DNA of 63,990 bases from a virus. Taxonomy: Duplodnaviria > Caudoviricetes. The notes under the pieces were generated by a model. It was not told the DNA's origin, searched no databases, and saw only the letters and a list, made by a program, of their open reading frames with translations. Shown here piece after piece: positions 1 to 63,990 of this stretch. The stretch lies in the IMG/VR virus record IMGVR_UViG_3300010158_000067, positions 1 through 63,990 of that record; one strand, given 5' to 3'. The translations under genes and the position numbers were made by a program. Each line of letters opens with the position of its first letter. The stretch's first letter is position 1.

Positions 1-500
1 AGCAGCAACAGTAACAACTGTATTATTATAATCATTTTCATCACCTACATAACTACCACCATAATACCATCTACCAGATGAATTATATTGACCGTTGTTA
101 GTAGTACCCCATGCATCAGCAGCAGTAACAACAGTATTATTATAATCATATTCAGTACCTACATAACTACCACCATAATACCATCTACCAGATGATTCAT
201 ATTGACCGTTGTTAGTAGTACCCCATGCATCAGCAACAGCAACAAAAACAGCATTATTATAATCATATTCATTAGCTACGGGTTGATGGTTATAATACCA
301 TACATCATAATACCCACTATCATAATAATGTCCGTTTCCAACACTGGAAATCCAACTATTAAGCATTTGTAAATGCATAGCATTGTCAACAGCATAATTA
401 TAACCAGATTGATCGCCTACATAACTACCGTTATAATACCATCTACCAGATGATTGATATTGACCGTTGTTAGTAGTACCCCATGCATCAGCAGCAGCAT
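1..500 (-). repeat. Coding tandem repeat, 114-bp (38-aa) unit
   Basis: CCCCATGCATC recurs at 107, 221 and 479, with one diverged unit in between. Confidence 0.9.
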
Positions 501-1680
501 TTGGATCTCCATTTCCTCCACCTCCTCCTGATACAGTTGGAGCTGTTATTGCTGCAAAGTTCAATAACAATTCAGTACCTGAAACATTCGTTGGCAGAGA
601 CGTTGGAATAGTTATGGTAGATCCACTATATAAAGCAGTTCCTAACACATATCTAAATCCAGCAATTGAATTATTATATGCAGTTGAGAAAGAGCTTCCA
701 TTGATGATGAAATTAGTTTCATTAATAGTTGTAATAACGCCATTCGTTGCAACTAAATTTCCATTCAGATATGCAGTTATTGTCCCACTTGTTCTCTGAA
801 CCACAAAGTGGTTCCAAGCATCAAGCGTAACTGCGGTAGAAGTATCAAATCCATATGAATTAGTACTAATACGAATCGTGGACGAACCAACTTGAACAAA
901 TGCAAGTAAACCATCTGAAGCATATTGACCAAAAAGTACTTGCACTGCACTTGCGCCGCTGGCAGGTTTAATGAAAGCTTCCCAAGTGAAATCATTAGTG
1001 GATATTGCTGTAGTTGATGCGCTTAAATATGAAATTGCTGCATTAGAAGTAGCGGCTTTAATACCACCGCCTTCATCTGACTGAGTTACATTTCCATGTA
1101 ATGTTACTGCATGAGATGCAGAAGAAGAATCATCATACCAGTTAGAACTTGGAGGAGTATAAACTCCAGTAGTACCAACTACAGTTCCTCCATTATATGA
1201 TCCAGTTGCAAAATTAGCATTTCCACATACTGTTGCACCATTTGCATTACTTGCCGTATCTGCAAAAATAGCATTTCCACATACTGTTGCACAATTAATC
1301 GCAGATCCATAAAATGATCCAGACTGACTTACAATACCATTATTTACTGCAGATGCACAAAAAGATGCATTAGCTACAGATCCCGCATTAACTGCAGTAT
1401 CTACGAAAATTGCACATGTAGTTACAGAACTACAATTAATTGCATTTCCAGAAAAAACAGCAATCGAAGCAGTTCCACTATTTACCGCAGTTCCCGCAAA
1501 AACTGCATTACATGAAATTGTTCCCACATTGATTGCTGTATCGAAAAAATATCCAGAAGAAATTAATCCACAATTTTGTGCATCTCCACAAAAAGAAGAA
1601 GCTCCAACAATTACGTTGGCGTTTGCTGAATAGTTGATAGACCCACTATTAAATGTTACGTTACCACTTATTAAACTCAT
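1..1680 (-). CDS. Virion adhesin/tail-fibre-like protein (3'-truncated): beta-helix-like repeats, LamG/ConA-like domain, C-terminal 38-aa repeats
   Basis: Not in the ORF track because no stop lies in the window. Read by hand from ATG 1680: MSLISGNVTFNSGS..., repeated AxFxxxAxNxG units, DFTWEAFIK/WNHFVVQR/YLNG (LamG-like), then ADAWGTTNNGQYxSSGRWYY repeats. Confidence 0.75.
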   Translation of the reverse strand, partial: MSLISGNVTFNSGSINYSANANVIVGASSFCGDAQNCGLISSGYFFDTAINVGTISCNAVFAGTAVNSGTASIAVFSGNAINCSSVTTCAIFVDTAVNAGSVANASFCASAVNNGIVSQSGSFYGSAINCATVCGNAIFADTASNANGATVCGNANFATGSYNGGTVVGTTGVYTPPSSNWYDDSSSASHAVTLHGNVTQSDEGGGIKAATSNAAISYLSASTTAISTNDFTWEAFIKPASGASAVQVLFGQYASDGLLAFVQVGSSTIRISTNSYGFDTSTAVTLDAWNHFVVQRTSGTITAYLNGNLVATNGVITTINETNFIINGSSFSTAYNNSIAGFRYVLGTALYSGSTITIPTSLPTNVSGTELLLNFAAITAPTVSGGGGGNGDPNAAADAWGTTNNGQYQSSGRWYYNGSYVGDQSGYNYAVDNAMHLQMLNSWISSVGNGHYYDSGYYDVWYYNHQPVANEYDYNNAVFVAVADAWGTTNNGQYESSGRWYYGGSYVGTEYDYNNTVVTAADAWGTTNNGQYNSSGRWYYGGSYVGDENDYNNTVVTVAA

Positions 1681-1722
1681 ATATTATATTATGTTAAATT
1701 AAAAAGAAAAAAATAAATTACA

Positions 1723-1756
1723 AAAAAACTCCACCACCCGTTAGAATGGTGGAGTT
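1723..1756 (-). terminator. Intrinsic terminator
   Basis: ACTCCACCA...TGGTGGAGT stem with A-run on the plus strand (U-tract on minus), just after the 1776 stop. Confidence 0.6.
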
Positions 1757-1775
1757 AATTTATAGTTAATGAATA

Positions 1776-3959
1776 TTATACGAAATCGACTCCGAAGAAT
1801 TCGGCATTTCCATATATCTGTCCATTGAATACTGCTGCGCCCGTTGATACAAAACAAATTCCATCTGGACTTGTTATTGCAGTAGTATCTATTGAATTGG
1901 GTTGAACCCATAATCCACAATCCAAATTAACAACGGCGGGAACAGAACCTACCATTTGAACATTAGACGATCCACTTGGAAGTGAGGTGGCATGATCAGT
2001 AAATGTATTTTCAGTAAACCAGTTGCCACCAACATTAAACCAGTTAGAATCATCCAAGCCCTGCCAGTAAAGTCCAATACCATCGGGACCAGACATTCCA
2101 CTCATCTTAGTTGAAACCATTTCCAAACTAGAAGTCCAGTAAGTATTGCCTTTTACTTGGAGTGCGAACGCAGAAGCGCCAGCGCAAATTCTGACATCAT
2201 GATCAACATTACCTGTATGATATGTAGTTTTAACTAATTCATCTGGAAGTATAACACTACCATTTTCTCTTACAGCAGCACCTTCTAATCTAAATGAATC
2301 ACAATTTCTAGAAACAAAATCGGCATTTATTAATGCGATTGAATTATTATCTAATTCAACATCAATAATAGTAGTCCAGTTGTTATTTCCAGGGCAGACC
2401 TTTCCAGCTACTGAAGAATATTGAGCATCTCCATTTTCCGCGAACTTTCCAGGGCTTTGAACCAATGAATAATTATTTTTTGCTTTTCCATACTCTCCAA
2501 CAATCAAAGATCCACAGGAAACCGTGGTATTTGTATCACCTAATTTATAAGAATAACTTTTCGCCAAGTTGATTGTATTAGCTTCTTCGAATGGAGATAT
2601 GGCAGTCAAACAAGAATCAAGATCAGTAACATCTGTTATTGCATGACTATGTCCAGTAACTGATTTACCAGAAGCGATGTTATCAAATACAGAAGTTAAT
2701 ACGTAGCCATTTCTATTAGCTGTAAATGAACCAGAAGTAGCATAATCATCCTCAACTCCCGAAATAGTATTATTAAGTAATAAAACTACATCAGATACAG
2801 TTATACTGCTCCCACTAAAACAAACATCATTACTATAAATAGAAACAAGGCAAGCTCCATCGGCTGTGTGATTATTCACATTTAACAAAGCGCCCTCTTC
2901 AGCAGCAAGACGGCACCAATTACTTAATGTTTGATAAGCATTTACTCCAGAATTAATTAAGATATAGTTAAAATGATTTACAGTATCAAATGCAACGTCA
3001 CCAATTGTAGCGGTGCTCAATCCAGTTAAACTAGATGGAGTGCTAATGATAAATGTTTCAACCAAAGTTGGATCAGGAAGAACTGAAGAATCAATGAAAC
3101 CTGAAACTCCCACACACAATATACAAGAACCAGCGGTTCCGACATTATGTTGAGACTCAGAAGCAGTGCCAAATGTTGCTTGTAATGCATAGGGGGCAAA
3201 TAATGCGCCAGTTCCATTATTATCAGTATAATAACTCAAACAATCTGAAACGCATTGAGTAGTGGCATAAGATAATAACGTATTTGTTAATGAAGAACTA
3301 GTTTCGTAAGGTATGACATCATCATTGAAATCAGATTCTGTTACATAATTGGTAGTTAAGTAAGTGGAATCTGTATATCCAGTAGATAGAAATTGAACCG
3401 CTAATTCTACATTATTTCCATATCCAGCTACTGAATCCAAATCAACGCCAGAGATAAAAACTTGTCCAGTTTTTAAATTTACGCTATCAACACAATTATC
3501 TGGATTTAGCAAGGGAACCCAATTTGAAATATTATTAAACAAACCATCTCCCAATACAAATGTCATGTATGTATTAGTTGTTATAGCAACACTACCTTTT
3601 TTAGCAGCATTCAATAATACTAATTGTCCACTATTTGAAACAACAAATGCGCAAGATTTAATTGCATCTGGTAGGGTTGAAATGTTAATCAAATTATTTT
3701 GATTAACTAATGCTGCATTATACGCAGTATCATTAGCATTCAATGTTGAAGCAGTTCCAATATCTGAAGTTTCAACTAATAAATCAAGACATGATTGTAA
3801 TCCACTAATTGAAGAGATGTATGCACCGTCTTGCGTTATTAAAGTAACGCAGCTTCCAGCTACTGCTGGTTTAGGAAATGTAAATGAACCAGTGAAGGCT
3901 ACATATGAGCCAGCAAGATCCAAATTTCCACCCGCTGTATGATCTAAATTAAAAGCCAT
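1776..3959 (-). CDS. Tail fibre-like structural protein
   Basis: S/T/G-rich; VDSVNLKTGQV and GHSHAITDVTDL fibre motifs; paralogous to 3993-5900. Confidence 0.7.
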   Translation of the reverse strand: MAFNLDHTAGGNLDLAGSYVAFTGSFTFPKPAVAGSCVTLITQDGAYISSISGLQSCLDLLVETSDIGTASTLNANDTAYNAALVNQNNLINISTLPDAIKSCAFVVSNSGQLVLLNAAKKGSVAITTNTYMTFVLGDGLFNNISNWVPLLNPDNCVDSVNLKTGQVFISGVDLDSVAGYGNNVELAVQFLSTGYTDSTYLTTNYVTESDFNDDVIPYETSSSLTNTLLSYATTQCVSDCLSYYTDNNGTGALFAPYALQATFGTASESQHNVGTAGSCILCVGVSGFIDSSVLPDPTLVETFIISTPSSLTGLSTATIGDVAFDTVNHFNYILINSGVNAYQTLSNWCRLAAEEGALLNVNNHTADGACLVSIYSNDVCFSGSSITVSDVVLLLNNTISGVEDDYATSGSFTANRNGYVLTSVFDNIASGKSVTGHSHAITDVTDLDSCLTAISPFEEANTINLAKSYSYKLGDTNTTVSCGSLIVGEYGKAKNNYSLVQSPGKFAENGDAQYSSVAGKVCPGNNNWTTIIDVELDNNSIALINADFVSRNCDSFRLEGAAVRENGSVILPDELVKTTYHTGNVDHDVRICAGASAFALQVKGNTYWTSSLEMVSTKMSGMSGPDGIGLYWQGLDDSNWFNVGGNWFTENTFTDHATSLPSGSSNVQMVGSVPAVVNLDCGLWVQPNSIDTTAITSPDGICFVSTGAAVFNGQIYGNAEFFGVDFV

Positions 3960-3992
3960 AATTTTATTTTTTTAATAAACTTCTAATTTATA

Positions 3993-5900
3993 TTAGTCCC
4001 AGATGATTTTGGTTACGGTGGAGCTAGTTACCCATTGCATACTATTCGTAGAATCACCAGTTACAACTATTTGAATTTTTCCATCTGTGGTATTAGCTAC
4101 TGCATCGACAAAGTAAACTCCAGATGTATTTACATACGTATCAATTGCTACGTCACCTAGAACTTGAGTTGAACCAGCATTATTTTCTCTATTTGCAGAT
4201 CCATTAACTTTAAAAGCTGCATAACCAGCAGAAGTGCGGCCAACAACATAAGAACTAAATACAATGTTTGAATAATTCTGCATACATATTTCAGCGACTG
4301 CAGTTGCGGAATTACTATTAGTTACTTGTTTAGCTACCAATTTACTAACTTGAGCTTCTCCAGGATTAGATAATAATCCAGCACCTTGGGCGATTTCATA
4401 AGCCTGAACTGTTTTTGCAGCTTGGCCGAGAGCTACGGAATAGCTTCCACATGCTTGATTATAATGTGGATTAGCGGAACTTGCTAAAACTGCAGAATAT
4501 CCACCATCTCCAACGCAGAATACCGTAATAGAAGCTAAACATCCAGTCAATGATGTCACATCTGACATTACATGACCATGACCAACATTAGATTTAGAAT
4601 TGAAAACTCCAGTAGCAACTCCAGTTGTAACATAATCAAGCATTAAATTTGAAGCTTCAGAATCAGTTAGGTAATCATTCTGGATAGCAGTAATTCTGGA
4701 ATCTAATCCAGAAATTGCATAACTAATTGTTTCTGTATCATAAATGGTAGAAGAGTCAGCAACTTCAATATCTGAAGTGGTTAAAGTAATTACTCCATTA
4801 ATTGGAGATAAACCATTAATTCCAGTGATGCTTCCTACTGAAGCCGCGAATTGTGCCCAGTGTGCGATATTTGAATAATCAGATTCTTTAAGAATGTAGT
4901 TTCTATTTGAACCCGTAGCGATTGCAACGTCTCCTTTTTGAGCGGATGTCAAGGAAATTAAATCTCCAGAATTATTAACAATAAATGTATCAGTAATAGC
5001 TAAGTGAGGAATAACTTCATCTGGAATCTTTCCATCATTATTTAATTGAACTACATTACCAGCGGATAATCCAACATCTAAAGAAGCCGCTGAACCAGTA
5101 GAAGAATTAAGAACGTAATCTTCTAGGGTTGTAGTTATTTGGGTTGTGGTGGAATAATCAGCTAATGTAGTTGATAGAGCGCTTGTAGTCTCATAGTCAT
5201 TCAAGGTTGTTGTCAAATCTGTTGATAAAACATAATTAGACAAGCACTGATGCACAAATCCAGTGGTAGCATAATCAATTAAAACAGAAAGATTGGCTTT
5301 TACAGTTGCTAAATCTCCAATTGCATAATCTATCGTTTCTGAAGCATAACTTCCAGAGCTGATTGAGACATTAGATCCATCCAAAACAACATCTCCAACG
5401 TAACCATTAACGCATGTTACAGTTTGAAGTGGGAAAAGAATTTCTTTCCAATTTCCACTTGTGGCGTAAGCGTTTACTCCACTAGAACAAAGGATGTAAT
5501 TTTTATTTTCACTTGAAACAATGCCTATGTCACCAATGCTAGCAGCATCGTTCATAGTTAAGTCTGTGAAATTACTTACGCTAAATACGTCTCTAATAGC
5601 TACTGAAGAAATCAATTCGTTTGGAATTTTTCCATTTGAATCTAACTGGACAACTTGTCCAGCTGATGTACCATAATTTAAAGAAGCTGCACTACCAGTA
5701 GTTGATTTTTCTACTTTGTTTGATAGCGCGTTAGTTAATCCACTGATTTCTGCAATTGTAGCTTCTCCAGAAATCAACAGAGTTGGAGATCCTTGAGAAA
5801 TTATATTTGGAAATGTAAATACAAAGGTATCAGAAGGAGCGCCTTCTGGGCCTTTTAATGTGATGTTTGCTGAACTTGTGTGGTCGAAATTAATAGCCAT
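3993..5900 (-). CDS. Tail fibre-like structural protein with internal duplication
   Basis: Two copies of STGSAASLxxGxSAGxVVQLxxxGKIPxExI; VTCVNGYVGDVVL; GHGHVMSDVTSL. Confidence 0.7.
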   Translation of the reverse strand: MAINFDHTSSANITLKGPEGAPSDTFVFTFPNIISQGSPTLLISGEATIAEISGLTNALSNKVEKSTTGSAASLNYGTSAGQVVQLDSNGKIPNELISSVAIRDVFSVSNFTDLTMNDAASIGDIGIVSSENKNYILCSSGVNAYATSGNWKEILFPLQTVTCVNGYVGDVVLDGSNVSISSGSYASETIDYAIGDLATVKANLSVLIDYATTGFVHQCLSNYVLSTDLTTTLNDYETTSALSTTLADYSTTTQITTTLEDYVLNSSTGSAASLDVGLSAGNVVQLNNDGKIPDEVIPHLAITDTFIVNNSGDLISLTSAQKGDVAIATGSNRNYILKESDYSNIAHWAQFAASVGSITGINGLSPINGVITLTTSDIEVADSSTIYDTETISYAISGLDSRITAIQNDYLTDSEASNLMLDYVTTGVATGVFNSKSNVGHGHVMSDVTSLTGCLASITVFCVGDGGYSAVLASSANPHYNQACGSYSVALGQAAKTVQAYEIAQGAGLLSNPGEAQVSKLVAKQVTNSNSATAVAEICMQNYSNIVFSSYVVGRTSAGYAAFKVNGSANRENNAGSTQVLGDVAIDTYVNTSGVYFVDAVANTTDGKIQIVVTGDSTNSMQWVTSSTVTKIIWD

Positions 5901-5930
5901 AAATTATATATGTACTATAATTTACACAAT

Positions 5931-6155
5931 CTATAAGTCATCTAAACCAGCATCAAGTATTTTATTGTTAATATTTTGTGGAAGTTCCCTAATTGCTCTC
6001 AAATCGTAACAAGAAGCGTCAAAACCAGATATATTTAAATAAGTTTTTGTTTGTTCAATTTCAATATTTGAACTTTGACTTAATGCATTATTTATTGAAG
6101 TTATTGTTACTTGACCGTTTCCACCATCAACTATGCCTCTTCTTATTAATCCCAT
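5931..6155 (-). CDS. Hypothetical protein
   Basis: Tightly packed co-directional ORF. Confidence 0.6.
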   Translation of the reverse strand: MGLIRRGIVDGGNGQVTITSINNALSQSSNIEIEQTKTYLNISGFDASCYDLRAIRELPQNINNKILDAGLDDL

Positions 6156-6159
6156 ATAA

Positions 6160-6624
6160 TTAATATTTATAATATACGTTACTTAATAGACCTTGTCCAT
6201 TAATTCCAGCCCAAGGAATTAATCCATCTTTATCTTCAGTTATATTTACTAAAATTCCTTGAAACCCACCAACTGGAGAACTAAAAGTCTGATCTATAGA
6301 TGATTTAGCATAAATCGGATATGTTAAAATTGGAACTGCTGTGTGATAACTGCAAAATTGAAGAAATAAAGGCTCGTAATTAAAATCCGAATCAATTAAA
6401 AAACCTACTAATCTAGAAGCCCTATCGCTAACTTCTACAACTTGCCCAGTTAAATTTGGATTCCTATATCCAGAAGAAGTTCCAGCTCCAAAGTCATCTG
6501 GATTAAGAGGTCTCCAATTGCCAATTTCACTATCATATAAATAGTTAAAATTTGGAGAAGCTTTTCCATGCGAAACTATTGAATCAGGAACAACCGCAGA
6601 CGCTGGATACACTGGATTAGCCAT
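6160..6624 (-). CDS. Hypothetical (probably structural) protein
   Basis: 154-aa ORF in the fibre operon. Confidence 0.6.
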   Translation of the reverse strand: MANPVYPASAVVPDSIVSHGKASPNFNYLYDSEIGNWRPLNPDDFGAGTSSGYRNPNLTGQVVEVSDRASRLVGFLIDSDFNYEPLFLQFCSYHTAVPILTYPIYAKSSIDQTFSSPVGGFQGILVNITEDKDGLIPWAGINGQGLLSNVYYKY

Positions 6625-6626
6625 AA

Positions 6627-6875
6627 TTAACTATATAAAATTACACCAGTAGTATTAGTTGCAAACATTTTAACGGTTGAAAATGAAAGTGGAATTGGAA
6701 ATGTAACGCTACTATCATTTGCCATGTGCACTATATGCGTATTATCAACAACCAATGAAGCGGCAGCATTACTTCCATTATACACTCCATGTATAAAACT
6801 AGCGCCAGTAATAGTAGTAGCGGCAGTTGTTCCTAATGTATATAATTTTCCAACTTTTAAATAGTTATTACTCAT
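6627..6875 (-). CDS. Hypothetical small beta-rich protein
   Basis: First gene of the minus-strand operon; GTGTAA 9 nt upstream of ATG. Confidence 0.6.
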   Translation of the reverse strand: MSNNYLKVGKLYTLGTTAATTITGASFIHGVYNGSNAAASLVVDNTHIVHMANDSSVTFPIPLSFSTVKMFATNTTGVILYS

Positions 6876-6928
6876 AATTTAATTTTACACCTTTCTAGAA
6901 AGGTACACTAAAACTATTATAATCTGAT

Positions 6929-7402
6929 ATGAAATTTAGTCTATACAAGCCAAATTCTAAAGTAACTGGATGCGCGTTCCAATTTAAAATTGGACAAGGC
7001 AAAAATGATGAAAAAACATTATATGTAAGCGCTATTCAGCAGTCTTCATGGAATGAAAATACAAAAACTGGATCATTCTCAGACAATGCTAAAAATCCAG
7101 AAAAAACATTAAATATTAAGTTAAATGAAAATGAAATCGGAGGATTGCTATACGCAGTAAGACAATATACAGACTTTTCTGCTTTTCACACCTTTGATGA
7201 CAATAAGACTCAAATTTCATTCAAGCCATATACAAAAAACAACGATGCAAAGACAAAGGCATTTTCATTTACTATCTCAAGAAATGGAAATCAAAAATTT
7301 GGTATCGGTATAGAACTTGGGGAAGCTGAAGCGCTGTCTGAATTTTTAAAATTTACTTTAGTCCAAATCTATTCAAATAGATCTATTTCAAAAGCTGAAT
7401 AA
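6929..7402 (+). CDS. Hypothetical protein, possibly PC4/Whirly-like ssDNA-binding fold
   Basis: Duplicated beta-strands-plus-helix pattern (IKLNENEIGGLL / IELGEAEALSEFL); fold is inference. Confidence 0.4.
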   Translation: MKFSLYKPNSKVTGCAFQFKIGQGKNDEKTLYVSAIQQSSWNENTKTGSFSDNAKNPEKTLNIKLNENEIGGLLYAVRQYTDFSAFHTFDDNKTQISFKPYTKNNDAKTKAFSFTISRNGNQKFGIGIELGEAEALSEFLKFTLVQIYSNRSISKAE

Positions 7403-9294
7403 TGAAAAAAATTCTATTCCACTCTAATTTCTCTAGAGCATTTACTGGTTTTGGTAAAAATGCTAAAAACATTCTTAGATATTTATTTTCCACTGGAAAA
7501 TATGAAATTATTGAAGCGGCAAATGGAATGGCTTTTGAAAATCCAGAAACAGCAAGACAACCTTGGAAGAGTTATGGCACAATGCCATCTCAACAAAAAG
7601 CAGATCAATTAAAAGCTCAAACTTCAGGTATTGAAAATTCATTTGGTTATGGATCTGGAATGATTGATGAAATTATTAATCTTGTAAAACCAGATATTTA
7701 TGTGGGTGCAGAAGATATCTGGGGATTCAATGGATACTGGGATAAACCTTGGTGGAATAAAATTAATTCAGTTATTTGGACGACGCTTGATAGCTTGCCA
7801 ATTCTTCCAGATGCCGTTAATGCGGCACCAAAAATTAAAAATTATTATGTATGGGCTTCATTTGCAGAAAAAGCAATGAAGCAAATGGGTTATAATAATG
7901 TTAAAACCCTCAGGGGTTCTGTAGATACATCTAAGTTCTTTAAATTTGATGATAATAAAAGAAATTTATTAAAACAACAATTTAATTTATCAGATTCTTT
8001 TGTAATTGGATTTGTATTTAGAAATCAACTTAGAAAATCGGTTCCAAATTTATTAGATGGATTTAATTTATTTAGAAACGCTAATCCAAAAGCTAATGCC
8101 AAACTATTGCTACATACGCATTGGTCTGAAGGATGGGATATTCCAAGACTACTAAAGGAAAAAAACATCTCAAATGATTTAATTCTAACCACATACTTCT
8201 GCGGGGCATGTTCTAGATATGAAGTCAAATCATTTAGCAAACAGGGAATCGGTTGTAAATTCTGTGGCACTGGCAATAGCCAAAACACTACAAATGTTTC
8301 CGCAGGAGTCTCAGAAGATCAATTAAATGAGGTTTATAATTTGATGGATGTATACTGCCATCCTTTTACTAGTGGTGGACAGGAAATTCCAATTCAAGAA
8401 GCTAAACTTACGGAATTAATAACTTTAGTAACAAATTATTCTTGTGGAGAAGATAACTGCACTCAAGAGAGTGGAGGTTTACCTTTAGAATGGTCTGAAT
8501 ATCGAGAACCTGGAACTCAGTTTATTAAAGCATCCACCTCGCCACAAAGTATTTGCGAAAAACTAACTGAAGTTTTCTTTACCCATCCAGATAAAAGAAA
8601 TAAAATTGGAAAAATGGCAAGAGAATGGGTAATAGATAATTTCTCTATAGAAGTCATAGGAAAAAAATTAGAAGAAATTTTTGATTCTTTCCCCGAAGCA
8701 TCTTTTGATTGGGAAACTGAAAAAGTTCCAGACGTAAACTACCCAATGCCACAAATAGATGGCAACGAAGACTTTATTATTGATTTGTATAAAAATATTC
8801 TAAAGGAAGATATAGACAAAAATAATACTACTTGTGTTGATTATGTAAATCACCTTAAGAATGGAGCGCAGAAGCAACAAATTTATCATCACATAATTCA
8901 ACAAGCTCAACAAAAATTAAATAAACCAAAAACAATTGAGTTTAAAGATCTTTTGGATAAAGATGACGAGGGAAATAGAATGGCAGTGGTAATTCCTCAA
9001 TCTGGTGGAGATGTTTTAATGGTAAACGCGCTTCTAGAAAATTTAAAAACTCTTTATCCAGAATATAATCTATATATTTTTACTGATCCAAAATTCTTTG
9101 ATTTAATTCGTGACAATCCAGCAATTCATAAAGTATTACCATATAGTCCAATATGCGATAATCTTTTAGCATTAGAAGGTCAAGGTTCTCATAAAGGATT
9201 TTTTGAATTAGCATTTCTACCAACAATTACTACTCAAAAAATGTTTGGCTATCAACATAACGGAAAAGATAAACTTCAATTTTCATTAAATTAA
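7402..9294 (+). CDS. Glycosyltransferase (GT4-like) with CxxC insert and C-terminal GT9-like N-domain
   Basis: TGFGK, RNQLRKSVP, YNLMDVYCHPFTSGGQEIPIQEA; C-terminal SGGDVLM...LKTLYP...NPAIHKV. Confidence 0.8.
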   Translation: MKKILFHSNFSRAFTGFGKNAKNILRYLFSTGKYEIIEAANGMAFENPETARQPWKSYGTMPSQQKADQLKAQTSGIENSFGYGSGMIDEIINLVKPDIYVGAEDIWGFNGYWDKPWWNKINSVIWTTLDSLPILPDAVNAAPKIKNYYVWASFAEKAMKQMGYNNVKTLRGSVDTSKFFKFDDNKRNLLKQQFNLSDSFVIGFVFRNQLRKSVPNLLDGFNLFRNANPKANAKLLLHTHWSEGWDIPRLLKEKNISNDLILTTYFCGACSRYEVKSFSKQGIGCKFCGTGNSQNTTNVSAGVSEDQLNEVYNLMDVYCHPFTSGGQEIPIQEAKLTELITLVTNYSCGEDNCTQESGGLPLEWSEYREPGTQFIKASTSPQSICEKLTEVFFTHPDKRNKIGKMAREWVIDNFSIEVIGKKLEEIFDSFPEASFDWETEKVPDVNYPMPQIDGNEDFIIDLYKNILKEDIDKNNTTCVDYVNHLKNGAQKQQIYHHIIQQAQQKLNKPKTIEFKDLLDKDDEGNRMAVVIPQSGGDVLMVNALLENLKTLYPEYNLYIFTDPKFFDLIRDNPAIHKVLPYSPICDNLLALEGQGSHKGFFELAFLPTITTQKMFGYQHNGKDKLQFSLN

Positions 9295-9295
9295 T

Positions 9296-10444
9296 ATGGG
9301 ACATCTTATAGAAGAATACGCAAAGTCGCTAGGAGTTAAAATTGGAAAACCAACTTTAGTTGATCATTATTATCCAACTCTACATGATAAATATATAACA
9401 ATTCATACTGACGATAAAATTGATTCAAAAAATTATGAATACTTTTCTCAAGTAATAAATCTTTTGAAACCACTTCTATCACAAAATGGATATAAAATTT
9501 ATCAAATTGGTGGACCTCAAGATCCTAAATTAAATAATGTAGATGCTTCTTTTTTAAATTTAAACTATAAGCAATCATCTTATTTAATTAAGAATTCAAA
9601 ACTACATATCGGTATAGACAGTTTACCAATTCATATTGCCAGTACTTTTGATATCCCAATTGTTGCTTTATATTCTCATATTTATCCATCTAATGCATAT
9701 CCATATTGGAGCGCAAAGGAAAATGTATGTATTCTTGAGGCAGATAGAAAAGGAAACAAGCCATCTTTTGGATATCAAGAATCTCCAAAAACGATTAGAA
9801 CCATCAAGCCAGAAGATATTGCGACTTCTGTTTTAAATTTATTAAATATTAATAATGTCATTAATTTCAAGACTTTAGAAATAGGTAGCCATTATCACAT
9901 TCCAGTTGTGGAAGTGGTGCCTAATTTTAGAGCAAATCTTCAAGATCAAAAAGATAAAACTATTTATATAAGAGCTGATTTACACTTTGATGATCAAAAT
10001 ATTGCATTTTGGTGCTCAAATTATAAAGTAAAAATTATTTCAGATAGAATGCTTCCATTGGATCTATTGAATCATTTTTCCTCTAAGATAGATCATGTAT
10101 TTTTTAAATTAAAAAATATGGATATTCCACCTCAATATTTTGAGGAAGTTAAAAAAGCAAAAATTAATTTTACAATTTGTACTACCGATAAACAAAATCT
10201 GGGCATTATTAGAAATAACTTTTTCGATTTCAAAGTGGAGTATGACAATGTAAATGAAAGAGTTGAAGAATTTTCTAAAAAAGAATGTAAATTTTTAACA
10301 AATAAAGTTTTAATTTCAAATGGAAATATTTATGCAAGTGAAGCACATCTAAAGATTGATAAAAAACTTGACAGTATAAATGAAACAATATACAGTGATA
10401 ATGACTTCTGGAAAGACGTAGAACATTATTACCTTTATGAATAA
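9296..10444 (+). CDS. GT9 (heptosyltransferase-like) glycosyltransferase domain protein
   Basis: LHIGIDSLPIHIASTFDIPIVALY motif. Confidence 0.75.
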   Translation: MGHLIEEYAKSLGVKIGKPTLVDHYYPTLHDKYITIHTDDKIDSKNYEYFSQVINLLKPLLSQNGYKIYQIGGPQDPKLNNVDASFLNLNYKQSSYLIKNSKLHIGIDSLPIHIASTFDIPIVALYSHIYPSNAYPYWSAKENVCILEADRKGNKPSFGYQESPKTIRTIKPEDIATSVLNLLNINNVINFKTLEIGSHYHIPVVEVVPNFRANLQDQKDKTIYIRADLHFDDQNIAFWCSNYKVKIISDRMLPLDLLNHFSSKIDHVFFKLKNMDIPPQYFEEVKKAKINFTICTTDKQNLGIIRNNFFDFKVEYDNVNERVEEFSKKECKFLTNKVLISNGNIYASEAHLKIDKKLDSINETIYSDNDFWKDVEHYYLYE

Positions 10445-11147
10445 AACTAATTTTAAATACAATGAAGATGGAACAGTTAATTGGAGAGCAATGGTTAAAC
10501 CAGAATATCTTTATGCTAATAAAGACTGGTTTGAATTGCGTGGAAAGCCTATTCCCGATTCAGTAGAAGGATTGGCAGACAATCAGCTTTTAATTAAACT
10601 TGGAGGTCTTAAAGAGCTTGCAAAGCTTAGGGGATATAATCAAATATCTTATGATGTTGTTAAGTGTGAAAGAGACTATGTTGTTGTTAAGTGTAGGATT
10701 CATTGGAAGCCTTTTTGTGAATCTGCGGAAAAAGGCATGACTGAAGATTATTGCACTTTTGAAGATATGGCAAATGCCACTCTTGAAAATACAAATGACT
10801 TTTGCGCAAAATTCCTAGAAACAATTGCTACAAATCGCGCATTTGTTCGTTGCGTTCGCAACTACCTCGGAATTAATATTGTTGGCGATGATGAAATTGA
10901 CAAATCAAAAAATAAAGTAGCGGTATACGAAAACTCAGAAGCCAATATAGTCAATATTACTCCACAGGGTCTCTTAAAAAAGCAGGCTAAAGACAAGCTT
11001 GGATGTGAATCATTTGATGATTTTAAGACTTATCTACGTAAGCTGTGGCAAGAAGAAACATATAAAAATGAAGAAGCTAAGGCTTGGAATGATTTCACCA
11101 CAATTCCAGCGAAAGAATGCAGAAAATTATTATCATTTATTAAATAA
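10437..11147 (+). CDS. Putative Rad52/Sak-like single-strand annealing protein
   Basis: VVVKCRI...EDMANA...ETIATNRAFVRCVRNYLGI resembles the Rad52-fold AxTxAxxRA helix. Confidence 0.45.
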   Translation: MNKTNFKYNEDGTVNWRAMVKPEYLYANKDWFELRGKPIPDSVEGLADNQLLIKLGGLKELAKLRGYNQISYDVVKCERDYVVVKCRIHWKPFCESAEKGMTEDYCTFEDMANATLENTNDFCAKFLETIATNRAFVRCVRNYLGINIVGDDEIDKSKNKVAVYENSEANIVNITPQGLLKKQAKDKLGCESFDDFKTYLRKLWQEETYKNEEAKAWNDFTTIPAKECRKLLSFIK

Positions 11148-11618
11148 ATGCAAACATCTTTTATTAAAAAAATTGTTACTGTTAATGAGTGGGTGACAGT
11201 AATGAATGACATTGATATCCTCTTTAAAGAGGATAATCAAAAATATGGACATGCTTGTGGTTTAACTCATGATAAGGAATTAATTACAAAATGCATTTCC
11301 CATGAATCATTATTACTTTGGAATATGCATGTTTGGGCTCATTTTAATGGTGAAAAATGGGATGGAATTTTTATAGGATCAATTAGAAAATCTGAAAAAT
11401 TTAACAAAAAACTAATGGATGAATATCTTTGGCTTTCAAAGAATTCAGCAAAGGGCATGAGATTATTTAATATTGCAAAAAAATATGCAAAAGATCAAGG
11501 ATGCGAATTCATTTACATGAATGTAGTAGAAAATCATCCAAAATCAGATCATTTAAAAAATCTTTATAAAAAGTTGGGTTTTCAAAAAGATACCGAAAGT
11601 TACATAAAACAAATTTAA
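11148..11618 (+). CDS. GNAT-family acetyltransferase
   Basis: KGMRLFNIAKKYAKDQGCEFIYMNV...NLYKKLGF. Confidence 0.7.
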   Translation: MQTSFIKKIVTVNEWVTVMNDIDILFKEDNQKYGHACGLTHDKELITKCISHESLLLWNMHVWAHFNGEKWDGIFIGSIRKSEKFNKKLMDEYLWLSKNSAKGMRLFNIAKKYAKDQGCEFIYMNVVENHPKSDHLKNLYKKLGFQKDTESYIKQI

Positions 11619-14600
11619 TAATTTAATATATTAATTGATCTTTTTGTTATAGCTGAAAATTGATAGGATGAAGTTGTTCCAGCTGCAGCATTAGATTGAA
11701 TAGATATTGTATAAGTTCCTATTTCTGAATTTTCTGGTAAATACCAGATTTTCAGAAAGGAACTTATATTTTTGTTGTAATCAGTCGAATGATAAGCTTT
11801 TGTTATAAAATTATTAGTTTGCTTTGATGGAGTTTGAATATATATATCATAAGAATCAGCATTCACCACTGAATTCCATTTTATTTCTATTCCACGCAAA
11901 TTTGAAATATATCTCAAAGAAGATATAACTGGAGCGGCTAGTCTATCTTTTTCTAAAACTTGAGATGCTTGCGATTGAGCGGTTAAAAAATTAAATGTAT
12001 TTTGTAGATTATCTACTTCTGCATTATCCTCAATTTCTTTAAATTTGTCTAAATTATATTCAGAAGCAAGAACATTATATTCATTTATATAATTTTCTGA
12101 AATAGACATTATTTTATAAATTTTATCTTTTTTATTTAATAAGTTTAAAGAATAACTTGATCCAACTAATAATTTTGTTAAATCTATAGAAGTAGAAGAT
12201 TTATATCCATCAAATTGATTGCTACTATTTGGAGATTTTCCAGATTTTGATAGAATCAATTCTGTATATTCATTGTATACTTCATCATTATATTTATAAC
12301 TTCCAGTTGCGCCACTTAAAATATAAAATGTATCAATTGAAGGTCTATCGTTTTCAATAACATTATTATAAGTAATAACTGGATTTTTATAACTAGATAT
12401 TGAAAATTTTGATACACTATTTTTAATCACAACTCCAGTATGACAAGCATCATCCGATAAATTATTCCACAAACACACATTGCGAGGATCAAAATCAATA
12501 CTATTATAATAATTAGTATTAAATTCATCAACTCCACTATATCTCAAATATCTTCCAGTATCAAAATACTCAAAGAAATAATTTTTATAAGGTAATTGAT
12601 ATTTTAAACCTTCATTCTCTAAAACATCAAAAATTAATTTATCTTGATTTCCGATTAATCCAGTGGTGAATTGCCAATATCCATATTTAGAAGACTCATT
12701 ATTAATATTTGAGTTCTCAATATATGTTAAAAATCCAGTTTCTTTTTTTATTTCATATATAACTGATGCAGGATTTAAAGTTTCTATTTTATATCTAATA
12801 TCGGAAACTCCACTGAATGACTTGACTGGACTATAACTATCAAATGCATTCATTTTAAATTCAACATATGAATTCTCAATAGATCTACAATAAGCGCCAT
12901 CATAAGTAATATTATTTTCACTTACTATTCGTCCACTTTGTTTTATTTTAGTTGAACCTAAAATTGGAGATGATGTGCAAAAAATTAAATTTTCTGGTAT
13001 GAATTGAGAATTTGCATAATAATCATCATATTTTGGTTTTGCGACTGGAACATATAAAGAAATTTCCGAATCCATATAAATCAATGGATCTAATATTTTA
13101 TCAATCGTAACTGAAAAACAATACTGATTATTATTTACTATCTTTTTAACCTGTCCAAAATTCTTAATTGAATTCATTAATTCGTCATTAACCCTGATTA
13201 AATCTCCAGGTTTGTATAGCAACGCTCTATTATCTGTTACAAATGTTATATTTGTATTTTCTTTAGAAGTCTGATATAGGAAGTATTTTCCGAATCTTCT
13301 TGCTTGAGCCTTAGATGTAACACCAAATGCATTTATATTTTTCTTTAAAATTCCCCTCTGTCTTATGCCATCTGAATCTTCCACGTATTCAATTTTTGGT
13401 TTGTAATTATCTCTAGCATCAATATACGCGATATCAACAGCAGTAAATTCATCGTCCTTTTTATGATTCGTATAATTAAATAAACCATCTTTAACATCAG
13501 AGTTATTGAATTCACCTATAATTGGTTTAATCCTATCATCATCAAAAGTTATCAGTGAGTTCATATAATAAACATGACCCCTGAATACCGAAGCGACTTG
13601 ATTAAGCATGTCAAAAATATTAAATTTATCTGAAATTAAAGCATTGAATGAATGTCTTGGTTCAACCCCACCAAATCCATCAGAAACTCCATAATAGTAA
13701 CCACTATCATCAACACAATCACACCAACGAGATATTTTATATAACTCCCAAATGTCAATTTGTTCAGATTCGATATAGTTACCCAATCCGTATCTTTTAT
13801 TTATTAAAAGATCCATTAACACCCAAGCTGGATTATTGGACCAAGATAGTTTAAATGTACCGTCCCAATCTCCATCATAAATTTTATATTTACCTTTTCC
13901 CTCTAAATATCTAACATCTTCTTCATTTTCATTATTTGGAAAATAATTACTAGGAACTAAAACTTTTTTTAATTTACAATGAAAAGTTCTATTAGGAATT
14001 TGAGAAAATGCTCTTGAATCAATTTTAGTTCCAACTATTGAGGAAAATGGATATGAAAATTTCTGAGGAATTATTTCAGTAACTTTATTTAATAATATTT
14101 TTTTACTTATGAGGGGTGAGAGTGTCTCATGAGATCTTCTTGTTATTTTAACATATCTACGCATTGGATTTCCATATTGATCATTTTTTGGAGCTGGTAT
14201 TTGAATTGTAACACCAGCATCATTTGCATATGTATTTTGTGTACTATATGTCGTATTTGAAATTCCAAGATTTTCAAAAAAAGAAATTACTTCATTTTTG
14301 TTATTAAATTTAAAATTTGGTTGAATTTCATATGAAGAAAATCTCATATCCACTGGTAAAAAATTATTTTCAATAAAACCTTTTTCTACAGATTTTAATA
14401 TATCACCTTCATTTGGACAATCCACAGTTAAACTTTGTAGCGTAACACTTTTATTTAATTTATAATTAAATGTACTTACTGAACCATTTTTATATGCAAG
14501 AGTATAATAAGTCCAATATGATGTACCGAAAGTGCCATACTTGGAATAGCTAGAAGCTATTTGTAAATCAGAATAAGTATAACTAGTATTCCATTGTCCA

Positions 14601-17600
14601 CCCGATTCATATCCAGATGTTATTTTATATGGAAAAGTGAAAGTAATTGTGTCATATGTCATATGTACACCTCTTAATGCCCAATTGTATGACCACATTT
14701 GAGTTTCAGTTCCAGGATAATTTATTGGTAATTTATCTGAATAATATTGAATATTTTGGTAAAAAGTTGGACCATTTCGAGTGCTATTATTTACCGATAT
14801 TAGGGTGCTTAATGGTAAGTTTTTATTTAATTTAGTTTCATCTAGAAAATCATTTAATAAAAAAGAACTAATATCTTCATCTTGTAATTCTAAATAGCCA
14901 TTTTGAATTGTTGGCTTTTTAAAAATTATTGTTAATTTTTTAGTATCTATATTATATATAGTATAAAAATTTCCATTTATGCTAATGGGATCTTTAATGG
15001 TTGTAGAGCTTATATAATTTCTTTTGTCAATAGCTTTTAATTTTATTAAATCTGATTTTCTAATTTCAAAAGAATCTGTCGAATATGTTTTTTGATACAC
15101 ATATGCACCGTCATCTATTATGGGAAGATATTGTAATGTTTGCATATCCGCTTCTTGATCATAAGCCATACGCCACTCTCTAACTATCATATCTCCCAAA
15201 TAAGTTTCACGATCAATTTTTGTGTTAAGAACTAATTGAGAATCATATAAAGCTTGCTCAATATTTTCTGCTGTTAATATTAAATTTTCATTGTTAATAA
15301 TTTTAAGAGTCATTAATAATGAATTAATATATTCAACATTATTTTTCAATTGAGTCGTGTATGATTTATCAATAGATTCATTTAAAATTGTCCTTTTCTC
15401 AACCCAATCCGAAAGATCATATCCTATTAAAAAATTAAATATAGAGTCAAATATATCCGAATCATCTTTTATAATATCATTTTTTGAAAATCTAGCTATA
15501 AAACCACCAAATGATAAAAATAAATCAGAGGGAAATTTTTTCTTTAAAGCCATTATTAATATATAAGAACTACCAAGTAAAGAATTTGCATATTCATAAA
15601 TAATTAAATTTATATCTTGGCTTTCTGAAAAAATATTTTTAGCATCTCCATCGCTGCTATAGTTAATATATGAAACTCCGTCAATTTGATTTGATTTCCA
15701 TGCGGGATCTATACTTACTGTTTCATAAGAAGTATAATTATAATTATATATTTTTAATTGTAGGCATTGAAGTGCCTCAGTATAAATATATTTATATGTA
15801 TCAAAATAATATGCATTTTCAGAAGAAACGCTTTCAGAACAAGCATAAGAATCAACCACATATAAATTATCTGAAATTAATTTTTGAGAAGAAATTCCAT
15901 TTGGCGATCTTAAAAATGAAATTGATTTAGCTAAATCTAAAATTTTAAAATCTTGATTAAAGAAATCCGAAACTTGCTGAGTTGTTAATGAATTATTTAT
16001 TAATTGAGTGCGAATATCACAATAATTTTGTTGAATGGTTTTTGGATTATATATTGTTGAAGTAATTCCATTAATGTTACAATAAAATTTTTCAATAAAT
16101 TGCTGTTGAGAACCTATATTAGAATTACATCCCGTTATATAAGAAATTAAATATTCATTATTACATGTTATTGCGCATAAATTCATATCTCCAAGATACA
16201 TCTCTTTTTTATTTGATAAATAATATCCAGTAACTGAAGATGTTGGACCGCAACAGATCATCTCAAATAAATAAAGAGGCTGGTTTTCGTTGTAAATATT
16301 TCTATTTCTTGAGATGTATCCACCTCTATCCAAACTCATTTTGCAAGAATTTACAAATTCATAAGATTTTCTACCCAAATCTATTATGGCACTATCAGTT
16401 GCCATTCCAAAAATATTATATCTATAAGAGAAAAATTCACAATTTCCACGATATAATTCTCTTTCTTTGTGTTCATATCCCGTTTCAACATCGACAACTA
16501 TAATTGCTGGTAATTTTGTGCCCGCAGTTATATTCTGTTTAGCTGATGAAGCATTTGGTATAGCCTCTCCATCCACTTGATCTCCACTGTTGTTAGTATC
16601 TTTATTTACGTATGTAGTTTTTGAATTATCTGGAATTAAAGTAGAATTCTGTGAGACATTTGAGTACAAAGCATAATAAAAAATAATATCATATTTTTTG
16701 TCTTCAGTATTTATGGATGTATATTGATTTCGATATAAAAATATAGTATTTGAATTATATGCAGTTTTGTCTACATTAAATTTGTCCGCACTTGGAACAT
16801 TATTAATATTATATTTTTTAATATTATAGACAGAAGAGCTACCTATTAACTTTCCATTTTCAAATTTTATCAATATATTTTCTAAAGCTTTTGTTGTTGA
16901 ATAGTCTGAGATATAAGCTGTGGAAGAATCAATATTTTTAAAATTAGAAGATTGATTAGTTGTCAATAAAAATTCTTCAAGAAGTTGATCTAGTATATTT
17001 AATTTTAAATAAATCAAGGAAGAATTTGTAAAAAATGAAAGTTGGCTTCTTAAATAAGATCCATTAATACCAATCAAATACAAATTACCAATTATATTTT
17101 CATCATATGATGATGTTGTATTTCCATATTTTAATTTATTTAAGTTTAAATACGGATTAATAATATATTTAAAAATATTAGGATAATTAACTTCAGAAAT
17201 TAATGACGAAGCTTTCCAAGAAGATGATTGACTTTTATCTATAATAGAATTCCAATCAATATAATGATTAATAATGTGAGCTACTGTAGCTTTTTCAGCC
17301 AATTCTTTTGCGGAAGCTGTTCTGAATTTTACCGTTGCAATATAAAAATTATAATTATCAGCTTTTGTTGAATTTGTTAAATATGTTGATACGGCAGAAG
17401 ATGTGGCTGGAATGGTATATTGAACAATTAAAGTAGAAGTTATTTTTTCATTAGCCGCTAATCCAAAGCAATATAAAGGACTCTGATCTTCATTTAATAA
17501 TTTTAATTTTTTTTCTAATGAAGAAGTGGAATAACCTTTTATGTTAAAAGATTCATTCACAATGTATGAGTCATTTGGTATTTGATAATTTATTAAATTA

Positions 17601-19432
17601 TTATTTATATCAGCATTCCAAATCGCAGCATTTCTCGAATTAACTCCAATTAAAGATTCAATTTGTGATACATTTGAACCTAAGCCATCTGATGAAATAG
17701 TATTATAATATAATGTTTGAGGATTATTTTTATCAGTAACTCTTTTTAAATTACATATGAGTAAATCTTCATTTAAAATTTCAACAGTTCGAACTCCATC
17801 TAAAATGTATCCATTGTTGTAATCCGATCCATATACTAGAAAATAAATATTTCCCTCTATGTAACCCAATATATTATTAAATCCAATAACATCACCATAG
17901 CTATTTACGCCTTGAGGAGCCAATGTTGTTTGATTTAGTTTACTCTGCAAACCTAAGGTTTTTGAATTATTTGAAACCAAATCAACATGATTTGTGTCAT
18001 ATAACTGTTGGACATTTAAACTTACAAAAATCTCCTCAACATTTTCATTTTCAATATAGTGCGTAATAGATGCAGCCTCTTGTGAAACTCTGGATGAAGA
18101 AGTTTTATCAAATTGAGTATAATTTAATTTTGCATTACATATTAAATATGGAGCACCTTTGCAGTCATATTCAATCGGCCAAGATTGAACGAATCTAATA
18201 TCATCGCTAGTTTCATCTTCAATTAATGTTGTTACTACTGGAGGTGTATAAGAATTCGTAATTCCAAAACTTTTAATTCTTTGTATTCCTCCGTTAGCTA
18301 ATGAAGAAGTTGGATTGAAACAATTACATATTTTATAAGGACCAATTAATTCTTTTCCATATTCTGTATCTATTTCTACATTCGAAAAATATTTTAAAGG
18401 AGCTTGTATCTCAGATCCATTTTTAAATTCAGATTGAACTAAATTATAATTAAAAAGCGAGGAGTCATTTTGAAAAACATAAATATTATTAAAATATCTA
18501 TCCAAAACATCATCAATATTTTTTATTCCCGTTTCATCATTGTATATAGACCAGATATAAATATCTAAATCATAAACTTCGTATTTATAAAATTCATTAA
18601 AAGAAATTAAATTTTTCTTAAATGTTTTTTTACCAGCTGTTGTAGATGAGTTATTACCTATAAAGCTTCTTGGTAATTCAAAATAATTAAAAGAATTTAA
18701 TGTTTCACCGCCAATAGAAAAATAAATATAATTAGATAAATCCGTCATTCCTATTTTAAGTGGCGACGGAGAATCTGGACCACCCTCATTAATATCAAAT
18801 TTGTCTTTAGAAAGATTTATATTAAACTTTGAAATATTAATTTTTGTTAAAAATGGTCTTTCATTAATGATTGGAGATAAATCAAAAGCTTTTGAAATAA
18901 GAGGAATCGAATCAAATGAACCATTTAAAGATTTAACGAATTGAAATATGGAATCATCTGGATGATATGATGTTATAGATATTGAACTATTAAAATTAAT
19001 ATCATCAATTTCGGACGCCTTTACTATTGAACTTCTTGGAGAAGATGGCGTTAATTTAATGTCTTGAACATTATTTGTATATTTCCAATGTTTTTTTAAC
19101 GCTTCCTTTAGAAAAGAAATGGAAATGGATTGTCTTTTTTCGGAAGAAGTTTCCTTAATTGGCGTATCATTTAAAAAAATACCTTCAAAAATATTTTCAT
19201 CATATACTTTTTTGCCATTTTTATTTATTAGACCTTCAATTGGCCCATCTGATATCAAATCAATAATTTCAGCATAGGAAAAAGAATTTATTGTATTTAA
19301 ATTACTAAATTGAGGGGGCGCAAGAACAGCTGGATATTGACTTACATCGGGTGGTGGAGCAGATTGACCACCTTTACTTCCACCTCCAGCGCCGCAAATT
19401 GTCAATTTTTTCTTTAAAAATAAATTATTCAT
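11615..19432 (-). CDS. Tail tip/host specificity protein, lambda gpJ-like, with large insertions
   Basis: DLISDGPIEGL, FSYPFSSIVG...IPNRTF...VPSNY, WDGTFKLSWSNNPAWVLMDLL...RYGLG, AFGVTSKAQARR, PGDLIRVND; C-terminal FN3-like segment. Confidence 0.9.
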   Translation of the reverse strand: MNNLFLKKKLTICGAGGGSKGGQSAPPPDVSQYPAVLAPPQFSNLNTINSFSYAEIIDLISDGPIEGLINKNGKKVYDENIFEGIFLNDTPIKETSSEKRQSISISFLKEALKKHWKYTNNVQDIKLTPSSPRSSIVKASEIDDINFNSSISITSYHPDDSIFQFVKSLNGSFDSIPLISKAFDLSPIINERPFLTKINISKFNINLSKDKFDINEGGPDSPSPLKIGMTDLSNYIYFSIGGETLNSFNYFELPRSFIGNNSSTTAGKKTFKKNLISFNEFYKYEVYDLDIYIWSIYNDETGIKNIDDVLDRYFNNIYVFQNDSSLFNYNLVQSEFKNGSEIQAPLKYFSNVEIDTEYGKELIGPYKICNCFNPTSSLANGGIQRIKSFGITNSYTPPVVTTLIEDETSDDIRFVQSWPIEYDCKGAPYLICNAKLNYTQFDKTSSSRVSQEAASITHYIENENVEEIFVSLNVQQLYDTNHVDLVSNNSKTLGLQSKLNQTTLAPQGVNSYGDVIGFNNILGYIEGNIYFLVYGSDYNNGYILDGVRTVEILNEDLLICNLKRVTDKNNPQTLYYNTISSDGLGSNVSQIESLIGVNSRNAAIWNADINNNLINYQIPNDSYIVNESFNIKGYSTSSLEKKLKLLNEDQSPLYCFGLAANEKITSTLIVQYTIPATSSAVSTYLTNSTKADNYNFYIATVKFRTASAKELAEKATVAHIINHYIDWNSIIDKSQSSSWKASSLISEVNYPNIFKYIINPYLNLNKLKYGNTTSSYDENIIGNLYLIGINGSYLRSQLSFFTNSSLIYLKLNILDQLLEEFLLTTNQSSNFKNIDSSTAYISDYSTTKALENILIKFENGKLIGSSSVYNIKKYNINNVPSADKFNVDKTAYNSNTIFLYRNQYTSINTEDKKYDIIFYYALYSNVSQNSTLIPDNSKTTYVNKDTNNSGDQVDGEAIPNASSAKQNITAGTKLPAIIVVDVETGYEHKERELYRGNCEFFSYRYNIFGMATDSAIIDLGRKSYEFVNSCKMSLDRGGYISRNRNIYNENQPLYLFEMICCGPTSSVTGYYLSNKKEMYLGDMNLCAITCNNEYLISYITGCNSNIGSQQQFIEKFYCNINGITSTIYNPKTIQQNYCDIRTQLINNSLTTQQVSDFFNQDFKILDLAKSISFLRSPNGISSQKLISDNLYVVDSYACSESVSSENAYYFDTYKYIYTEALQCLQLKIYNYNYTSYETVSIDPAWKSNQIDGVSYINYSSDGDAKNIFSESQDINLIIYEYANSLLGSSYILIMALKKKFPSDLFLSFGGFIARFSKNDIIKDDSDIFDSIFNFLIGYDLSDWVEKRTILNESIDKSYTTQLKNNVEYINSLLMTLKIINNENLILTAENIEQALYDSQLVLNTKIDRETYLGDMIVREWRMAYDQEADMQTLQYLPIIDDGAYVYQKTYSTDSFEIRKSDLIKLKAIDKRNYISSTTIKDPISINGNFYTIYNIDTKKLTIIFKKPTIQNGYLELQDEDISSFLLNDFLDETKLNKNLPLSTLISVNNSTRNGPTFYQNIQYYSDKLPINYPGTETQMWSYNWALRGVHMTYDTITFTFPYKITSGYESGGQWNTSYTYSDLQIASSYSKYGTFGTSYWTYYTLAYKNGSVSTFNYKLNKSVTLQSLTVDCPNEGDILKSVEKGFIENNFLPVDMRFSSYEIQPNFKFNNKNEVISFFENLGISNTTYSTQNTYANDAGVTIQIPAPKNDQYGNPMRRYVKITRRSHETLSPLISKKILLNKVTEIIPQKFSYPFSSIVGTKIDSRAFSQIPNRTFHCKLKKVLVPSNYFPNNENEEDVRYLEGKGKYKIYDGDWDGTFKLSWSNNPAWVLMDLLINKRYGLGNYIESEQIDIWELYKISRWCDCVDDSGYYYGVSDGFGGVEPRHSFNALISDKFNIFDMLNQVASVFRGHVYYMNSLITFDDDRIKPIIGEFNNSDVKDGLFNYTNHKKDDEFTAVDIAYIDARDNYKPKIEYVEDSDGIRQRGILKKNINAFGVTSKAQARRFGKYFLYQTSKENTNITFVTDNRALLYKPGDLIRVNDELMNSIKNFGQVKKIVNNNQYCFSVTIDKILDPLIYMDSEISLYVPVAKPKYDDYYANSQFIPENLIFCTSSPILGSTKIKQSGRIVSENNITYDGAYCRSIENSYVEFKMNAFDSYSPVKSFSGVSDIRYKIETLNPASVIYEIKKETGFLTYIENSNINNESSKYGYWQFTTGLIGNQDKLIFDVLENEGLKYQLPYKNYFFEYFDTGRYLRYSGVDEFNTNYYNSIDFDPRNVCLWNNLSDDACHTGVVIKNSVSKFSISSYKNPVITYNNVIENDRPSIDTFYILSGATGSYKYNDEVYNEYTELILSKSGKSPNSSNQFDGYKSSTSIDLTKLLVGSSYSLNLLNKKDKIYKIMSISENYINEYNVLASEYNLDKFKEIEDNAEVDNLQNTFNFLTAQSQASQVLEKDRLAAPVISSLRYISNLRGIEIKWNSVVNADSYDIYIQTPSKQTNNFITKAYHSTDYNKNISSFLKIWYLPENSEIGTYTISIQSNAAAGTTSSYQFSAITKRSINILNY

Positions 19433-19433
19433 A

Positions 19434-20099
19434 TTAGTCAGTCAAAAAATCTAAAAATACAGATGAATTTTGCGAATTTCTAAATTCATTATATGCAGTT
19501 ATATTAGTGGAATAATTTTTCACAGAAGCTGATAAAATTTGAGATGAAACCTTCATTTTTCCATATCCAATTGGTATTGGAGAACCTTGCTGTGTAGCAT
19601 TTACATTATTAGAAAAAATATAAGATCTACCTTTAGCCTCAACCATTGCAGTGGCTCCTCCTACAGATATTGCACCTTGTTGAGGTGGAGAAGCTTGTTT
19701 ATTAATTGCGTTCATTAAAAATGAAACGCCTAAAGATACAGCGGTAGAAATTATAGTATTTGCTAAAAAAGCAACAATTTGACCTGCAACTGTCAATCCA
19801 GCTGTAGTAGCTAATCCCAATCCAACTGCTATAGCGACACCCGAACCAATTATCATAGGAATAATATAGATATTTTTTATATTTTTTCTCTGCATTAATT
19901 TATTGGAGTCGTCAATTTGCTCAGAGTCGCAAATCATACAGTAATTTATATTTTTTTTATTTAATTTAAAGAGTTCATTGATAAAGCCAGAGCGATTTGC
20001 ATCAATAGCATTTAATGCAGACATGCCATTTGAAACATTAATTTTAAATAAAGATCCAAATTTTTTTCCAAGAATTCCTTTTATATGTATTGAGGTCAT
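19434..20099 (-). CDS. Tail assembly protein, lambda gpI-like
   Basis: IHIKGILGKKFG, IIPMIIGSG, SYIFS...QGSPIPIGYGKMKVSS. Confidence 0.85.
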   Translation of the reverse strand: MTSIHIKGILGKKFGSLFKINVSNGMSALNAIDANRSGFINELFKLNKKNINYCMICDSEQIDDSNKLMQRKNIKNIYIIPMIIGSGVAIAVGLGLATTAGLTVAGQIVAFLANTIISTAVSLGVSFLMNAINKQASPPQQGAISVGGATAMVEAKGRSYIFSNNVNATQQGSPIPIGYGKMKVSSQILSASVKNYSTNITAYNEFRNSQNSSVFLDFLTD

Positions 20100-20116
20100 A
20101 CTTAATTTTAAATTAG

Positions 20117-20725
20117 TTAAATAAATTTTAAGCTCTCAGATTCTGAGTGTTCAAAACTATTTTCTTGAGCAAATGTTTCATTTGTTGAGTAGTTTTTAAC
20201 TGATACGTTCACAACTTTAGATCCTGCTAAAAATTTTCCATAACCTATATTTACTAGCGCTCCTTGAGATGCTAAATTACTTGGGTTTGAAAAAACATAA
20301 GATTTTCCAGATGACTGGTTAACAAATGTTGCTCCACCAGTAGATGTGGAAGTTTGCGGAAAATTTATCTTTTTTGGATTTTGTGCTGCACCAATAATTA
20401 ATGAAATTCCAGTTTGTCCAACATAAAAAGCAGATTGATATTGTTGAAAAATAATTAATACAATAGCCACAACAATTAAAATCACACCAATAACTGTCAT
20501 TAAACCCTTTCCAGAGCCATTTATAATAGGCAATATGTCAATTGAATTACCATTAATTTCCAAAGAATAAATATATCCATTTGACTGTAATTCAATAAGT
20601 TTTTTTCTAAAATTTGGCTTGATGGCATCAATAGCCTTGACTACATCACTCATCTTTCCTAAATGAAATTTAAATGATGTGCCAAATATTTTAGATAAAT
20701 AACCATGAATTTTAACTTCCGTCAT
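20117..20725 (-). CDS. Tail assembly protein, lambda gpI-like (second copy)
   Basis: VKIHGYLSKIFG, ILPIINGSG, SYVFS...QGALVNIGYG. Confidence 0.85.
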   Translation of the reverse strand: MTEVKIHGYLSKIFGTSFKFHLGKMSDVVKAIDAIKPNFRKKLIELQSNGYIYSLEINGNSIDILPIINGSGKGLMTVIGVILIVVAIVLIIFQQYQSAFYVGQTGISLIIGAAQNPKKINFPQTSTSTGGATFVNQSSGKSYVFSNPSNLASQGALVNIGYGKFLAGSKVVNVSVKNYSTNETFAQENSFEHSESESLKFI

Positions 20726-21129
20726 ATTAATTCCTTTAACCTTTGTATTATATTTACATCATAATCCTTGTATTCAGGTTCATAAATATAAAACTTTTCT
20801 GTATTAATGGAATAAATTAAAAACGGATAGCAACAATTTTCAGATGTTTTTTCATCAAATTCAGATGGTTTTTCATCTCCAGCTAAATGCGAATGAAAAA
20901 CACACAAACAAGAATATTTATTTATAAATGCCAAATAATCATATGGATCAATCATGAAATAAGTTTCTGGATCTTTTGATCTATTTTGCATCTGAGTATA
21001 TACAAATTTATTATTTTTATCCAAACCAATCATTGAACATAACTCAGCCATGAGGCTCGATTCAGATTCCTTGGCTAAAAAAGATATTAAATCTTTTAAA
21101 TTATTAAATATTACATCTTTATTGCTCAT
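20722..21129 (-). CDS. Tail assembly protein, gpK-like JAB/MPN domain only
   Basis: E-x-C...FHSH...PSEFD JAMM motif; likely start MSNKD at 21129. Confidence 0.8.
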   Translation of the reverse strand: MSNKDVIFNNLKDLISFLAKESESSLMAELCSMIGLDKNNKFVYTQMQNRSKDPETYFMIDPYDYLAFINKYSCLCVFHSHLAGDEKPSEFDEKTSENCCYPFLIYSINTEKFYIYEPEYKDYDVNIIQRLKELI

Positions 21130-22165
21130 ATTTAAATTTATCAGTTCCAGGAAATCCACCAAAAGGCATTACGCCATTAACGGTATCAGAATCATTATAT
21201 GCAATATAAGCATTACCTAAATAAGAAGGATTTTTAAATCTCTTTTTACAAGCATTAAGAGTCTTCGAGCACCCGTCCTTTTCCCAAAAATCTATTGACT
21301 TATTGGGAATAATAAATTTAGAAGATTTATGAGCTTGAATACAAACAAAAAAAGTTCTAGGTGGATCTTTGAAACCATTGAAATCTATATTTTCGACAAA
21401 TACAATGTCTCCAGCTTCATAATCCGTATCTAATTCCCATTTGAATTCTTTAATTGTATTAGAATAGGTTAAATTTTTAAAATTACCTGCTTCATTTTTT
21501 ATAAATTGACCGCTAGAAGCTTTTGATCTATTGGGAGAAACTTTAAAATTGTCATCATTTTCTTTACAAATTAAATCTCCCTGATAATTACATCCCATTC
21601 CCCTGTATTGCCAGTAACAATATCTTCCATAAATTGCTCTAGTTGCAGTTTCCAAACTTTGCAAGTCAAACGGAGTAATTAATTCAAATTGAACTATTTG
21701 TTTATTTTCTACTATTTTTTGAGATATTAAATATTTTTCTTTCGAGATGTAAGCCAATGGATCTGGTTGACCAAATGGATTTTCAAACTGGTCAAAATTT
21801 ATTGCATCTAGATGTTTTAAAAATAATTTTATTCTTACAAATTTACCATTTCGAAAATCAGAATAATCCCTTAATATGCTAGATATTATATAATCTGTAT
21901 TAGCTACAGTTACTTTTGGCCTAGGTAAACGTCCCATAATATTAGCTTCAAAACCTTCTACTTCTACAGCAGAGGCGTAGTATGGATTGCCATTCCAAAT
22001 AATATCTTTAGTTAAATTATTTGTGCCTGCATGAAATCTAAATGGCTGTTCAGTAACGCTAAAATATAATTCATATAATTCAATAATAGCGGAAGGCTCA
22101 AGATCAATTAAAGATCTTCCTATTTCATATCTAGCCTCCAAACCTAATTCATCTCTTGTTGCCAT
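21119..22165 (-). CDS. Minor tail protein, lambda gpL-like
   Basis: IIELYEL, CYWQYRGMGCNY, DGCSKTLNACKKRF, PFGGFPG. Confidence 0.9.
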   Translation of the reverse strand: MATRDELGLEARYEIGRSLIDLEPSAIIELYELYFSVTEQPFRFHAGTNNLTKDIIWNGNPYYASAVEVEGFEANIMGRLPRPKVTVANTDYIISSILRDYSDFRNGKFVRIKLFLKHLDAINFDQFENPFGQPDPLAYISKEKYLISQKIVENKQIVQFELITPFDLQSLETATRAIYGRYCYWQYRGMGCNYQGDLICKENDDNFKVSPNRSKASSGQFIKNEAGNFKNLTYSNTIKEFKWELDTDYEAGDIVFVENIDFNGFKDPPRTFFVCIQAHKSSKFIIPNKSIDFWEKDGCSKTLNACKKRFKNPSYLGNAYIAYNDSDTVNGVMPFGGFPGTDKFKYEQ

Positions 22166-22230
22166 ATTTAATTATAAATCTAACCAATAAAAACTCTTGA
22201 CTTTCACTACAAAAGATTTACACTGTATAT

Positions 22231-22743
22231 ATGGGGTATCGAAATTCATTTGATTTTAGCGGACAAAATCAACTTTCTGGTGAAAAAGCAGAAGATCTTT
22301 TCGAGAAAATGGCTTTAAAAAGAAATTTAAAACTTCAAAAAGCTACATACAAACAACAATTATCTCATATTGATTTCATCTTAACTAATGAAAATAACAA
22401 TATCTATCTTTTGGATATCAAAGCCAGAAAGAAAATTTCTAGAACTTCAGAAGCATTTTCTGATGATTTAATATGGATTGAATTCAAAAATGTAGCTGGA
22501 AATCAAGGATGGCTTTATGGAGCTGCTGACTATATAGCCTTTGAAAGAGAAGATGATTTCGTCATTGTTCCAAGGAAAAATCTTGCATCATTATGCGAAA
22601 GATTAGTTTCCAATACTAAAGTTCAAAAATCAAAAGATTCTCTATATAATAGATATACTAGGAGAGATAGAAAAGACGAACTATCTTTAATTAAAATGGA
22701 AGATGTAATTAAAAATATTAAAGTTTCAATTTGGAAGAAATGA
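22231..22743 (+). CDS. PD-(D/E)xK family nuclease-like protein
   Basis: GEKAE...HIDF...LDIKARK...WIEF...GWL. Confidence 0.6.
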   Translation: MGYRNSFDFSGQNQLSGEKAEDLFEKMALKRNLKLQKATYKQQLSHIDFILTNENNNIYLLDIKARKKISRTSEAFSDDLIWIEFKNVAGNQGWLYGAADYIAFEREDDFVIVPRKNLASLCERLVSNTKVQKSKDSLYNRYTRRDRKDELSLIKMEDVIKNIKVSIWKK

Positions 22744-23012
22744 AAGCCACAATTAAAATCATAGGCGCAAATAAATATACTGACGGTCTTATTGATAGAG
22801 TATTAAGTAATGTTTCCATCGCAAGAAACAAAGAGGGCGCGATAGTATTCATTACTGAAGATTTAATAATTAAAGAATTCTTTATTGATAAAAATGCCTC
22901 CATTCATTTTACGGATCATGGATTTGTTGTCGAGGGATATGGCATTATAGGTTATAACGTAGGAAAACTTTCAATTTTAGTTCAATCTTATGAAACAAAT
23001 GCTATCTTATAA
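22740..23012 (+). CDS. Hypothetical protein
   Basis: ATG overlapping the upstream TGA. Confidence 0.6.
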   Translation: MKATIKIIGANKYTDGLIDRVLSNVSIARNKEGAIVFITEDLIIKEFFIDKNASIHFTDHGFVVEGYGIIGYNVGKLSILVQSYETNAIL

Positions 23013-23952
23013 GGATGTAGTTTTACTACCTCGATATTCAGAAATAGAATCTAGAAGTGATATTAATACTGAAATAGATTTTTTGGGATTTAAATTTAAA
23101 TGCCCAGTAGTGCCAGCAAACATGGCTTGCTGTATTGACTTTAAAAGCGCAGAGACCTTAGCTACTCAAGGATATTTTTATATCTTGCACAGGTTTTATG
23201 ATTATTATACTCAAATTATTCCTTGGTTAGCTAGAAGTCAGGGATCATTTCCACTCAGCATAAGCATGGGAGTCAAAAACACTGATGCTGATTTTTTAAA
23301 TCATTTATCGCAATCAGCATTTAAAATTGATTTCGTTACTATTGATGTAGCTCATGGACATCATATTTTAGTAAAGAAGATTTGTGAATATTTCCACTCT
23401 TTAGAATGGAAGCATAAACCAAAATTAGTTGTTGGAAACTTTGGTTCGGTTGAGGGTTGCAAGGATGCCATAAAGTGGGGCGCGGACGCAGTTAAAGTGG
23501 GTTTAAGCATGGGTGCAGCCTGCACCACATACAATACAACTGGAGTAGGCACTCCCATGTATTCAGTAGTAAAAGAAATATGTGATGCGATTCCAGATAT
23601 CATAGTAATTGCAGATGGTCAAATTCGAGAAACTGGAGATGTATGTAAAGCATTACATGCAGGAGCATCAATGGTAATGGTTGGAGGTATGTTTGCGGCT
23701 TGCGTGGATAGTCCAGCAGAATTTAATTTTTATAAAACAAAAAAATTATTCTATGGATCAGCTTCTGAAAAGAATAAGGGTCATAGCGGATATGTAGAAG
23801 GCAAAGAGTGTTATATTGATTGTAATAATTTGTCTACATTAGAATTTTTAAATAAAATTGAGCAAGGTATAAGATCTAGTATGTCTTATGCTGGTGTAAA
23901 TAATCCATATTCGATCTCTAAAATGGAGATCGCTCAAAGATATGGAAATTAA
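22990..23952 (+). CDS. guaC: GMP reductase
   Basis: PVVPANM, ILHRF, IDVAHGH, KVGLSMGAACTT...TGVG, ADGQIR..GDVCKAL..GA; no CBS domains. Confidence 0.85.
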   Translation: MKQMLSYKDVVLLPRYSEIESRSDINTEIDFLGFKFKCPVVPANMACCIDFKSAETLATQGYFYILHRFYDYYTQIIPWLARSQGSFPLSISMGVKNTDADFLNHLSQSAFKIDFVTIDVAHGHHILVKKICEYFHSLEWKHKPKLVVGNFGSVEGCKDAIKWGADAVKVGLSMGAACTTYNTTGVGTPMYSVVKEICDAIPDIIVIADGQIRETGDVCKALHAGASMVMVGGMFAACVDSPAEFNFYKTKKLFYGSASEKNKGHSGYVEGKECYIDCNNLSTLEFLNKIEQGIRSSMSYAGVNNPYSISKMEIAQRYGN

Positions 23953-24607
23953 AACTAAAATTCAAAAAATAGTAAATGTATTTGAAAGTGGCACACCAGA
24001 CGGTGATTATGGTTGTATATCATTATATGAAGACGGTCCAAATGGTATTAAACAAATTACATATGGAAAAAGCCAAACTACAGAATGGGGAAATTTACCA
24101 GATCTTCTTCGCACATATATTAAAAATACTGGAAAACTTTCACTTAATTTTGTCGAATATGTCGCAGGGAGCCTTGGAAGGGTTTCTCTTGTTAATGACA
24201 AGATTTTTATTTCCTTATTGAAGGAAGCATCAAAAGACCCAATAATGAGATCTAGTCAAGATGAATTTTTTGACAAGCATTACTGGGAACCAGCAAAAGC
24301 TTGGTTTGATAAAAATGGTTTCAAATCAAATTTGAGTATGTTAGTTATTTATGATTCTTTCATTCATTCTGGTTCTATTCTTAAATTTTTAAGAGATAAA
24401 TTTACAGAAAAAGTTCCTGTAAATGGTGGCAATGAAGAAGATTGGATTCTTGCTTATTGTAAAGCTAGATATAACTGGTTAAATAATCATTCAAATCCAA
24501 TTTTGCGAAAAACCATTTACAGAGTAGATAATTTTTTAACAGCTATTAAAGAAAATAACTGGGATCTTTCTGAAACTTTCGTAGCAAATGGCACTAAAAT
24601 CTCTTGA
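23942..24607 (+). CDS. GH46 chitosanase-like lysozyme-fold protein, probable endolysin
   Basis: VFESG..DYG...EDG...ITYG; QDEFFDKHYWEPA; YDSFIHSG. Confidence 0.7.
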   Translation: MEIKTKIQKIVNVFESGTPDGDYGCISLYEDGPNGIKQITYGKSQTTEWGNLPDLLRTYIKNTGKLSLNFVEYVAGSLGRVSLVNDKIFISLLKEASKDPIMRSSQDEFFDKHYWEPAKAWFDKNGFKSNLSMLVIYDSFIHSGSILKFLRDKFTEKVPVNGGNEEDWILAYCKARYNWLNNHSNPILRKTIYRVDNFLTAIKENNWDLSETFVANGTKIS

Positions 24608-24642
24608 CTTTGAATAAAGATCAGTTATTATCTACATACACC

Positions 24643-24912
24643 ATGCAAAACACAGAAATTCCTACAATCTCTCAAGCAATCAAAAAAGCCAATTCCGCAC
24701 AAGTGGATTGCCTATGGGCAATTTTGAAGTATAAGGAAATCGGGATCTTGAGGAAAGTTAAATGCATGTCTGAAGTTTTGAGGTTTGACCTTGATAAGGC
24801 TTGCAGCGAACTACCAGTAAATGAAAATGGATTTATTGTTGACTATAAGACTCGTCACTTGATCCACGATATTCTTTTGGAGAAATCACGAAATGTCGCA
24901 CCAAGAACCTAA
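24643..24912 (+). CDS. Hypothetical protein
   Basis: ATG 24643 follows a TTGACT...TATTAT promoter; the TTG start in the ORF track is the -35 box. Confidence 0.6.
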   Translation: MQNTEIPTISQAIKKANSAQVDCLWAILKYKEIGILRKVKCMSEVLRFDLDKACSELPVNENGFIVDYKTRHLIHDILLEKSRNVAPRT

Positions 24913-25135
24913 TTTTAAAGAGTTGATAACTTCCACTATTAAAAGTGAAATAGTAGCGTATGAAATTGTTGATGGCAGCAATGAATACATTACTTCATAT
25001 AGTGCTGCTTTGAAGAAAAATACAAACGGAAGGCTAGATGGCTTAAAGCTAGCTAAAGATGCTGTAAAATTCAAGCAGGACTATAAGATTCTGGAAGTGT
25101 ATGATAATGGGTATAGAAAGTATTTAGAGATTTAA
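24893..25135 (+). CDS. Hypothetical protein
   Basis: Overlapping co-directional ORF. Confidence 0.55.
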   Translation: MSHQEPNFKELITSTIKSEIVAYEIVDGSNEYITSYSAALKKNTNGRLDGLKLAKDAVKFKQDYKILEVYDNGYRKYLEI

Positions 25136-25140
25136 AGTAT

Positions 25141-25231
25141 AGCAGGGTAGAGAAGTCTGGTCGATCTCGCGACGCTCATAACGTCGAGGCTACTTAAACG
25201 CGCTAAAGTGGTTCAAATCCCGCCCCTGCAA
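25141..25231 (+). tRNA. tRNA-Met(CAT), initiator-like but atypical (long variable region, weak T-stem); possibly a pseudogene
   Basis: GCAGGG/CCCTGC acceptor with 1:72 mismatch, CGACG-CTCATAA-CGTCG anticodon arm, GGTTCAAATCC. Confidence 0.7.
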
Positions 25232-26021
25232 CTTTTTTAATTTCTTCAAAAGCTTCAGTTGGATTATAAAACCTATCTTCAAAAATAAGAACCTTCCATC
25301 CAACTGAAGTTAATACATCAATTTTAATTTTATCTCTATTTTGAACTTGCGGTAACGAATGATTTCTTAAAGAAAGCTGTTTATAATGCCAAGGTCCATT
25401 CCAAAGAATGGCAATATTATAATCATCAATAATAATATCTGCATCCCAGCCATCTTTAATAATTTCATTATGTCTTACTGATTTAAAGTAATTTTTACAG
25501 AGTTGAAATAAATTTATTTCATCTTTGGATCTTCTAGTTATTTTTGAAGCTGAATTCCTGCCTCCTAGGCTAGAACCTTGCTTCTTTCTTATTGAAGAGC
25601 AGTCTTTTGAGCAACATAAATTTTTGTAAGTTTTAAATTCTTTACCGCAGTTTTTGCAAAAAGCAGTTTTTTCAGTTTTTTTGGGTGTAAAAATTTTACA
25701 TTCATCACACTTGGCAAGTTTTGAATTCGCGTTCTTTCCAATTTTAATATTTTTATTACATATATTGCAAAAGCAATCTTTTGTTAAGCCTTTTTGATAA
25801 AAACTTCTTGATTGCAAGCGTTGTGTATTATTATATTTGCCAGCACATGATTTGCCACAAAATTTTCTCTCTATTCTTGAGGCGGGAGCCAAATAAGGCA
25901 TTTCGTTTTGACAAAAAAGACATTTATCTGGATTTAGTTTGTATAGCTCTTGACTTTGTTCAAATTTTTGTTTATGAAATTTGCCAGCGCCTAAATTCCA
26001 TCTTTCTGTTCTTGATTTCAT
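25203..26021 (-). CDS. Free-standing homing endonuclease-like protein (Cys-rich zinc fingers + Vsr/DUF559-like nuclease domain)
   Basis: CxxC/FCxxxC repeats; ADIII...IAILWNGPWHY...RDKIK...GWKVL. Confidence 0.7.
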   Translation of the reverse strand: MKSRTERWNLGAGKFHKQKFEQSQELYKLNPDKCLFCQNEMPYLAPASRIERKFCGKSCAGKYNNTQRLQSRSFYQKGLTKDCFCNICNKNIKIGKNANSKLAKCDECKIFTPKKTEKTAFCKNCGKEFKTYKNLCCSKDCSSIRKKQGSSLGGRNSASKITRRSKDEINLFQLCKNYFKSVRHNEIIKDGWDADIIIDDYNIAILWNGPWHYKQLSLRNHSLPQVQNRDKIKIDVLTSVGWKVLIFEDRFYNPTEAFEEIKKVAGAGFEPL

Positions 26022-26078
26022 AATATAAAATACATTTGCGGATAAGGTTTGTGAACTAAATGTTTTTAGCTAAAACCA

Positions 26079-26367
26079 CTTTCTCAGTAACCACAAACCC
26101 ACTGGTAGTAGGTTTTGCTGTAATTGGAATGTAGCAGCATAGAAATCCTGCTGAGAAAGCGACACATGCCATTCTGTGAATACGGAGTGCTTGGTCTGGG
26201 ATGTCTCAGACGACTGAGTTGTGTGACTAATCGGAGAGACGATTATTTGAGTTCCCCCAATTGGGGTGCGACACCTGCCAGTGGCTCCATGCCGCTGAGA
26301 TCTGATTTGGCATAGCACCTGCTGCTTACGCTAGTTGGGTCAGTGGTGTGACACTGGGAGAGACTAG
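26079..26367 (+). ncRNA. Candidate structured ncRNA(s): two tandem units sharing GCGACAC...GTGTGAC-stem(GAGAGA)
   Basis: GC-rich intergenic stretch with multiple G-U-containing stems and repeated boundary motifs at 26159/26221 and 26268/26346. Confidence 0.6.
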
Positions 26368-26386
26368 AGTTCTTTTAAATTTAAAT

Positions 26387-26812
26387 GGGGGTGAAAGGAT
26401 TCGACTATATCGAAGTTCTTAACTAACATGCAATGGATAGGATTGACCATTAAAAAACAATTCAAAAAATCAAACGCCGAAGATAATACTGACGCATTGT
26501 TGGCAGAAGCTAGCTACATCATCAATAACTTTGATGAATTCCTCGTTGAGGAAGAAGTAGAAGCTGCTGTTTAACAAAACAGAAGCGGACTCCGTTAAAA
26601 CTTCTGTAAAACGCAACGGGTAGGGTAAGATCGTGAAACCCTGAGAAAAAAATCGAGAGTGACTGGTAGACTCCGCGCCAGTAGGTAGACTCTAAAAGTA
26701 GGTGATGTACCACGACAACCTTTAGTCATCAAATGTCGAACGCATCTAAGCATGTAAGTAGTTAGTTACGTATTAGATATAGGACTCGGCTTCGATGCCG
26801 ACACCTCCACCA
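26387..26812 (+). ncRNA. ssrA: tmRNA
   Basis: 5' GGGGGTGAAAGGATTCGAC, 3' TCGGCTTCGATGCCGA-CACCTCC-ACCA with G3-U70 pair; tag ORF 26476-26574. Confidence 0.93.
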
Positions 26813-26815
26813 TTT

Positions 26816-26901
26816 GGGAGAGTATACCGTTAAGGAGACGGTCTAGACTGTAAATCTAGCATACTTGTATTCGGTGGGATCGTTACCCACATCTCCCACC
26901 A
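26816..26901 (+). tRNA. tRNA-Tyr(GTA)
   Basis: CTAGA-CTGTAAA-TCTAG arm, long variable arm, GTGGG-ATCGTTA-CCCAC, ends ACCA. Confidence 0.85.
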
Positions 26902-26924
26902 TTTTTCCTGTGTAAAATATTCTT

Positions 26925-28289
26925 ATGAAAGACTGTGGAAATCATCCAAACTCCTTTTCAACAAAGAGAGAGTTTTTAAATAATTTTGGTTGGGGGCTTG
27001 GAGGATTATCTCTAGCTTCAATTCTTGGAGTGAATCCAATAACTGCTGAAGCGGTTTCTCCACTCGCGGCAAAGCCATCTCACTTTCCAGTTAAGGCAAA
27101 AGCAGTAATTCAATTATTTGCTTCTGGTGCTCCATCTCAAGTAGATACTTTTGATTATAAACCAGAACTACAAAAGAGAGATGGAATGAAAGGTGATTAT
27201 GGTAATTTACTTGCTTCTCCTTTTAATTTTCCACAGTTTGGAAAGTCTGGTCTGCACATATCAGAAGTCTGGTCAAAATTAGGTCAGCACGCTGATAGCA
27301 TGGCTATTATCAATTCCATGCAAACTGATGTTCCAGATCATGGAATTGCAGCAAAGATGTTTAATACTGGATCGACTCAATTACCAAAACCAAGTTTAGG
27401 TAGTTGGCTTGCGTATGGATTGGGAACAACCAATCAAAATATGCCAGCGTTCATTACATTGAATGGCGCTCCAGAATGGAGACAGTGCGCGTTTCTTCCA
27501 GGCATGTTTCAAGGTTGTAACGTACAATATAAAACTGGAATGAAACCAGATGAAATTTTATCAAATTTAAGAAGTCAATTTTCTACTCTCGAAAGACAAA
27601 GAAGACAAATTGATTTTTCAAATATGCTAAATCATGAGCATATGAATAAATTGCAAAAAGATATTCAACTCGAATCTCGAATTGAATCTTTTGAAACTGC
27701 ATTCAAAATGCAAACCGAAGCCACGGACGCTTTTGATCTTTCTAAAGAACCAGAGAATGTTAAAGATTTATATGGTCGCAACGAAGAAGGAAATAAGATG
27801 ATGGTTGCTCGTCGTCTAGTCGAGCGTGGAGTTCGTTTCGTTCAAGTGCAAGTTGGTGGATACGATCATCATTCCGATATCAAAACGGCAATGACGAACA
27901 CTGCAATGCGATATGACCAAGCTTTTGCTGGACTTTTAACTGATTTAAAACAAAGAGGGTTGCTTGATTCTGTTTTAGTTATTTGGGGTGGAGAATTCGG
28001 AAGGACTGTTACTGCTGGAGGGGGCGCAGGAGCCCCTGGACGCGATCACAACGGCAAAGCATTTTCCGTATGGATGGCGGGCGGCAACGTCAAGGGAGGT
28101 CAACGCTATGGTGAAACTGATGAAACAGGCGGCAAATCAATTAAGGATATTGTTCATATACATGATCTTCATGCTACCATTCTTAACCTTATGGGCTTTG
28201 ATCACACTAAGTTGACATATAACTACAATGGTCGCGAATTTAGATTGACAGATAATTTCGGCAATGTTATAAAAGAGTTAGTTGCTTAG
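26925..28289 (+). CDS. DUF1501 family (sulfatase-like) protein with Tat-like leader
   Basis: TKREFL leader; AKAVIQLF..GAPSQVDTFDYKP; ARRLVERGVRFV; GYDHH; LKQRGLLD..LVIWGGEFGRT; GRDH; HDLHATIL. Confidence 0.88.
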   Translation: MKDCGNHPNSFSTKREFLNNFGWGLGGLSLASILGVNPITAEAVSPLAAKPSHFPVKAKAVIQLFASGAPSQVDTFDYKPELQKRDGMKGDYGNLLASPFNFPQFGKSGLHISEVWSKLGQHADSMAIINSMQTDVPDHGIAAKMFNTGSTQLPKPSLGSWLAYGLGTTNQNMPAFITLNGAPEWRQCAFLPGMFQGCNVQYKTGMKPDEILSNLRSQFSTLERQRRQIDFSNMLNHEHMNKLQKDIQLESRIESFETAFKMQTEATDAFDLSKEPENVKDLYGRNEEGNKMMVARRLVERGVRFVQVQVGGYDHHSDIKTAMTNTAMRYDQAFAGLLTDLKQRGLLDSVLVIWGGEFGRTVTAGGGAGAPGRDHNGKAFSVWMAGGNVKGGQRYGETDETGGKSIKDIVHIHDLHATILNLMGFDHTKLTYNYNGREFRLTDNFGNVIKELVA

Positions 28290-28338
28290 ATTTTGTTGAA
28301 TAGATCAAGTGAAGCTTTATTATATATTAACTTTTAAT

Positions 28339-28413
28339 ACCTACTGACGCGCAAGGTGTGCGGTCGCTCTGTTAAAGCGTATGAGCTTGGTTCAATTCCA
28401 AGAGTAGGTGCCA
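28339..28413 (+). tRNA. tRNA-Asn(GTT)
   Basis: ACCTACT/AGTAGGT acceptor, CGCT-CTGTTAA-AGCG, CTTGG-TTCAATT-CCAAG, GCCA end. Confidence 0.85.
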
Positions 28414-28418
28414 CTTTC

Positions 28419-28495
28419 GCCTTCATAGCTCAATTGGCTAGAGCAGGGCTTTTGTAAAGCTCAGGTTTCCAGTTCGACCCTAGATGAAGGCTCCA
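28419..28495 (+). tRNA. tRNA-Thr(TGT)
   Basis: GCCTTCA/TGAAGGC acceptor, GGGCT-TTTGTAA-AGCTC, TCCA end. Confidence 0.88.
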
Positions 28496-28568
28496 GCTTT
28501 TTATCGTTAGCACATAAAAACAAGTTACCCTTCTTGCGAAAAAGGGATTTTTGTGTAAATATATTGTT

Positions 28569-28760
28569 ATGTCTTTAGATAAAGCGATCCTACATGGTAA
28601 GGAAAAAAGAAAAGAATATCAGGGGAGAACGTCAAAAAGATTTGATCGCAGTTGCCGTAATCATGGTAACTGTGGTTACTGTGAGAATAATCGTTTATTT
28701 TCTTTACGGAGATTAAGATTTAAATCAGAACAAGAAATCAAAGAATGGCAGAAAGAATAA
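28569..28760 (+). CDS. Small basic Cys/His protein
   Basis: MSLDKAI...DRSCRNHGNCGYC; GTGTAA 10 nt upstream. Confidence 0.6.
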   Translation: MSLDKAILHGKEKRKEYQGRTSKRFDRSCRNHGNCGYCENNRLFSLRRLRFKSEQEIKEWQKE

Positions 28761-29161
28761 ATAAATATAGTTGGTGGCTTTTACTTGCTGAATTAGCTTC
28801 AGCTAGAAGCGAAGATCCTTGGTGTAAAGTTGGTGCCATTGGAATCCGCGAAGATGGTTCGATTGCTGGCGTTTCCTACAACGGAGCGCCCCCAAAAGTA
28901 GAAATAGATTGGAGTGATCGAGATGAACGTAGAAAGTACGTTGTTCACGCTGAAACCAATTTATTAAGATATATAAAACCAAATGAATGCCCGATTGTCG
29001 CGACAACAATTTCGCCTTGTTATGATTGTTTAAAAAATCTAGCAAGTTATGGCGTGAAAGAAATTTACTTTCAAAATTATTACGACAAATGTGATAAAAA
29101 AGAGTTGCAAAAGATAGCTGAACTCTTTAACATTGACTTGTATCAATGCAGCCAACAGTAA
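28745..29161 (+). CDS. dCMP deaminase
   Basis: RSED...KVGA, YNG, HAE, SPCYDC. Confidence 0.88.
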   Translation: MAERINKYSWWLLLAELASARSEDPWCKVGAIGIREDGSIAGVSYNGAPPKVEIDWSDRDERRKYVVHAETNLLRYIKPNECPIVATTISPCYDCLKNLASYGVKEIYFQNYYDKCDKKELQKIAELFNIDLYQCSQQ

Positions 29162-29215
29162 AACTACAAATCTTACAATTTTATTAATACAGGGTTATTT
29201 ATTACTTAAAAGAAA

Positions 29216-29416
29216 ATGAAATACTTACTATTCGCGGGGATGGAATACTACGCAAGAGGTGGAGTTCTCGATTATCAAAAGTCTTCAGATTCTATTGAAG
29301 AACTTGTTTCATATTTTTACGACAATGAAGACCAAAATCATTGGGATTGGTATCAAATTACTGATTCTAATTTAGATATTGTTAGGTTGACGGAAAAGCA
29401 AGCGCATTCTTATTAA
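29216..29416 (+). CDS. Hypothetical phage protein
   Basis: YLLFAG..YY..GG..D...DWYQI pattern. Confidence 0.6.
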   Translation: MKYLLFAGMEYYARGGVLDYQKSSDSIEELVSYFYDNEDQNHWDWYQITDSNLDIVRLTEKQAHSY

Positions 29417-29628
29417 ACAAGACCAATTGCTCCAGCATTACCAATATCAGACCATTTAACTTCTTCAGAAGCTGTTGACTTTTTCTTCTTTCTTTCGCTA
29501 TACTGTCTATAGCAAACGGCAGCTCTTTGTTTTTGATCTTTAAAATCTTTATTCATTGCGGGATCGCCCATACAATCTTGCATAAATGAATCTTGTTCTT
29601 GATTTTTCTCGGGAGTTGGTAAAGGCAT
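29413..29628 (-). CDS. Hypothetical phage protein
   Basis: MPLPTP...FMQDCM...QRAAVCY. Confidence 0.6.
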   Translation of the reverse strand: MPLPTPEKNQEQDSFMQDCMGDPAMNKDFKDQKQRAAVCYRQYSERKKKKSTASEEVKWSDIGNAGAIGLV

Positions 29629-29643
29629 ATATAATATAATACA

Positions 29644-30573
29644 ATGAAAACTTTAATTATAGACTCTCACAAAGGTAATTTAAATAATAAGAATCTACAT
29701 CTTATTAACGCGCATCAAATCGCCGCAAAGCTAAATGCAGATCTTATCTGTTCTTACCAAGGAGTAAATGATGAAATTAAATCTGACTACGATGCTATTA
29801 TCTTTAACCATGCATCTGCTTATTCTTTTGTTGATTATGCATGGTTAGAAGCTAGTCCAAATGCTAAACTTTTTTATATTACTAATGAATATAATTTAGG
29901 CGAGCCGCGCATCCTCTGGATGGCAGCAAAGCGAGCAAATAGAAAATATACAGTTATTGCGAATCATCCAGCAGCAGCAAGCAAAGTAGTAACAAAGTAT
30001 ACTACTGATTGGTTAATTACTAATTTAAATTCTCTTGTTTATCAGCATGAAAATAAATGCACTCTACAAGATAAAACAAAAGACTTGATTTATTATGGCT
30101 CATTCAGAAGCGATAGATGCAAATACTTTAGTAAATATTTTACTGACGATCTTACTGTTTCTTCCCATCCAAAAAATGTGGAAAAATTTAAAGCAAGGGG
30201 AATAAATGCAAATTTTATTCCTCGCATAGATTGGGCTAAAGATGGCCTAAAAGATTATCATTGCTCTCTTTACATTGAAGATGAAACAACGCATACTCAT
30301 TATAACTATCTCGCAAATAGATTTTATGAAGCTCTAAATTATAATGTAGTACCAATTTTTTCTGAAGAATGTATTGGCACGATTGAAAAATCGGGCTATC
30401 CAGTTACTACTGATTTAATTTTTTCAAATACCCATGAAATGAAAGAGGTGGTTGAAATGGTTAAGAAATCTTCAATAATAATGGTACAATATTTAGTGCA
30501 TTATTGTATGAGGGATAATGAAGAAAAACAGAAAACATTGGATTATATTAAAAAAATAATCAATGAAACCTAA
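29644..30573 (+). CDS. GT-B glycosyltransferase resembling T4 DNA beta-glucosyltransferase
   Basis: DLIYYGSFRSDR (cf. T4 BGT DVIYGGSFRSGQR); NRFYEAL. Confidence 0.55.
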   Translation: MKTLIIDSHKGNLNNKNLHLINAHQIAAKLNADLICSYQGVNDEIKSDYDAIIFNHASAYSFVDYAWLEASPNAKLFYITNEYNLGEPRILWMAAKRANRKYTVIANHPAAASKVVTKYTTDWLITNLNSLVYQHENKCTLQDKTKDLIYYGSFRSDRCKYFSKYFTDDLTVSSHPKNVEKFKARGINANFIPRIDWAKDGLKDYHCSLYIEDETTHTHYNYLANRFYEALNYNVVPIFSEECIGTIEKSGYPVTTDLIFSNTHEMKEVVEMVKKSSIIMVQYLVHYCMRDNEEKQKTLDYIKKIINET

Positions 30574-30748
30574 TGTAGCATTAAATAAAGAAGAAATTAA
30601 ATTAATTTTTGAAGCGTTAGATCATTTATATTTTGAAACTGATCGAGCCATGCAATATAGTCACGTAGATCATCTTCCAAAATTAAAAGAACACTTTTTA
30701 GATAAGAAGAAAAAAATAAAAGAACTACTTAAAATAATTAAAGACTGA
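30563..30748 (+). CDS. Hypothetical protein
   Basis: Operon packing. Confidence 0.5.
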   Translation: MKPNVALNKEEIKLIFEALDHLYFETDRAMQYSHVDHLPKLKEHFLDKKKKIKELLKIIKD

Positions 30749-30761
30749 ACTTATTTTAAAT

Positions 30762-30965
30762 ATGATAAATTATAAAGAAGCAAGAATGACGAGTAAGATG
30801 GTTGATTTTATTGGTGAAACTGAAGATGGTAAATCATTTACAATTACCGATAATTGGAACGATTGGGATGATTGGACAGTAGATGAAATTGTATGGGATG
30901 CGGAAGCTGGAACAGAAGAGCAAGAGGAACAAATCAAAGAGGAATTCATGTCCGAAATGAATTAA
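30762..30965 (+). CDS. Hypothetical acidic protein
   Basis: Operon packing. Confidence 0.55.
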   Translation: MINYKEARMTSKMVDFIGETEDGKSFTITDNWNDWDDWTVDEIVWDAEAGTEEQEEQIKEEFMSEMN

Positions 30966-31047
30966 ATAGAAAGGTTTAGATTTTATATGTATTACACAAA
31001 TAATGTATCAAACATCAAAATAGAAAGGCAGGGTTAGTCCAATCGGT

Positions 31048-31671
31048 ATGTTCGATAGCATTTTAGTAGCAAAATCTTTGATTGATGAATTAATCAAGGA
31101 TACGGATATAGTTTTAGAATCTAGTAATGAGTTTTATGATTTTCAAACTAAAGATTTAGATAATTCTTTAACAACTTTCTTCATTGATGAGAGTGGTAGT
31201 TTTTACTGGAATAAATTAAACCAAGAATATATTCCTCCGCCAGAAACAGATAAAAAGAAAAAAGGATTTAATTTTGGTGAATGGCGAGAAATTTCGCCGC
31301 CCGAAAAAATAGAAGACACCAGAACTACTTATATTGAATTCTATGACCTTCAAACCACGGAGGAAGAAAGAATATTTATTACTTTTATTGCTCATGTAAA
31401 ATGCGGCAAATTAGCTGAACCAATTTCAATAAAGGAAATTGAAAGAACCAATTTACGCGAAGAAGCAATTAAAACAAAAAAGTATAAAGAACAATGGGAT
31501 AATGTTAGAGGCACCTGGCAATGGAAAACTTCCAACCTCATACGAAATTCAAGATCGAAAGTTAGTAAAATTTTCTATCCATTCTTTAGATTTCTTGATA
31601 ATATCGAAAACAAGTTAAGAAAAACTTCTAAACAAAAATTTTTAGATGAAAAAGACATTGGTAATTGGTGA
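31048..31671 (+). CDS. Hypothetical phage protein
   Basis: MFD...FQTKDLDNSL pattern. Confidence 0.6.
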   Translation: MFDSILVAKSLIDELIKDTDIVLESSNEFYDFQTKDLDNSLTTFFIDESGSFYWNKLNQEYIPPPETDKKKKGFNFGEWREISPPEKIEDTRTTYIEFYDLQTTEEERIFITFIAHVKCGKLAEPISIKEIERTNLREEAIKTKKYKEQWDNVRGTWQWKTSNLIRNSRSKVSKIFYPFFRFLDNIENKLRKTSKQKFLDEKDIGNW

Positions 31672-32371
31672 TGTTCATCTACGGTATAATATCGTAGAAA
31701 AAATCTTAAATAAGTGGGATGGACCAATTATTCAAGTTGGAGATTGGTTTGATAATTTTGATGAAAACAAAAGTCAGACAATCGAAACAGCTCTTCTTTA
31801 TAAGAAATTTGTTCATCGCCCAGATACGATCACTTTAATGGGTAATCATGATATTCAATATAGAATTCATGACAAAAATGGACTTTATTGTTCTGGTTAC
31901 GAGCCTTGGAAATATGATGTAATTAATGATATCGTAGAAGAGAAAGATTGGTGTAAAGTGAAATACTTTTATCATGAACAAAATTACTGGTTTTCTCACG
32001 CTGGGATTAGCAATTATTGGTTTGGGCATCCTGTATTTGGAACGACAGCCGAAATCATCGAAGGCAAAATAGCTCAAGCTGAAAAAGCTTTGGAGGCTAG
32101 AGTATATTCTGAAGTTGCATGTTTGTATGCGGCAGATTATTATAGAGGAGGAAACTTTGCAAAAGGTGGAATCCTTTGGAATGATTGGCGTAATATCGAA
32201 AAGCACGAAGGAATTACCGAAATTGTAGGGCATACTCCAAGTTCTAAAATCCAAATTAGAAAAAGAAAAAATAGCTGTAGTATTAATGTTGATTGTTTTT
32301 TAAATCAATTATTAATTATTCACGAAGATGGAAATTTAGAAAAAGTTAATACCAAAAAATTTATTCAATGA
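31646..32371 (+). CDS. Calcineurin-like metallophosphoesterase
   Basis: GDVH, GDWFD, GNHD, HAG, GHT. Confidence 0.88.
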   Translation: MKKTLVIGDVHLRYNIVEKILNKWDGPIIQVGDWFDNFDENKSQTIETALLYKKFVHRPDTITLMGNHDIQYRIHDKNGLYCSGYEPWKYDVINDIVEEKDWCKVKYFYHEQNYWFSHAGISNYWFGHPVFGTTAEIIEGKIAQAEKALEARVYSEVACLYAADYYRGGNFAKGGILWNDWRNIEKHEGITEIVGHTPSSKIQIRKRKNSCSINVDCFLNQLLIIHEDGNLEKVNTKKFIQ

Positions 32372-32724
32372 TAACAAACAATCACAAATTCGTCCCCAAG
32401 GGATGGGGATACGAACTATGGATCGCTAATTCCGAAAAGTATTGCGGTAAACTTTTGCATATTGTAAAAGGAAAACAACTATCATGGCATTATCACAAAT
32501 TAAAAGATGAGGTTATGTATGTTCAGTCTGGATCTATCTGCATCATTTTTGGTCATGATAAAGATATTAATAATGCTGATGATAGGGTATTGTGGGCTGG
32601 AGATAGTTTTCATATTCCTGTAGGTTTAATCCATAGGATTGTCGCTTTGGAAACATCTGAAGTATTTGAATTTTCCACTCAACATTTTGATGAAGACTCT
32701 TATCGAATTGAAAAGGGAGATTAA
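32368..32724 (+). CDS. Cupin (mannose-6-phosphate isomerase-like)
   Basis: KGWGYE, SWHYHKLKDE, IPVGLIHR. Confidence 0.8.
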   Translation: MITNNHKFVPKGWGYELWIANSEKYCGKLLHIVKGKQLSWHYHKLKDEVMYVQSGSICIIFGHDKDINNADDRVLWAGDSFHIPVGLIHRIVALETSEVFEFSTQHFDEDSYRIEKGD

Positions 32725-32726
32725 TT

Positions 32727-33002
32727 ATGTTAATGACACTTATCACTAGTTTAGTTAAAGCTTTATCTGCATATTTAGAACTTAAAAATAAATCATTTTA
32801 TTATGACATCCTCGAAAAATCCAGAACCCGTCAATCACAACTCAGCAAAGAAATCGAAAAACTTAGGGCTGAAGGCACTAATGATTCTAACGATATTGCT
32901 GACGCAATCCTCCTGCAACTCATTGCCGAACAAAAGTACTGCAAACATCTATCAGCCACTTATTCTCCGACTGAAAGCAAAGCAGCAGATTCAAACAAGT
33001 GA
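32727..33002 (+). CDS. Putative inner spanin (Rz-like)
   Basis: Hydrophobic N-terminus, then coiled coil; overlapped by a lipoprotein ORF. Confidence 0.45.
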   Translation: MLMTLITSLVKALSAYLELKNKSFYYDILEKSRTRQSQLSKEIEKLRAEGTNDSNDIADAILLQLIAEQKYCKHLSATYSPTESKAADSNK

Positions 33003-33087
33003 TGGATCATACACTCCAGAAACTGATGAAGTCTGGCATAGCGATGCTAGATTTCGCAAACTAGAGCGTCAAATTACAATGCAGTAA
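32803..33087 (+). CDS. Putative outer spanin lipoprotein (Rz1-like)
   Basis: +1 frame overlap; KALMILTILLTQSS-C lipobox-like signal. Confidence 0.45.
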   Translation: MTSSKNPEPVNHNSAKKSKNLGLKALMILTILLTQSSCNSLPNKSTANIYQPLILRLKAKQQIQTSDGSYTPETDEVWHSDARFRKLERQITMQ

Positions 33088-33797
33088 TGAAAGTAGATTT
33101 TATTACTAAAATGGGTAGCGACCTTACAGTCGCTAATGCAGCAAGAGTTTCATTTGATAAAACATCTGAATGGGATATTACTGGTTATCACGAAGGGGAG
33201 TATGACGAAGAATCAAGAACTTCGTATAAACATCCAATTCTCGCTTTAAAAGAAAAAGACGTTAAACTAATTAATTTTCTTGCTCGCGAGAATCATTGGA
33301 CTCCATTTGGTCATTGCTCTCTTCAGTTTAGGATTAAAGCCCCAATTTTTGTCGCTCGCCAGTTGGCGAAGCATCAAGTTGGACTCACCTGGAATGAAGT
33401 TTCTCGCCGCTATGTAGATAGTGAGCCAGAGTTTTACTTTCCAGAAAAGTGGAGAAAAAAGAATCCAGACAAGAAGCAGGGCAGTTACGAAGATGAATTT
33501 GTTGATTTTACTTTCGCAGAAGAATGCCAACCAAAAGCGGTTGTAAACATGTGCAGGGAATTGTACCACGCTATGATTGATATGAACATATGCGCCGAAC
33601 AAGCAAGAATGATTCTTCCACAAAATATGTATACAGAATGGTATTGGTCAGGAACCCTATTCGCTTTCGCTAGAGTGTGCAGACTTCGCACCAAGAAAGA
33701 TACACAAAAAGAAACAAGAGACATCGCAGATCAAATCTACAATCTTACAGAAAAGCATTTTCCAGTTTCATGGAAAGCACTTATGTGTAAAGATTAG
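33087..33797 (+). CDS. thyX: Flavin-dependent thymidylate synthase
   Basis: ANAARVS, HWTPF, PIFVARQLAKH, NEVSRRY, EQARMILP. Confidence 0.92.
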   Translation: MKVDFITKMGSDLTVANAARVSFDKTSEWDITGYHEGEYDEESRTSYKHPILALKEKDVKLINFLARENHWTPFGHCSLQFRIKAPIFVARQLAKHQVGLTWNEVSRRYVDSEPEFYFPEKWRKKNPDKKQGSYEDEFVDFTFAEECQPKAVVNMCRELYHAMIDMNICAEQARMILPQNMYTEWYWSGTLFAFARVCRLRTKKDTQKETRDIADQIYNLTEKHFPVSWKALMCKD

Positions 33798-33798
33798 T

Positions 33799-33999
33799 AT
33801 GATACAAGCAATCACATGGGTATCCACCCACGCAGACCAAATAATTGGAGCATTGACATCTATTGTAGCTGGAGCTTCAGCATTAGCCGCTTTAACTCCT
33901 ACTCCTAAAGATGATTCATTTATAGGAAAATTATATAAAGTTATTGATTTTCTAGCCTTGAATGTTGGCAAAGCCAAAGATAAAGGCGATAAGAAGTAA
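33799..33999 (+). CDS. Small holin-like membrane protein
   Basis: TM segment, then TPTPKDD...LALNVGKAK. Confidence 0.5.
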   Translation: MIQAITWVSTHADQIIGALTSIVAGASALAALTPTPKDDSFIGKLYKVIDFLALNVGKAKDKGDKK

Positions 34000-34018
34000 T
34001 TAATAATAAAGCACTTAT

Positions 34019-34049
34019 AAAAACCCGATTCGAAAGAATCGGGTTTTTT
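34019..34049 (+). terminator. Bidirectional intrinsic terminator
   Basis: AAAAAACCCGATTC-GAAA-GAATCGGGTTTTTT. Confidence 0.8.
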
Positions 34050-34151
34050 ATTGTGTAAAAATAAGTATGGATCAAATCCAATCATCGTCAGAATTAAATC
34101 AAATTCTACATTCCTTAATAGCAGTAATCTTAAAATTCTTCTCTGAAAAAA

Positions 34152-34595
34152 ATGAAATTCAAAAAAGGAGTAGCAACAACATTAGTAGAAAAAGTGTGGG
34201 ACGACCAAAAACAAATGCACTTAGTAAAAAAACAGTTCCAAACAAAAAACAAATATGAAAGGGAAAGAGATTTTTATATTAATTTTGGGAATATATTGTC
34301 TTATATTCCACGTTTGGTTCGGTGGCAAGATGTAGAAAAAACTATTTGGGTGGAATATTGTGGAATTTCTTTAAATTTAAAATATTCCCCTAAAGAAAGA
34401 TATAAATTTAAATCAAGAATTCGTTTCATATGTGATGATTTAAAATTGCGTAATCTTTATCATAATGATATTAGGTGGAAAAACATTGTAGAAAATGATG
34501 CTGGGCGATTATTTTTGATTGACTTTGAGGTTATCTCAAGTGAGAATAAAGAAAGAGATCCAGAGTGGATTCTCAGAGATAAACCCAAAAAATAA
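34152..34595 (+). CDS. Minimal protein-kinase-like (RIO/Kdo/APH-type) protein
   Basis: VKK...YERE, HNDIRWKNI, LIDFE. Confidence 0.7.
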   Translation: MKFKKGVATTLVEKVWDDQKQMHLVKKQFQTKNKYERERDFYINFGNILSYIPRLVRWQDVEKTIWVEYCGISLNLKYSPKERYKFKSRIRFICDDLKLRNLYHNDIRWKNIVENDAGRLFLIDFEVISSENKERDPEWILRDKPKK

Positions 34596-34596
34596 A

Positions 34597-34998
34597 ATGA
34601 AAAAAGTACCAACTGTTTATGAATTGCGGCGACAAGGCTATAAAGTACGAGTGACTCACATTCGAAAATTTCATCGTTTTCATCCAAGAACTGGAAAGAA
34701 AACTCAGTTTTCTGCACCTTTCCAAAGTTCAAAGACAAGAAAGCAAGAGAAAGATCTGCATCCAGATGCAGTGAAAGATCCCAATGAAGAATTTTTTCTT
34801 TCTGGTAAAGGTGGAGAAACAATCGTAGAAATTGCAGACTCTCAACACAAAGAGTTGGGCAGAGGAGTTGCCGTATGTTCAGATGATGATTTGTATGTAA
34901 AGAATTATGGAGTTAAAAAGGCAATCGCAATTGCACTTAGAAACATAGAATCAAATAAAGATCCCTATTTCCACATAAGACAATTTTTTAATAAATGA
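34597..34998 (+). CDS. Hypothetical phage protein
   Basis: Start MKKVPT; KGGET...GVAVCSDDD. Confidence 0.6.
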   Translation: MKKVPTVYELRRQGYKVRVTHIRKFHRFHPRTGKKTQFSAPFQSSKTRKQEKDLHPDAVKDPNEEFFLSGKGGETIVEIADSQHKELGRGVAVCSDDDLYVKNYGVKKAIAIALRNIESNKDPYFHIRQFFNK

Positions 34999-35143
34999 TT
35001 TTCTGGAAAATAGTTTGTTTACTGTTATATTATCTTGGAGATATTGCATTTAAGTTCGATGATGGAAAATGTTATCAATTTTTAATGTTAAAATCTGCGG
35101 AGATAAGCGATAAATATAACTTAGGAATCTGGAAAGAAGTCAC

Positions 35144-35174
35144 GAAACCCCTTAATAAAGATTAAGGGGTTTTT
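35144..35174 (+). terminator. Intrinsic terminator
   Basis: AAACCCCTTAAT-AAAG-ATTAAGGGGTTTTT. Confidence 0.75.
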
Positions 35175-35189
35175 CGTGTAAATATTATT

Positions 35190-36236
35190 ATGAATCTAAA
35201 TCACATGAATCTTGGATGCATAAAAGATAAGCCAGATGAAAGAGATTTTCGGTTCGTTAAGGCAGTACATTGGACTGAAATAGGTCCAATAGATTTGAGG
35301 CCACTTTGTCCTCCAATTAGATCACAAGGTCCAATAGGTGCCTGCACGGCCTTTGGATGTACGGAATTATTTGATTTTGTAAGAAGAAAAAATAATTTAG
35401 TAAATTGGACTCCTTCTCCACTGTTTACTTATTATGCAACGAGAAAATTTTCTAATTTACAAGATCAAGATAGCGGAGCTAGCATAAGAGAAGCATTAAA
35501 ATCTACAGTTAGAGATGGAGTTGCTATGGAGAGATATTGGCCATACGATACATCTAAATTTAAAGAAAATCCTCCAGAAGACGTTTGGATTAATGCCGAA
35601 AAACATCAAACTCTTGAATATCTAAAAATAGATGATTTTGATAAAAGTGCATTCTTGGGCTGTTTGAACGACGGTTATCCTTTTGTTTTTGGCATACTAT
35701 TATATAATTCTTTTAATTCATTTCAGACGGTACTTTCTGGACAAGTTCCAATTCCAGATAAAGAAAATGAAAAATGCATTGGCGGACATTGCATGATGGC
35801 AGTTGGCTATAAAAAAATAGATGAAGGTGGAGCTGGAAAAGAATTTATCATAGTTCAAAATTCATGGGGCCCAAATTGGGCAGATCATGGATATTGCTAT
35901 ATTCCTATGGAGTATATGATGTCCAATGATGCTTTTGATTTTTGGACTATTAGATTAACAGAAGAGTGCGCGGAAGATACTGTAGATCCAGAACCTACCC
36001 CTGAGCCTCCTAAACCCGCTCCAGAACCTCCGAAGCCAGAACCCACACCTGAGCCACCCAAACCAGAACCCGAGCCTCCAGTACCCACTCCCGAACCTCC
36101 CGAACCCCCCAAACCAGAGATTGTTCCAGAACCGTCCATCACAGATGAACAAGAGAAGAAATCAATTTGGAAAAAACCGTTTGTTTATTTTTTAATTGTT
36201 TTTATTTTTACTACCTTGGCTTTCTTTTTTGCTTAA
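35190..36236 (+). CDS. Papain-like C1 cysteine peptidase with Pro-rich stalk and C-terminal TM anchor
   Basis: QGPIGACTAF, GGHCM, QNSWG; (PEPPK/PEPT)n; hydrophobic tail. Confidence 0.88.
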   Translation: MNLNHMNLGCIKDKPDERDFRFVKAVHWTEIGPIDLRPLCPPIRSQGPIGACTAFGCTELFDFVRRKNNLVNWTPSPLFTYYATRKFSNLQDQDSGASIREALKSTVRDGVAMERYWPYDTSKFKENPPEDVWINAEKHQTLEYLKIDDFDKSAFLGCLNDGYPFVFGILLYNSFNSFQTVLSGQVPIPDKENEKCIGGHCMMAVGYKKIDEGGAGKEFIIVQNSWGPNWADHGYCYIPMEYMMSNDAFDFWTIRLTEECAEDTVDPEPTPEPPKPAPEPPKPEPTPEPPKPEPEPPVPTPEPPEPPKPEIVPEPSITDEQEKKSIWKKPFVYFLIVFIFTTLAFFFA

Positions 36237-36299
36237 ACTCTTAAACAGTAAAACAAACCCCTTGACGAAAGTTGAGGGGTTTGTTAATTTATAGAGGTC

Positions 36300-36818
36300 A
36301 TGAATATATTTTGCTTAGATCAAAATCCTGCGACTGCCGCTGAATTTAATTGCGATCAGCATTGCAATAAAATTGTACTAGAATGCGCACAAATGATGGC
36401 TAATTGTTTTTCTTTAGACACACTTCAACATGCTCCTCCTAATTCTTTGGGCCAACCTCGCAAGCATTCTTATTTCAACCATCCTGTATCTAAATGGATG
36501 CGGGAGACGCTGGGTAATTTGTTTTGGAGTCTCGATCATGCTTTTGCCCTTGAATCTGAGCGTCTATATCGAGGATACAATCCTCACTTTTCTATGCGCT
36601 TTATTCGGTGGGTAGCAGATAATTTTGATAAATCTATTGTGCCAGATGGCAATCAATCAGAATTTGCAGTAGCTATTGCTCCAACAATGAATTGCCGACA
36701 GCATCCATTATTTAATACTTTAGATGCTATCGGCAAATATCGTTTATACTATATGCATGACAAGCCTTTCGTTACTTGGACTCGTCGCCAACAACCAGAA
36801 TGGTTTAATCAAATGTAA
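36300..36818 (+). CDS. Pyrimidine-dimer DNA glycosylase (DenV)-like protein
   Basis: MNIFCLD...CDQHCNKIVLECAQM...NHP...YRLYY...W. Confidence 0.7.
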   Translation: MNIFCLDQNPATAAEFNCDQHCNKIVLECAQMMANCFSLDTLQHAPPNSLGQPRKHSYFNHPVSKWMRETLGNLFWSLDHAFALESERLYRGYNPHFSMRFIRWVADNFDKSIVPDGNQSEFAVAIAPTMNCRQHPLFNTLDAIGKYRLYYMHDKPFVTWTRRQQPEWFNQM

Positions 36819-37206
36819 GTAAATACTTTAGTTGATTTAAAGTTCCCAACATCTCATCTCTTATATTTAGTAAATCACTCTTATCATTCAAATCAGCATC
36901 GTTGTTAAAAGATTTTAAATATGCTATCCATTGATCTATTTTCTCTTGAAGACCAACCGATTCAATGTCTCCTTCAGATGGAAGACTTTCTGTTTGAAGA
37001 TTTTCTAACTCAAAAAGAAATGATCCAGATGCAGACTTTACACGACCAAAAGTCCCTTGATATACTTCGACAAACTCATCAATTGACTCCTCAAGCTCTT
37101 CATAAGCCATATCCAGAGCCTTATGTTCAGAAAAACTTTTAGTTTGCCAGTGATAAATCTTAATTTGATTAAGGATTGTAAGTAGAGGAGAGACTATAGA
37201 AAGCAT
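36805..37206 (-). CDS. Ferritin/Dps-like four-helix protein
   Basis: YHWQT...HKALD..YE...DEFVE...NIRDEM...KYLLT. Confidence 0.7.
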   Translation of the reverse strand: MLSIVSPLLTILNQIKIYHWQTKSFSEHKALDMAYEELEESIDEFVEVYQGTFGRVKSASGSFLFELENLQTESLPSEGDIESVGLQEKIDQWIAYLKSFNNDADLNDKSDLLNIRDEMLGTLNQLKYLLTFD

Positions 37207-37273
37207 ACTATATGATTACACAAATCAGTAAAATTTCAATTGACATCGCGAATGTTATTGCTATTATAATTAC

Positions 37274-37555
37274 ATGATAAATTCTACTTTTATAGAAGTT
37301 TCTGCGGATAAATTTCATGAATTTATCATTGAAAATCTTCCCAAGCATCATACTTCTGAATCATTAATTAATGAATTATCTTTTCAAAAATTTCACGCAA
37401 TAAATTCTTTCAAAAAAGATTTTATTAATGAAATATTAAATAATTATTATGGCATTCACTATGTAGGAACTACGGCGAATGCAACTTTAACTTACAAGTT
37501 ATCAGTAACTGATAAAAAACTTTGTACATTTTTTCTTTTAAGATATGGAAACTGA
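37274..37555 (+). CDS. Hypothetical protein, small paralogue family
   Basis: C-terminal YGIHY...LSVTDKKLCTFFLLRYG. Confidence 0.55.
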   Translation: MINSTFIEVSADKFHEFIIENLPKHHTSESLINELSFQKFHAINSFKKDFINEILNNYYGIHYVGTTANATLTYKLSVTDKKLCTFFLLRYGN

Positions 37556-37997
37556 AAATATTAACACAACAATAGTTATTGTTTCTGGTGGATTTGATCC
37601 AATTCATTCTGGACATATTCATTATTTAAATGAAGCAGTAAAATTAGGAGATTATTTAGCTGTTGGAGTTAATAGCGATGATTGGTTAATCAAGAAAAAG
37701 GGCAAAGCATTTCTTTCATGGTTTGAAAGGGCAACTATTATTAAAAATTTAAAAGCCGTTAATCATGTATTTAATTTTGATGATTCCGATGGAACTGCAA
37801 AAGATCTAATTAAAACTATTAGACAGCATAATCCAACTTCAAAAATAATTTTTGCAAATGGAGGCGACAGAACAAAAGAAAATATTCCTGAAATGGATAT
37901 TGTAGATGACAATATTGAATTTGTTTTTGGAGTTGGTGGAGAAAATAAACAAAATTCAAGCTCTTGGATATTGAAATCATGGGACCAGAAGAATTAA
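37545..37997 (+). CDS. Cytidylyl/adenylyltransferase (HxGH family)
   Basis: SGGFDPIHSGH, GVNSD, ANGGDR, SSS. Confidence 0.85.
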   Translation: METENINTTIVIVSGGFDPIHSGHIHYLNEAVKLGDYLAVGVNSDDWLIKKKGKAFLSWFERATIIKNLKAVNHVFNFDDSDGTAKDLIKTIRQHNPTSKIIFANGGDRTKENIPEMDIVDDNIEFVFGVGGENKQNSSSWILKSWDQKN

Positions 37998-38419
37998 CTC
38001 CAGAACAAAAATTTAAGGGGGCTTTAATTTTTAAATATTTAAAAACTGGTAAGATTCCCAAGAGAAAAGGTTTATTTAGAACCCTGTTCTTTTTAGCTGG
38101 CGAGCAAAAAAACTTTAAAGGTATAATAATGACCTCTTCAAGCGTCACATTAAAAAGACCGACGATTGATAGAACAATTCAAATTAAAATTCATTGCAAC
38201 ACGGATCTAAAAAATATTGAAAATGTCTTCAATACATATATACCAAATTATGAATTTAAAATTGAACCATTTAATGCGCATATAAAATATATTACCGTTT
38301 ATTATTGCTCAAAAAATATCAATTGGGCAATGATTGACGAAGAGCTGAGAGCCAATTACAAACAAAACATAAAAGAAGTAGACGGTTTACCAAAAATTAT
38401 TAATTATGAAACGAAATAA
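37979..38419 (+). CDS. Hypothetical protein
   Basis: Operon packing; start uncertain. Confidence 0.5.
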   Translation: MGPEELTPEQKFKGALIFKYLKTGKIPKRKGLFRTLFFLAGEQKNFKGIIMTSSSVTLKRPTIDRTIQIKIHCNTDLKNIENVFNTYIPNYEFKIEPFNAHIKYITVYYCSKNINWAMIDEELRANYKQNIKEVDGLPKIINYETK

Positions 38420-38681
38420 AATAGAAACAGTTGACAAGTCAATGTATTACAATGCATTTAATGAATGGCTTAATTCATCCAATGAATTCATTGATTTGAA
38501 AAATGAAAAATATATGGACGAAAAATGGCTATCTTTCGCAAATGAATTAGGTATTACCTTGGGGGGTAGTCAAGAAAACGATCAAATTATAGTTTCTGTA
38601 GAAGATTCGGTGTGCTGGAAAGAAGCTAAAAAATATTATTCTATAATCTCATATAGAGTATCTGAGGAAGCAATGGTATGA
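38406..38681 (+). CDS. Hypothetical protein, possible divergent member of the small paralogue family
   Basis: LGITL...VSVEDSVCWKEAKKYY. Confidence 0.5.
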   Translation: MKRNKIETVDKSMYYNAFNEWLNSSNEFIDLKNEKYMDEKWLSFANELGITLGGSQENDQIIVSVEDSVCWKEAKKYYSIISYRVSEEAMV

Positions 38682-38853
38682 CTTATAAGTTTCAAAGAAA
38701 TATCCCTTCATTTATACCAGTCATAATTTTTGTTTTTGTTACTTGGGTCATTTTTGCCATTGGTTTTGTATGCGGAAAATTTTGCGAAAATGCAAAATTT
38801 AAAAAACAAAAAGAAAGACAAATCTTCATAGAAAAACAAGTAGATAAAATCGC

Positions 38854-39279
38854 ATGATTAAATATATATTACCTTTATTGTTTTTAACAATTAATTGCTT
38901 GGCTATCACTAAGGATGAAAATCCTTTTGCCTTAAAAATAAATCAAGAAACTTTTTTAACTGATAAATCTGGAGTATTTATTCCTAGTTCAATTCTTAAA
39001 TTAGTTCCAGGCAATGCTGTTAAAATTTATTTAATTGATGGCACTGAATTAAATGGATTGATTAAATCAACCGAAGTAATTAATTCTGAAATTGTTAAAG
39101 TTTTTGGAGAAATTACAAATAAAAATAATACTGGATTTGGATTTGTCCTCACTAAAGACGCTATTTTTGCTGGAGCGTTAGTTTTTAGAGATAAAAATAT
39201 CACTTATAAGATTAATTATAGTGAATCTGCAAAAGGTTTCATCTTGGTCGCTGATAAGTCTGAAAAAATAGGATCTTGA
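38854..39279 (+). CDS. Secreted hypothetical protein
   Basis: N-terminal signal peptide MIKYILPLLFLTINCLA. Confidence 0.6.
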   Translation: MIKYILPLLFLTINCLAITKDENPFALKINQETFLTDKSGVFIPSSILKLVPGNAVKIYLIDGTELNGLIKSTEVINSEIVKVFGEITNKNNTGFGFVLTKDAIFAGALVFRDKNITYKINYSESAKGFILVADKSEKIGS

Positions 39280-39310
39280 CATTCAATAGGTTTCAATTTA
39301 ACATTGAGCC

Positions 39311-39826
39311 ATGCAAACACAAATAACGAAAGAAGAATTTGAAACTATATACAAAGAGTATACGCCAAGATTAAAGGGTTTTGCTCAGAAGTTTTTATTC
39401 AGAGATTGTTTGGTTGAGGAATGCGTTCAGGAGGTTTTTAGAAAATTACTAAAACAAGATTTTAGTAAAATTGATAACTCAATTGAGTCAAATCATTTGC
39501 AAAAATGGCTATTCACCGTATGTAGAAATACATCTTTTAAGTTGAAAAACAAAGAGAATAGATATGTAGAAGAAAATCACTGCGATACAATTTCAGAAGA
39601 AGCGAATCCATTTGAAATTCTCGATAATAAAGAATGTGGTAAACAAATGCTTAAAGCACTTAAAACATTAAGTAAGCAGCAGCAAAAGGTAATTAAATTA
39701 AGATATTATTCTGATCTTGATTACGCACAGATCGCAAAAAAAATGAAAACAACTTCTGGAAATGTTGGCTTTCATTTGAGCACTGGCTTAAAAAATCTAA
39801 GAAAAAAGCTATTGAAATCAATTTGA
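39311..39826 (+). CDS. ECF-type sigma-70 factor
   Basis: EECVQEVF...WLFTVCRN (region 2); LSKQQQKVIKLRYY...YAQIAKKM...NV (region 4). Confidence 0.88.
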   Translation: MQTQITKEEFETIYKEYTPRLKGFAQKFLFRDCLVEECVQEVFRKLLKQDFSKIDNSIESNHLQKWLFTVCRNTSFKLKNKENRYVEENHCDTISEEANPFEILDNKECGKQMLKALKTLSKQQQKVIKLRYYSDLDYAQIAKKMKTTSGNVGFHLSTGLKNLRKKLLKSI

Positions 39827-39859
39827 CAACCGATAAGTAATAAGATACTTTAATACAAC

Positions 39860-40951
39860 ATGAAAGCTGAAACTACTCCTCTAATTAATAACATTGCCCT
39901 TTCTCCAACGGAAATCAAAGAAGCTATCTATGACTGCTTTGAGGTTCGTCAGCCAGTAATGATCTGGGGACCACCAGGGGTTGGCAAGTCCGACATTATT
40001 CATGAGATTGGTGCTGAAACTAATCGTAGAGTAATTGATATTAGACTTGCACTTTGGGAACCTACCGATATTCGCGGTATTCCTTATTTTGATCACGAAA
40101 CGAAGCAAATGCATTGGGCACCTCCATCGGAATTGCCTAAGCTGATTAATGATAATTCCATCATCTTCTTGGATGAATTTCCAAGTGCAGTTCCGACAGT
40201 GCAAGCTGGAGCTTATCAATTAATTTTAAATCGGAAAATTGGTGAGTACCAACTTCCCGAAGCGGTTGATATGGTAGCTGCTGGTAATAGAGAAAATGAT
40301 CGAGGCATTTCTTACAAAATGCCCGCTCCACTGGCAAATCGTTTTACTCACATTGAACTGAAACCAAATTTTAATTGTTGGTTGAATTGGGCAATCAAGA
40401 ACGAAATTGATAATTCAATTATTTCTTACCTATCTTGGTCTAAGAAAGATCTTTATGATTTTAACCCAAAGTCATCTTCAAAAGCTTTTGCAACTCCTCG
40501 TAGTTGGACTTTTGCAAATAAATTCATTACAAAAGGAAAGCGCTCAAAGAATTCAGAAAGCTTATTGACGGCATTGCTCGCAGGAACTGTTGGAGAAGGT
40601 CTAGCGATCTCTTACATGACCTTCCGCAAAACTTCTATCAAGCTTCCTAAAGCAGAAGACATTCTTTCGGGTAAGCTCAAGAAGTTTAAATACAATAAAG
40701 ATATTTCACTACTATACGCAATTGTAACAAACTGTTGCGTTGAATTGAAGAGTCAAATTGGTGATGAAAATTGGGTTCAAAGCGTAGATAATTTCTATCG
40801 TTTTATGCTTGAAAATTTCCCACAAGAAGTTATTGTGATGGGAGTGAGAACTTCAATTAGGAATTATCAGTTGCCAATCAATCCAGAAAAACTTTCAACT
40901 TACAAAGACTTCGTTGAAAAGGTAGAAAAATTCATCTTCATTCAAGAATAA
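39860..40951 (+). CDS. MoxR/AAA_5-like AAA+ ATPase
   Basis: GPPGVGKS, IIFLDE, AAGN, PLANRF, TPRSW. Confidence 0.9.
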   Translation: MKAETTPLINNIALSPTEIKEAIYDCFEVRQPVMIWGPPGVGKSDIIHEIGAETNRRVIDIRLALWEPTDIRGIPYFDHETKQMHWAPPSELPKLINDNSIIFLDEFPSAVPTVQAGAYQLILNRKIGEYQLPEAVDMVAAGNRENDRGISYKMPAPLANRFTHIELKPNFNCWLNWAIKNEIDNSIISYLSWSKKDLYDFNPKSSSKAFATPRSWTFANKFITKGKRSKNSESLLTALLAGTVGEGLAISYMTFRKTSIKLPKAEDILSGKLKKFKYNKDISLLYAIVTNCCVELKSQIGDENWVQSVDNFYRFMLENFPQEVIVMGVRTSIRNYQLPINPEKLSTYKDFVEKVEKFIFIQE

Positions 40952-40953
40952 AA

Positions 40954-42141
40954 ATGAGCCTTTTCAATAAAGCGGAAGATTTAACCATTGAAGAGAGATT
41001 AATTGCCGCGAAGGTGCAGATGCTTATGCGTCTGCCCTTTTTCGGTAGTTTAGCCTCTGGTTTAAATGTGAAGGTTGTGGATTGGAGATTTGACAAAGAG
41101 ACTCCAATGACCGCCGCAACAGATGGAGTTAATTTCTTTTATAATCCAGAGGGTATTAAAGATCGCACGATTCCAGAATTAGTTTGGCTTTATGCTCATG
41201 AAGTTAGTCACGTATGTTGGCAACATTTCATGCGTATGGGAGATCGTAATAAAACACTTTGGAATATTGCGACTGACTATGCGATTAATGGAATTTTAAG
41301 AATTAATAAAATTGGCAAACCACTTGAAAAACATCTAGACGATAAAAAGTTTGATGGAATGGCTGCAGAACAAATTTATGATATTCTTTATAAAGAAGCT
41401 CCAAAGCTTGATTTGGATGCGTTATCTAAAATGCTTGCAGATAAGCATTTAGAGATGGATAGAAATGAAGACGGTTCACCCAAAACCGAAGAACAGATCA
41501 GAGATCTAACGAATAAGATCAAAGAAGATATTGTTAAAGCTACGCAATCAATGGAAGCGGGTAGTATTCCTGCTGGCTTTGATAGACTCATTGAAAGCAT
41601 TGTTAGTCCACAACTTCCTTGGCAAGAAATTTTGCGAGATCGTATTAAATCTAAAATTAAAACAGATTTTACTTTCATGCAACCAAATAGAAGGAGTGGA
41701 AACATGGGAGGCATTATATTTCCAAGCATGACTGTGGAAGATCAAATAGATATTTGTATTGCTATGGATATGTCTGGATCTATTAGTGATGATATTGCTT
41801 CAGAATTTATGTCAGAAATAAATGGTATAATTTCTGAATTTAGATCTTGGAATATTAAAATATGGAGTTTTGACACTAAAGTTTATAATCAAAAAGAATA
41901 CTCTTCAGATGAAAATGCCGACATAATGTCATACCAACCAAAGGGTGGAGGGGGAACTGATTTTGAATGTAATTGGTCTTACATGAAAACCGCTTCCATT
42001 GAACCAAAACTTTTTATCATGTTTACTGATCTTTATCCTTACGATGGATGGGGTGATCCAGATTATTGTGACACATTGTTTATTGGTTACGGAGGATGTA
42101 GAGCAGTTGCCCCTTTTGGAGAAACAATTCATATTAAATAA
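40954..42141 (+). CDS. Metallopeptidase + VWA-like (DUF2201-type) protein
   Basis: TAATDG, HEVSH, WNIATD, DMSGS, GGGGTDF, FTD. Confidence 0.88.
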   Translation: MSLFNKAEDLTIEERLIAAKVQMLMRLPFFGSLASGLNVKVVDWRFDKETPMTAATDGVNFFYNPEGIKDRTIPELVWLYAHEVSHVCWQHFMRMGDRNKTLWNIATDYAINGILRINKIGKPLEKHLDDKKFDGMAAEQIYDILYKEAPKLDLDALSKMLADKHLEMDRNEDGSPKTEEQIRDLTNKIKEDIVKATQSMEAGSIPAGFDRLIESIVSPQLPWQEILRDRIKSKIKTDFTFMQPNRRSGNMGGIIFPSMTVEDQIDICIAMDMSGSISDDIASEFMSEINGIISEFRSWNIKIWSFDTKVYNQKEYSSDENADIMSYQPKGGGGTDFECNWSYMKTASIEPKLFIMFTDLYPYDGWGDPDYCDTLFIGYGGCRAVAPFGETIHIK

Positions 42142-42525
42142 ATGAGCACGTATTACAAAAAAGTAGGAAGACGCTATGAGCCAGTTAGCGATTCAGAAGC
42201 CTATAGTGGCCTTTCTAATGGGTGTTGGTTAGTTAAGGTTGGAGATGGCTGCACTTCAATTAGACAGTCCGTAGAACCCAATATGGCGGGATTACAATTC
42301 GCTACATTGATGATGTCAGATAAAATTTCTAAATATTTAATGGACGTTGCTACAGCCATACCCAAATCCAGAGAATATACAAAAAATCAAAAAAAGATCT
42401 TAAAACAGTTGCAAGAGCTACCAGAAAAAGATAAGTTAATGTATTGGGAATACGACTCCATTCAAGGAATGGCAGACAATATCTTAAAGCTAATTTTAGA
42501 TGATTATGATAAGAGCACTAAATAA
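42142..42525 (+). CDS. Hypothetical phage protein
   Basis: YKKVGRRYEPV. Confidence 0.6.
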   Translation: MSTYYKKVGRRYEPVSDSEAYSGLSNGCWLVKVGDGCTSIRQSVEPNMAGLQFATLMMSDKISKYLMDVATAIPKSREYTKNQKKILKQLQELPEKDKLMYWEYDSIQGMADNILKLILDDYDKSTK

Positions 42526-42662
42526 TTTTTTAAATTCATTTGAGAATTTTTGTTGGAGGCTTTTGATTGCGACTATATTTTTAATAGCAATTCCTTTTGT
42601 TGCAATCGGTTTTGTATTTGGATTTTTTAGCCTGCAAGTAACAAAAGAAGAAACAAAAAATA

Positions 42663-42848
42663 ATGAATAATACCGAAAATCTAGATATTGACCTGAGCAA
42701 ATTTCCCAAAGATGTATTGATTAGATTTATAATTTTCACTCACGAAAATAACTTGACATGCAATGAAGCTTTTGTTAAATTGTTGACGGATTATCTAACC
42801 AAATTAGATAACGAAAACGAAAATCAAATCCAATTACCACTTGAATGA
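42663..42848 (+). CDS. Hypothetical protein
   Basis: Operon packing. Confidence 0.5.
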   Translation: MNNTENLDIDLSKFPKDVLIRFIIFTHENNLTCNEAFVKLLTDYLTKLDNENENQIQLPLE

Positions 42849-43123
42849 AAAAAATCCTATTTATCTTAGCTCCACTTATTTTTATTAGTATGAAGTTTAA
42901 TCAAAGCGAAGCGGTCAAGCCCGCAAAGGAAGAATTAATTCTTAAAGAAGCTATTCATACTCCAGTTCAATGCACGGCATCATTAAGCAATAATTTAATT
43001 ATTGTAGAGGGTGCGCCTTATGTTCACTGTGATACTTGTGGATACGGAGTCTTTTCGGGAGAAGAGGGGTATGAAAAGTGCACTTATTGTGGAGTCAAAA
43101 AGCATTATAATTCCAGAAAATGA
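42845..43123 (+). CDS. Hypothetical protein, N-terminal hydrophobic segment and zinc ribbon
   Basis: CDTCG...CTYCG. Confidence 0.55.
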   Translation: MKKILFILAPLIFISMKFNQSEAVKPAKEELILKEAIHTPVQCTASLSNNLIIVEGAPYVHCDTCGYGVFSGEEGYEKCTYCGVKKHYNSRK

Positions 43124-43364
43124 AGTGACATATAAAATACCATCTTCAAAGTTTTGGAGTAAAATAAATGATGTATATAATCAAGGACTTGATTGGCATC
43201 TTTCAGATCAAAAAATACAAGTTTTAACTAAAAAAAAACTTGGTTTAAAATATCTTGACACAGTATATGATGGTGATATAAGTTCCCCATATTCATCTGA
43301 ATTTTTATTTGAAATCGTAGACCCAGATAAACTACTGTGGGCAAAATTAAAATATGGAATATAA
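43071..43364 (+). CDS. Small paralogue family protein
   Basis: LGLKYL...FEIVDPDKLLWAKLKYGI. Confidence 0.6.
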   Translation: MKSALIVESKSIIIPENEVTYKIPSSKFWSKINDVYNQGLDWHLSDQKIQVLTKKKLGLKYLDTVYDGDISSPYSSEFLFEIVDPDKLLWAKLKYGI

Positions 43365-43590
43365 AGAAACACATTTTGGTGTTACAGTAGATCACGATTT
43401 AACTCCAGAAGAAATTGATTCAGTTCATAGATTCTGGAGGAGCATTCGTGAAGAAGAAGAATTTTTAAAATGGTCTTGGAATCATTTTAAAGACTCCATT
43501 GGTTTGGATCACGAATTGAAAAGACAGCCAAAATGGAAAATAGCAAATAAAGAAAAATGGCTTTGGGCTAAATTAAAGCATGGATTTTGA
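43354..43590 (+). CDS. Small paralogue family protein
   Basis: IGLDH...WKIANKEKWLWAKLKHGF. Confidence 0.6.
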   Translation: MEYKETHFGVTVDHDLTPEEIDSVHRFWRSIREEEEFLKWSWNHFKDSIGLDHELKRQPKWKIANKEKWLWAKLKHGF

Positions 43591-43780
43591 AAAAATTAAT
43601 ATTTATTCATTATTTTATGATAATCTTTACTTCAAGCTCGCGCAAGAATTAGATATTTCTTTTGAAAAGCTTCATTATAAATTTGGTTTAGCTTTCATAA
43701 AAACATTGGGAGAGATATATATATTTGAAGTTAGAGATAAAGGCAAATACTTAATGGCAAAATTAACTTACGATATTTAA
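43580..43780 (+). CDS. Small paralogue family protein
   Basis: FGLAF...FEVRDKGKYLMAKLTYDI. Confidence 0.6.
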   Translation: MDFEKINIYSLFYDNLYFKLAQELDISFEKLHYKFGLAFIKTLGEIYIFEVRDKGKYLMAKLTYDI

Positions 43781-43781
43781 T

Positions 43782-44141
43782 ATGGGATTAGATTCATTTA
43801 TAAAAGTTGTTGATCTAAAAGATGTAATTGATGATTTTACTTTCATTAAGGGCTCTAAAGAAGTTGAATTTAAATACTGGAGAAAGCACAAGCCTCTGCA
43901 CGATTGGATGCGTAGGCTTTTTGTTAAAAAGGGTGGAGATCCATTAATAAATCAATTTAATTGCGAACATGTTAGAGTTATGATTGAGGATTTAAAATTC
44001 TTAAAAAATGACATGGATTGGCATGATGAGTATGGTGACAGTTACGATCATGAATATAATGATTTTAAATTCATAGAAGAGGCGATTGGTTTTCTTGAAA
44101 GAAATAAAGATAAGGCTTTCTATTTTTATAGTTGGTACTAA
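43782..44141 (+). CDS. Hypothetical phage protein
   Basis: MGLD...YWRKH..LHDW...FYFYSWY. Confidence 0.65.
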   Translation: MGLDSFIKVVDLKDVIDDFTFIKGSKEVEFKYWRKHKPLHDWMRRLFVKKGGDPLINQFNCEHVRVMIEDLKFLKNDMDWHDEYGDSYDHEYNDFKFIEEAIGFLERNKDKAFYFYSWY

Positions 44142-44195
44142 TTTTTGAGAAATCTCTTGATTTGGAAAATTTTCTAGATATATTTGATCTCACAT

Positions 44196-44411
44196 ATGAG
44201 CTTAATATCAATCAAAACTCTCTGCACGAACTGTCAAGATCCTTTGGAATGTCAGTGGCCCGAACGCATGAATTGGGGTGGAGAAAACGTCTCAGCTATT
44301 GAATACATGGCTAATGCCATTAATTCCGACGATGTACAAATTCTTTGCAATCAATGCCTCGACGAACTTCCAGATATTGATATGGAAAATATGGAAGTAG
44401 AATATATTTAA
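44196..44411 (+). CDS. Hypothetical zinc-binding protein
   Basis: CTNC...CNQC. Confidence 0.5.
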   Translation: MSLISIKTLCTNCQDPLECQWPERMNWGGENVSAIEYMANAINSDDVQILCNQCLDELPDIDMENMEVEYI

Positions 44412-44412
44412 T

Positions 44413-44724
44413 ATGAAACAATACGTCAGATTAACAAAAATTAAGGCTTCCGAAAATCCTGAATACGAAACTCCACAATGGAACGCTTACAAACATGGAG
44501 TCGTAAATAAGGGCACTTCAATTCCCGTTGACTATTGGGTAGAAGGCTATCTTATTAGACCAATTAAAGTAGGCGAATACGCAGCAATTGATAGAAGAAT
44601 CAGAAATGGCAAAGAAGTTTTTGGTTTTATGACTACTTCGCAGATTCTTGAGATTAACGGAGACATTTTTCAAACTTTAAATTCAATATATAAAATTGAA
44701 TATATAAAGGATGAAAATAAATAA
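44413..44724 (+). CDS. Hypothetical phage protein
   Basis: TTS.I......FQTLNSIYKI. Confidence 0.6.
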   Translation: MKQYVRLTKIKASENPEYETPQWNAYKHGVVNKGTSIPVDYWVEGYLIRPIKVGEYAAIDRRIRNGKEVFGFMTTSQILEINGDIFQTLNSIYKIEYIKDENK

Positions 44725-45199
44725 TTTTAAACAGGATGCTCCATTAAACATAGCAAAACCTACGAGAAGTGAAAATTCAGATTCAATTAAAGACGTTGAG
44801 ATTTTTAATTTAAATGGAAATTCTGATGATAGAGGCTGTTTAGTGGAGCTGCTATCAAATAGATATCAGCAGAATGAACCCGTAGTTCATGTATATAAAG
44901 TCGTAGCTGAAAGTAAAAGCTATAGAGGTTTCGTCTATCATAAATGGCAAAAAGATAGACTCGCATTTACCGAAGGAGATTTTTTAATTTTATTAAAAGA
45001 TTTAAGGGAATCTTCTCCGACATTTGAGAATGAAATGATAATAAATGCGGGAGAAAATAATAAAATTCTATTAACCATACCTGAGTTCATAGCTCATTCA
45101 GTTGAAAACTTAGGGGAAAAAGCTTCATTCATAAATATGCCGACAAATATTTACAACCCTGAAAATCCAGATAAATTCAGATACACTAAAAATGATTAA
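44711..45199 (+). CDS. dTDP-sugar 3,5-epimerase (RmlC)-like cupin
   Basis: DDRGCLVE, RGFVYH, DLRESSPTF, IPEFIAH. Confidence 0.75.
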   Translation: MKINNFKQDAPLNIAKPTRSENSDSIKDVEIFNLNGNSDDRGCLVELLSNRYQQNEPVVHVYKVVAESKSYRGFVYHKWQKDRLAFTEGDFLILLKDLRESSPTFENEMIINAGENNKILLTIPEFIAHSVENLGEKASFINMPTNIYNPENPDKFRYTKND

Positions 45200-46115
45200 A
45201 GACTTAATAAGCGTAATAATCCCAACTTACAATTGGAGTTCTGTTCTTAAGTTAGCTATAAAAACTGCATTATGGCAAACGTATAAAAATATTGAAGTTA
45301 TAGTTGTTGGTGATTGTTGCACGGACGATTCGGAAGAAGTGGTAAAATCATTTAATGATTCTAGATTAAAATGGATAAATCTTGATAAAAATCACGGATC
45401 TCAAGCTATTCCAAATAATTATGGAATAAAAATGGCCCAAGGTGAATTCATTGCTCACTTGGGTCATGATGATGTGTGGCATCCAAAACATTTGGAATAT
45501 TTAATTAATTCTATTTCAAATGCTAAATTTGCATATTCATTATCAATAGCCATAGGTCCAGAAAATGAAGAATCAGTTTTTAAAAATTTAAAAATCATTA
45601 GTGGTTTCAATGTCTTTGATAATAAAGACAATGAAATATTATTTGTTCCACCATCTTCATGGATGTATAGAGCTTCAGTAATTGAAAAGGTTGGATATTG
45701 GTTGGATCACAACGATACAATATTACCTCCTGATTCATATTTTTTAACTAAAATTCAAGAGCATTTTCCAAATGAAACCGCTTGTTCCAAAAAACTAACT
45801 ATTGCAAAATTTCCATCTGCCTGGAGGAGGAATTCTTACATTGTAAAACCAACTCATGATCAAGAAAAAGTATTAGAATTAATAGAAAAAAATTCGCACT
45901 ATTTAGATTTTTATATGGCTAAATATTTAGAGCAAAACTCTAAACTTGCGAAATTCACTCCCTTCATGGATCTTTATGCCGATAAAAGCTATGAAGTGCT
46001 CTCATTATTCTTTAAAGAAAACGTACCTCAAAGCCAAGTAATAAAAGAAAATGAAAAAGAAAAAGGAATAACGGTTAAAAAATCTAGAATTTATAGAGGT
46101 TTAGAAAAACCATAA
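45192..46115 (+). CDS. GT2 glycosyltransferase
   Basis: ISVIIPTYN, VVGDCCTD, AHLGHDDVW. Confidence 0.88.
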   Translation: MIKDLISVIIPTYNWSSVLKLAIKTALWQTYKNIEVIVVGDCCTDDSEEVVKSFNDSRLKWINLDKNHGSQAIPNNYGIKMAQGEFIAHLGHDDVWHPKHLEYLINSISNAKFAYSLSIAIGPENEESVFKNLKIISGFNVFDNKDNEILFVPPSSWMYRASVIEKVGYWLDHNDTILPPDSYFLTKIQEHFPNETACSKKLTIAKFPSAWRRNSYIVKPTHDQEKVLELIEKNSHYLDFYMAKYLEQNSKLAKFTPFMDLYADKSYEVLSLFFKENVPQSQVIKENEKEKGITVKKSRIYRGLEKP

Positions 46116-46175
46116 ACTCTTGAGAAATCAAAAAACCATCTTGACACGGGTGATTTTTTGCTGTAGATTATTCCC

Positions 46176-48443
46176 ATGAGCCCATCCATACTTGTTAAAG
46201 ATTGCGATACCGAACAGTTCATCAAGGTATTTGTGAAATCTAGCGACCTTACCGACTTTCTAGCTTCAGAAAAAGCAAATGGCGTAGATATACAATCCAA
46301 GTATTTAGTCTATGGTTTTACAGTTGAGCAGACTTTCTTCGCTAACGAAGCTATTAAAGTCGCCAATCAGTTTGGTTATCTCCCTAGTTTTGATGAATAT
46401 GAAGCTGAATAATATGGAAAAGTTTAAATTAGATATTAAGATAGAATCTTGCGAAGCCGAAGGTGTTTACATGCTTTATTCGCAAGTAATGAAATGCTGC
46501 TACCCAGTAAAGAAAGAGCATATCTTTTCTGAAGTCGAAGACTTAATCAAGGAATACATTGACATCCAATCTAATTATTAATATGAAAAAATGGCCACAA
46601 GTTGGTGCCAAAATAACTTACAAAGGCATTCATGCTTTTTGGTTTAATGACATCATTAATAACGCTCGCGAGAACCTTGAGATCGACAAGGAATACACGA
46701 TAAGGACAATAAATGTTCTTTCTAGTTGGTGTAGCATTACATTGGAAGAAACTGGCAATATTGTTTACTCACTTAATTTCTTTGATTATGAAGCATAAAA
46801 TTGTTGTTCAAGATTACTATCAAGAGTGCGGGGATAAATGCTGCGTAGAATACGGGCATCTATGGTTTGTTAATGGCAACCATATTCATAGTAGTCCATG
46901 TAGAGATAGCGGATGGTTAGCTGTATTAAATTTCTTAGAAATAGAAGCAGAGTTGACCGCTCAAAATGAAAACGGAGAAGAAGTCTGGTCGCTTTAATTT
47001 ATGAGAATCTTGCTTCATGAAACAAGAGATCTTGAAAAACATTTTAGAATTAAATTTCGTAAGCCCGAATGTAGAATACATCCTAGCGGATTAATTTCTG
47101 TTACTGTAGATTGGCATATGCAGGAAGATTGCGAAAATGCTTCAAGATTTAAATATGTAGATTTTGCTCATAATAGTTTCGGTGGTGATTTTATAGTAAA
47201 TAAAAAAAGATATATAAATGCCCGCACCGTTGCTTTTGAATTTCGAGATCTAAAAGATTTTAATTTCTCTTTGTTCAATATGTCGCCTTGGTTTCAGATC
47301 TCATTTGGCGCGGAGAACGAAGAGGAAGATTGGTCGCCAGATTATTCATATGAATATTTATTCTTTGAAGCGACAAAATACGGATTGATTGCTTGGTTTG
47401 GAAAAGAAGGATGGGATAATTGGCATGACTCAACAAGAATAGTTAATGGACAATTAAAATAATATGGAAAAAGAATACTTCATTCGTCGTCTAACAGAAA
47501 ACGGTAAACTAAAAACACCCTTGTATCAATCAAGCGAGCCAGTAGCTAGCTGGAGAACATTCAAATCAGAATCAGAAGCTCTTGAATTTGCTAAAGAATA
47601 TGATTTGGATAATTTCGTAATCTTAACAAAATACGTACAATCAAAAGAAATTACAGAGAGGTTTGATTAAAATGGCTCACAATGATTTTATACCTAGCGA
47701 CGACTATCCAGAAGAAATTAATCACGAATATATAGATGAAATTGTATGCCCTTATTGCGGCTATGAGTTTACGGATAGTTGGGAATTCAATGATACTCAA
47801 GATGAACAACATGTAGAGTGTTGTGAATGTGGAAAAGAGTTTTTGCTTTACATGCATGTAACTGTAGACTACACCACTTACAAGAAAAAGAAATAATATG
47901 CCAAAAAAAGAATTTAATTATGTAATTGGTCATTATTGGGAGGACAATGGAAGTATTGCAGCTTATATGATGTTTAATAATGAAGTTTTTTACGGAACTA
48001 TGAATCAAGCCAAGAAGGATTTAAAATATGTTAAAAGACAAGATCCAGATCAAGAATGGAAGATTTTTGTTGTAAAGGAGTTGGAAAAGGAATAGAGTAT
48101 CACTATGAGACTTGGAAACATTATTGAAGAATTGAAAAAACACGATCCCGAAACAAAAATTCGTTTAGGGTTTTGCGAACCGCATAGCTATCGTGGAATT
48201 TATAGCGAATTAGCTTTTGAGCCTTGTAAAAATACTACAGTTGGTGATATGTTAAAATGCTGTAAAGAGGCTAAAAAAAGAACTTTTGAGGGTTATAAAG
48301 GAGGAGAGTTTACTTATAACAATGATACCGAATGTCATTTGGCTTGGTATGGTGGTTCTGGGGAAACGCTTGGTCGTTATTTATTAATGTTCATGTTGGG
48401 AGAAACTGAATGGAAATGGGTCGCACACGATTTTAATAAATAA
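46176..48443 (+). CDS. Run of nine small hypothetical ORFs (46176, 46414, 46583, 46788, 47001, 47464, 47671 zinc ribbon, 47898, 48105)
   Basis: Abutting co-directional ORFs after the TTGACA promoter at 46141; starts partly adjusted by eye. Confidence 0.55.
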
Positions 48444-48925
48444 ATATAAATTACATAGAGAAAGAGATGGCGAACTTTGGATAGGTTTACCAAATAATGG
48501 TGGAGATATTGGAGATATTGGAAATTTGCTTGAGATTGTGCTTGTATTGAACGAACAACTAGATGAGATAGAGGGGTTGAAACGAGAGATTATTTTATTG
48601 AAATGTGAGATAGGAGAAGATATTTTATGAACATTAAAAATCTAATTATAGATCTTATAGTAGGAACTGTTGTTTTTTGTCTTGGCGCTTATGGAGAACA
48701 TAAACATAACGAAAGACTTGCAATCAAAGCTGGAGTAGCTTATTATGCTGTAGATAAGGATGGTTCACCTCAGTTTAAATTTATTACTGAATAATATGAA
48801 TACGAAATCAACAAAATATATATATGACATATAGAGAATTAAAAGAAAAACTAAAAGAAAAACTAAAAGGAAAACATCACGAATTATTGGTTGACTTCGT
48901 GGATGAACTTATGAGAAGATGAGCC

Positions 48926-49186
48926 ATGCAAGATAACGATTCGGATTCTTTTATTATAGTAGGAAAAATTATGAGTGATATTAAGTCATGTCCATTCTGT
49001 GGAGGTAATGATCTAACTGTTCAACGCAGCTCTGAAGACAGAGAAGGTATTCCTGCTAATATTATTTGCCAAGACTGTGGATGTGCGGGGCCTTGGGATT
49101 ATCTCAGAACAGAAGTCCTAGAAAATGCCTTGAACGAAGATAGAATTCCTGTTAGATTGATCAATCTTTGGAACGAAAGGAAGTAA
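48926..49186 (+). CDS. Lar-like zinc-ribbon protein
   Basis: KSCPFCGG...CQDCG...WNER. Confidence 0.65.
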   Translation: MQDNDSDSFIIVGKIMSDIKSCPFCGGNDLTVQRSSEDREGIPANIICQDCGCAGPWDYLRTEVLENALNEDRIPVRLINLWNERK

Positions 49187-49361
49187 TATGACTGACGAAC
49201 AAATTAACGCGGCAATTGCAGAAGCGTGTGGATGGAAGGAAGTCGAACCTTGGTTAAATGGAGCATCGTAGAAAAGCAAATTACATATTCGCAAGTTAAA
49301 ATATGAACGGAAAAGGATCTAAGCCTCGACCAATTAAAAACATTAAAAATTACATATCAAA

Positions 49362-50326
49362 TTGGGAGCAAATAAATTGGAAGAAGGCGAAATCAAATTC
49401 ACCTTCTACGAACTCAAAGCCATGATGGTTAAAATGGGTTACTACGATAAAATGAGTGACCCAATTTCATTGTATGACTGGCCTGAAATAGGTTTGGAGC
49501 GCATATTAATTAATAATAATAAATTGAATTATGGATGGCTTTTTAAAATCATAAGCAAAGAGAAGTTTGTTCATGCTGTAATCAAATACGATCTTTTATG
49601 AAAAAGAATCAAAAGCAACGCATATGGATGTCTTATGCAAAACTCTCAGAGCTTTTAAAAAGCATGAATGCAGTTGGTGATCCAAATGACACTGGTGTTA
49701 GTAAATTAGCCAATTGGCAGGATATAGGCTTGAAATACATTAGAAAGCCAACAATTAACAAATTCTATTTTGAGATATTGAATAAGGATAAGTTTTTGTT
49801 CGCGACTTTTAAATATTCTTTTAATTTAGATGGAATACATTTTAATTGATAAGTATTTAATGTGGCAGCTTGAGGAAAAGTTTTATACTGATTCGTCTTC
49901 TTATCTAGGTCTGGAGATTGATGAAGCGCTAGAAGACATAGAGAGTGGATGTGGTCTTGAGTATCATGGCATAAGGGAATACGAGATAAATAAGAAATTA
50001 AATCTCGAAGACTACTATTTGTACAAGATAATAGATAAGGAAAGGTTTATTTTCGCGGTTATGAAATATAATCTTGATTATTTGTTTGTAGATCCTAAGC
50101 TACAGTCGTGAATGTTTTAATTAGTAAACATAAAATACTATCCGCTATAAACTCTCATGCTGACGAGTTTGGTGAGGTGCATTTGCTATGGAAATCCTTT
50201 GGTCTTGATTACGTGCGCACAGAACACAAAGAGCATATAGCATTTGGAGTGATAGATAAAGATTTATTGATTTGGTCGATGATTAAATATGGCTTTCAAA
50301 TTGAACCATATAGTAATTCGCAATGA
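49362..50326 (+). CDS. Four tandem members of the small paralogue family (49362, 49598, 49830, 50108)
   Basis: Each has GL followed by F/Y-x-I-x-D/N/S-K...KY. Confidence 0.6.
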
Positions 50327-51453
50327 ACAATGCCTCATAAAAGCCATTTGTACGCATTGTGAGGCGATTGTAGACCCTTATCTAGCGCTTTAGCCACTCT
50401 ACACCAATTGCATTACTAAGTGCCTTGCAACAGAGTAATTCGTTTCCGCCGCTATACGCTAAAACACATAAATCAATAATAAGATTCATTAGAATGAATA
50501 TAAGTTATAATAAAGTTAATAATAAGAGAGAATGGAAGGATAAGATATGGTATAATAAACAATAGAATGTGAAATAAGATTCACGAATTAAACTTCATGT
50601 ATTAGATTTTAATGTTTTAGATGAATTAAAAGTGATTGAAAAACAACAGCCCTCCCTATCTTTCTTTTCGTTCATTTACACTGTAAAATGCCCTGTGGAA
50701 CATTGTTCCACAAGCAAGTCCCGTGCCACAAAATAACCCAAAATATCCCAAAAAATTACTAGACACGGGCCAAATAAGCGTATATACTGGGACAAACTGT
50801 GGCTTGATATAGAACTAAATCGGCGCGAACCAAAAAGTTATTGCATGACGGCCAAATAAAGGCAACAAAAAAAACCCTGTTCGTTAGGGGTAGTTTTAAA
50901 CGCCCGTTTGTTTCGGGCTAATTCATTTTTGACTTTTAATATACTTTTCTTTTGATTCTTTTCTGAGAGCAATCATGCCGCCACTCATAGAGCGAGTCTT
51001 GATCAGAACGTAGTTAAAGAAATATATTGAGAACCAGTTTGACATTTAGTTTTGCGATCCTGAAACGCTTACAAGGCTACTTTAAAACTAGACGCTAACT
51101 GCATCTAATATATTATACACGCAAGAAAAAGAAATTCCAAAAAATTCCAAAAAATTACTAGCCGCGAACCAAATAAGCACTCCGAAAAGGGTGGGGTGGA
51201 TTTCGTCATGCTTCGCGGCCTTTCGTTTGCATTCGCACGATTTCATTTGTTTTCGTTAGATTAGATAAGATCTGGTTATATTTCGAGGAATCAAAAGTTA
51301 ACGTAAATGAAGCAAATAAAGAGTGAGGTGGTGTGTGCCAGGGGCACCCCTGGATCTAGCCGCATAGCAAGTCCCATGCCAAGAGGCATGGGATATTTTT
51401 TTGTTAAAAAGACGTTGACCACCGCATTTGTATCTGCTTTAATTATCACCGTT

Positions 51454-51744
51454 ATGGAAAACATCACTACATCCTCCACCATCACTGAAACCGCAACCAT
51501 CAAGCGTGGACGCGGGCGTCCCGCTGGCAGCAACAGCTTTGAAAATGTGCAGATCAAGCATCTGCTCAATTTCCTTTCTGAAGACGCGAGCATTCCCGTG
51601 TCCAAGATCTGGATGCGCGACACACTCGGTTGCATCATCGAAGCTCGCCCATTGCAGGTTATCAAGAACGATGACAGTGCAGATCATCATGAACTCGGAG
51701 AGAATGAAAAGGTTGAATACGCCTTTGAAACTTTCGAGGAATAG
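51454..51744 (+). CDS. Small AT-hook DNA-binding protein
   Basis: KRGRGRPAGS; likely start MENITT after the TTGACC promoter at 51415. Confidence 0.6.
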   Translation: MENITTSSTITETATIKRGRGRPAGSNSFENVQIKHLLNFLSEDASIPVSKIWMRDTLGCIIEARPLQVIKNDDSADHHELGENEKVEYAFETFEE

Positions 51745-51784
51745 TATTTGACTCTGGTTTTTAATTGCTGTATATTTATTGCTT

Positions 51785-52717
51785 ATGTTTGACAACCTCA
51801 TTGGACAACCCGAAATTAAAAGGCAATTAGAATTCTATTCTAATGCTTACCAGAAAACTTCAGTCGTACCCTTCCTGCTCCTCAACGGTGCTAAGGGTTT
51901 GGGTAAGACTGAGTTTCTGAAACAGTTCAGCAAGTCGCTGACTAATGTGGACGGCAAGCCGCGTCCCATGCTCGAACTCAACAGCTCTACAATCAAGAAC
52001 AATCAAATGTTCTTCGAGCAGATCTTCATGCCGATTGTGCAGGGTAACGAAGTAACTCTTTTCTTTGATGAGTGTCACGCACTCCCCAAGGATCTGGTGA
52101 TGGCTTTCCTGTCTATCACCAACACTGAGCGCACGCCTTTTAAGGAATTTAATTGGCGCGAGTATACTTTCCAGTTTGACTTCACAAAGATTTCTATGAT
52201 CTTTGCGACGACTGAGCTGGACAAGATGTTCCCTCCTCTCAAGGATCGTTTGACTGTGCTTGACTTCAAGCCATACAAAACAAATGAGTTGAGCGAAATC
52301 ATCAAGGGTCGCTTGAAGGATGTTGACTTCGAGGATGGTGTACTCGAAGACATCGCGAGCACCACTCGCGGCAATGCGCGTTCAGCAGTCAAGCGTGCGA
52401 AGGAGATCGAGATCTATTGCGAGACCAACAACTCGGCCACCTTCTTCAAGGAGGAGTGGACTAACCTTCGCCAGATACTTGGCATCAAACCTCTGGGTTT
52501 GTCAAACACTGAAATTCAAGTGCTCGATATTCTCAAGGAGCGCGGTCCATCTACCCTGCAGACTATCGCAGCAGTCACAGGTATGTCACGCACTGCGATC
52601 CAGCGTGACGCTGAGTTGTATCTGCTGCAACGCGGCCTGATGAAGATCAACGGCACTCGCGAAATTACCAAAGCTGGCATGGAAGTACTGTCTGAAGTAA
52701 CAGCGAAAGGTTTTTAA
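51785..52717 (+). CDS. ruvB: RuvB-like AAA+ ATPase (Holliday junction branch migration type)
   Basis: FDNLIGQ, GAKGLGKT, LFFDECH, IFATT...PLKDR, RGNARSA, LGI.PLGL, winged-helix tail E.YLLQRGL...GTREIT. Confidence 0.8.
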   Translation: MFDNLIGQPEIKRQLEFYSNAYQKTSVVPFLLLNGAKGLGKTEFLKQFSKSLTNVDGKPRPMLELNSSTIKNNQMFFEQIFMPIVQGNEVTLFFDECHALPKDLVMAFLSITNTERTPFKEFNWREYTFQFDFTKISMIFATTELDKMFPPLKDRLTVLDFKPYKTNELSEIIKGRLKDVDFEDGVLEDIASTTRGNARSAVKRAKEIEIYCETNNSATFFKEEWTNLRQILGIKPLGLSNTEIQVLDILKERGPSTLQTIAAVTGMSRTAIQRDAELYLLQRGLMKINGTREITKAGMEVLSEVTAKGF

Positions 52718-52767
52718 GAATGTGGGTTGGTGGTAAAGCCTCACTAATGTGAGGTCTGTGAAAACAG

Positions 52768-52799
52768 GAACCCTTGGCTCCGTGAGCCAAGGGTTTTTT
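52768..52799 (+). terminator. Intrinsic terminator after ruvB-like gene
   Basis: AACCCTTGGCTC-CGT-GAGCCAAGGGTTTTTT. Confidence 0.75.
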
Positions 52800-52982
52800 A
52801 TTATTTAAAAATAAACAAAAAGTTAACCAAATAAGGCTAAATAAAGAATATGCCAGGGGTGCCCCTGGCCCAAGCACGAAATCCCCCAACCCTTTCGGGT
52901 TGGGGGACTTATTGGGCGGGGAATTATTTTAATTTGTTTCTAACTAGACACGCGGAGAATACAAGGATCGCAATGATTAGAT

Positions 52983-53534
52983 TCATTTGATTCGAGACCA
53001 TACACCAGTTTCGAGGTTGACAACTTCGAGGTCTTCATGTACGGGGCGTAGAAGCTGACCGTGATGCCACTTGAAGGCTTGCTCTCTTGAAGTTGATGTT
53101 GGCACACCATTAAAATACTTAAAAATTCTGCCTGTGGTGGAGTTCCTGATGATGTGGGTCGCACCTCTTGGGATCATGGCAAACAAGTTGCCATCGTAGC
53201 ATCTTTCGGGTGGTCTGCCCAGCTTCATCATCCACCCTCTCCAGCAGGGAGAATGAGAAAGAACTTTCTTCTCTTCGTACTCCAGAGCGTGCGCCCATTC
53301 GTGGATGATGGTATCAGAGATCTTGTCAATGAAATTCGGAATCCGAATGTTCAGCGCAACGATTCGATTAGAAAGCTCTATGTATTTAGAACCTTTCTTA
53401 ATCACGCACCTACCCATAGCATTTGTCAAGCGGTGATTCCAACGGAATGTCCAGCCTTTTAGCTGCGGATACTTCGCTATGATTTCGTGACTGAGTGAAG
53501 CGTACCTTTCAATAACTTGAGCAATGGTGGTCAT
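52983..53534 (-). CDS. SprT-like zinc metalloprotease
   Basis: MGRC...IELS...TIIHEWAHAL...H...W. Confidence 0.8.
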   Translation of the reverse strand: MTTIAQVIERYASLSHEIIAKYPQLKGWTFRWNHRLTNAMGRCVIKKGSKYIELSNRIVALNIRIPNFIDKISDTIIHEWAHALEYEEKKVLSHSPCWRGWMMKLGRPPERCYDGNLFAMIPRGATHIIRNSTTGRIFKYFNGVPTSTSREQAFKWHHGQLLRPVHEDLEVVNLETGVWSRIK

Positions 53535-53539
53535 ATGTT

Positions 53540-53936
53540 TTAGTCTTCGTCTCTAAACATAACCTCATCTTCGATCCAGTCAATCATATTCAGCAGACCA
53601 TCCATACATTCGCGGCCTTCATCTGTCCATTCAATGCACTTGTCATCCAGAAGGTGATACAAGAATTGTTTTTGTTTGGATAGAAGTTCGGGGCAAACAG
53701 TGATTGCGACATCATGTATTATTTTCATATTAGCAAACTATATTGTGCGCATCATTGTAGCAAGCCGTACCCTCTTCGTCAATCTCAAAAGACTCATCTA
53801 GGTAATGTTCGTTACCCTCATTATTCACGGACGCTTCCAATGCAAGTTCCTTTGCTGCTTCCAACGATTCGGCTTGAACATTGATGGTTCCGTATGTGGT
53901 GTATTGATAAGCAATTTTATATGTTTTCATAATCAA
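53540..53936 (-). CDS. Two small hypothetical ORFs (53540-53728, 53730-53936)
   Basis: Abutting ORFs; second has VQAESLEAAKELA, common in small phage proteins. Confidence 0.6.
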
Positions 53937-53946
53937 TTAAAAGAAG

Positions 53947-54018
53947 TGGTTCTAGCTGGATTCGAACCAGCAATAATTCTTTAGAAGAGAACTGTGATAT
54001 CCCTTTCACCATAGAACC
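53947..54018 (-). tRNA. tRNA-Arg(TCT), no encoded CCA
   Basis: GGTTCTA/TAGAACC, GTTCT-CTTCTAA-AGAAT, GCTGG-TTCGAAT-CCAGC. Confidence 0.88.
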
Positions 54019-54256
54019 ATTGTTCGCTTATGACAATATCAGATCCTATAGGACAGTCAACCAGAAACTTGAAAAGTTTCTGGAGTGGTGCGTAATAATA
54101 GAGCTTGACCAGGGGCACCCCTGGTTGTAGGCAACAAAAAACCTCTGTCCCACAGGGACAGAGGTTCCTCTACTCGGCTCACATTCCTTTCGAGCTACCA
54201 GACATAGGCAGTTTGCCAGCACCTCTCGCTTTTTATCTGAGCGAGATTAAAAAAAA

Positions 54257-54331
54257 TGGTGGATAGGGAGGGACTCGAACCTTCAACCAACGCCTTAAAA
54301 GGGCGCTGCTCTACCATTGAGCTACCTATCC
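54257..54331 (-). tRNA. tRNA-Lys(TTT)
   Basis: GGATAGG/CCTATCC, GCGCC-CTTTTAA-GGCGT, ACCA end. Confidence 0.92.
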
Positions 54332-54397
54332 TTTTGCCAGAGCCTCACCCCGCACAAGCGGGGGAGGATGGATGACAACAAACCACCAACACCGAAA

Positions 54398-54688
54398 TCA
54401 TCTTGCGGACTCGAAGCAGTGCCCAGAGTGGGCATCTAGGTAGCGCCGCAAAGAACCAATGTTTGTCCATTGCACCTGCCTCTGCGCTCTTGCTTTGAGC
54501 CAAGCCTCATCCCCAAGTGGGTAGTAATCGCGAGAATGAAAATCTATTTCTTGAAACGCATCTTCAAACTTCTGAAGCGCTTTCAACGCTTCAAAGTATT
54601 GATGACCCAACTTAGAACCATCATTCCCATTCATGTGAATGAGGGGAAGTATCATTTCAAGATTTTGTTCTGCAATGTATGTTTTCAT
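54398..54688 (-). CDS. Hypothetical phage protein
   Basis: PLIHMNG...HSRDYYP. Confidence 0.65.
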   Translation of the reverse strand: MKTYIAEQNLEMILPLIHMNGNDGSKLGHQYFEALKALQKFEDAFQEIDFHSRDYYPLGDEAWLKARAQRQVQWTNIGSLRRYLDAHSGHCFESAR

Positions 54689-54726
54689 GTTTTTATGTTT
54701 TTATGTTTTTATGTTTTTATGTTTTT
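54687..54726. repeat. Microsatellite (ATGTTTTT)x5
   Basis: Five perfect 8-bp units. Confidence 0.95.
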
Positions 54727-54791
54727 AACTAATTGAAATTGGTAGCTAGGGCGGGACTCGAACCCGCACGCTCTAAAGAGCATCAGATTTT

Positions 54792-55524
54792 CTTACTACT
54801 ATAGCTTTCGCTATCCTTGCGTTGTAGTCTGGACTATATCATCACCTTTGTCAAGAGGTGTCTCGTCTTTAGTCTCTGAACCTTCTCCATTTAAGGAGCT
54901 TGGCTGCTGATTGACCAATTCACTCAATTTTTTAACTTTCGCATTCGTCATTTCTAACCATGCTGTAGTTTGAGAGACTCTAAGGTTATCCCAGCAGTTT
55001 ACGAGATTCTCATTCTGGGATTTCTCCCAGATGACTCGCTGACCTCGCAAAAATTTATGTAATTTTCCATGAGCTTGCCTAGTTATCAACATTAAGTTAT
55101 CTAAATCATTATTAAGTGGATTTTCATCTATATGATGAATAACTTCATTATAAGATAATTTTCTACCTAATAGCTTTTCAGCTAAAACTCTATGTTTATT
55201 TCTAGATGTTTTCGAATCAAAAGAATATTTATTTTTTTCAAAACCTGTTTTGAAACTTTCTTTGTAGCATGAAGGGCAAAGAATTTGTTGCTTTCTCCAC
55301 GCCTTAAAAGAAGATTTGCAGGCTTCGCATTCCGCTGGAAGAAATCGTCTACCTAATTTTTCATAACGATCTTTAGATTTTTTCTTAGCTAAAGAAAGAT
55401 GACAAGTTTTGCAAACTCTTCTTCCTATTTCTCTTGGGCCGCTACATGAAATACATATTAGTTTATCCATGTCTTATATTACACTGAAAGACACAGATAT
55501 TCTATTTTATTTTTGCGAAAAGGC
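54792..55524 (-). mobile_element. Group I self-splicing intron (733 nt) with homing endonuclease ORF
   Basis: Exon ends in U, intron ends in G; core elements AACTGCTGGG (P), AATCAGCAG (Q), TTCAGAGACTA (R), GATATAGTCC (S). Confidence 0.88.
54811..55470 (-). CDS. Intron-encoded HNH homing endonuclease
   Basis: CxxC fingers; HRVLAE...VIHHIDENPLNNDLDNL...H...H. Confidence 0.88.
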   Translation of the reverse strand: MDKLICISCSGPREIGRRVCKTCHLSLAKKKSKDRYEKLGRRFLPAECEACKSSFKAWRKQQILCPSCYKESFKTGFEKNKYSFDSKTSRNKHRVLAEKLLGRKLSYNEVIHHIDENPLNNDLDNLMLITRQAHGKLHKFLRGQRVIWEKSQNENLVNCWDNLRVSQTTAWLEMTNAKVKKLSELVNQQPSSLNGEGSETKDETPLDKGDDIVQTTTQG

Positions 55525-55619
55525 AAGTCTGATGTGTCTGCCATTTCACCACCTAGCCATTGTTGTTAAAGAACTCTGAGTGATACTAACAGACATTCAC
55601 TCTATGTCAACCGAAAAAG

Positions 55620-55695
55620 TGGTGCGCCAAGTTGGGATTGAACCAACGACCAAGGAATTATGAGTTCCCTGCTCTGACCACTGAGCTATTGGCGC
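55620..55695 (-). tRNA. tRNA(CAT), probably Ile2 (lysidine) rather than Met
   Basis: GCGCCAA/TTGGCGC, GGGAA-CTCATAA-TTCCT; D and variable regions resemble ileX-type tRNAs. Confidence 0.85.
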
Positions 55696-55991
55696 GGGAA
55701 AGTTAGAATGTTATCTGGATTCTCCTCATCTACAGAATACCCTAACTCAGTTAGGGCTTTGAGGCAAGCATTTTCATACCATCCTTCGAAGAAATTAAAT
55801 ACCAAAGAATTATCGCTCGAATCAATCAACGAAAACTCTCTGATTTCATCTCCGTCCGTAAGAATAGGAGTTCCATCAGAATAAGTCAAATAGAATCCCA
55901 AATGATTGAGAGCTTGCTCGAAAGCTTCACGCGGATTCAGATCCACCAGTTCGGTGGTGTTTTCCGTTTCGTTTGTGATCGTGTAGGTCAT
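55686..55991 (-). CDS. Hypothetical protein with internal repeat
   Basis: AFEQALNHLGF / ACLKALTELGY; stop lies in the first nucleotides of the tRNA. Confidence 0.6.
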   Translation of the reverse strand: MTYTITNETENTTELVDLNPREAFEQALNHLGFYLTYSDGTPILTDGDEIREFSLIDSSDNSLVFNFFEGWYENACLKALTELGYSVDEENPDNILTFPRQ

Positions 55992-56193
55992 GGGTTCAAT
56001 CTAACACAGAATAAGGAGGACACAACACAAATCTTCACATTTTGTGAAGATTTATAAAGATTAATTAAATAGCTCGTAATAAGGGACTTAGCGGCCAGGG
56101 GTGCCCCTGGGGCAAAAAAAATGCAGGCCGCGCATGGCGCAGCCTGCATTGGGGGGAGAAGCGGCGGGCCGTAACCCGCCGCCCCCATGGGAC

Positions 56194-56961
56194 TTACTCA
56201 GCTCCCACAAGTTCCGAAACGTCAACGGCTTCCACCTCAATGACAGAGGCATGGCCCGCCCGCGTATCAAAGAGACTTTGCATAACCATCGTCCGCGCAG
56301 GGAGTTTCGTCAGGTCTGAACCTTTGAGGTTCTCGGTGACGGAGTTGTACAGGTTCCACAAGGTGGGGCTGTTGAACTCTGGGTGACGCGGAGCTTTGAA
56401 CTCCTGAGTGACGGCGAACACATCGCGAGCAGGAAGTGCCTTGCTCTCAGCAAGTTGCACAGCGAGGGCGCACGCATCATTGAATCCGATCTCGGTCTGT
56501 TGGTAGCGGCTGATCCGCGTTTCCATGTCCGTCCAGTGCGAGAGCAAACGCCCGATAGCTTCAGACAACACACGAGGAATGTCGCGGAGAATGTTTGTCG
56601 TGTGACGGCGAGCGAGCTTGATGTCTGACGAGAAACAGAGATTCTCGCAAACGATCATGCGGTTCCCTACACAAATGGAAGCGGCGAACGTGCGATCATG
56701 CGAGTTGCGCAATCCCAGAACCAGCTTGCGCTCATCCGAATTGATATCGGGGCCAGTGATCTGGAACCCGCCGAAGTAGCGCTGACCGAAACGGCCCAGA
56801 GCGTGCTTCTCTTCGCTGACGGCGTAGCCCGCACGATCCAACGCTTCGAGCGTCTGATCGACCAGAAAGGAATGTGCGATTGGGGTGAAAGACTCAGTCG
56901 CATCAGGCGTGCGGACGGTTGCGAGTTCTTCACGAGTGACGAGGTTTTTTGCAATGATCAT
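56194..56961 (-). CDS. DUF932-like phage/plasmid protein
   Basis: LGLRNSHD...VGNRMIVCENL...RHT...TLWNLYNSVTE. Confidence 0.7.
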   Translation of the reverse strand: MIIAKNLVTREELATVRTPDATESFTPIAHSFLVDQTLEALDRAGYAVSEEKHALGRFGQRYFGGFQITGPDINSDERKLVLGLRNSHDRTFAASICVGNRMIVCENLCFSSDIKLARRHTTNILRDIPRVLSEAIGRLLSHWTDMETRISRYQQTEIGFNDACALAVQLAESKALPARDVFAVTQEFKAPRHPEFNSPTLWNLYNSVTENLKGSDLTKLPARTMVMQSLFDTRAGHASVIEVEAVDVSELVGAE

Positions 56962-57233
56962 TTGATTTGGATGGTTGATGGTTTGAACTAACGAGAACAA
57001 CAATACCACATGCAAAGCGGGTTTCAACACTTTCTTTTGATTTCGTTCATCTTTTTCAATACAAGAACCATGCCAAGCGAAAAATTATTTTTCGCTTGCG
57101 TAATAACGCTTGACAGCCACAGGCCAGGGGTGCCCCTGGGGTTAAACGGGAAAACCCCGCTTTCGCGGGGTTTTGTCCTATCTATCTCTGGAGTAGAGCA
57201 TTGCGCACACCACTAACACGCTGATTAGCAGCA

Positions 57234-57935
57234 TCATACATGAATCACAAACCCAGATTGATCTTGGCGGGCTGGACCTTTTGCACGAAGGCCAACAATC
57301 ACACCTTTGTCATCGAGGAAGCGGAGGTCGTGCTTGTCTCCGTCAACAACTTTCTTTCCTTTATATTCTGAGGGAAGGTCGAAACCTTTCTTTGTGGAGA
57401 ATACGGCGGCAACATTATGCCCAGCGTTCAACGCCAATGCACAGTGAACATGATTGAGTGCAGTCTCACTTCGTGAGAAGGTCAAGTTATAATTGGGAAT
57501 CCCGTGAGATAAACGGGAAAAGCTTTTTGTGTAGTCATAGAATTGTACGCTGGGGAATTGCTGAAATACCGTTTTGCCATTATGTTTGATGCGTTCCCAT
57601 TTCACATCTGAAGTAAGATTGAGTCGAAACACGGGAAGCAGGCTTTTCTTTGCACAGTATTTGATTGCCTTTTCGATTTCAGAAAACAGGTTTTCCATGA
57701 AAGCTGGAATGTTCGCGAAGAATTCTTTTGTTTTCTTTATTCTTGCTTCCTTCACCATGTCTTGCTGGCCGCGTCCAGCAAAATCCAAGCAAGACGCTTT
57801 GCAACCTTCGCTTGCATCGGCGCAAACGTCGAAGCCGCTCAGGTCGCTATGCGCGAAGTGTATGCCATAGGTCATATAACCCATTGCAAGGGATTTCAGT
57901 GTTTTATCGTTCGAGGTGGTCAAGATTGTCTGCAT
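57234..57935 (-). CDS. GP88-like Cys-cluster protein
   Basis: VC..AS.GC...CL..AGRG, FRLNLTSD, QFYDYTK, DGD.HDLRFLD, GLRAKG; start MQTIL after a leaderless promoter. Confidence 0.7.
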   Translation of the reverse strand: MQTILTTSNDKTLKSLAMGYMTYGIHFAHSDLSGFDVCADASEGCKASCLDFAGRGQQDMVKEARIKKTKEFFANIPAFMENLFSEIEKAIKYCAKKSLLPVFRLNLTSDVKWERIKHNGKTVFQQFPSVQFYDYTKSFSRLSHGIPNYNLTFSRSETALNHVHCALALNAGHNVAAVFSTKKGFDLPSEYKGKKVVDGDKHDLRFLDDKGVIVGLRAKGPARQDQSGFVIHV

Positions 57936-58080
57936 GTGAAAGAGAATAGCAAAACAACAGAGAAGCGCAACATAAAAAGGAATAAAAAAACAAACATTAC
58001 GCACTTTGTGCGTAATAGGCATAATGGCGGCCAGGGGTGCCCCTGGCACCACAACCCTTTCGGGCTGTGGGGTTTAGGGT

Positions 58081-58528
58081 TTAGAACCTTTCGTTTTGAT
58101 CTGCGCAGTGGTTGCAGATCACATAAGACCTACGAATAAAAACCCTTTCTTCGCACTGCTTGCAGGTTTTCCATTCACTGTCTTTCTGCATCTGATGGTA
58201 GAACTCAATGTCCTCCTGATCGTTGATTTCGTAGTGACCGAAGTTGTCGTCGTAGAATGATGCCATATTTATTTATTTTTAATTACCAAACTGTTGATTC
58301 AATTTCCTGCGCGTGTTCAGTGCGGATCTTAGCAATAAACGCGAAATGCTCAAGAGCTTTTTCGGTTGTTACGATTCCCTCTTTCGAGAGTTCATGATAA
58401 ATTTCCTTTCGAGTCCAACACTCGACAATCTCAGACCAACCATAAGAGAGATTATATGATGCATTTGCATGGATCTGCACAGCGTCAACAAGGTTCAATA
58501 GCAAGCGGGTTTCGTCAAGTGGATTCAT
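58081..58528 (-). CDS. Two small ORFs: 58283-58528 (MNPLD) and 58081-58266 (zinc ribbon)
   Basis: One cassette; CKQC...CNHC in the second. Confidence 0.6.
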
Positions 58529-58680
58529 TGGACTTTTATTAAAGCATGAGAGTAGCAAGAAAGCAAATAAAAAAAGACAAATATTACGCATCTTATGCGT
58601 AATAGACATGATGCGGCCAGGGGTGGCCCTGGCCATTACGCCCCACAACCCTTTCGGGTTGTGGGGGTTAGGCTTACTCT

Positions 58681-59134
58681 CTACAATCCCACGCTTGTCA
58701 CTTGACAGTTCTTTGCTTTCACTTCCCTGATATTCTCAAGATACAAAGTGCGATAGCCAGCGTTTGTTCTGTCGCCATTCTTGCTGACGGCATAGAGCGT
58801 GACGGTCCCCTTGGGCGCATAATTCGTGCCACCCTTGAGATTCTTCTTGACTCCCGTGCGCACAACGTACCTGCTAACATCACCCAGCTTGTTCCTGTAA
58901 AGAACAGAAAAGAACTTGCCTTTGGTCGATTCGATGATTTGTTGTTTTGTGGTGTTCATATTATTCTGCTTTGATGTCTCTGAAATTGATTTCCCAGTCT
59001 GGCACAAACAAGAAAGTTTGTCCAGTTGGTCTTTCGTATACTGCCATGCAGCCGTTATCTTTTGCGATAATCGCGATATCATATTTTTCAAGTAGAGCTT
59101 TGAACTCCGTGAGGAACTGCTGTTTCGTATCCAT
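58681..59134 (-). CDS. Two small ORFs: 58961-59134 (MDTKQQ) and 58681-58959 (MNTTKQQ, SH3/WYL-like beta pattern)
   Basis: One cassette; GKFFSVLY..K.G..R...RTGV...GYRTL. Confidence 0.6.
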
Positions 59135-59284
59135 GTGAGAATCATAGCAAAACGAAGGAGCGATGCAATAAAAAAGAATAAAAAAACAAACATTACGCAC
59201 TTTGTGCGTAATAGGCATAATGCGGGCCAGGGGCGGCCCTGGCCCCACAACCCTTTCGGGCTGTGGGGGTTGCCTATTTGCACT

Positions 59285-59682
59285 CTACAGGACTACACCC
59301 TTAGGTACAAACAACCTCCCTGAGTAAAGATGCTCTTCAGCGTCTTCATCCCAGTTGAAAAGCTCGTACGAGCCACTTGGGTGCGGCTGCGTCACATAAT
59401 TATCTGAAAGCATCAAATCTTCCAGCCGATTGCTGAAAACAGGAACCATGCCATGCTCGAAGTAAGCATAGATGTTTTCACTGAAGAGGCAATCATTCCA
59501 CTCGATCATTATCGTTTCGTTTTTGGTTTTGGTCATATAAGCAAGTTAGCTGATGTTCGCGGTTAGTCAATCATTTTAATGATTATTTCTTGGATTAGCG
59601 TAGCTAATCCAACGATGCCCAGCGATAAGAAGCCAGCGCATAGGAAGCTGAGGATGAGTTCGAAGCCAGTAAGCAATGCCAT
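59285..59682 (-). CDS. Two small ORFs: 59563-59682 (39-aa membrane peptide) and 59285-59536
   Basis: One cassette; peptide read by hand after a TATAGT -10 box. Confidence 0.5.
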
Positions 59683-59827
59683 ATTTGAACTATACACCCA
59701 ACAGAGCAAGAATCAATTAAAAAGACAAATATTACGCACTTTGTGCGTAATAGCCATGATGCGGCCAGGGGCACCCCTGGGGGGTTCGCCCCACAACCCT
59801 TTCGGGTTGTGGGACTTAGCTTTGTCT

Positions 59828-60302
59828 TTACTTTGTTTGCTTGATGCCTGCCTCGATGAGCATCTCATCGAACTGACTGAGCACCTTGATCTTCGATCCC
59901 TTCAGGGCGAATTCCTTCTTGATCTGGGCGTATGCGGAGCACCCCTTGATGGGATAGATGCCTTTGGTTTCGAGCTTCAGAGCGCTCGCCAGCATCAGGA
60001 GGCGATAAGCGGAGATTGCTTCTGGTGTGTTGAATGTCATATTAGAGCTTGTGAATGTTGATGCCGTTTGCGTTGCAATAGTCAAGAGCTTTTGCAATGT
60101 CTTCTGCCGTTTCCAAGAAGTAGGTCGTGTGACCTTCCTGAAGCGGGTGTTCGATGTTCAATGTCAAGCGGGCTTCGCCGTCTGGCAGCTTGAACGATGC
60201 TGCACTAATTACCTTGCGGTAACTGGTGTCAACAGTCACCTTGCTGTTGATCGGATTGCGGACGTAGGTGGTGCTGAAGCTGGGATGTAGTGTCAATTTC
60301 AT
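59828..60302 (-). CDS. Two small ORFs: 60042-60302 and 59828-60040 (MTFNT)
   Basis: One cassette; ALKLETKG...SAYAQIKKEF. Confidence 0.6.
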
Positions 60303-60489
60303 TGCTTAGGTAAGATACCACATCTGCTCTGGTATGCAATGGCAAAAAGCATTTTTAATCAAAATAAATTACCACACACAAACCCTTGAGCAACAAGGGT
60401 TTACGCAGACGCAGTTCCAGGGGTGCCCCTGGCCATGTGGGCAACAAAAAACCCCGCCGCGAGGCGGGGTTTTTGCTTGACTTGGTCAA

Positions 60490-60750
60490 CTAGACGCTTG
60501 CCACACTGTGATCGAGTTTGTGTAGTTCAGGTGACGGGTCGAGATACCAAGTCTTCGATCTACCCTTTGAGTCAAGCTCATTGAGCGAGAAAAATGCATT
60601 GCTCGCACTACCAATCGTGCTGGGAAAAAACTTTAGGGTTGCACCCTTCGACAGCTTCCTGCTGATATTTGCAACAGAAATGTGGAAATTTTTGTAGATC
60701 ACGCTGTTCGTGGTGGTGTGGGCGACTTTGACTGTTGGTGTGTTCTTCAT
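60490..60750 (-). CDS. Hypothetical protein (MKNTPT)
   Basis: Single-gene cassette with its own promoter and terminator. Confidence 0.6.
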   Translation of the reverse strand: MKNTPTVKVAHTTTNSVIYKNFHISVANISRKLSKGATLKFFPSTIGSASNAFFSLNELDSKGRSKTWYLDPSPELHKLDHSVASV

Positions 60751-60902
60751 ACGCGAGTAAGAATAGCATGTGGCTAGGTGAGCGCAACAAAAAAAGCACA
60801 AAAAAGCAAACATTCACAAACCCTTATGTAATAAGGGTTTGCGCAGCCAGGGGCAGCCCTGGCCCCACAACCCTCTCGGGCTGTGGGGGTTAGGGGGAGG
60901 GA

Positions 60903-61233
60903 TTACTCCTCTTCGCCCCCGAAGAGTGACTCCCACTCTTCAGCGGTGATTCCTGTTTTCAGGAACTCCCGCTCGTCAGCGGAGAGGTTGGGGAAGGCGT
61001 TCTGGATCAGCTCCCCACTTGCCCAAGCGTCAAGCTGGGCTTCGGTGACGGGTAGGTTGAGCGTACGGGTGATGCCAGAAACCATTGAGGTGCGTGTGAT
61101 GTTCATATTAGTCGATGATTTTAACGGTGATGTAAGCAACTGTGGAGAGGATAAGGGTCAGAGGGGCGAATGTAAAGAAAATCTTAAAAAAGACTTCCGC
61201 AACAACCAGCATTTCGTAATTGGCATTAACCAT
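60903..61233 (-). CDS. Two small ORFs: 61108-61233 (membrane peptide) and 60903-61106 (MNITRTS)
   Basis: LIQNAFPNLSADEREFLKTGITAEEW motif in the second. Confidence 0.6.
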
Positions 61234-61394
61234 GTCCAAACTCTACAGCATGGGGATAAAAAAACAATTAAAATTGAAAACAAAAACCATGCCAAACGCA
61301 AATCTTTTTGCGTTTGGACGTAATAGTGCTTGACACGCGGCCAGGGGCAGCCCTGGCCCCACAACCCTTTCGGGCTGTGGGGTTTACCCTTACC

Positions 61395-61646
61395 TTACTT
61401 AGCTAGGTCGAAGAAAGGCCCGCTGAACGTGATGCGGTCAGACTCGAAGTCCATTTTGCGAAACTCGTCCGCTTCGAAGTTTTCTACTTGCCGATCCGCG
61501 TCTTGGATTTCGAGTGCGCGATCTTGAAGTATCCATTCGATATGGGCGCTAAGTTCTTGGAGCGCAGCCACTTGCGCGTCCGTGAGCGCGAGCGAGGCTG
61601 TGTCCTTGATTGTTTCAGTGAGGGCGAGGATGGAGGATGTAACCAT
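61395..61646 (-). CDS. Hypothetical protein (MVTSS)
   Basis: Single-gene cassette. Confidence 0.6.
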   Translation of the reverse strand: MVTSSILALTETIKDTASLALTDAQVAALQELSAHIEWILQDRALEIQDADRQVENFEADEFRKMDFESDRITFSGPFFDLAK

Positions 61647-61784
61647 GCTGGGAATATAAGGTATATAGCCCTGAGTTGCAATAAAAAAAGAAAAAATTTC
61701 CACCTTATCATGTAATAGGGGTAGGCGCGGCCAGGGGCGGCCCTGGCCCCACAACCCTTTCGGGCTGTGGGGTTTATGCGAGTG

Positions 61785-62045
61785 CTACTCGTAGTCTTCA
61801 TCCGTGCCCCAGCCCGCGCTCGCGAGCCACTCCGCGTCCGCGCCGTCATCGGACGGCTCGCCATCGCCCGTGTGCCCGTCATTGCAGGCATCGCAACCGC
61901 GTTCGCAGCCATCGCAGCGCTCGCGCTCGCGCTCGTCAAGCGCGAGTTCTTCACGCATAGCCTCGACGGCCATCGCGATCTGCGCGAGGCAGTCGCCGTT
62001 CATGTGGTTTTCGCGGATGAGGGAGATCAGGTCGTTCGTGGTCAT
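61785..62045 (-). CDS. Small acidic protein (MTTND)
   Basis: CDGCERGCDAC and C-terminal LASAGWGTDEDYE. Confidence 0.65.
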   Translation of the reverse strand: MTTNDLISLIRENHMNGDCLAQIAMAVEAMREELALDERERERCDGCERGCDACNDGHTGDGEPSDDGADAEWLASAGWGTDEDYE

Positions 62046-62241
62046 GGGGCAATTATAGCAAAAAACTGTGATTTGCAATACGCTATTTCCGTGCCAATTA
62101 AAAACATTTTTATATAGGCACTTAATAGAGCTTGACTCGGGCCAGGGGCGGCCCTGGGCGTTTGTCAAGTATTTTTTCTTGTTTATTCTGCACAAAAAAG
62201 CCCCGCCTTTCGGCGGGGCTAAGTGTCTGCGCGGGGCGCAC

Positions 62242-62514
62242 TTACACCAGATGCGCGATCTGGTGGTCGAGCGCGTCCGATTCTGCCGCGAGCTTGGCCT
62301 CGACAAGGCGCTCGTACTCAAGCGCTTGCGATCTGGACTCAGCGCGTTCGTCCAGAAGCCAGCGGGCCTCATGGACAGCCGCAAGCGCGAAGTCCGTGAG
62401 CCCGTGGAGAAGTTCGACATCGCCCTCGCTCAGGCGAGCGGGGTTGAGGTCGCGCACATATGCGCGCATGGCGGTGAGGGTTGCGGTGAGGGTGGAGGAG
62501 CGGTTCGTATCCAT
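62242..62514 (-). CDS. Hypothetical helical protein
   Basis: Single-gene cassette. Confidence 0.6.
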   Translation of the reverse strand: MDTNRSSTLTATLTAMRAYVRDLNPARLSEGDVELLHGLTDFALAAVHEARWLLDERAESRSQALEYERLVEAKLAAESDALDHQIAHLV

Positions 62515-62788
62515 GCGCTAATTGTAGCAAAGAATTGCTGTTTTGCAATACGCTATTTGCGCGCCAAGTGAAAATGTATTTTCAAAGATTAACTGTTTCA
62601 TGCGTAATAGGCATGGTTTGGGCCAGGGGCCCACCTGGAATAAACCTAAAAGTTTCAAAGATTAACCGTAATAGGCTTAATAGTAGCACTATTGACCAGG
62701 GGCGGGCCTGGATTTTGTCAAGCTTTTTTTTCACTTTTTTTCACAAAAAAGCGAGGCACCTAAGCACCTCGCTTTGTGCTACTTGCGC

Positions 62789-63125
62789 CTACTTGACAAG
62801 CCTAGTTGTAACCCACACAGCGCTAACCATTAGCACTGTGATTGGTACGAAGTTAAGGGCGATTTGAGTGAGGCCTTGGGCGATAGTGATAAGGTCTTGC
62901 ATATTAGGTAGTTAGGTAAGGGAGTTGGGGCGGGCACCTAAGTGCCCGCCGTTGTGTGTGTTAGATCTTTTCTTTGATGTCGCCAACCCATACAGAGTGG
63001 CCGCTTGTTAGTGTTATGTAAATGCTTCCAATGTAGGCAATTACGCCTTCGAAGCCGATAGCTTCGAACTCGAAGCGAGCCTTGAGCTTGACCTTGTCAC
63101 CGATAGAGAGGGAGAGCGTTTCCAT
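62789..63125 (-). CDS. Two short ORFs: 62961-63125 (METLSL) and 62789-62902 (membrane peptide MQDLI)
   Basis: Read by hand; below the ORF-track cutoff; TATAAT 7 nt before ATG 63125. Confidence 0.5.
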
Positions 63126-63275
63126 GTGTGCGATTATAGAGAATGAGTGCAGAGAAACAAGCGTTTTTTTATCTTTTGATTAGTGCTGCACCTAGCACCA
63201 TGAGACATAGTAAGATGTTCATTTTAAGGAAGTTAGGGAGAGGCTCGCAAGAGCCTCTCTCTCAGCTACTTAAGA

Positions 63276-63521
63276 CTACTTGGTTTCCTTTTCCAGAGCT
63301 TCAGCCAACGCGCATAACACGTTGTCTGAGAACGATTTACCTCCTCGCTTAGAAGCAAGAGTGAGGAACTTGGCGAGGTCATTGAGCGCTTCAGGTTTAC
63401 CTCTGTGCAGATCGGCAATTGTCAATCTCATTTCCTCTTGAAGGCAATTGTCTTTTGCCCACTGCGCGAAGTTGGTGGAGTTGAACATGTTCTCTAATGC
63501 GTTTGCGAAGATCGTCTGCAT
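63276..63521 (-). CDS. Hypothetical protein
   Basis: TATTCT 6 nt before ATG. Confidence 0.6.
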   Translation of the reverse strand: MQTIFANALENMFNSTNFAQWAKDNCLQEEMRLTIADLHRGKPEALNDLAKFLTLASKRGGKSFSDNVLCALAEALEKETK

Positions 63522-63570
63522 GAGTAAAGAATAGTTTATTTGATTTGAGAAACAAGCTTTTTTTTCTGCT

Positions 63571-63810
63571 TTACAGCATTTCCTCCGTTTCGGTTACTGT
63601 GCGGGTGATCTTGAACACGCCCACCTTTTCTGTTGGCACATCGAAGATTTCATGCATCGTGTGCTTGTAAGCGTAATGCCTGAAACGATTTGGAGTGCGA
63701 GTCTTTTCGAGCACCAAACCAGCGGGAATGATAAGGTCGCCGCCGTAGTGCTCGCCCGCGTTGTGGGCTTCGGTCAGTCTGTGCTCGTAGCGTGTCGTTG
63801 TCGTTGTCAT
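63571..63810 (-). CDS. Hypothetical protein (MTTTTT)
   Basis: TATCTT 6 nt before ATG. Confidence 0.6.
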   Translation of the reverse strand: MTTTTTRYEHRLTEAHNAGEHYGGDLIIPAGLVLEKTRTPNRFRHYAYKHTMHEIFDVPTEKVGVFKITRTVTETEEML

Positions 63811-63963
63811 GAGAGGAAGATACCACATTGAGAGCGTAGTGCAACATCTTTTTTGTGTTTTTATTGTTTTTTTTTGAGCGCTTGTGCGCATGGCGTGTCA
63901 ACAACAATTTCCATGCCAAACCAAAAAGTTTTTTGATGCGTATACGCTATGCGCATAGTGCAT

Positions 63964-63990
63964 CCCCCCCCCCCCCCCCCCCCGGGGGGG
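63964..63990. other. Terminal homopolymer C20-G7
   Basis: Read directly at the window end. Confidence 0.9.

Follow-up and report, generated by a model that had tools for sequence, protein, structure and literature searches.

A family of small structured RNA units arrayed in phage genomes, represented by two tandem copies upstream of a tmRNA gene

The stretch directly upstream of the tmRNA gene of a large tailed phage carries two tandem units of an RNA family that recurs in short arrays in many phage genomes. The module is widespread, being present at no fewer than 120 viral loci and in environmental RNA libraries at a depth like that of the adjoining tmRNA. The units are read as RNA from the + strand and are structurally constrained, and since the module is strongly conserved in so many arrays, it is probably functional. 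It is probably a stable RNA; catalysis is a candidate activity. Orphan structured RNAs with such invariance and covariation are often ribozymes, riboswitches or protein-binding regulators. We found no catalogued or published equivalent of the family and its architecture; at the level of an orphan phage RNA lying beside tRNA genes, there are precedents.

Two tandem units precede the tmRNA gene

The window, that is, the whole stretch of DNA analysed here, is a 63,990-base IMG/VR virus record with a completeness rated at 49%, and its gene content (tail, structural and auxiliary genes) is that of a large tailed phage. Between a 272-aa ORF on the - strand (25203-26021) and the tmRNA gene on the + strand (26387-26812; called by ARAGORN and by Rfam RF00023, 84.9 bits) lies a gap of 364 nt without a convincing gene. 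The GC content of the gap is 0.45-0.53, as compared to about 0.3 in the flanks. Its + strand folds at -107.7 kcal/mol (z -3.3), a value equalled by none of 100 shuffled sequences, and the - strand at -87.9 kcal/mol (z -2.0). Two ORFs overlap the units, one on the + strand (26124-26315, 63 aa, TTG start) and one on the - strand (26070-26318, 82 aa, GTG start). We rejected a coding function for both, because the differences between homologues are indels the size of a hairpin and paired substitutions. Three sigma-70 promoter-like sites were found in 25900-27000, against 2.6 expected, none of them within the units.

A first-pass annotation had described the region as a tandemly duplicated structured RNA motif, with coordinates and motifs that agreed with the sequence apart from the register of one helix. 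The shared sequence GCGACACNTGCC was found at 26159 and 26268 on the + strand, with two matches in the window against 0.01 expected from shuffled sequences. GTGTGAC followed after 3-8 nt by GAGAGA, starting at 26221 and 26346 on the same strand, also gave two matches, against 0.00 expected. A covariance model of the family, R1 (see below), matched the window exactly twice, on the + strand, and so bore out the tandem duplication. Unit 1 (26159-26245) was matched at 26159-26244 with 89.6 bits (E 6.4e-18), a score that is partly high by construction because unit 1 is in the R1 seed; the MFE fold agrees with the match. Unit 2 (26268-26367), which is outside the seed, scored 40.8 bits (E 3.9e-07). 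The tmRNA gene starts 19 nt 3' of unit 2, on the same strand, so that the position claimed for the motif, directly 5' of the tmRNA, is correct. The tmRNA and the units probably belong to the same stable-RNA transcription unit.

In unit 1, on the + strand, helix P1 (26159-26166/26220-26227) is formed by GCGACACA and UGUGUGAC and leads into the junction sequence UGC (26167-26169). It encloses P2 (26170-26177/26182-26189) and P3 (26194-26200/26205-26211), and is followed by P4 (26228-26233/26240-26245), with the GAGAGA loop at 26234-26239. Unit 2, also on the + strand, has a P1 of GCGACACC and GGUGUGAC (26268-26275/26345-26352), a P2 with the loop UCCAU (26279-26285/26291-26297), a long, branched P3 (about 26299-26341) and a P4 at 26354-26357/26364-26367, with the GAGAGA loop at 26358-26363. 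Both terminal hairpins, TAATCG/CGATTA (26228-26245) and CTGG/CTAG (26354-26367), thus enclose GAGAGA loops, as had been read from the sequence. Of the inner hairpins proposed at that time, CATTCTGT/ACGGAGTG and CAGTGGC/GCCGCTG are the P2 helices of the family. The register CTTGGTC/GACTGAG in unit 1 did not hold: the helix backed by the family is GTCTGGG/CTCAGAC (26194-26211), and the former pairing is an overlapping outer register. The 23-nt spacer that separates the units contains a perfect palindrome on the + strand, CCCCAATTGGGG (26255-26266), which may be a hairpin or a dimerisation site. The same spacer hairpin is kept in five loci (L005, L067, L072, L079 and L090), two of which (L005 and L090) also carry near-identical copies of unit 2.

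The units belong to a family with compensatory changes

We scanned a viral contig collection with a pattern of 18 fixed nucleotides, GCGACACNTGCC followed after 45-75 nt by GTGTGAC, and obtained at least 120 loci. By a rough estimate, a pattern with 18 fixed bases and a gap could find tens of chance matches in such a collection, and we therefore examined features outside the pattern. Among the 126 matches listed, 107 had [GA]AGAG within 16 nt, outside the pattern. The covariance model R1 was then derived from a seed of 42 homogeneous units, aligned with MAFFT and given a hand-written structure. In the seed alignment, 92.8% of the pair cells were standard pairs, as opposed to 80.2% with shuffled partners and 32-42% with partners slid by 1-3 columns, and double-sided changes occurred at 16 of the 26 pairs. 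R1 was run at E<=1e-4 on 77 non-redundant sources, namely the window and 76 loci, and returned 129 units, 124 of them distinct, in 75 of the sources. In the R1-fitted alignment of these units 95.6% of the cells pair, versus 30-41% when slid, with double changes at 20 of the 26 pairs. The figures for the seed are the more independent ones, because an alignment fitted with R1 is by construction biased in favour of the structure.

The covariance model and homologue search proposed in the first-pass annotation thus yielded many homologues with compensatory changes. The suggestion that structure is kept while sequence varies holds for the family as a whole: the interiors fold into one or two hairpins, with pairing kept across differing sequences. 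The + strand had been preferred on account of G-U pairs. These are indeed frequent in the family helices and dominate several positions (of 124 rows, 61 show U-G and 42 show G-U, for instance), and the + strand also has the better fold. In all 75 loci, the units of a locus lie on one strand. With R1, annotators can also label a region that at present either carries no feature or is mistaken for small ORFs.

Anatomy of the unit

Each unit is made up of a clamp (GNGAC-ACC/GGU-GNGAC), a junction (UGC and AGU), an insert of 0-2 hairpins and a final hairpin with a GAGAGA loop. Across the 124 distinct units the near-invariant positions are G1 C2 G3 A4 C5 A6 C7 (C/A)8 U9 G10 C11 at the 5' side, A G U (G/U) G U G U G A C at the 3' side, and the closing G-C and GAGAGA loop of the last hairpin. 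About 30 nucleotides per unit are invariant, the invariance of 18 positions being partly forced because they were fixed in the seeding pattern. Units beyond the reach of that pattern still keep the architecture, as seen in a signature search that distinguished five classes of P1: GCGAC-ACC/GGU-GUGAC (111 units), GCGAC-ACA/UGU-GUGAC (13 units), GCGAC-ACC/GGU-GCGAC and GGGAC-GCC/GGC-GUGAC (11 units each), and GUGAC-ACC/GGU-GUGAC (5 units). The inner three pairs of P1 covary, C-G being replaced by A-U and A-U by G-C. On both strands the outer five bases are GNGAC, and together they make a quasi-palindromic clamp, with a G-C at each end, A opposite N, and G opposite G in the middle.

Unit length ranges from 40 to 101 nt, with no fixed period. 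Minimal units of 40-41 nt have an insert of 3-9 nt without a hairpin, and the units with one or two hairpins, the latter including both units in the window, share the core of the minimal ones. The 41-nt minimal units define the core of a module that is small enough for direct testing. The stem of the last hairpin is 4-6 bp long and covaries freely. Inspection by eye of several units disclosed no conserved complementarity for a loop-loop pairing between P2 and P3.

A second conserved RNA lies directly upstream

A second conserved RNA, about 80 nt long and here called the U element, occupies 26080-26158 on the + strand, directly 5' of unit 1, and is covered by RNA-library contigs from 26080. An 11-bp stem, CTTTCTCAGTA/TGCTGAGAAAG, had been noticed ahead of unit 1 and taken as a stem preceding the unit. 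The stem is real and covaries in relatives, but rather than a leader stem it is the closing stem of this second element. The U element has the closing stem CUCAGUA/UGCUGAG, two inner hairpins and the invariant loops UAACCAC, CUGGUA and UAAUUGGAAUGUAG. We found 12 distinct copies, all of them directly 5' of the first unit in loci of large phages, and most directly following a tRNA-Met. RNAalifold predicted 20 pairs, 6 of them with double changes, and both the closing stem and an inner hairpin covary. No Rfam match to the U element was obtained at E<=10 when window positions 25950-27000 were searched.

The units are represented in environmental RNA libraries

RNA-library contigs from four freshwater or lake studies cover two parts of the region with at least 90% likeness: one runs from the U element through unit 1 and the spacer into unit 2, most of which it includes (26080-26352), and the other is the tmRNA (26420-26856). 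The word depths of the units and of the tmRNA were, by study, 4.8-9.4 versus 5.4, 15-20 versus 53, 11 versus 13-94, and 52-62 versus 44. Depths so similar to that of the tmRNA fit a stable RNA. The contigs come from relatives 95-99% alike, in which the 3' end of a tRNA lies directly before the position of 26080. We regard this evidence of expression as moderate, because the contigs are without RNA ends and RNA libraries can hold DNA; the units probably accumulate like a stable RNA. That the units are a real, structured and expressed RNA family is, in our judgement, very probable.

The contigs neither bridge unit 2 to the tmRNA nor cover the flanking genes, but the relatives from which they come have a different gene order, and we base no conclusion on this. 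All 24 of the runs listed were labelled freshwater, lake or estuary, and four of them supplied the contigs described here.

Arrays lie next to capsid, tRNA and tmRNA genes

The loci contain 1-5 units, separated by U-rich spacers of mostly 6-9 nt; in the clade of the window the spacers are 19-23 nt long and contain the CCCCAAUUGGGG hairpin. In 39 of the 75 loci, the array begins 8-199 nt after the stop codon of an SU10-type major capsid gene, on the same strand (at 8-13 nt in 25 loci; 4 loci are also near a tRNA), and the gene order is portal, scaffold, capsid, array. Another 18 loci have only tRNA or tmRNA genes within 500 nt, and the other 18 have neither capsid nor tRNA or tmRNA in the available DNA. 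For tRNA-bearing loci, the nearest tRNA is on the strand of the units for 47/47 units and within 500 nt for 46/47. A tRNA-Met(CAT) gene lies within 500 nt in 19 of the 22 tRNA-context loci and is the nearest gene in 11. The copies inspected by eye have the C1-A72 mismatch typical of initiator tRNA. The repeated company of initiator-like tRNA and tmRNA hints at an unexplored action of phages on translation. If an ORF follows immediately, its start codon usually lies 12-20 nt downstream of the last GAGAG.

Ten phage records, 39-227 kb long and in 8 cases rated 100% complete, had one main array each. Five complete phages of 39-43 kb had 2-6 R1 matches each, clustered at one place apart from no more than a single weak stray match, and five records of 87-227 kb (3 complete) had 1-3 matches each at a single place. 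Among 185,579 species genomes the strict pattern was found at only 12 places, 11 on MAG contigs of many phyla and one on a Gemmataceae scaffold, so that the family is essentially phage-borne. An SU10 capsid gene was present at none of the 12 places, and a tRNA-Met was nearby at 4. A blastn search of the cultured phages in INPHARED with the window region gave no match, and a search with a 4-unit array gave short, weak matches only. On two of the latter R1 scored at most 12.9 bits (E 0.087); this best match, in Gordonia phage Cafasso, which is intergenic and has tRNA-like T arms, was not counted as a member.

Relation to known phage RNAs

The motif had been considered an unrecognised RNA, and comparison with Rfam agrees: a search of window positions 25950-27000 with the 4227 models of Rfam 15 at E<=10 returned the tmRNA and three noise matches of 16.6-19 bits. 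Twelve related loci gave only tRNA and tmRNA at the gathering threshold of Rfam 15, and two arrays searched at E<=10 gave no match and two noise matches, respectively. We found no published description of the module in the literature, supplementary files being outside the scope of the search. A tRNA or tRNA-like identity was rejected, as neither ARAGORN nor Rfam (RF00005) called anything at 26079-26367; the fold, a hairpin, a two-way or three-way junction and then an extra hairpin, is not a D/T-arm cloverleaf.

The first-pass annotation had compared the units with species 1 and 2 of phage T4. The comparison stands as to place: rnaC and rnaD of T4 are likewise small stable RNAs, whose genes come last in a phage tRNA cluster and share the strand of the tRNAs. 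In sequence and structure, however, they are unrelated to the units; R1, run with filters off over T4 69000-75000, had its best match (6.6 bits) away from rnaC/rnaD. GOLLD and ROOL are also phage-borne structured RNAs found beside tRNA genes, and their function is unknown. They resemble the module in these respects, but they are single RNAs of several hundred nucleotides with Rfam families of their own, whereas the module consists of arrayed units of 40-100 nt without an Rfam match.

Possible functions of the units

We looked for a protein partner among the genes of array-bearing phages. The proteomes of two 40-kb phages were compared with those of the window and of one phage each of 87 kb and 204 kb; the proteins in common were limited to dNMP kinase, an AAA_5 ATPase, DUF7192, DnaB and ThyX. 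The phages also differ in GC content, which is 0.51-0.52 in the 40-kb SU10-like genomes and 0.35-0.41 in the phages of 64-204 kb. The ORFs directly 3' of the arrays (families of 115, 78 and 55 aa) had no PHROG match; one ORF in this position codes for a DNA methyltransferase. Proteins encoded downstream of arrays had no homologue in the window, except for a syntenic DUF1501 protein and one weak partial match (E 0.005). That phages so dissimilar share only families of nucleotide metabolism and replication suggests that any partner is not phage-encoded, the RNA working either with a host factor or by itself. A module common to phages with almost no other shared genes points to host basics or to a self-contained RNA activity.

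The best explanation, which we put forward tentatively and with less than even confidence, is that the units act in trans as a stable RNA, through binding to a host factor. They would be transcribed within a stable-RNA precursor, which in the window would also contain tRNAs and the tmRNA and in the small phages would follow the highly expressed capsid gene. They would be cut apart at the U-rich spacers of 6-9 nt by the enzymes that mature tRNA clusters, and would then act in trans. The invariant clamp and the GAGAGA hairpin could serve as a docking platform for a conserved host protein or RNP, on which the variable hairpins, which differ between the units of an array, would be displayed. The docked factor may be linked to translation, given the company of tRNA-Met, other tRNAs and tmRNA. 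An RNA gene, rather than a general signal, is suggested by the presence of one array per genome, at heavily transcribed sites and with unrelated genes following. Against a docking RNA, the search gave no binding partner for the units, and some 30 invariant nucleotides, including paired ones, are also typical of a catalytic core or a ligand pocket. Moreover, the spacing from the capsid stop codon and the GAGAG 12-20 nt before ORF starts would suit a cis-acting element equally well.

It is possible, although we think it unlikely, that the units are a new small self-cleaving ribozyme, an option that the first-pass annotation had also raised. In that case the active site would consist of the invariant clamp, the junction and the GAGAGA loop, with the variable hairpins at its periphery. 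By cutting the transcript, tandem units would release the 3' end of the capsid mRNA as well as the 5' leaders of whichever tRNAs, tmRNA or mRNA lie downstream. The invariant nucleotides do surround covarying helices with optional peripheral stems, the tandem copies lie at the boundaries of the capsid ORF, the tRNAs and the next ORF, and our search gave no protein partner. The size range of known small ribozymes includes 40-100 nt, and the units fit within it. However, no ribozyme family of Rfam was matched at E<=10, and invariant base pairs such as those within P1 are unusual for ribozyme helices. RNA-library contigs also pass uncut through unit 1 and through the junction of units 1 and 2, which is weak evidence against cleavage because contigs can derive from rare precursors.

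Two known ribozyme types were considered and rejected. The hammerhead boxes CUGANGA and GAAA are absent from the conserved columns, the junction bases being UGC and AGU, and there is no Rfam match. HDV-like ribozymes, including the theta type, also had no match to their Rfam families, and their nested double pseudoknot cannot be drawn on the 41-nt units, which by our own reading have no P3 and no 3' partner for P2. The theta ribozymes are small and lie in phage tRNA regions, with a proposed role in transcript processing (PMC10879173). The units resemble them as small structured RNAs embedded in such regions, and differ from them in the layout just described.

A cis-acting element seems to us a similarly doubtful explanation. 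The units could be a site for a host RNase (of the RNase P, E or III type), a stabiliser of the 3' end of the capsid mRNA, a translational operator or a riboswitch. Such a role would fit the short distance from the capsid stop codon to the array, which is 8-13 nt in 25 of the 39 loci with a capsid context, and also the U-rich spacers, which resemble those of clustered tRNAs. Between the last GAGAG and the ATG of an ORF that follows immediately there is a U-rich gap and no other Shine-Dalgarno-like sequence. Yet a genome has one main array, unlike a general punctuation or start signal, the downstream neighbour varies (tRNA, tmRNA or unrelated ORFs), and up to 5 units follow one another. We found 0 terminator-like sites in window positions 25900-27000. 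Furthermore, a plain stabilising hairpin would not call for some 30 nucleotides to stay invariant in phages whose GC content is 35-52%.

A broader reading, which we hold with low confidence, is that the module represents a new functional RNA class. It could be either a self-cleaving ribozyme that punctuates stable-RNA and capsid transcripts, or a hairpin-displaying scaffold that docks on a universal host machine, the translation apparatus being the obvious candidate. Either way, it would have spread horizontally among unrelated phages of 39-227 kb.

Mimicry of the 16S decoding centre, or antisense to it, is very unlikely. P1 resembles the top of helix 44, and a unit might act as a decoy for an agent that binds or attacks this site. 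UGGUGUGAC of the unit is complementary to E. coli 16S 1405-1413 over all 9 nt, four base pairs (CACC/GGUG) and the closing G-C are in common, and a universal target would fit conservation across unrelated phages. But given the number of words compared with 4.6 kb of rRNA, one 9-mer match is not unexpected (estimated p ~0.2-0.4), A1492 and A1493 are without a counterpart in the unit, and the R1 score on the E. coli rrn operon did not exceed 7.2 bits. In addition, the two unit-bearing genomes that contain a 16S gene, from Gemmataceae and Phycisphaerales, which may not be those of true hosts, read GUCAAGCCA and GUCAAGUCA at 1405-1413, while the units keep ACACC. Mimicry of the sarcin-ricin loop or 23S domain VI was rejected as well, with shared short words only and the same ceiling of R1 scores on the rrn operon.

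We give still less weight to a guide-RNA or template array of the CRISPR-like, TIGR-Tas or UG27 kind, in which the conserved ends would be repeats and the insert the variable part. Conserved ends, variable interiors and occurrence in phages are in its favour, and similar-looking arrays of phage ncRNAs are on record in two reports (PMC12045711; 10.64898/2026.09.22.753630). As described there, TIGR arrays are tandem small RNA units with conserved boxes in phages, of 36 nt, with repeats of 8-12 nt, spacers of about 9 nt and an adjacent Nop-domain Tas protein (PMC12045711). UG27 arrays are phage arrays of variable unit number in which short conserved motifs bracket a central stem; their units, ~135-167 nt long and poorly conserved in sequence, adjoin an RT gene and two accessory genes (10.64898/2026.09.22.753630). 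The units of the module, in contrast, vary between 40 and 101 nt without a period and keep their invariant nucleotides, and their inserts are structured hairpins kept across phages, not spacers. The Nop domain (PF01798) was absent from the window, which represents 49% of the genome, RVT_1 (PF00078) was absent from the window and four complete array-bearing genomes (0/5 records), and we found no nuclease or RT adjoining the arrays.

Least probable of all is a DNA-level element (a promoter, a repeat or the end of a mobile element) or a chance resemblance: GTGACACT..GAGAG bears what we take to be a loose likeness to promoters of single-subunit phage RNA polymerases, but the compensatory changes, the many G-U pairs on one strand only, the single locus per genome and the chance expectations of 0.01 and 0.00 in the window all speak against it. 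Lastly, an alternative terminator, in which GUGU would pair with an ACAC 3' of P4, was set aside: the positions after P4 showed only a modest enrichment for A/C at +1 and +2 (59/125 and 60/125, as delimited by an imperfect stem finder).

A second conserved structured RNA upstream of the units

Directly 5′ of the first of the two units of the structured-RNA module lies a further element of about 80 nt (the U element; 26080-26158, plus strand). We found 12 distinct copies of this element, all in large-phage loci, and in every one of them the first unit follows directly on the 3′ side. Comparison of the 12 copies revealed covariation in the stems and three invariant loops. The U element is a second uncatalogued, conserved structured RNA.

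In most copies, an initiator-like tRNA-Met immediately precedes the U element. The tRNA-Met of the window, as called by ARAGORN (25140-25232, plus strand), is 93 nt long and carries about 17 additional bases 5′ of the T arm. Whereas the U element directly adjoins tRNA-Met in the relatives, in the window the two are separated by a Cys-rich 272-aa ORF on the minus strand (25203-26021). The predicted product of this ORF matches no Pfam family; the ORF is possibly a mobile gene acquired by insertion.

The spacer between the two units contains a perfect 12-nt palindrome, CCCCAATTGGGG (26255-26266, plus strand), which is also retained in five related loci. This palindrome could form a hairpin or serve as a site of RNA-RNA dimerisation.

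A possible relative in a cultured phage

A covariance model built from 42 seed units gave a weak match (12.9 bits, E 0.087) to an unannotated intergenic stretch of Gordonia phage Cafasso (locus L144, 2320-2700; 75.5-75.9 kb of the Cafasso record), which has tRNA-like T arms. The match comprises GGUACACC..GGUGUGAC, together with a hairpin with a GGAUAGAC loop. The Cafasso stretch may represent a distant relative in a cultured phage.

Genes and RNAs downstream of the units

The phage-encoded tmRNA (26387-26812, plus strand; ARAGORN) has a predicted tag, AEDNTDALLAEASYIINNFDEFLVEEEVEAAV, that is unusually long at 32 residues. Directly 3′ of it, a tRNA-Tyr(GTA)-like gene was recognised by eye (26815-26899, plus strand), with a long variable arm, an encoded CCA and the T loop ATCGTTA; neither ARAGORN nor Rfam called a tRNA-Tyr there. 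In a related locus, L067, ARAGORN called a tRNA-Tyr 3′ of the units.

Immediately 3′ of the RNA cluster, the phage encodes a DUF1501 protein (26925-28289, plus strand; Pfam E 1.2e-130), and this synteny is kept in L067. The DUF1501 family is typical of Planctomycetes-like bacteria. ARAGORN also called tRNA-Asn and tRNA-Thr at 28339-28495 (plus strand), where a scan of the window at the gathering threshold found no Rfam tRNA. Lastly, a group I intron (RF00028, 60.5 bits; 54816-55066, minus strand) lies amid three minus-strand tRNA genes spanning 53946-55695.

Follow-up and report, generated by a model that had tools for sequence, protein, structure and literature searches.

A near-fixed 16-bp palindrome at the core of repeated modules between small-gene cassettes in an uncultured freshwater tailed phage

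The 63,990-nt stretch of DNA analysed here (the window), from an uncultured freshwater tailed phage, contains many copies of a 16-bp GC palindrome, CCAGGG-N4-CCCTGG (PAL), which raises the question of whether this repeat serves to exchange the genes between which it lies, to control them, or only to fold in their transcripts. A preliminary description had counted 16 intergenic copies confined to 51338-62711, and this count held: the pattern CCAGGGNNNNCCCTGG gave 14 exact matches in the window and none in 100 dinucleotide-preserving shuffles, and allowing mismatches added two one-mismatch copies, PAL 15 (62623-62638) and PAL 16 (62696-62711). All 16 places lie inside that interval and none in 1-51337 (0.26 expected), and every copy is intergenic with respect to the genes read from the sequence. 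On the + strand all 16 start with CCAGGGG, as had been claimed, and the centres GCAC, GTGC, GTGG, GCGG and GCAG were found again, plus the two degenerate copies. PAL can also be written as CCAGG-N6-CCTGG, i.e. a pair of CCWGG pentamers in inverted orientation, spaced by about one helical turn. The invariance of these outer pentamers is due in part to the construction of the search pattern; at the inner arm positions left free by it, G6 is kept in at least 90% and C11 in 69 of 69 copies of the set so selected.

The array occupies a GC-rich island (51300..63960; GC 0.39-0.52 vs 0.26-0.40 elsewhere) oriented for transcription from the minus strand, save one + strand operon (51454-52717). PAL 1 (CCAGGGGCACCCCTGG, 51338..51353) lies upstream of the predicted + promoter of this operon, which encodes p96 (51454..51744; 96 aa, no Pfam family, with a KRGRGRP motif that we take to be AT-hook-like) and a full-length RuvB homologue with an AAA+ domain and a C-terminal winged helix (51785..52717). 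The operon is the only inverted unit of the array and has PAL at both ends, PAL 2 (52853..52868) separating it from a convergent cassette (52983..54018, on the minus strand like all that follow). This cassette contains tRNA-Arg (53946-54018), a 66-aa gene (53730-53930), a 62-aa gene (53540-53728) and a SprT-like gene (52983-53534; 183 aa). Between PAL 3 (54109..54124) and PAL 4 (56095..56110), the cassette 54257..55991 combines a 101-aa gene (55686-55991), tRNA-Met (55620-55695), a tRNA interrupted by a group I intron (54816-55066, the Rfam match to the intron), the HNH ORF carried by that intron (54811-55470), a 96-aa gene (54398-54688) and tRNA-Lys (54257-54331). A DUF932 gene (56194..56961; 255 aa) precedes PAL 5 (57124..57139), after which come GTCAAG, TTATTACG, a hairpin and the sigma54-like TTGGCATGGTTCTTGT; a GP88-family gene (PF17338; 57234..57935; 233 aa) precedes PAL 6 (58031..58046), with one hairpin, H1, at about 58047-58075 and another, H2 (TATTACGCACAAAGTGCGTAATG plus a T run), at 58017-57995.

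Further along the island lie two ORFans of 81 and 61 aa (58283-58528 and 58081-58266; cassette 58081..58528), PAL 7 (58617..58632), genes of 57 and 92 aa (58961-59134 and 58681-58959; cassette 58681..59134), PAL 8 (59227..59242), genes of 39 and 83 aa (59563-59682 and 59285-59536; cassette 59285..59682), PAL 9 (59765..59780), genes of 86 and 70 aa (60042-60302 and 59828-60040; cassette 59828..60302) and PAL 10 (60417..60432). An 86-aa ORFan (60490..60750), whose closest copy in the related contig G001 sits at another array position, is followed by PAL 11 (60847..60862), genes of 41 and 67 aa (61108-61233 and 60903-61106; cassette 60903..61233), PAL 12 (61341..61356), an 83-aa gene (61395..61646), PAL 13 (61731..61746), an 86-aa gene (61785..62045) and PAL 14 (62142..62157), where CTTGACA-N5 before the palindrome forms a larger inverted repeat with the downstream GTCAAG. 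A 90-aa gene (62242..62514) then leads to PAL 15 and PAL 16, each with one arm mismatch, and the four upstream-most small genes (62789-63810) have predicted promoters and no PAL. No Pfam family was assigned to 19 of the 20 small proteins scanned (15 from cassettes and 5 from just upstream of the island, 47001-50111).

The preliminary description had read each unit on the minus strand as PAL, a YTATTACR element, a sigma70 promoter, one or two leaderless genes or tRNAs and a hairpin; this proved essentially right and could be refined by GTCAAS, H2 and a T-rich tract. The resulting module of about 105-140 bp has, on the minus strand, the order gene(s) or tRNA, H1, PAL, 5-9 nt, GTCAAS (some modules), YTATTACG, H2 (many modules), a T-rich UP-like tract, TTGCnn, 16-17 nt, (TG)nTAnnnT, 6 nt and ATG. 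The motif CTATTACG lies downstream of GTCAAS and is often followed by the second hairpin. In G006 and G007, a pattern independent of PAL, GTCAAN-N2-3-YTATTA, finds 20 sites, 19 with an intact PAL 6-9 nt upstream and one with a PAL whose 4-nt centre is exactly deleted. YTATTACG is missing after PAL 10, PAL 1 and PAL 2, and no promoter follows PAL 2.

An ORF of at least 30 aa is opened by TTGnnn-N16-18-TAnnnT-N4-9-ATG in 42 of 68 modules, and the distance from the -10 box to ATG is exactly 6 nt in 33 of these 42. Consensus scans gave 26 promoter-like and 29 terminator-like sites, against 16.0 +/- 4.0 and 14.3 +/- 4.3, respectively, in shuffles. H1 is a GC hairpin, usually without a T run; of 65 cases, the sense-strand fold is the more stable in 49 and the antisense-strand fold in 9, the two being equal in the other 7. 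The intergenic RNA is predicted to fold into three tandem hairpins, with folding z-scores of -4.1 to -6.0 in five of six units and -1.9 in the sixth. No Shine-Dalgarno sequence is present in the modules and, since ATG follows the -10 box by 6 nt, the mRNAs are predicted to be leaderless. On these patterns, the modules are predicted to provide promoter and terminator activity and leaderless starts.

The array is real and lineage-wide. The same arrays were found in six related phage contigs, giving 81 PAL copies over seven contigs, all in GC-rich islands. Grouped by the identity of their RuvB-like protein, metagenome loci had PAL in 8 of 10 cases at 83% or more and in none of 70 at 62% or less. 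In the relatives p96 is always paired with the RuvB homologue, and both also occur in marine relatives without PAL. At one locus, L277 (83% RuvB identity), the modules lack the palindrome and only CTCCAGGTTCTT was found, in 3 of 4 promoter-like hits; PAL is thus dispensable in some lineages.

Every relative has its own order and set of cassettes, these having been gained, lost and reordered, and homology between relatives switches at PAL. Where the downstream gene alone was homologous (34 inter-genome PAL pairs), flank identity was 0.75 and 0.70 downstream and 0.60 upstream; where the upstream gene alone was homologous (46 pairs), it was 0.68 upstream and 0.66 and 0.60 downstream; the background (2383 pairs) was 0.53 upstream and 0.64 and 0.57 downstream. 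Three clean one-cassette indels were found: in that between G006 and G007, identity is 70/70 up to PAL on one side and 70/70 from PAL on the other, and the other two have their junction at or adjoining PAL. Of the 42 rearrangement boundaries along three pairwise chains, only 9 are no more than 30 bp away from a PAL (about 10% by chance), the other 33 lie farther from any PAL, and many replacements fall inside cassettes; PAL is therefore not the exclusive junction. In metagenome contigs from another lake run (X5), cassettes are skipped or stand in a different order, and the joints (61354->62648, 54124->54257 and 60369->61731) coincide with PALs or lie close to them, although the short sides of these contigs make them weak evidence.

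How such cassettes move bears on the preliminary description's proposal of an integron-like system, in which a site-specific recombinase would act at PAL, as its crossover site, to excise and insert single cassettes as circles. The inverted arms around a variable 2-4-bp centre, the homology switch and indel junctions just described, the PAL lacking exactly its centre and the sole inverted unit bounded by two PALs would all suit this proposal. However, neither tyrosine (PF00589) nor serine (PF00239) recombinases gave a Pfam match in the window, as noted before, or in any of five related contigs (25-59% complete), each cassette has its own predicted promoter, most boundaries lie away from PAL, and 16 bp is short compared with known recombinase core sites, which are longer. 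Moreover, about 100 bp of module homology suffices for the homologous route described for the PeSLs (promoter-early stem-loops) of T4-like phages (PMC2839356). An integron-like exchange is thus quite improbable; of the earlier interpretation, cassette shuffling resembling that of PeSLs is supported and the integron-like system is not. A different reading makes PAL only an RNA or DNA stem-loop, i.e. a terminator, attenuator or 3'-end stabiliser, its uniformity being due to common descent and gene conversion rather than to protein recognition. PAL indeed folds as a 6-9-bp hairpin stacked beside H1 in every unit folded, lies directly after H1 or a tRNA 3' end, and has centres that differ by lineage (GYRC types in G000 and G001; CTAC in G002, G003, G006 and G007), which fits homogenisation within genomes; in the reporter assays described for PeSLs, stem-loops with G/C tracts terminated transcription (PMC2839356). 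Yet the PAL arms do not drift as the stems of H1 and H2 do, freely and with compensatory changes, and PAL lacks a T run. In L270, a close relative, the inner positions vary and are often unpaired, leaving a 5-bp stem (e.g. CCAGGCCTAGCCCTGG), and in L277 a non-palindromic CCAGG motif occupies the equivalent position after true terminators with T runs, where it would rarely be transcribed. For a mere hairpin, one would also not expect the rest of the island to avoid CCWGG so strictly, and together these observations leave the stem-loop reading rather unlikely.

That avoidance is pronounced: all 32 CCWGG words of the window island lie in PALs and, once these are masked, no other of the 986 5-mers there is as under-represented as CCWGG (0 observed, 12.1 expected); CCWGG also ranks first in depletion among 1016 5-mers in six islands (19 observed, 60.1 expected). 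It could simply reflect restriction avoidance, and the genome as a whole has almost no CCGG (0 and 1 observed vs 16.3 and 28.5 expected) and is likewise depleted of GGWCC, pointing to restriction or modification pressure. A host enzyme specific for CCWGG, such as a Dcm-like methylase or an EcoRII-like nuclease, might then make PAL, with its two CCWGG words, a decoy, a switch that depends on methylation, or a site prone to breaks that stimulate recombination; the absence of PAL from marine relatives and the single CCAGG kept at the same position in L277 agree with this. We nevertheless regard it as very unlikely, since a CCWGG reader would not require the central A and T to be fixed into a true inverted repeat, and no such methylase or nuclease was identified. 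Lastly, the modules might contain sigma54-type promoters, with PAL as the upstream activator sequence of their enhancer-binding protein. The motif TGGCAYG-N4-TWGY was found at 14 places on the transcribed strand of four contig islands; one more copy lies just beyond the island (window about 50735, TGGCACGGGACTTGCT) and another is on the opposite strand. PAL, as read from the module sequences, is about 70-80 nt upstream of these sites. The motif is found in a minority of modules (5 of 16 in the window), however, most copies have TTGT or TAGC where the sigma54 consensus has TTGC, the modules with the motif also have, downstream of it, a predicted sigma70 promoter spaced for a leaderless start, and no PF00158-type activator was present among the proteins scanned, all of which makes this role extremely unlikely.

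The explanation that we favour, with a probability of about 0.55, is that composite terminator-promoter modules of the PeSL kind separate cassettes shuffled by recombination, and that PAL, their core, is the site of a dimeric protein. The modules would punctuate a hyperplastic, GC-rich island of early ORFan and tRNA genes, H1 closing the upstream unit and the T-rich tract and strong sigma70-type promoter opening the next one, to give leaderless mRNAs. As the modules resemble one another, homologous recombination between them could delete, insert and reorder whole cassettes, and no dedicated recombinase would be needed. PAL is the sequence-constrained core of the module, unlike H1 and H2, and is probably a protein-binding boundary or operator site, a candidate suggested by this constraint. 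A dimeric protein of phage or host would most likely recognise it as DNA, marking or insulating the boundaries of early transcription units or controlling these units co-ordinately; as a best guess, PAL belongs to a co-ordinated operator array, although its centre lies about 96-121 nt upstream of ATG, far for a classical repressor, and no PAL-binding protein was found.

Several known systems share part of this arrangement. Integron attC arrays likewise consist of small unrelated genes in one orientation, with imperfect palindromes between them and cassette-wise variation among relatives, but attC sites are defined by structure and vary in sequence, whereas the site here is fixed at 16 bp, the cassettes carry their own promoters and no integrase was found. 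The host-takeover module in the terminal redundancy of the Bacillus phage SPO1 is a block of small early genes of about 13 kb, similar in size, whose gene groups each have a strong host-type promoter and a terminator; we know of no shared palindrome or shuffling module described for it, and the island here is internal in three contigs. Stoperators, known in detail from L5, are asymmetric sites for a monomeric immunity repressor and occur genome-wide in temperate phages, whereas PAL is a palindrome found in a single island, and neither a repressor nor an integrase was seen in this phage. Those described for cluster A mycobacteriophages are similar in being many copies of one short site, intergenic across a gene block, and recognised by a single protein, which halts transcription elongation too (PMC9283540). 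The closest fit, as the preliminary description had proposed, is with PeSLs, described in RB49/phi1, PST and nt-1 as elements of about 100 bp, with a sigma70 early promoter, an AT-rich tract and a G/C-tract stem-loop, that border ORFans in hyperplastic regions and undergo homologous recombination (PMC2839356; PMC4122927). The phage studied here is not T4-like, encoding a lambda-type tail protein L and a 2605-aa Phage-tail_3 protein; its modules have a fixed geometry rather than the five classes of stem-loop position described for PeSLs, up to three hairpins per unit, the additional motifs GTCAAS and CTATTACG, leaderless spacing without a Shine-Dalgarno sequence and a near-fixed core of two CCWGG words avoided elsewhere, and its island is 10-20 GC points above the rest of the genome. 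In both, however, a repeated intergenic composite of about 100 bp, with a stem-loop and an AT-rich tract upstream of the -35 box of a sigma70-type early promoter, is concentrated in a hyperplastic region flanking small ORFans, and it is at these elements that cassettes are inserted, deleted or replaced from one relative to another, without a dedicated recombinase.

The 16-bp palindrome CCAGGG-N4-CCCTGG (PAL) occupies 16 places in the window, all at 51338–62711: the pattern CCAGGGNNNNCCCTGG has 14 exact matches, compared with none in 100 shuffles, and two further copies carry one mismatch each. The palindrome array of the preliminary description is real and was well described there, and reading of the minus strand both bore out and sharpened the repeating unit. 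In its refined form, one or more genes or a tRNA precede a GC-rich hairpin (H1) whose loop is often GAAA; H1 abuts PAL and usually has no T run. After PAL and a few spacer nucleotides come GTCAAS (in part of the modules) and YTATTACG, many modules then have a further hairpin (H2), and a T-rich stretch leads to TTGCnn, 16–17 nt, (TG)nTAnnnT, 6 nt and the ATG. Exceptions are PAL 52853, which lies between convergent units, and PAL 51338, upstream of a two-gene operon on the plus strand. Around the edge of the island (50700–52900, minus strand), five sites (at about 50780, 50850, 51170, 51320 and 52830) hold another repeated word, YTTATTTGG(Y) with TAGTAAT or TTAAC after it, in the place that YTATTACG has in the other modules.

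Six related contigs with the same arrays were recovered by scanning viral contigs for the pattern and then searching the records that this produced. Over the window and these contigs there are 81 PAL copies (16, 18, 15, 5, 2, 10 and 15, respectively), all inside GC-rich islands. Among 80 metagenome loci retrieved through the RuvB-like protein encoded next to the array, PAL was present in 8 of the 10 with a RuvB-like identity of at least 83% and in none of the 70 with 62% or less. The 4-nt centres vary and are lineage-specific, namely CTAC (27), GTGC (13), GCAC (11), CCGC (6), CTGC (5), GTAG (5), CCAC (4), CTCC (3), GGAG (2) and five singletons. A closer relative, the metagenome locus L270, has the form CCAGG(C/T)CT(A/G)G(A/C/G)CCTGG, of which the perfect palindrome CCAGGTCTAGACCTGG is one instance. 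In the locus L277, which is without the palindrome, 3 of 4 promoter-like matches have CTCCAGGTTCTT lying between a true terminator and the promoter; PAL is therefore dispensable in some lineages. In bacterial genome contigs, the matches listed for the composite pattern were single ones in unrelated taxa only, and are uninformative as to host or prophages. The GC palindrome was not found in the marine relatives L322, L325 and L331 (about 60% RuvB-like identity). These loci repeat TTTAAA-N4-TTTAAA or AAATTT-N4-AAATTT directly upstream of a TTGAC-type -35, as many as 12 distinct sites occurring within 13.6 kb, and the -10-to-ATG spacing of some marine relatives suggests leaderless genes. Their AT-rich palindromes were rejected as an analogue of PAL, as TTTAAA-N4-TTTAAA lies directly upstream of the -35 and looks like an UP tract.

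Module geometry is rigid in four of the related contigs (G002, G003, G006 and G007): GTCAA follows PAL by 6–8 nt, YTATTA by about 14–17 nt and the T run by about 37 nt (where a run of at least five T begins in most modules), with the ATG ending about 91–94 nt after PAL in the common form. Of 42 modules, 16 have the ATG 96–98 nt from the PAL centre and 6 have it at 121 nt. A strict promoter and leaderless pattern (TTGnnn-N16-18-TAnnnT) was matched by 42 of 68 modules, most of them with an extended -10 TG, and the gap from the -10 box to the ATG is exactly 6 nt in 33 of these 42. An independent scan found 26 promoter-like sites, compared with 16.0 ± 4.0 in shuffles; terminator-like sites, including four H2 hairpins with T runs, numbered 29, compared with 14.3 ± 4.3. 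At the pattern level, the modules thus carry a sigma70-like early promoter as do the promoter-early stem-loops (PeSLs) of T4-like phages, and they likewise have an AT-rich tract upstream of the -35, which is of the AAATTTTT type and whose distance from the preceding YTATTA is constant across the 69 modules aligned. Three hairpins in a row (H1, PAL and H2) are predicted for the RNA between the genes, with z values of -4.1 to -6.0 in five of six units and of -1.9 in one. In 49 of 65 cases it is the sense RNA that gives the more stable H1, a bias that would be expected of a transcript-level element. A Shine-Dalgarno (SD)-like word was found upstream of only 2 of 29 body genes, i.e. genes outside the island, and in many body genes only a few bases separate a TATAAT-like box from the ATG, so that initiation without a leader or without an SD word may be a general trait of the phage and its host.

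The stems of H1 and H2 vary in sequence, while PAL is invariable. Of 20 modules found without PAL in the query, 19 had an intact PAL and the other had lost exactly the 4-nt centre, and the two inner arm positions left free by the search pattern were G in at least 90% and C in all 69 of the aligned modules. PAL is CCAGG-N6-CCTGG, i.e. two CCWGG words, and the 32 CCWGG words of the window island are all inside PALs. With PALs masked, CCWGG was the most under-represented of 986 5-mers in this island (0 observed vs 12.1 expected under a maximal-order Markov model) and again the most depleted of 1016 5-mers in six pooled islands (19 observed vs 60.1 expected). GGWCC ranked second in the pooled islands (9 observed vs 38.2 expected) and third in the window island (3 vs 10.6). 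CCGG was absent from the window island (16.3 expected) and occurred once outside it (28.5 expected); in G007 it was absent from both (11.9 and 22.8 expected). The depletion of CCWGG, GGWCC and CCGG suggests that pressure of a restriction or modification type acts on the phage to keep these words out, and since 32 CCWGG words are kept in PALs despite this pressure, a strong positive constraint on PAL is indicated. The composition and avoidance of CCWGG, together with the forms seen in L270 and L277, favour recognition of a DNA sequence over a mere hairpin. Judged from sequence, PAL is probably a boundary or operator site read by a protein.

In crude maps, the order and content of the cassettes (one or more small genes or tRNAs between modules) are different in each relative. 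The window and the related contig G001, for instance, have the DUF932 cassette on the downstream side of the GP88 cassette, whereas G002 and G007 have it on the upstream side, and several cassette families are duplicated or lineage-specific. The setting is hyperplastic and rich in ORFans, as for PeSLs, with 19 of 20 small proteins scanned (15 cassette genes and 5 from just upstream of the island) being without a Pfam family. Comparison of flanks showed that the sequence on either side of PAL, upstream or downstream, travels with the gene on that side. Where neither gene was homologous (2383 pairs), identity was 0.53 upstream and 0.64 and 0.57 downstream; the values were 0.60, 0.75 and 0.70 where only the downstream gene was homologous (34 pairs), 0.68, 0.66 and 0.60 where only the upstream gene was (46 pairs), and 0.82, 0.88 and 0.81 where both were (19 pairs). 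G006 and G007 differ by one extra cassette, with 70/70 identity up to PAL on one side and 70/70 from PAL on the other, and two more indels with a junction at or beside PAL bring the clean cases to three. The homology switch and these indels place some breakpoints at the palindrome, but when three genome pairs were chained collinearly, only 9 of 42 boundaries came within 30 bp of a PAL (about 10% expected by chance), and many replacements fall inside cassettes. Contigs of another lake run (X5) skip or reorder cassettes with joints near PALs, which is weak evidence given the short sides and the use of assembled contigs.

Taken together, we read the array as a set of PeSL-like mobile terminator–promoter modules in a new phage clade, with PAL probably serving as a protein-read boundary or operator, and assign this combined reading a probability of roughly 0.55. 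An integron-like exchange driven by a recombinase, which had also been proposed, was not supported by tests covering roughly half the genome. Neither the tyrosine recombinase PF00589 (the control matched 14 of 14 genomes) nor the serine recombinase (invertase/resolvase) PF00239 was found in any of five related contigs that are 25–59% complete, and the cassettes, unlike the promoterless ones of integrons, each have a promoter-like site of their own. It also seems improbable that PAL is the site of a dedicated protein that would insulate early units and target strand exchange to cassette boundaries, perhaps with the pair of genes lying between the first two PALs; if true, this would be an integrase-free, integron-like exchange system moving promoter-equipped cassettes. 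The pair forms a conserved operon (51454–52717, plus strand) encoding a 96-aa protein with a KRGRGRP motif (p96) and a full-length RuvB homologue, the latter matching RuvB in the PDB over residues 2–287 (E = 4e-16) and having 1471 metagenome relatives on contigs of up to about 150 kb. Since p96 and the RuvB-like protein are kept in both freshwater and marine relatives, including the marine ones without PAL, they do not co-vary with PAL, and neither was retained as its binder.

Other readers of the modules were also considered. No HTH repressor family was found among the first 25 of the 32 families matched by 72 body ORFs, or among 30 island or adjacent proteins, about half of the genome being missing. 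The phage encodes its own ECF-type sigma factor (39311–39823, plus strand; Sigma70_r2 and r4_2), for which GTCAAS-N16-18-CGTAA was tested as a promoter and rejected, as its 19 occurrences are confined to the islands of G002, G003, G006 and G007, with none in the window, in G001 or outside any island. The sigma factor gene adjoins that of a MoxR-like ATPase (39860–40951), and a 395-aa protein encoded nearby (40954–42141) matches phrog_1314, annotated as HNH endonuclease. PAL was also rejected as a -35 element for TATTAC, the spacing being 17 nt in one subfamily and 11–13 nt in another, and GTCAAGAACTATTA as an IHF-like site, being a misfit to the IHF consensus. A sigma54-like motif, TGGCAYG-N4-TWGY, was found in 14 copies on the transcribed strand of the islands of four contigs, in a minority of modules (e.g. 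at about 57050, 61290 and 62095, minus strand); a PF00158-type AAA+ activator was not found among the proteins scanned. A perfect TGGCACGGGACTTGCT, also sigma54-like, lies just outside the island at about 50719–50735 (minus strand).

The window is a linear record of 63,990 bp with an IMG/VR completeness estimate of 49%. Its tail genes, encoding a 2605-aa Phage-tail_3 protein, tail protein L and minor tail proteins, are lambda-like and not of the T4-like myovirus type, and it also contains genes for nucleotide and sugar metabolism, one tmRNA and six tRNAs. The tmRNA gene (26387–26812, plus strand; Rfam 84.9 bits) has an ARAGORN tag peptide ending in VEAAV. At 54740–55565 (minus strand), a group I intron (Rfam RF00028, 60.5 bits, 54816–55066) carrying an HNH endonuclease ORF (54811–55470, PF13392) interrupts a tRNA gene; the exons, for which ARAGORN made no call, were read by eye as tRNA-Leu(UAA), the anticodon loop being the site of the intron. 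G001 is without the insert at the matching place, the 219-aa ORF having no match there. The GC content is 0.26–0.40 up to about 50 kb and 0.39–0.52 from there through the end. Sequencing runs matching the window carry freshwater or lake metagenome labels; no close isolated phage was found in a near-identity search of the phage collection, which returned tRNA matches only, and protein searches against the collection gave distant relatives only. The window terminates in about 20 C followed by G (a C20G8 run, 63963–63990), and contig depth rises about 10-fold in the last bin. Since the island is internal in G002, G006 and G007, with plus-strand genes including PhoH, ERCC4-type nuclease and the large terminase TerL beyond it, this homopolymer is probably an assembly or sequencing artefact, and the window end need not be the genome terminus.

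A non-exhaustive literature search returned no description of the PAL motif or of its clade. On the combined reading favoured here, a PeSL-like evolutionary device would now be seen in an unrelated, abundant freshwater phage clade, and with a sharper signature than that of PeSLs: a near-fixed boundary palindrome made from a word otherwise avoided in the island, predicted leaderless early genes, and a GC-rich island in an AT-rich genome. Such an array would be tractable for studying how phages express yet reshuffle fast-evolving accessory early genes (host takeover, anti-defence) and whether some protein reads the cassette boundaries; if one does, PAL would lend itself to use as a genetic part, in the role of a compact insulator or operator.

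According to two reports on PeSLs (PMC2839356; PMC4122927), these mobile regulatory cassettes, described there for T4-like myoviruses, are composites about 100 bp long in which an early promoter of the sigma70 consensus type is combined with an AT-rich tract and a G/C-tract stem-loop. They concentrate in hyperplastic regions, flank ORFans, have been shown both to promote and to terminate transcription, and recombine by homology to give indels and mini-circles. The present modules share anatomical and contextual features with PeSLs, but are found in another phage type and have a fixed geometry, predicted leaderless starts and extra motifs: instead of a T4-like myovirus genome and Shine-Dalgarno sequences, there are lambda-like tails and an ATG 6 nt after the -10 box. 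The chief difference is the sequence-fixed CCWGG palindrome. For PAL itself the nearest analogue is found in operator arrays such as those of stoperators (PMC9283540). Stoperators are asymmetric and have a known repressor.
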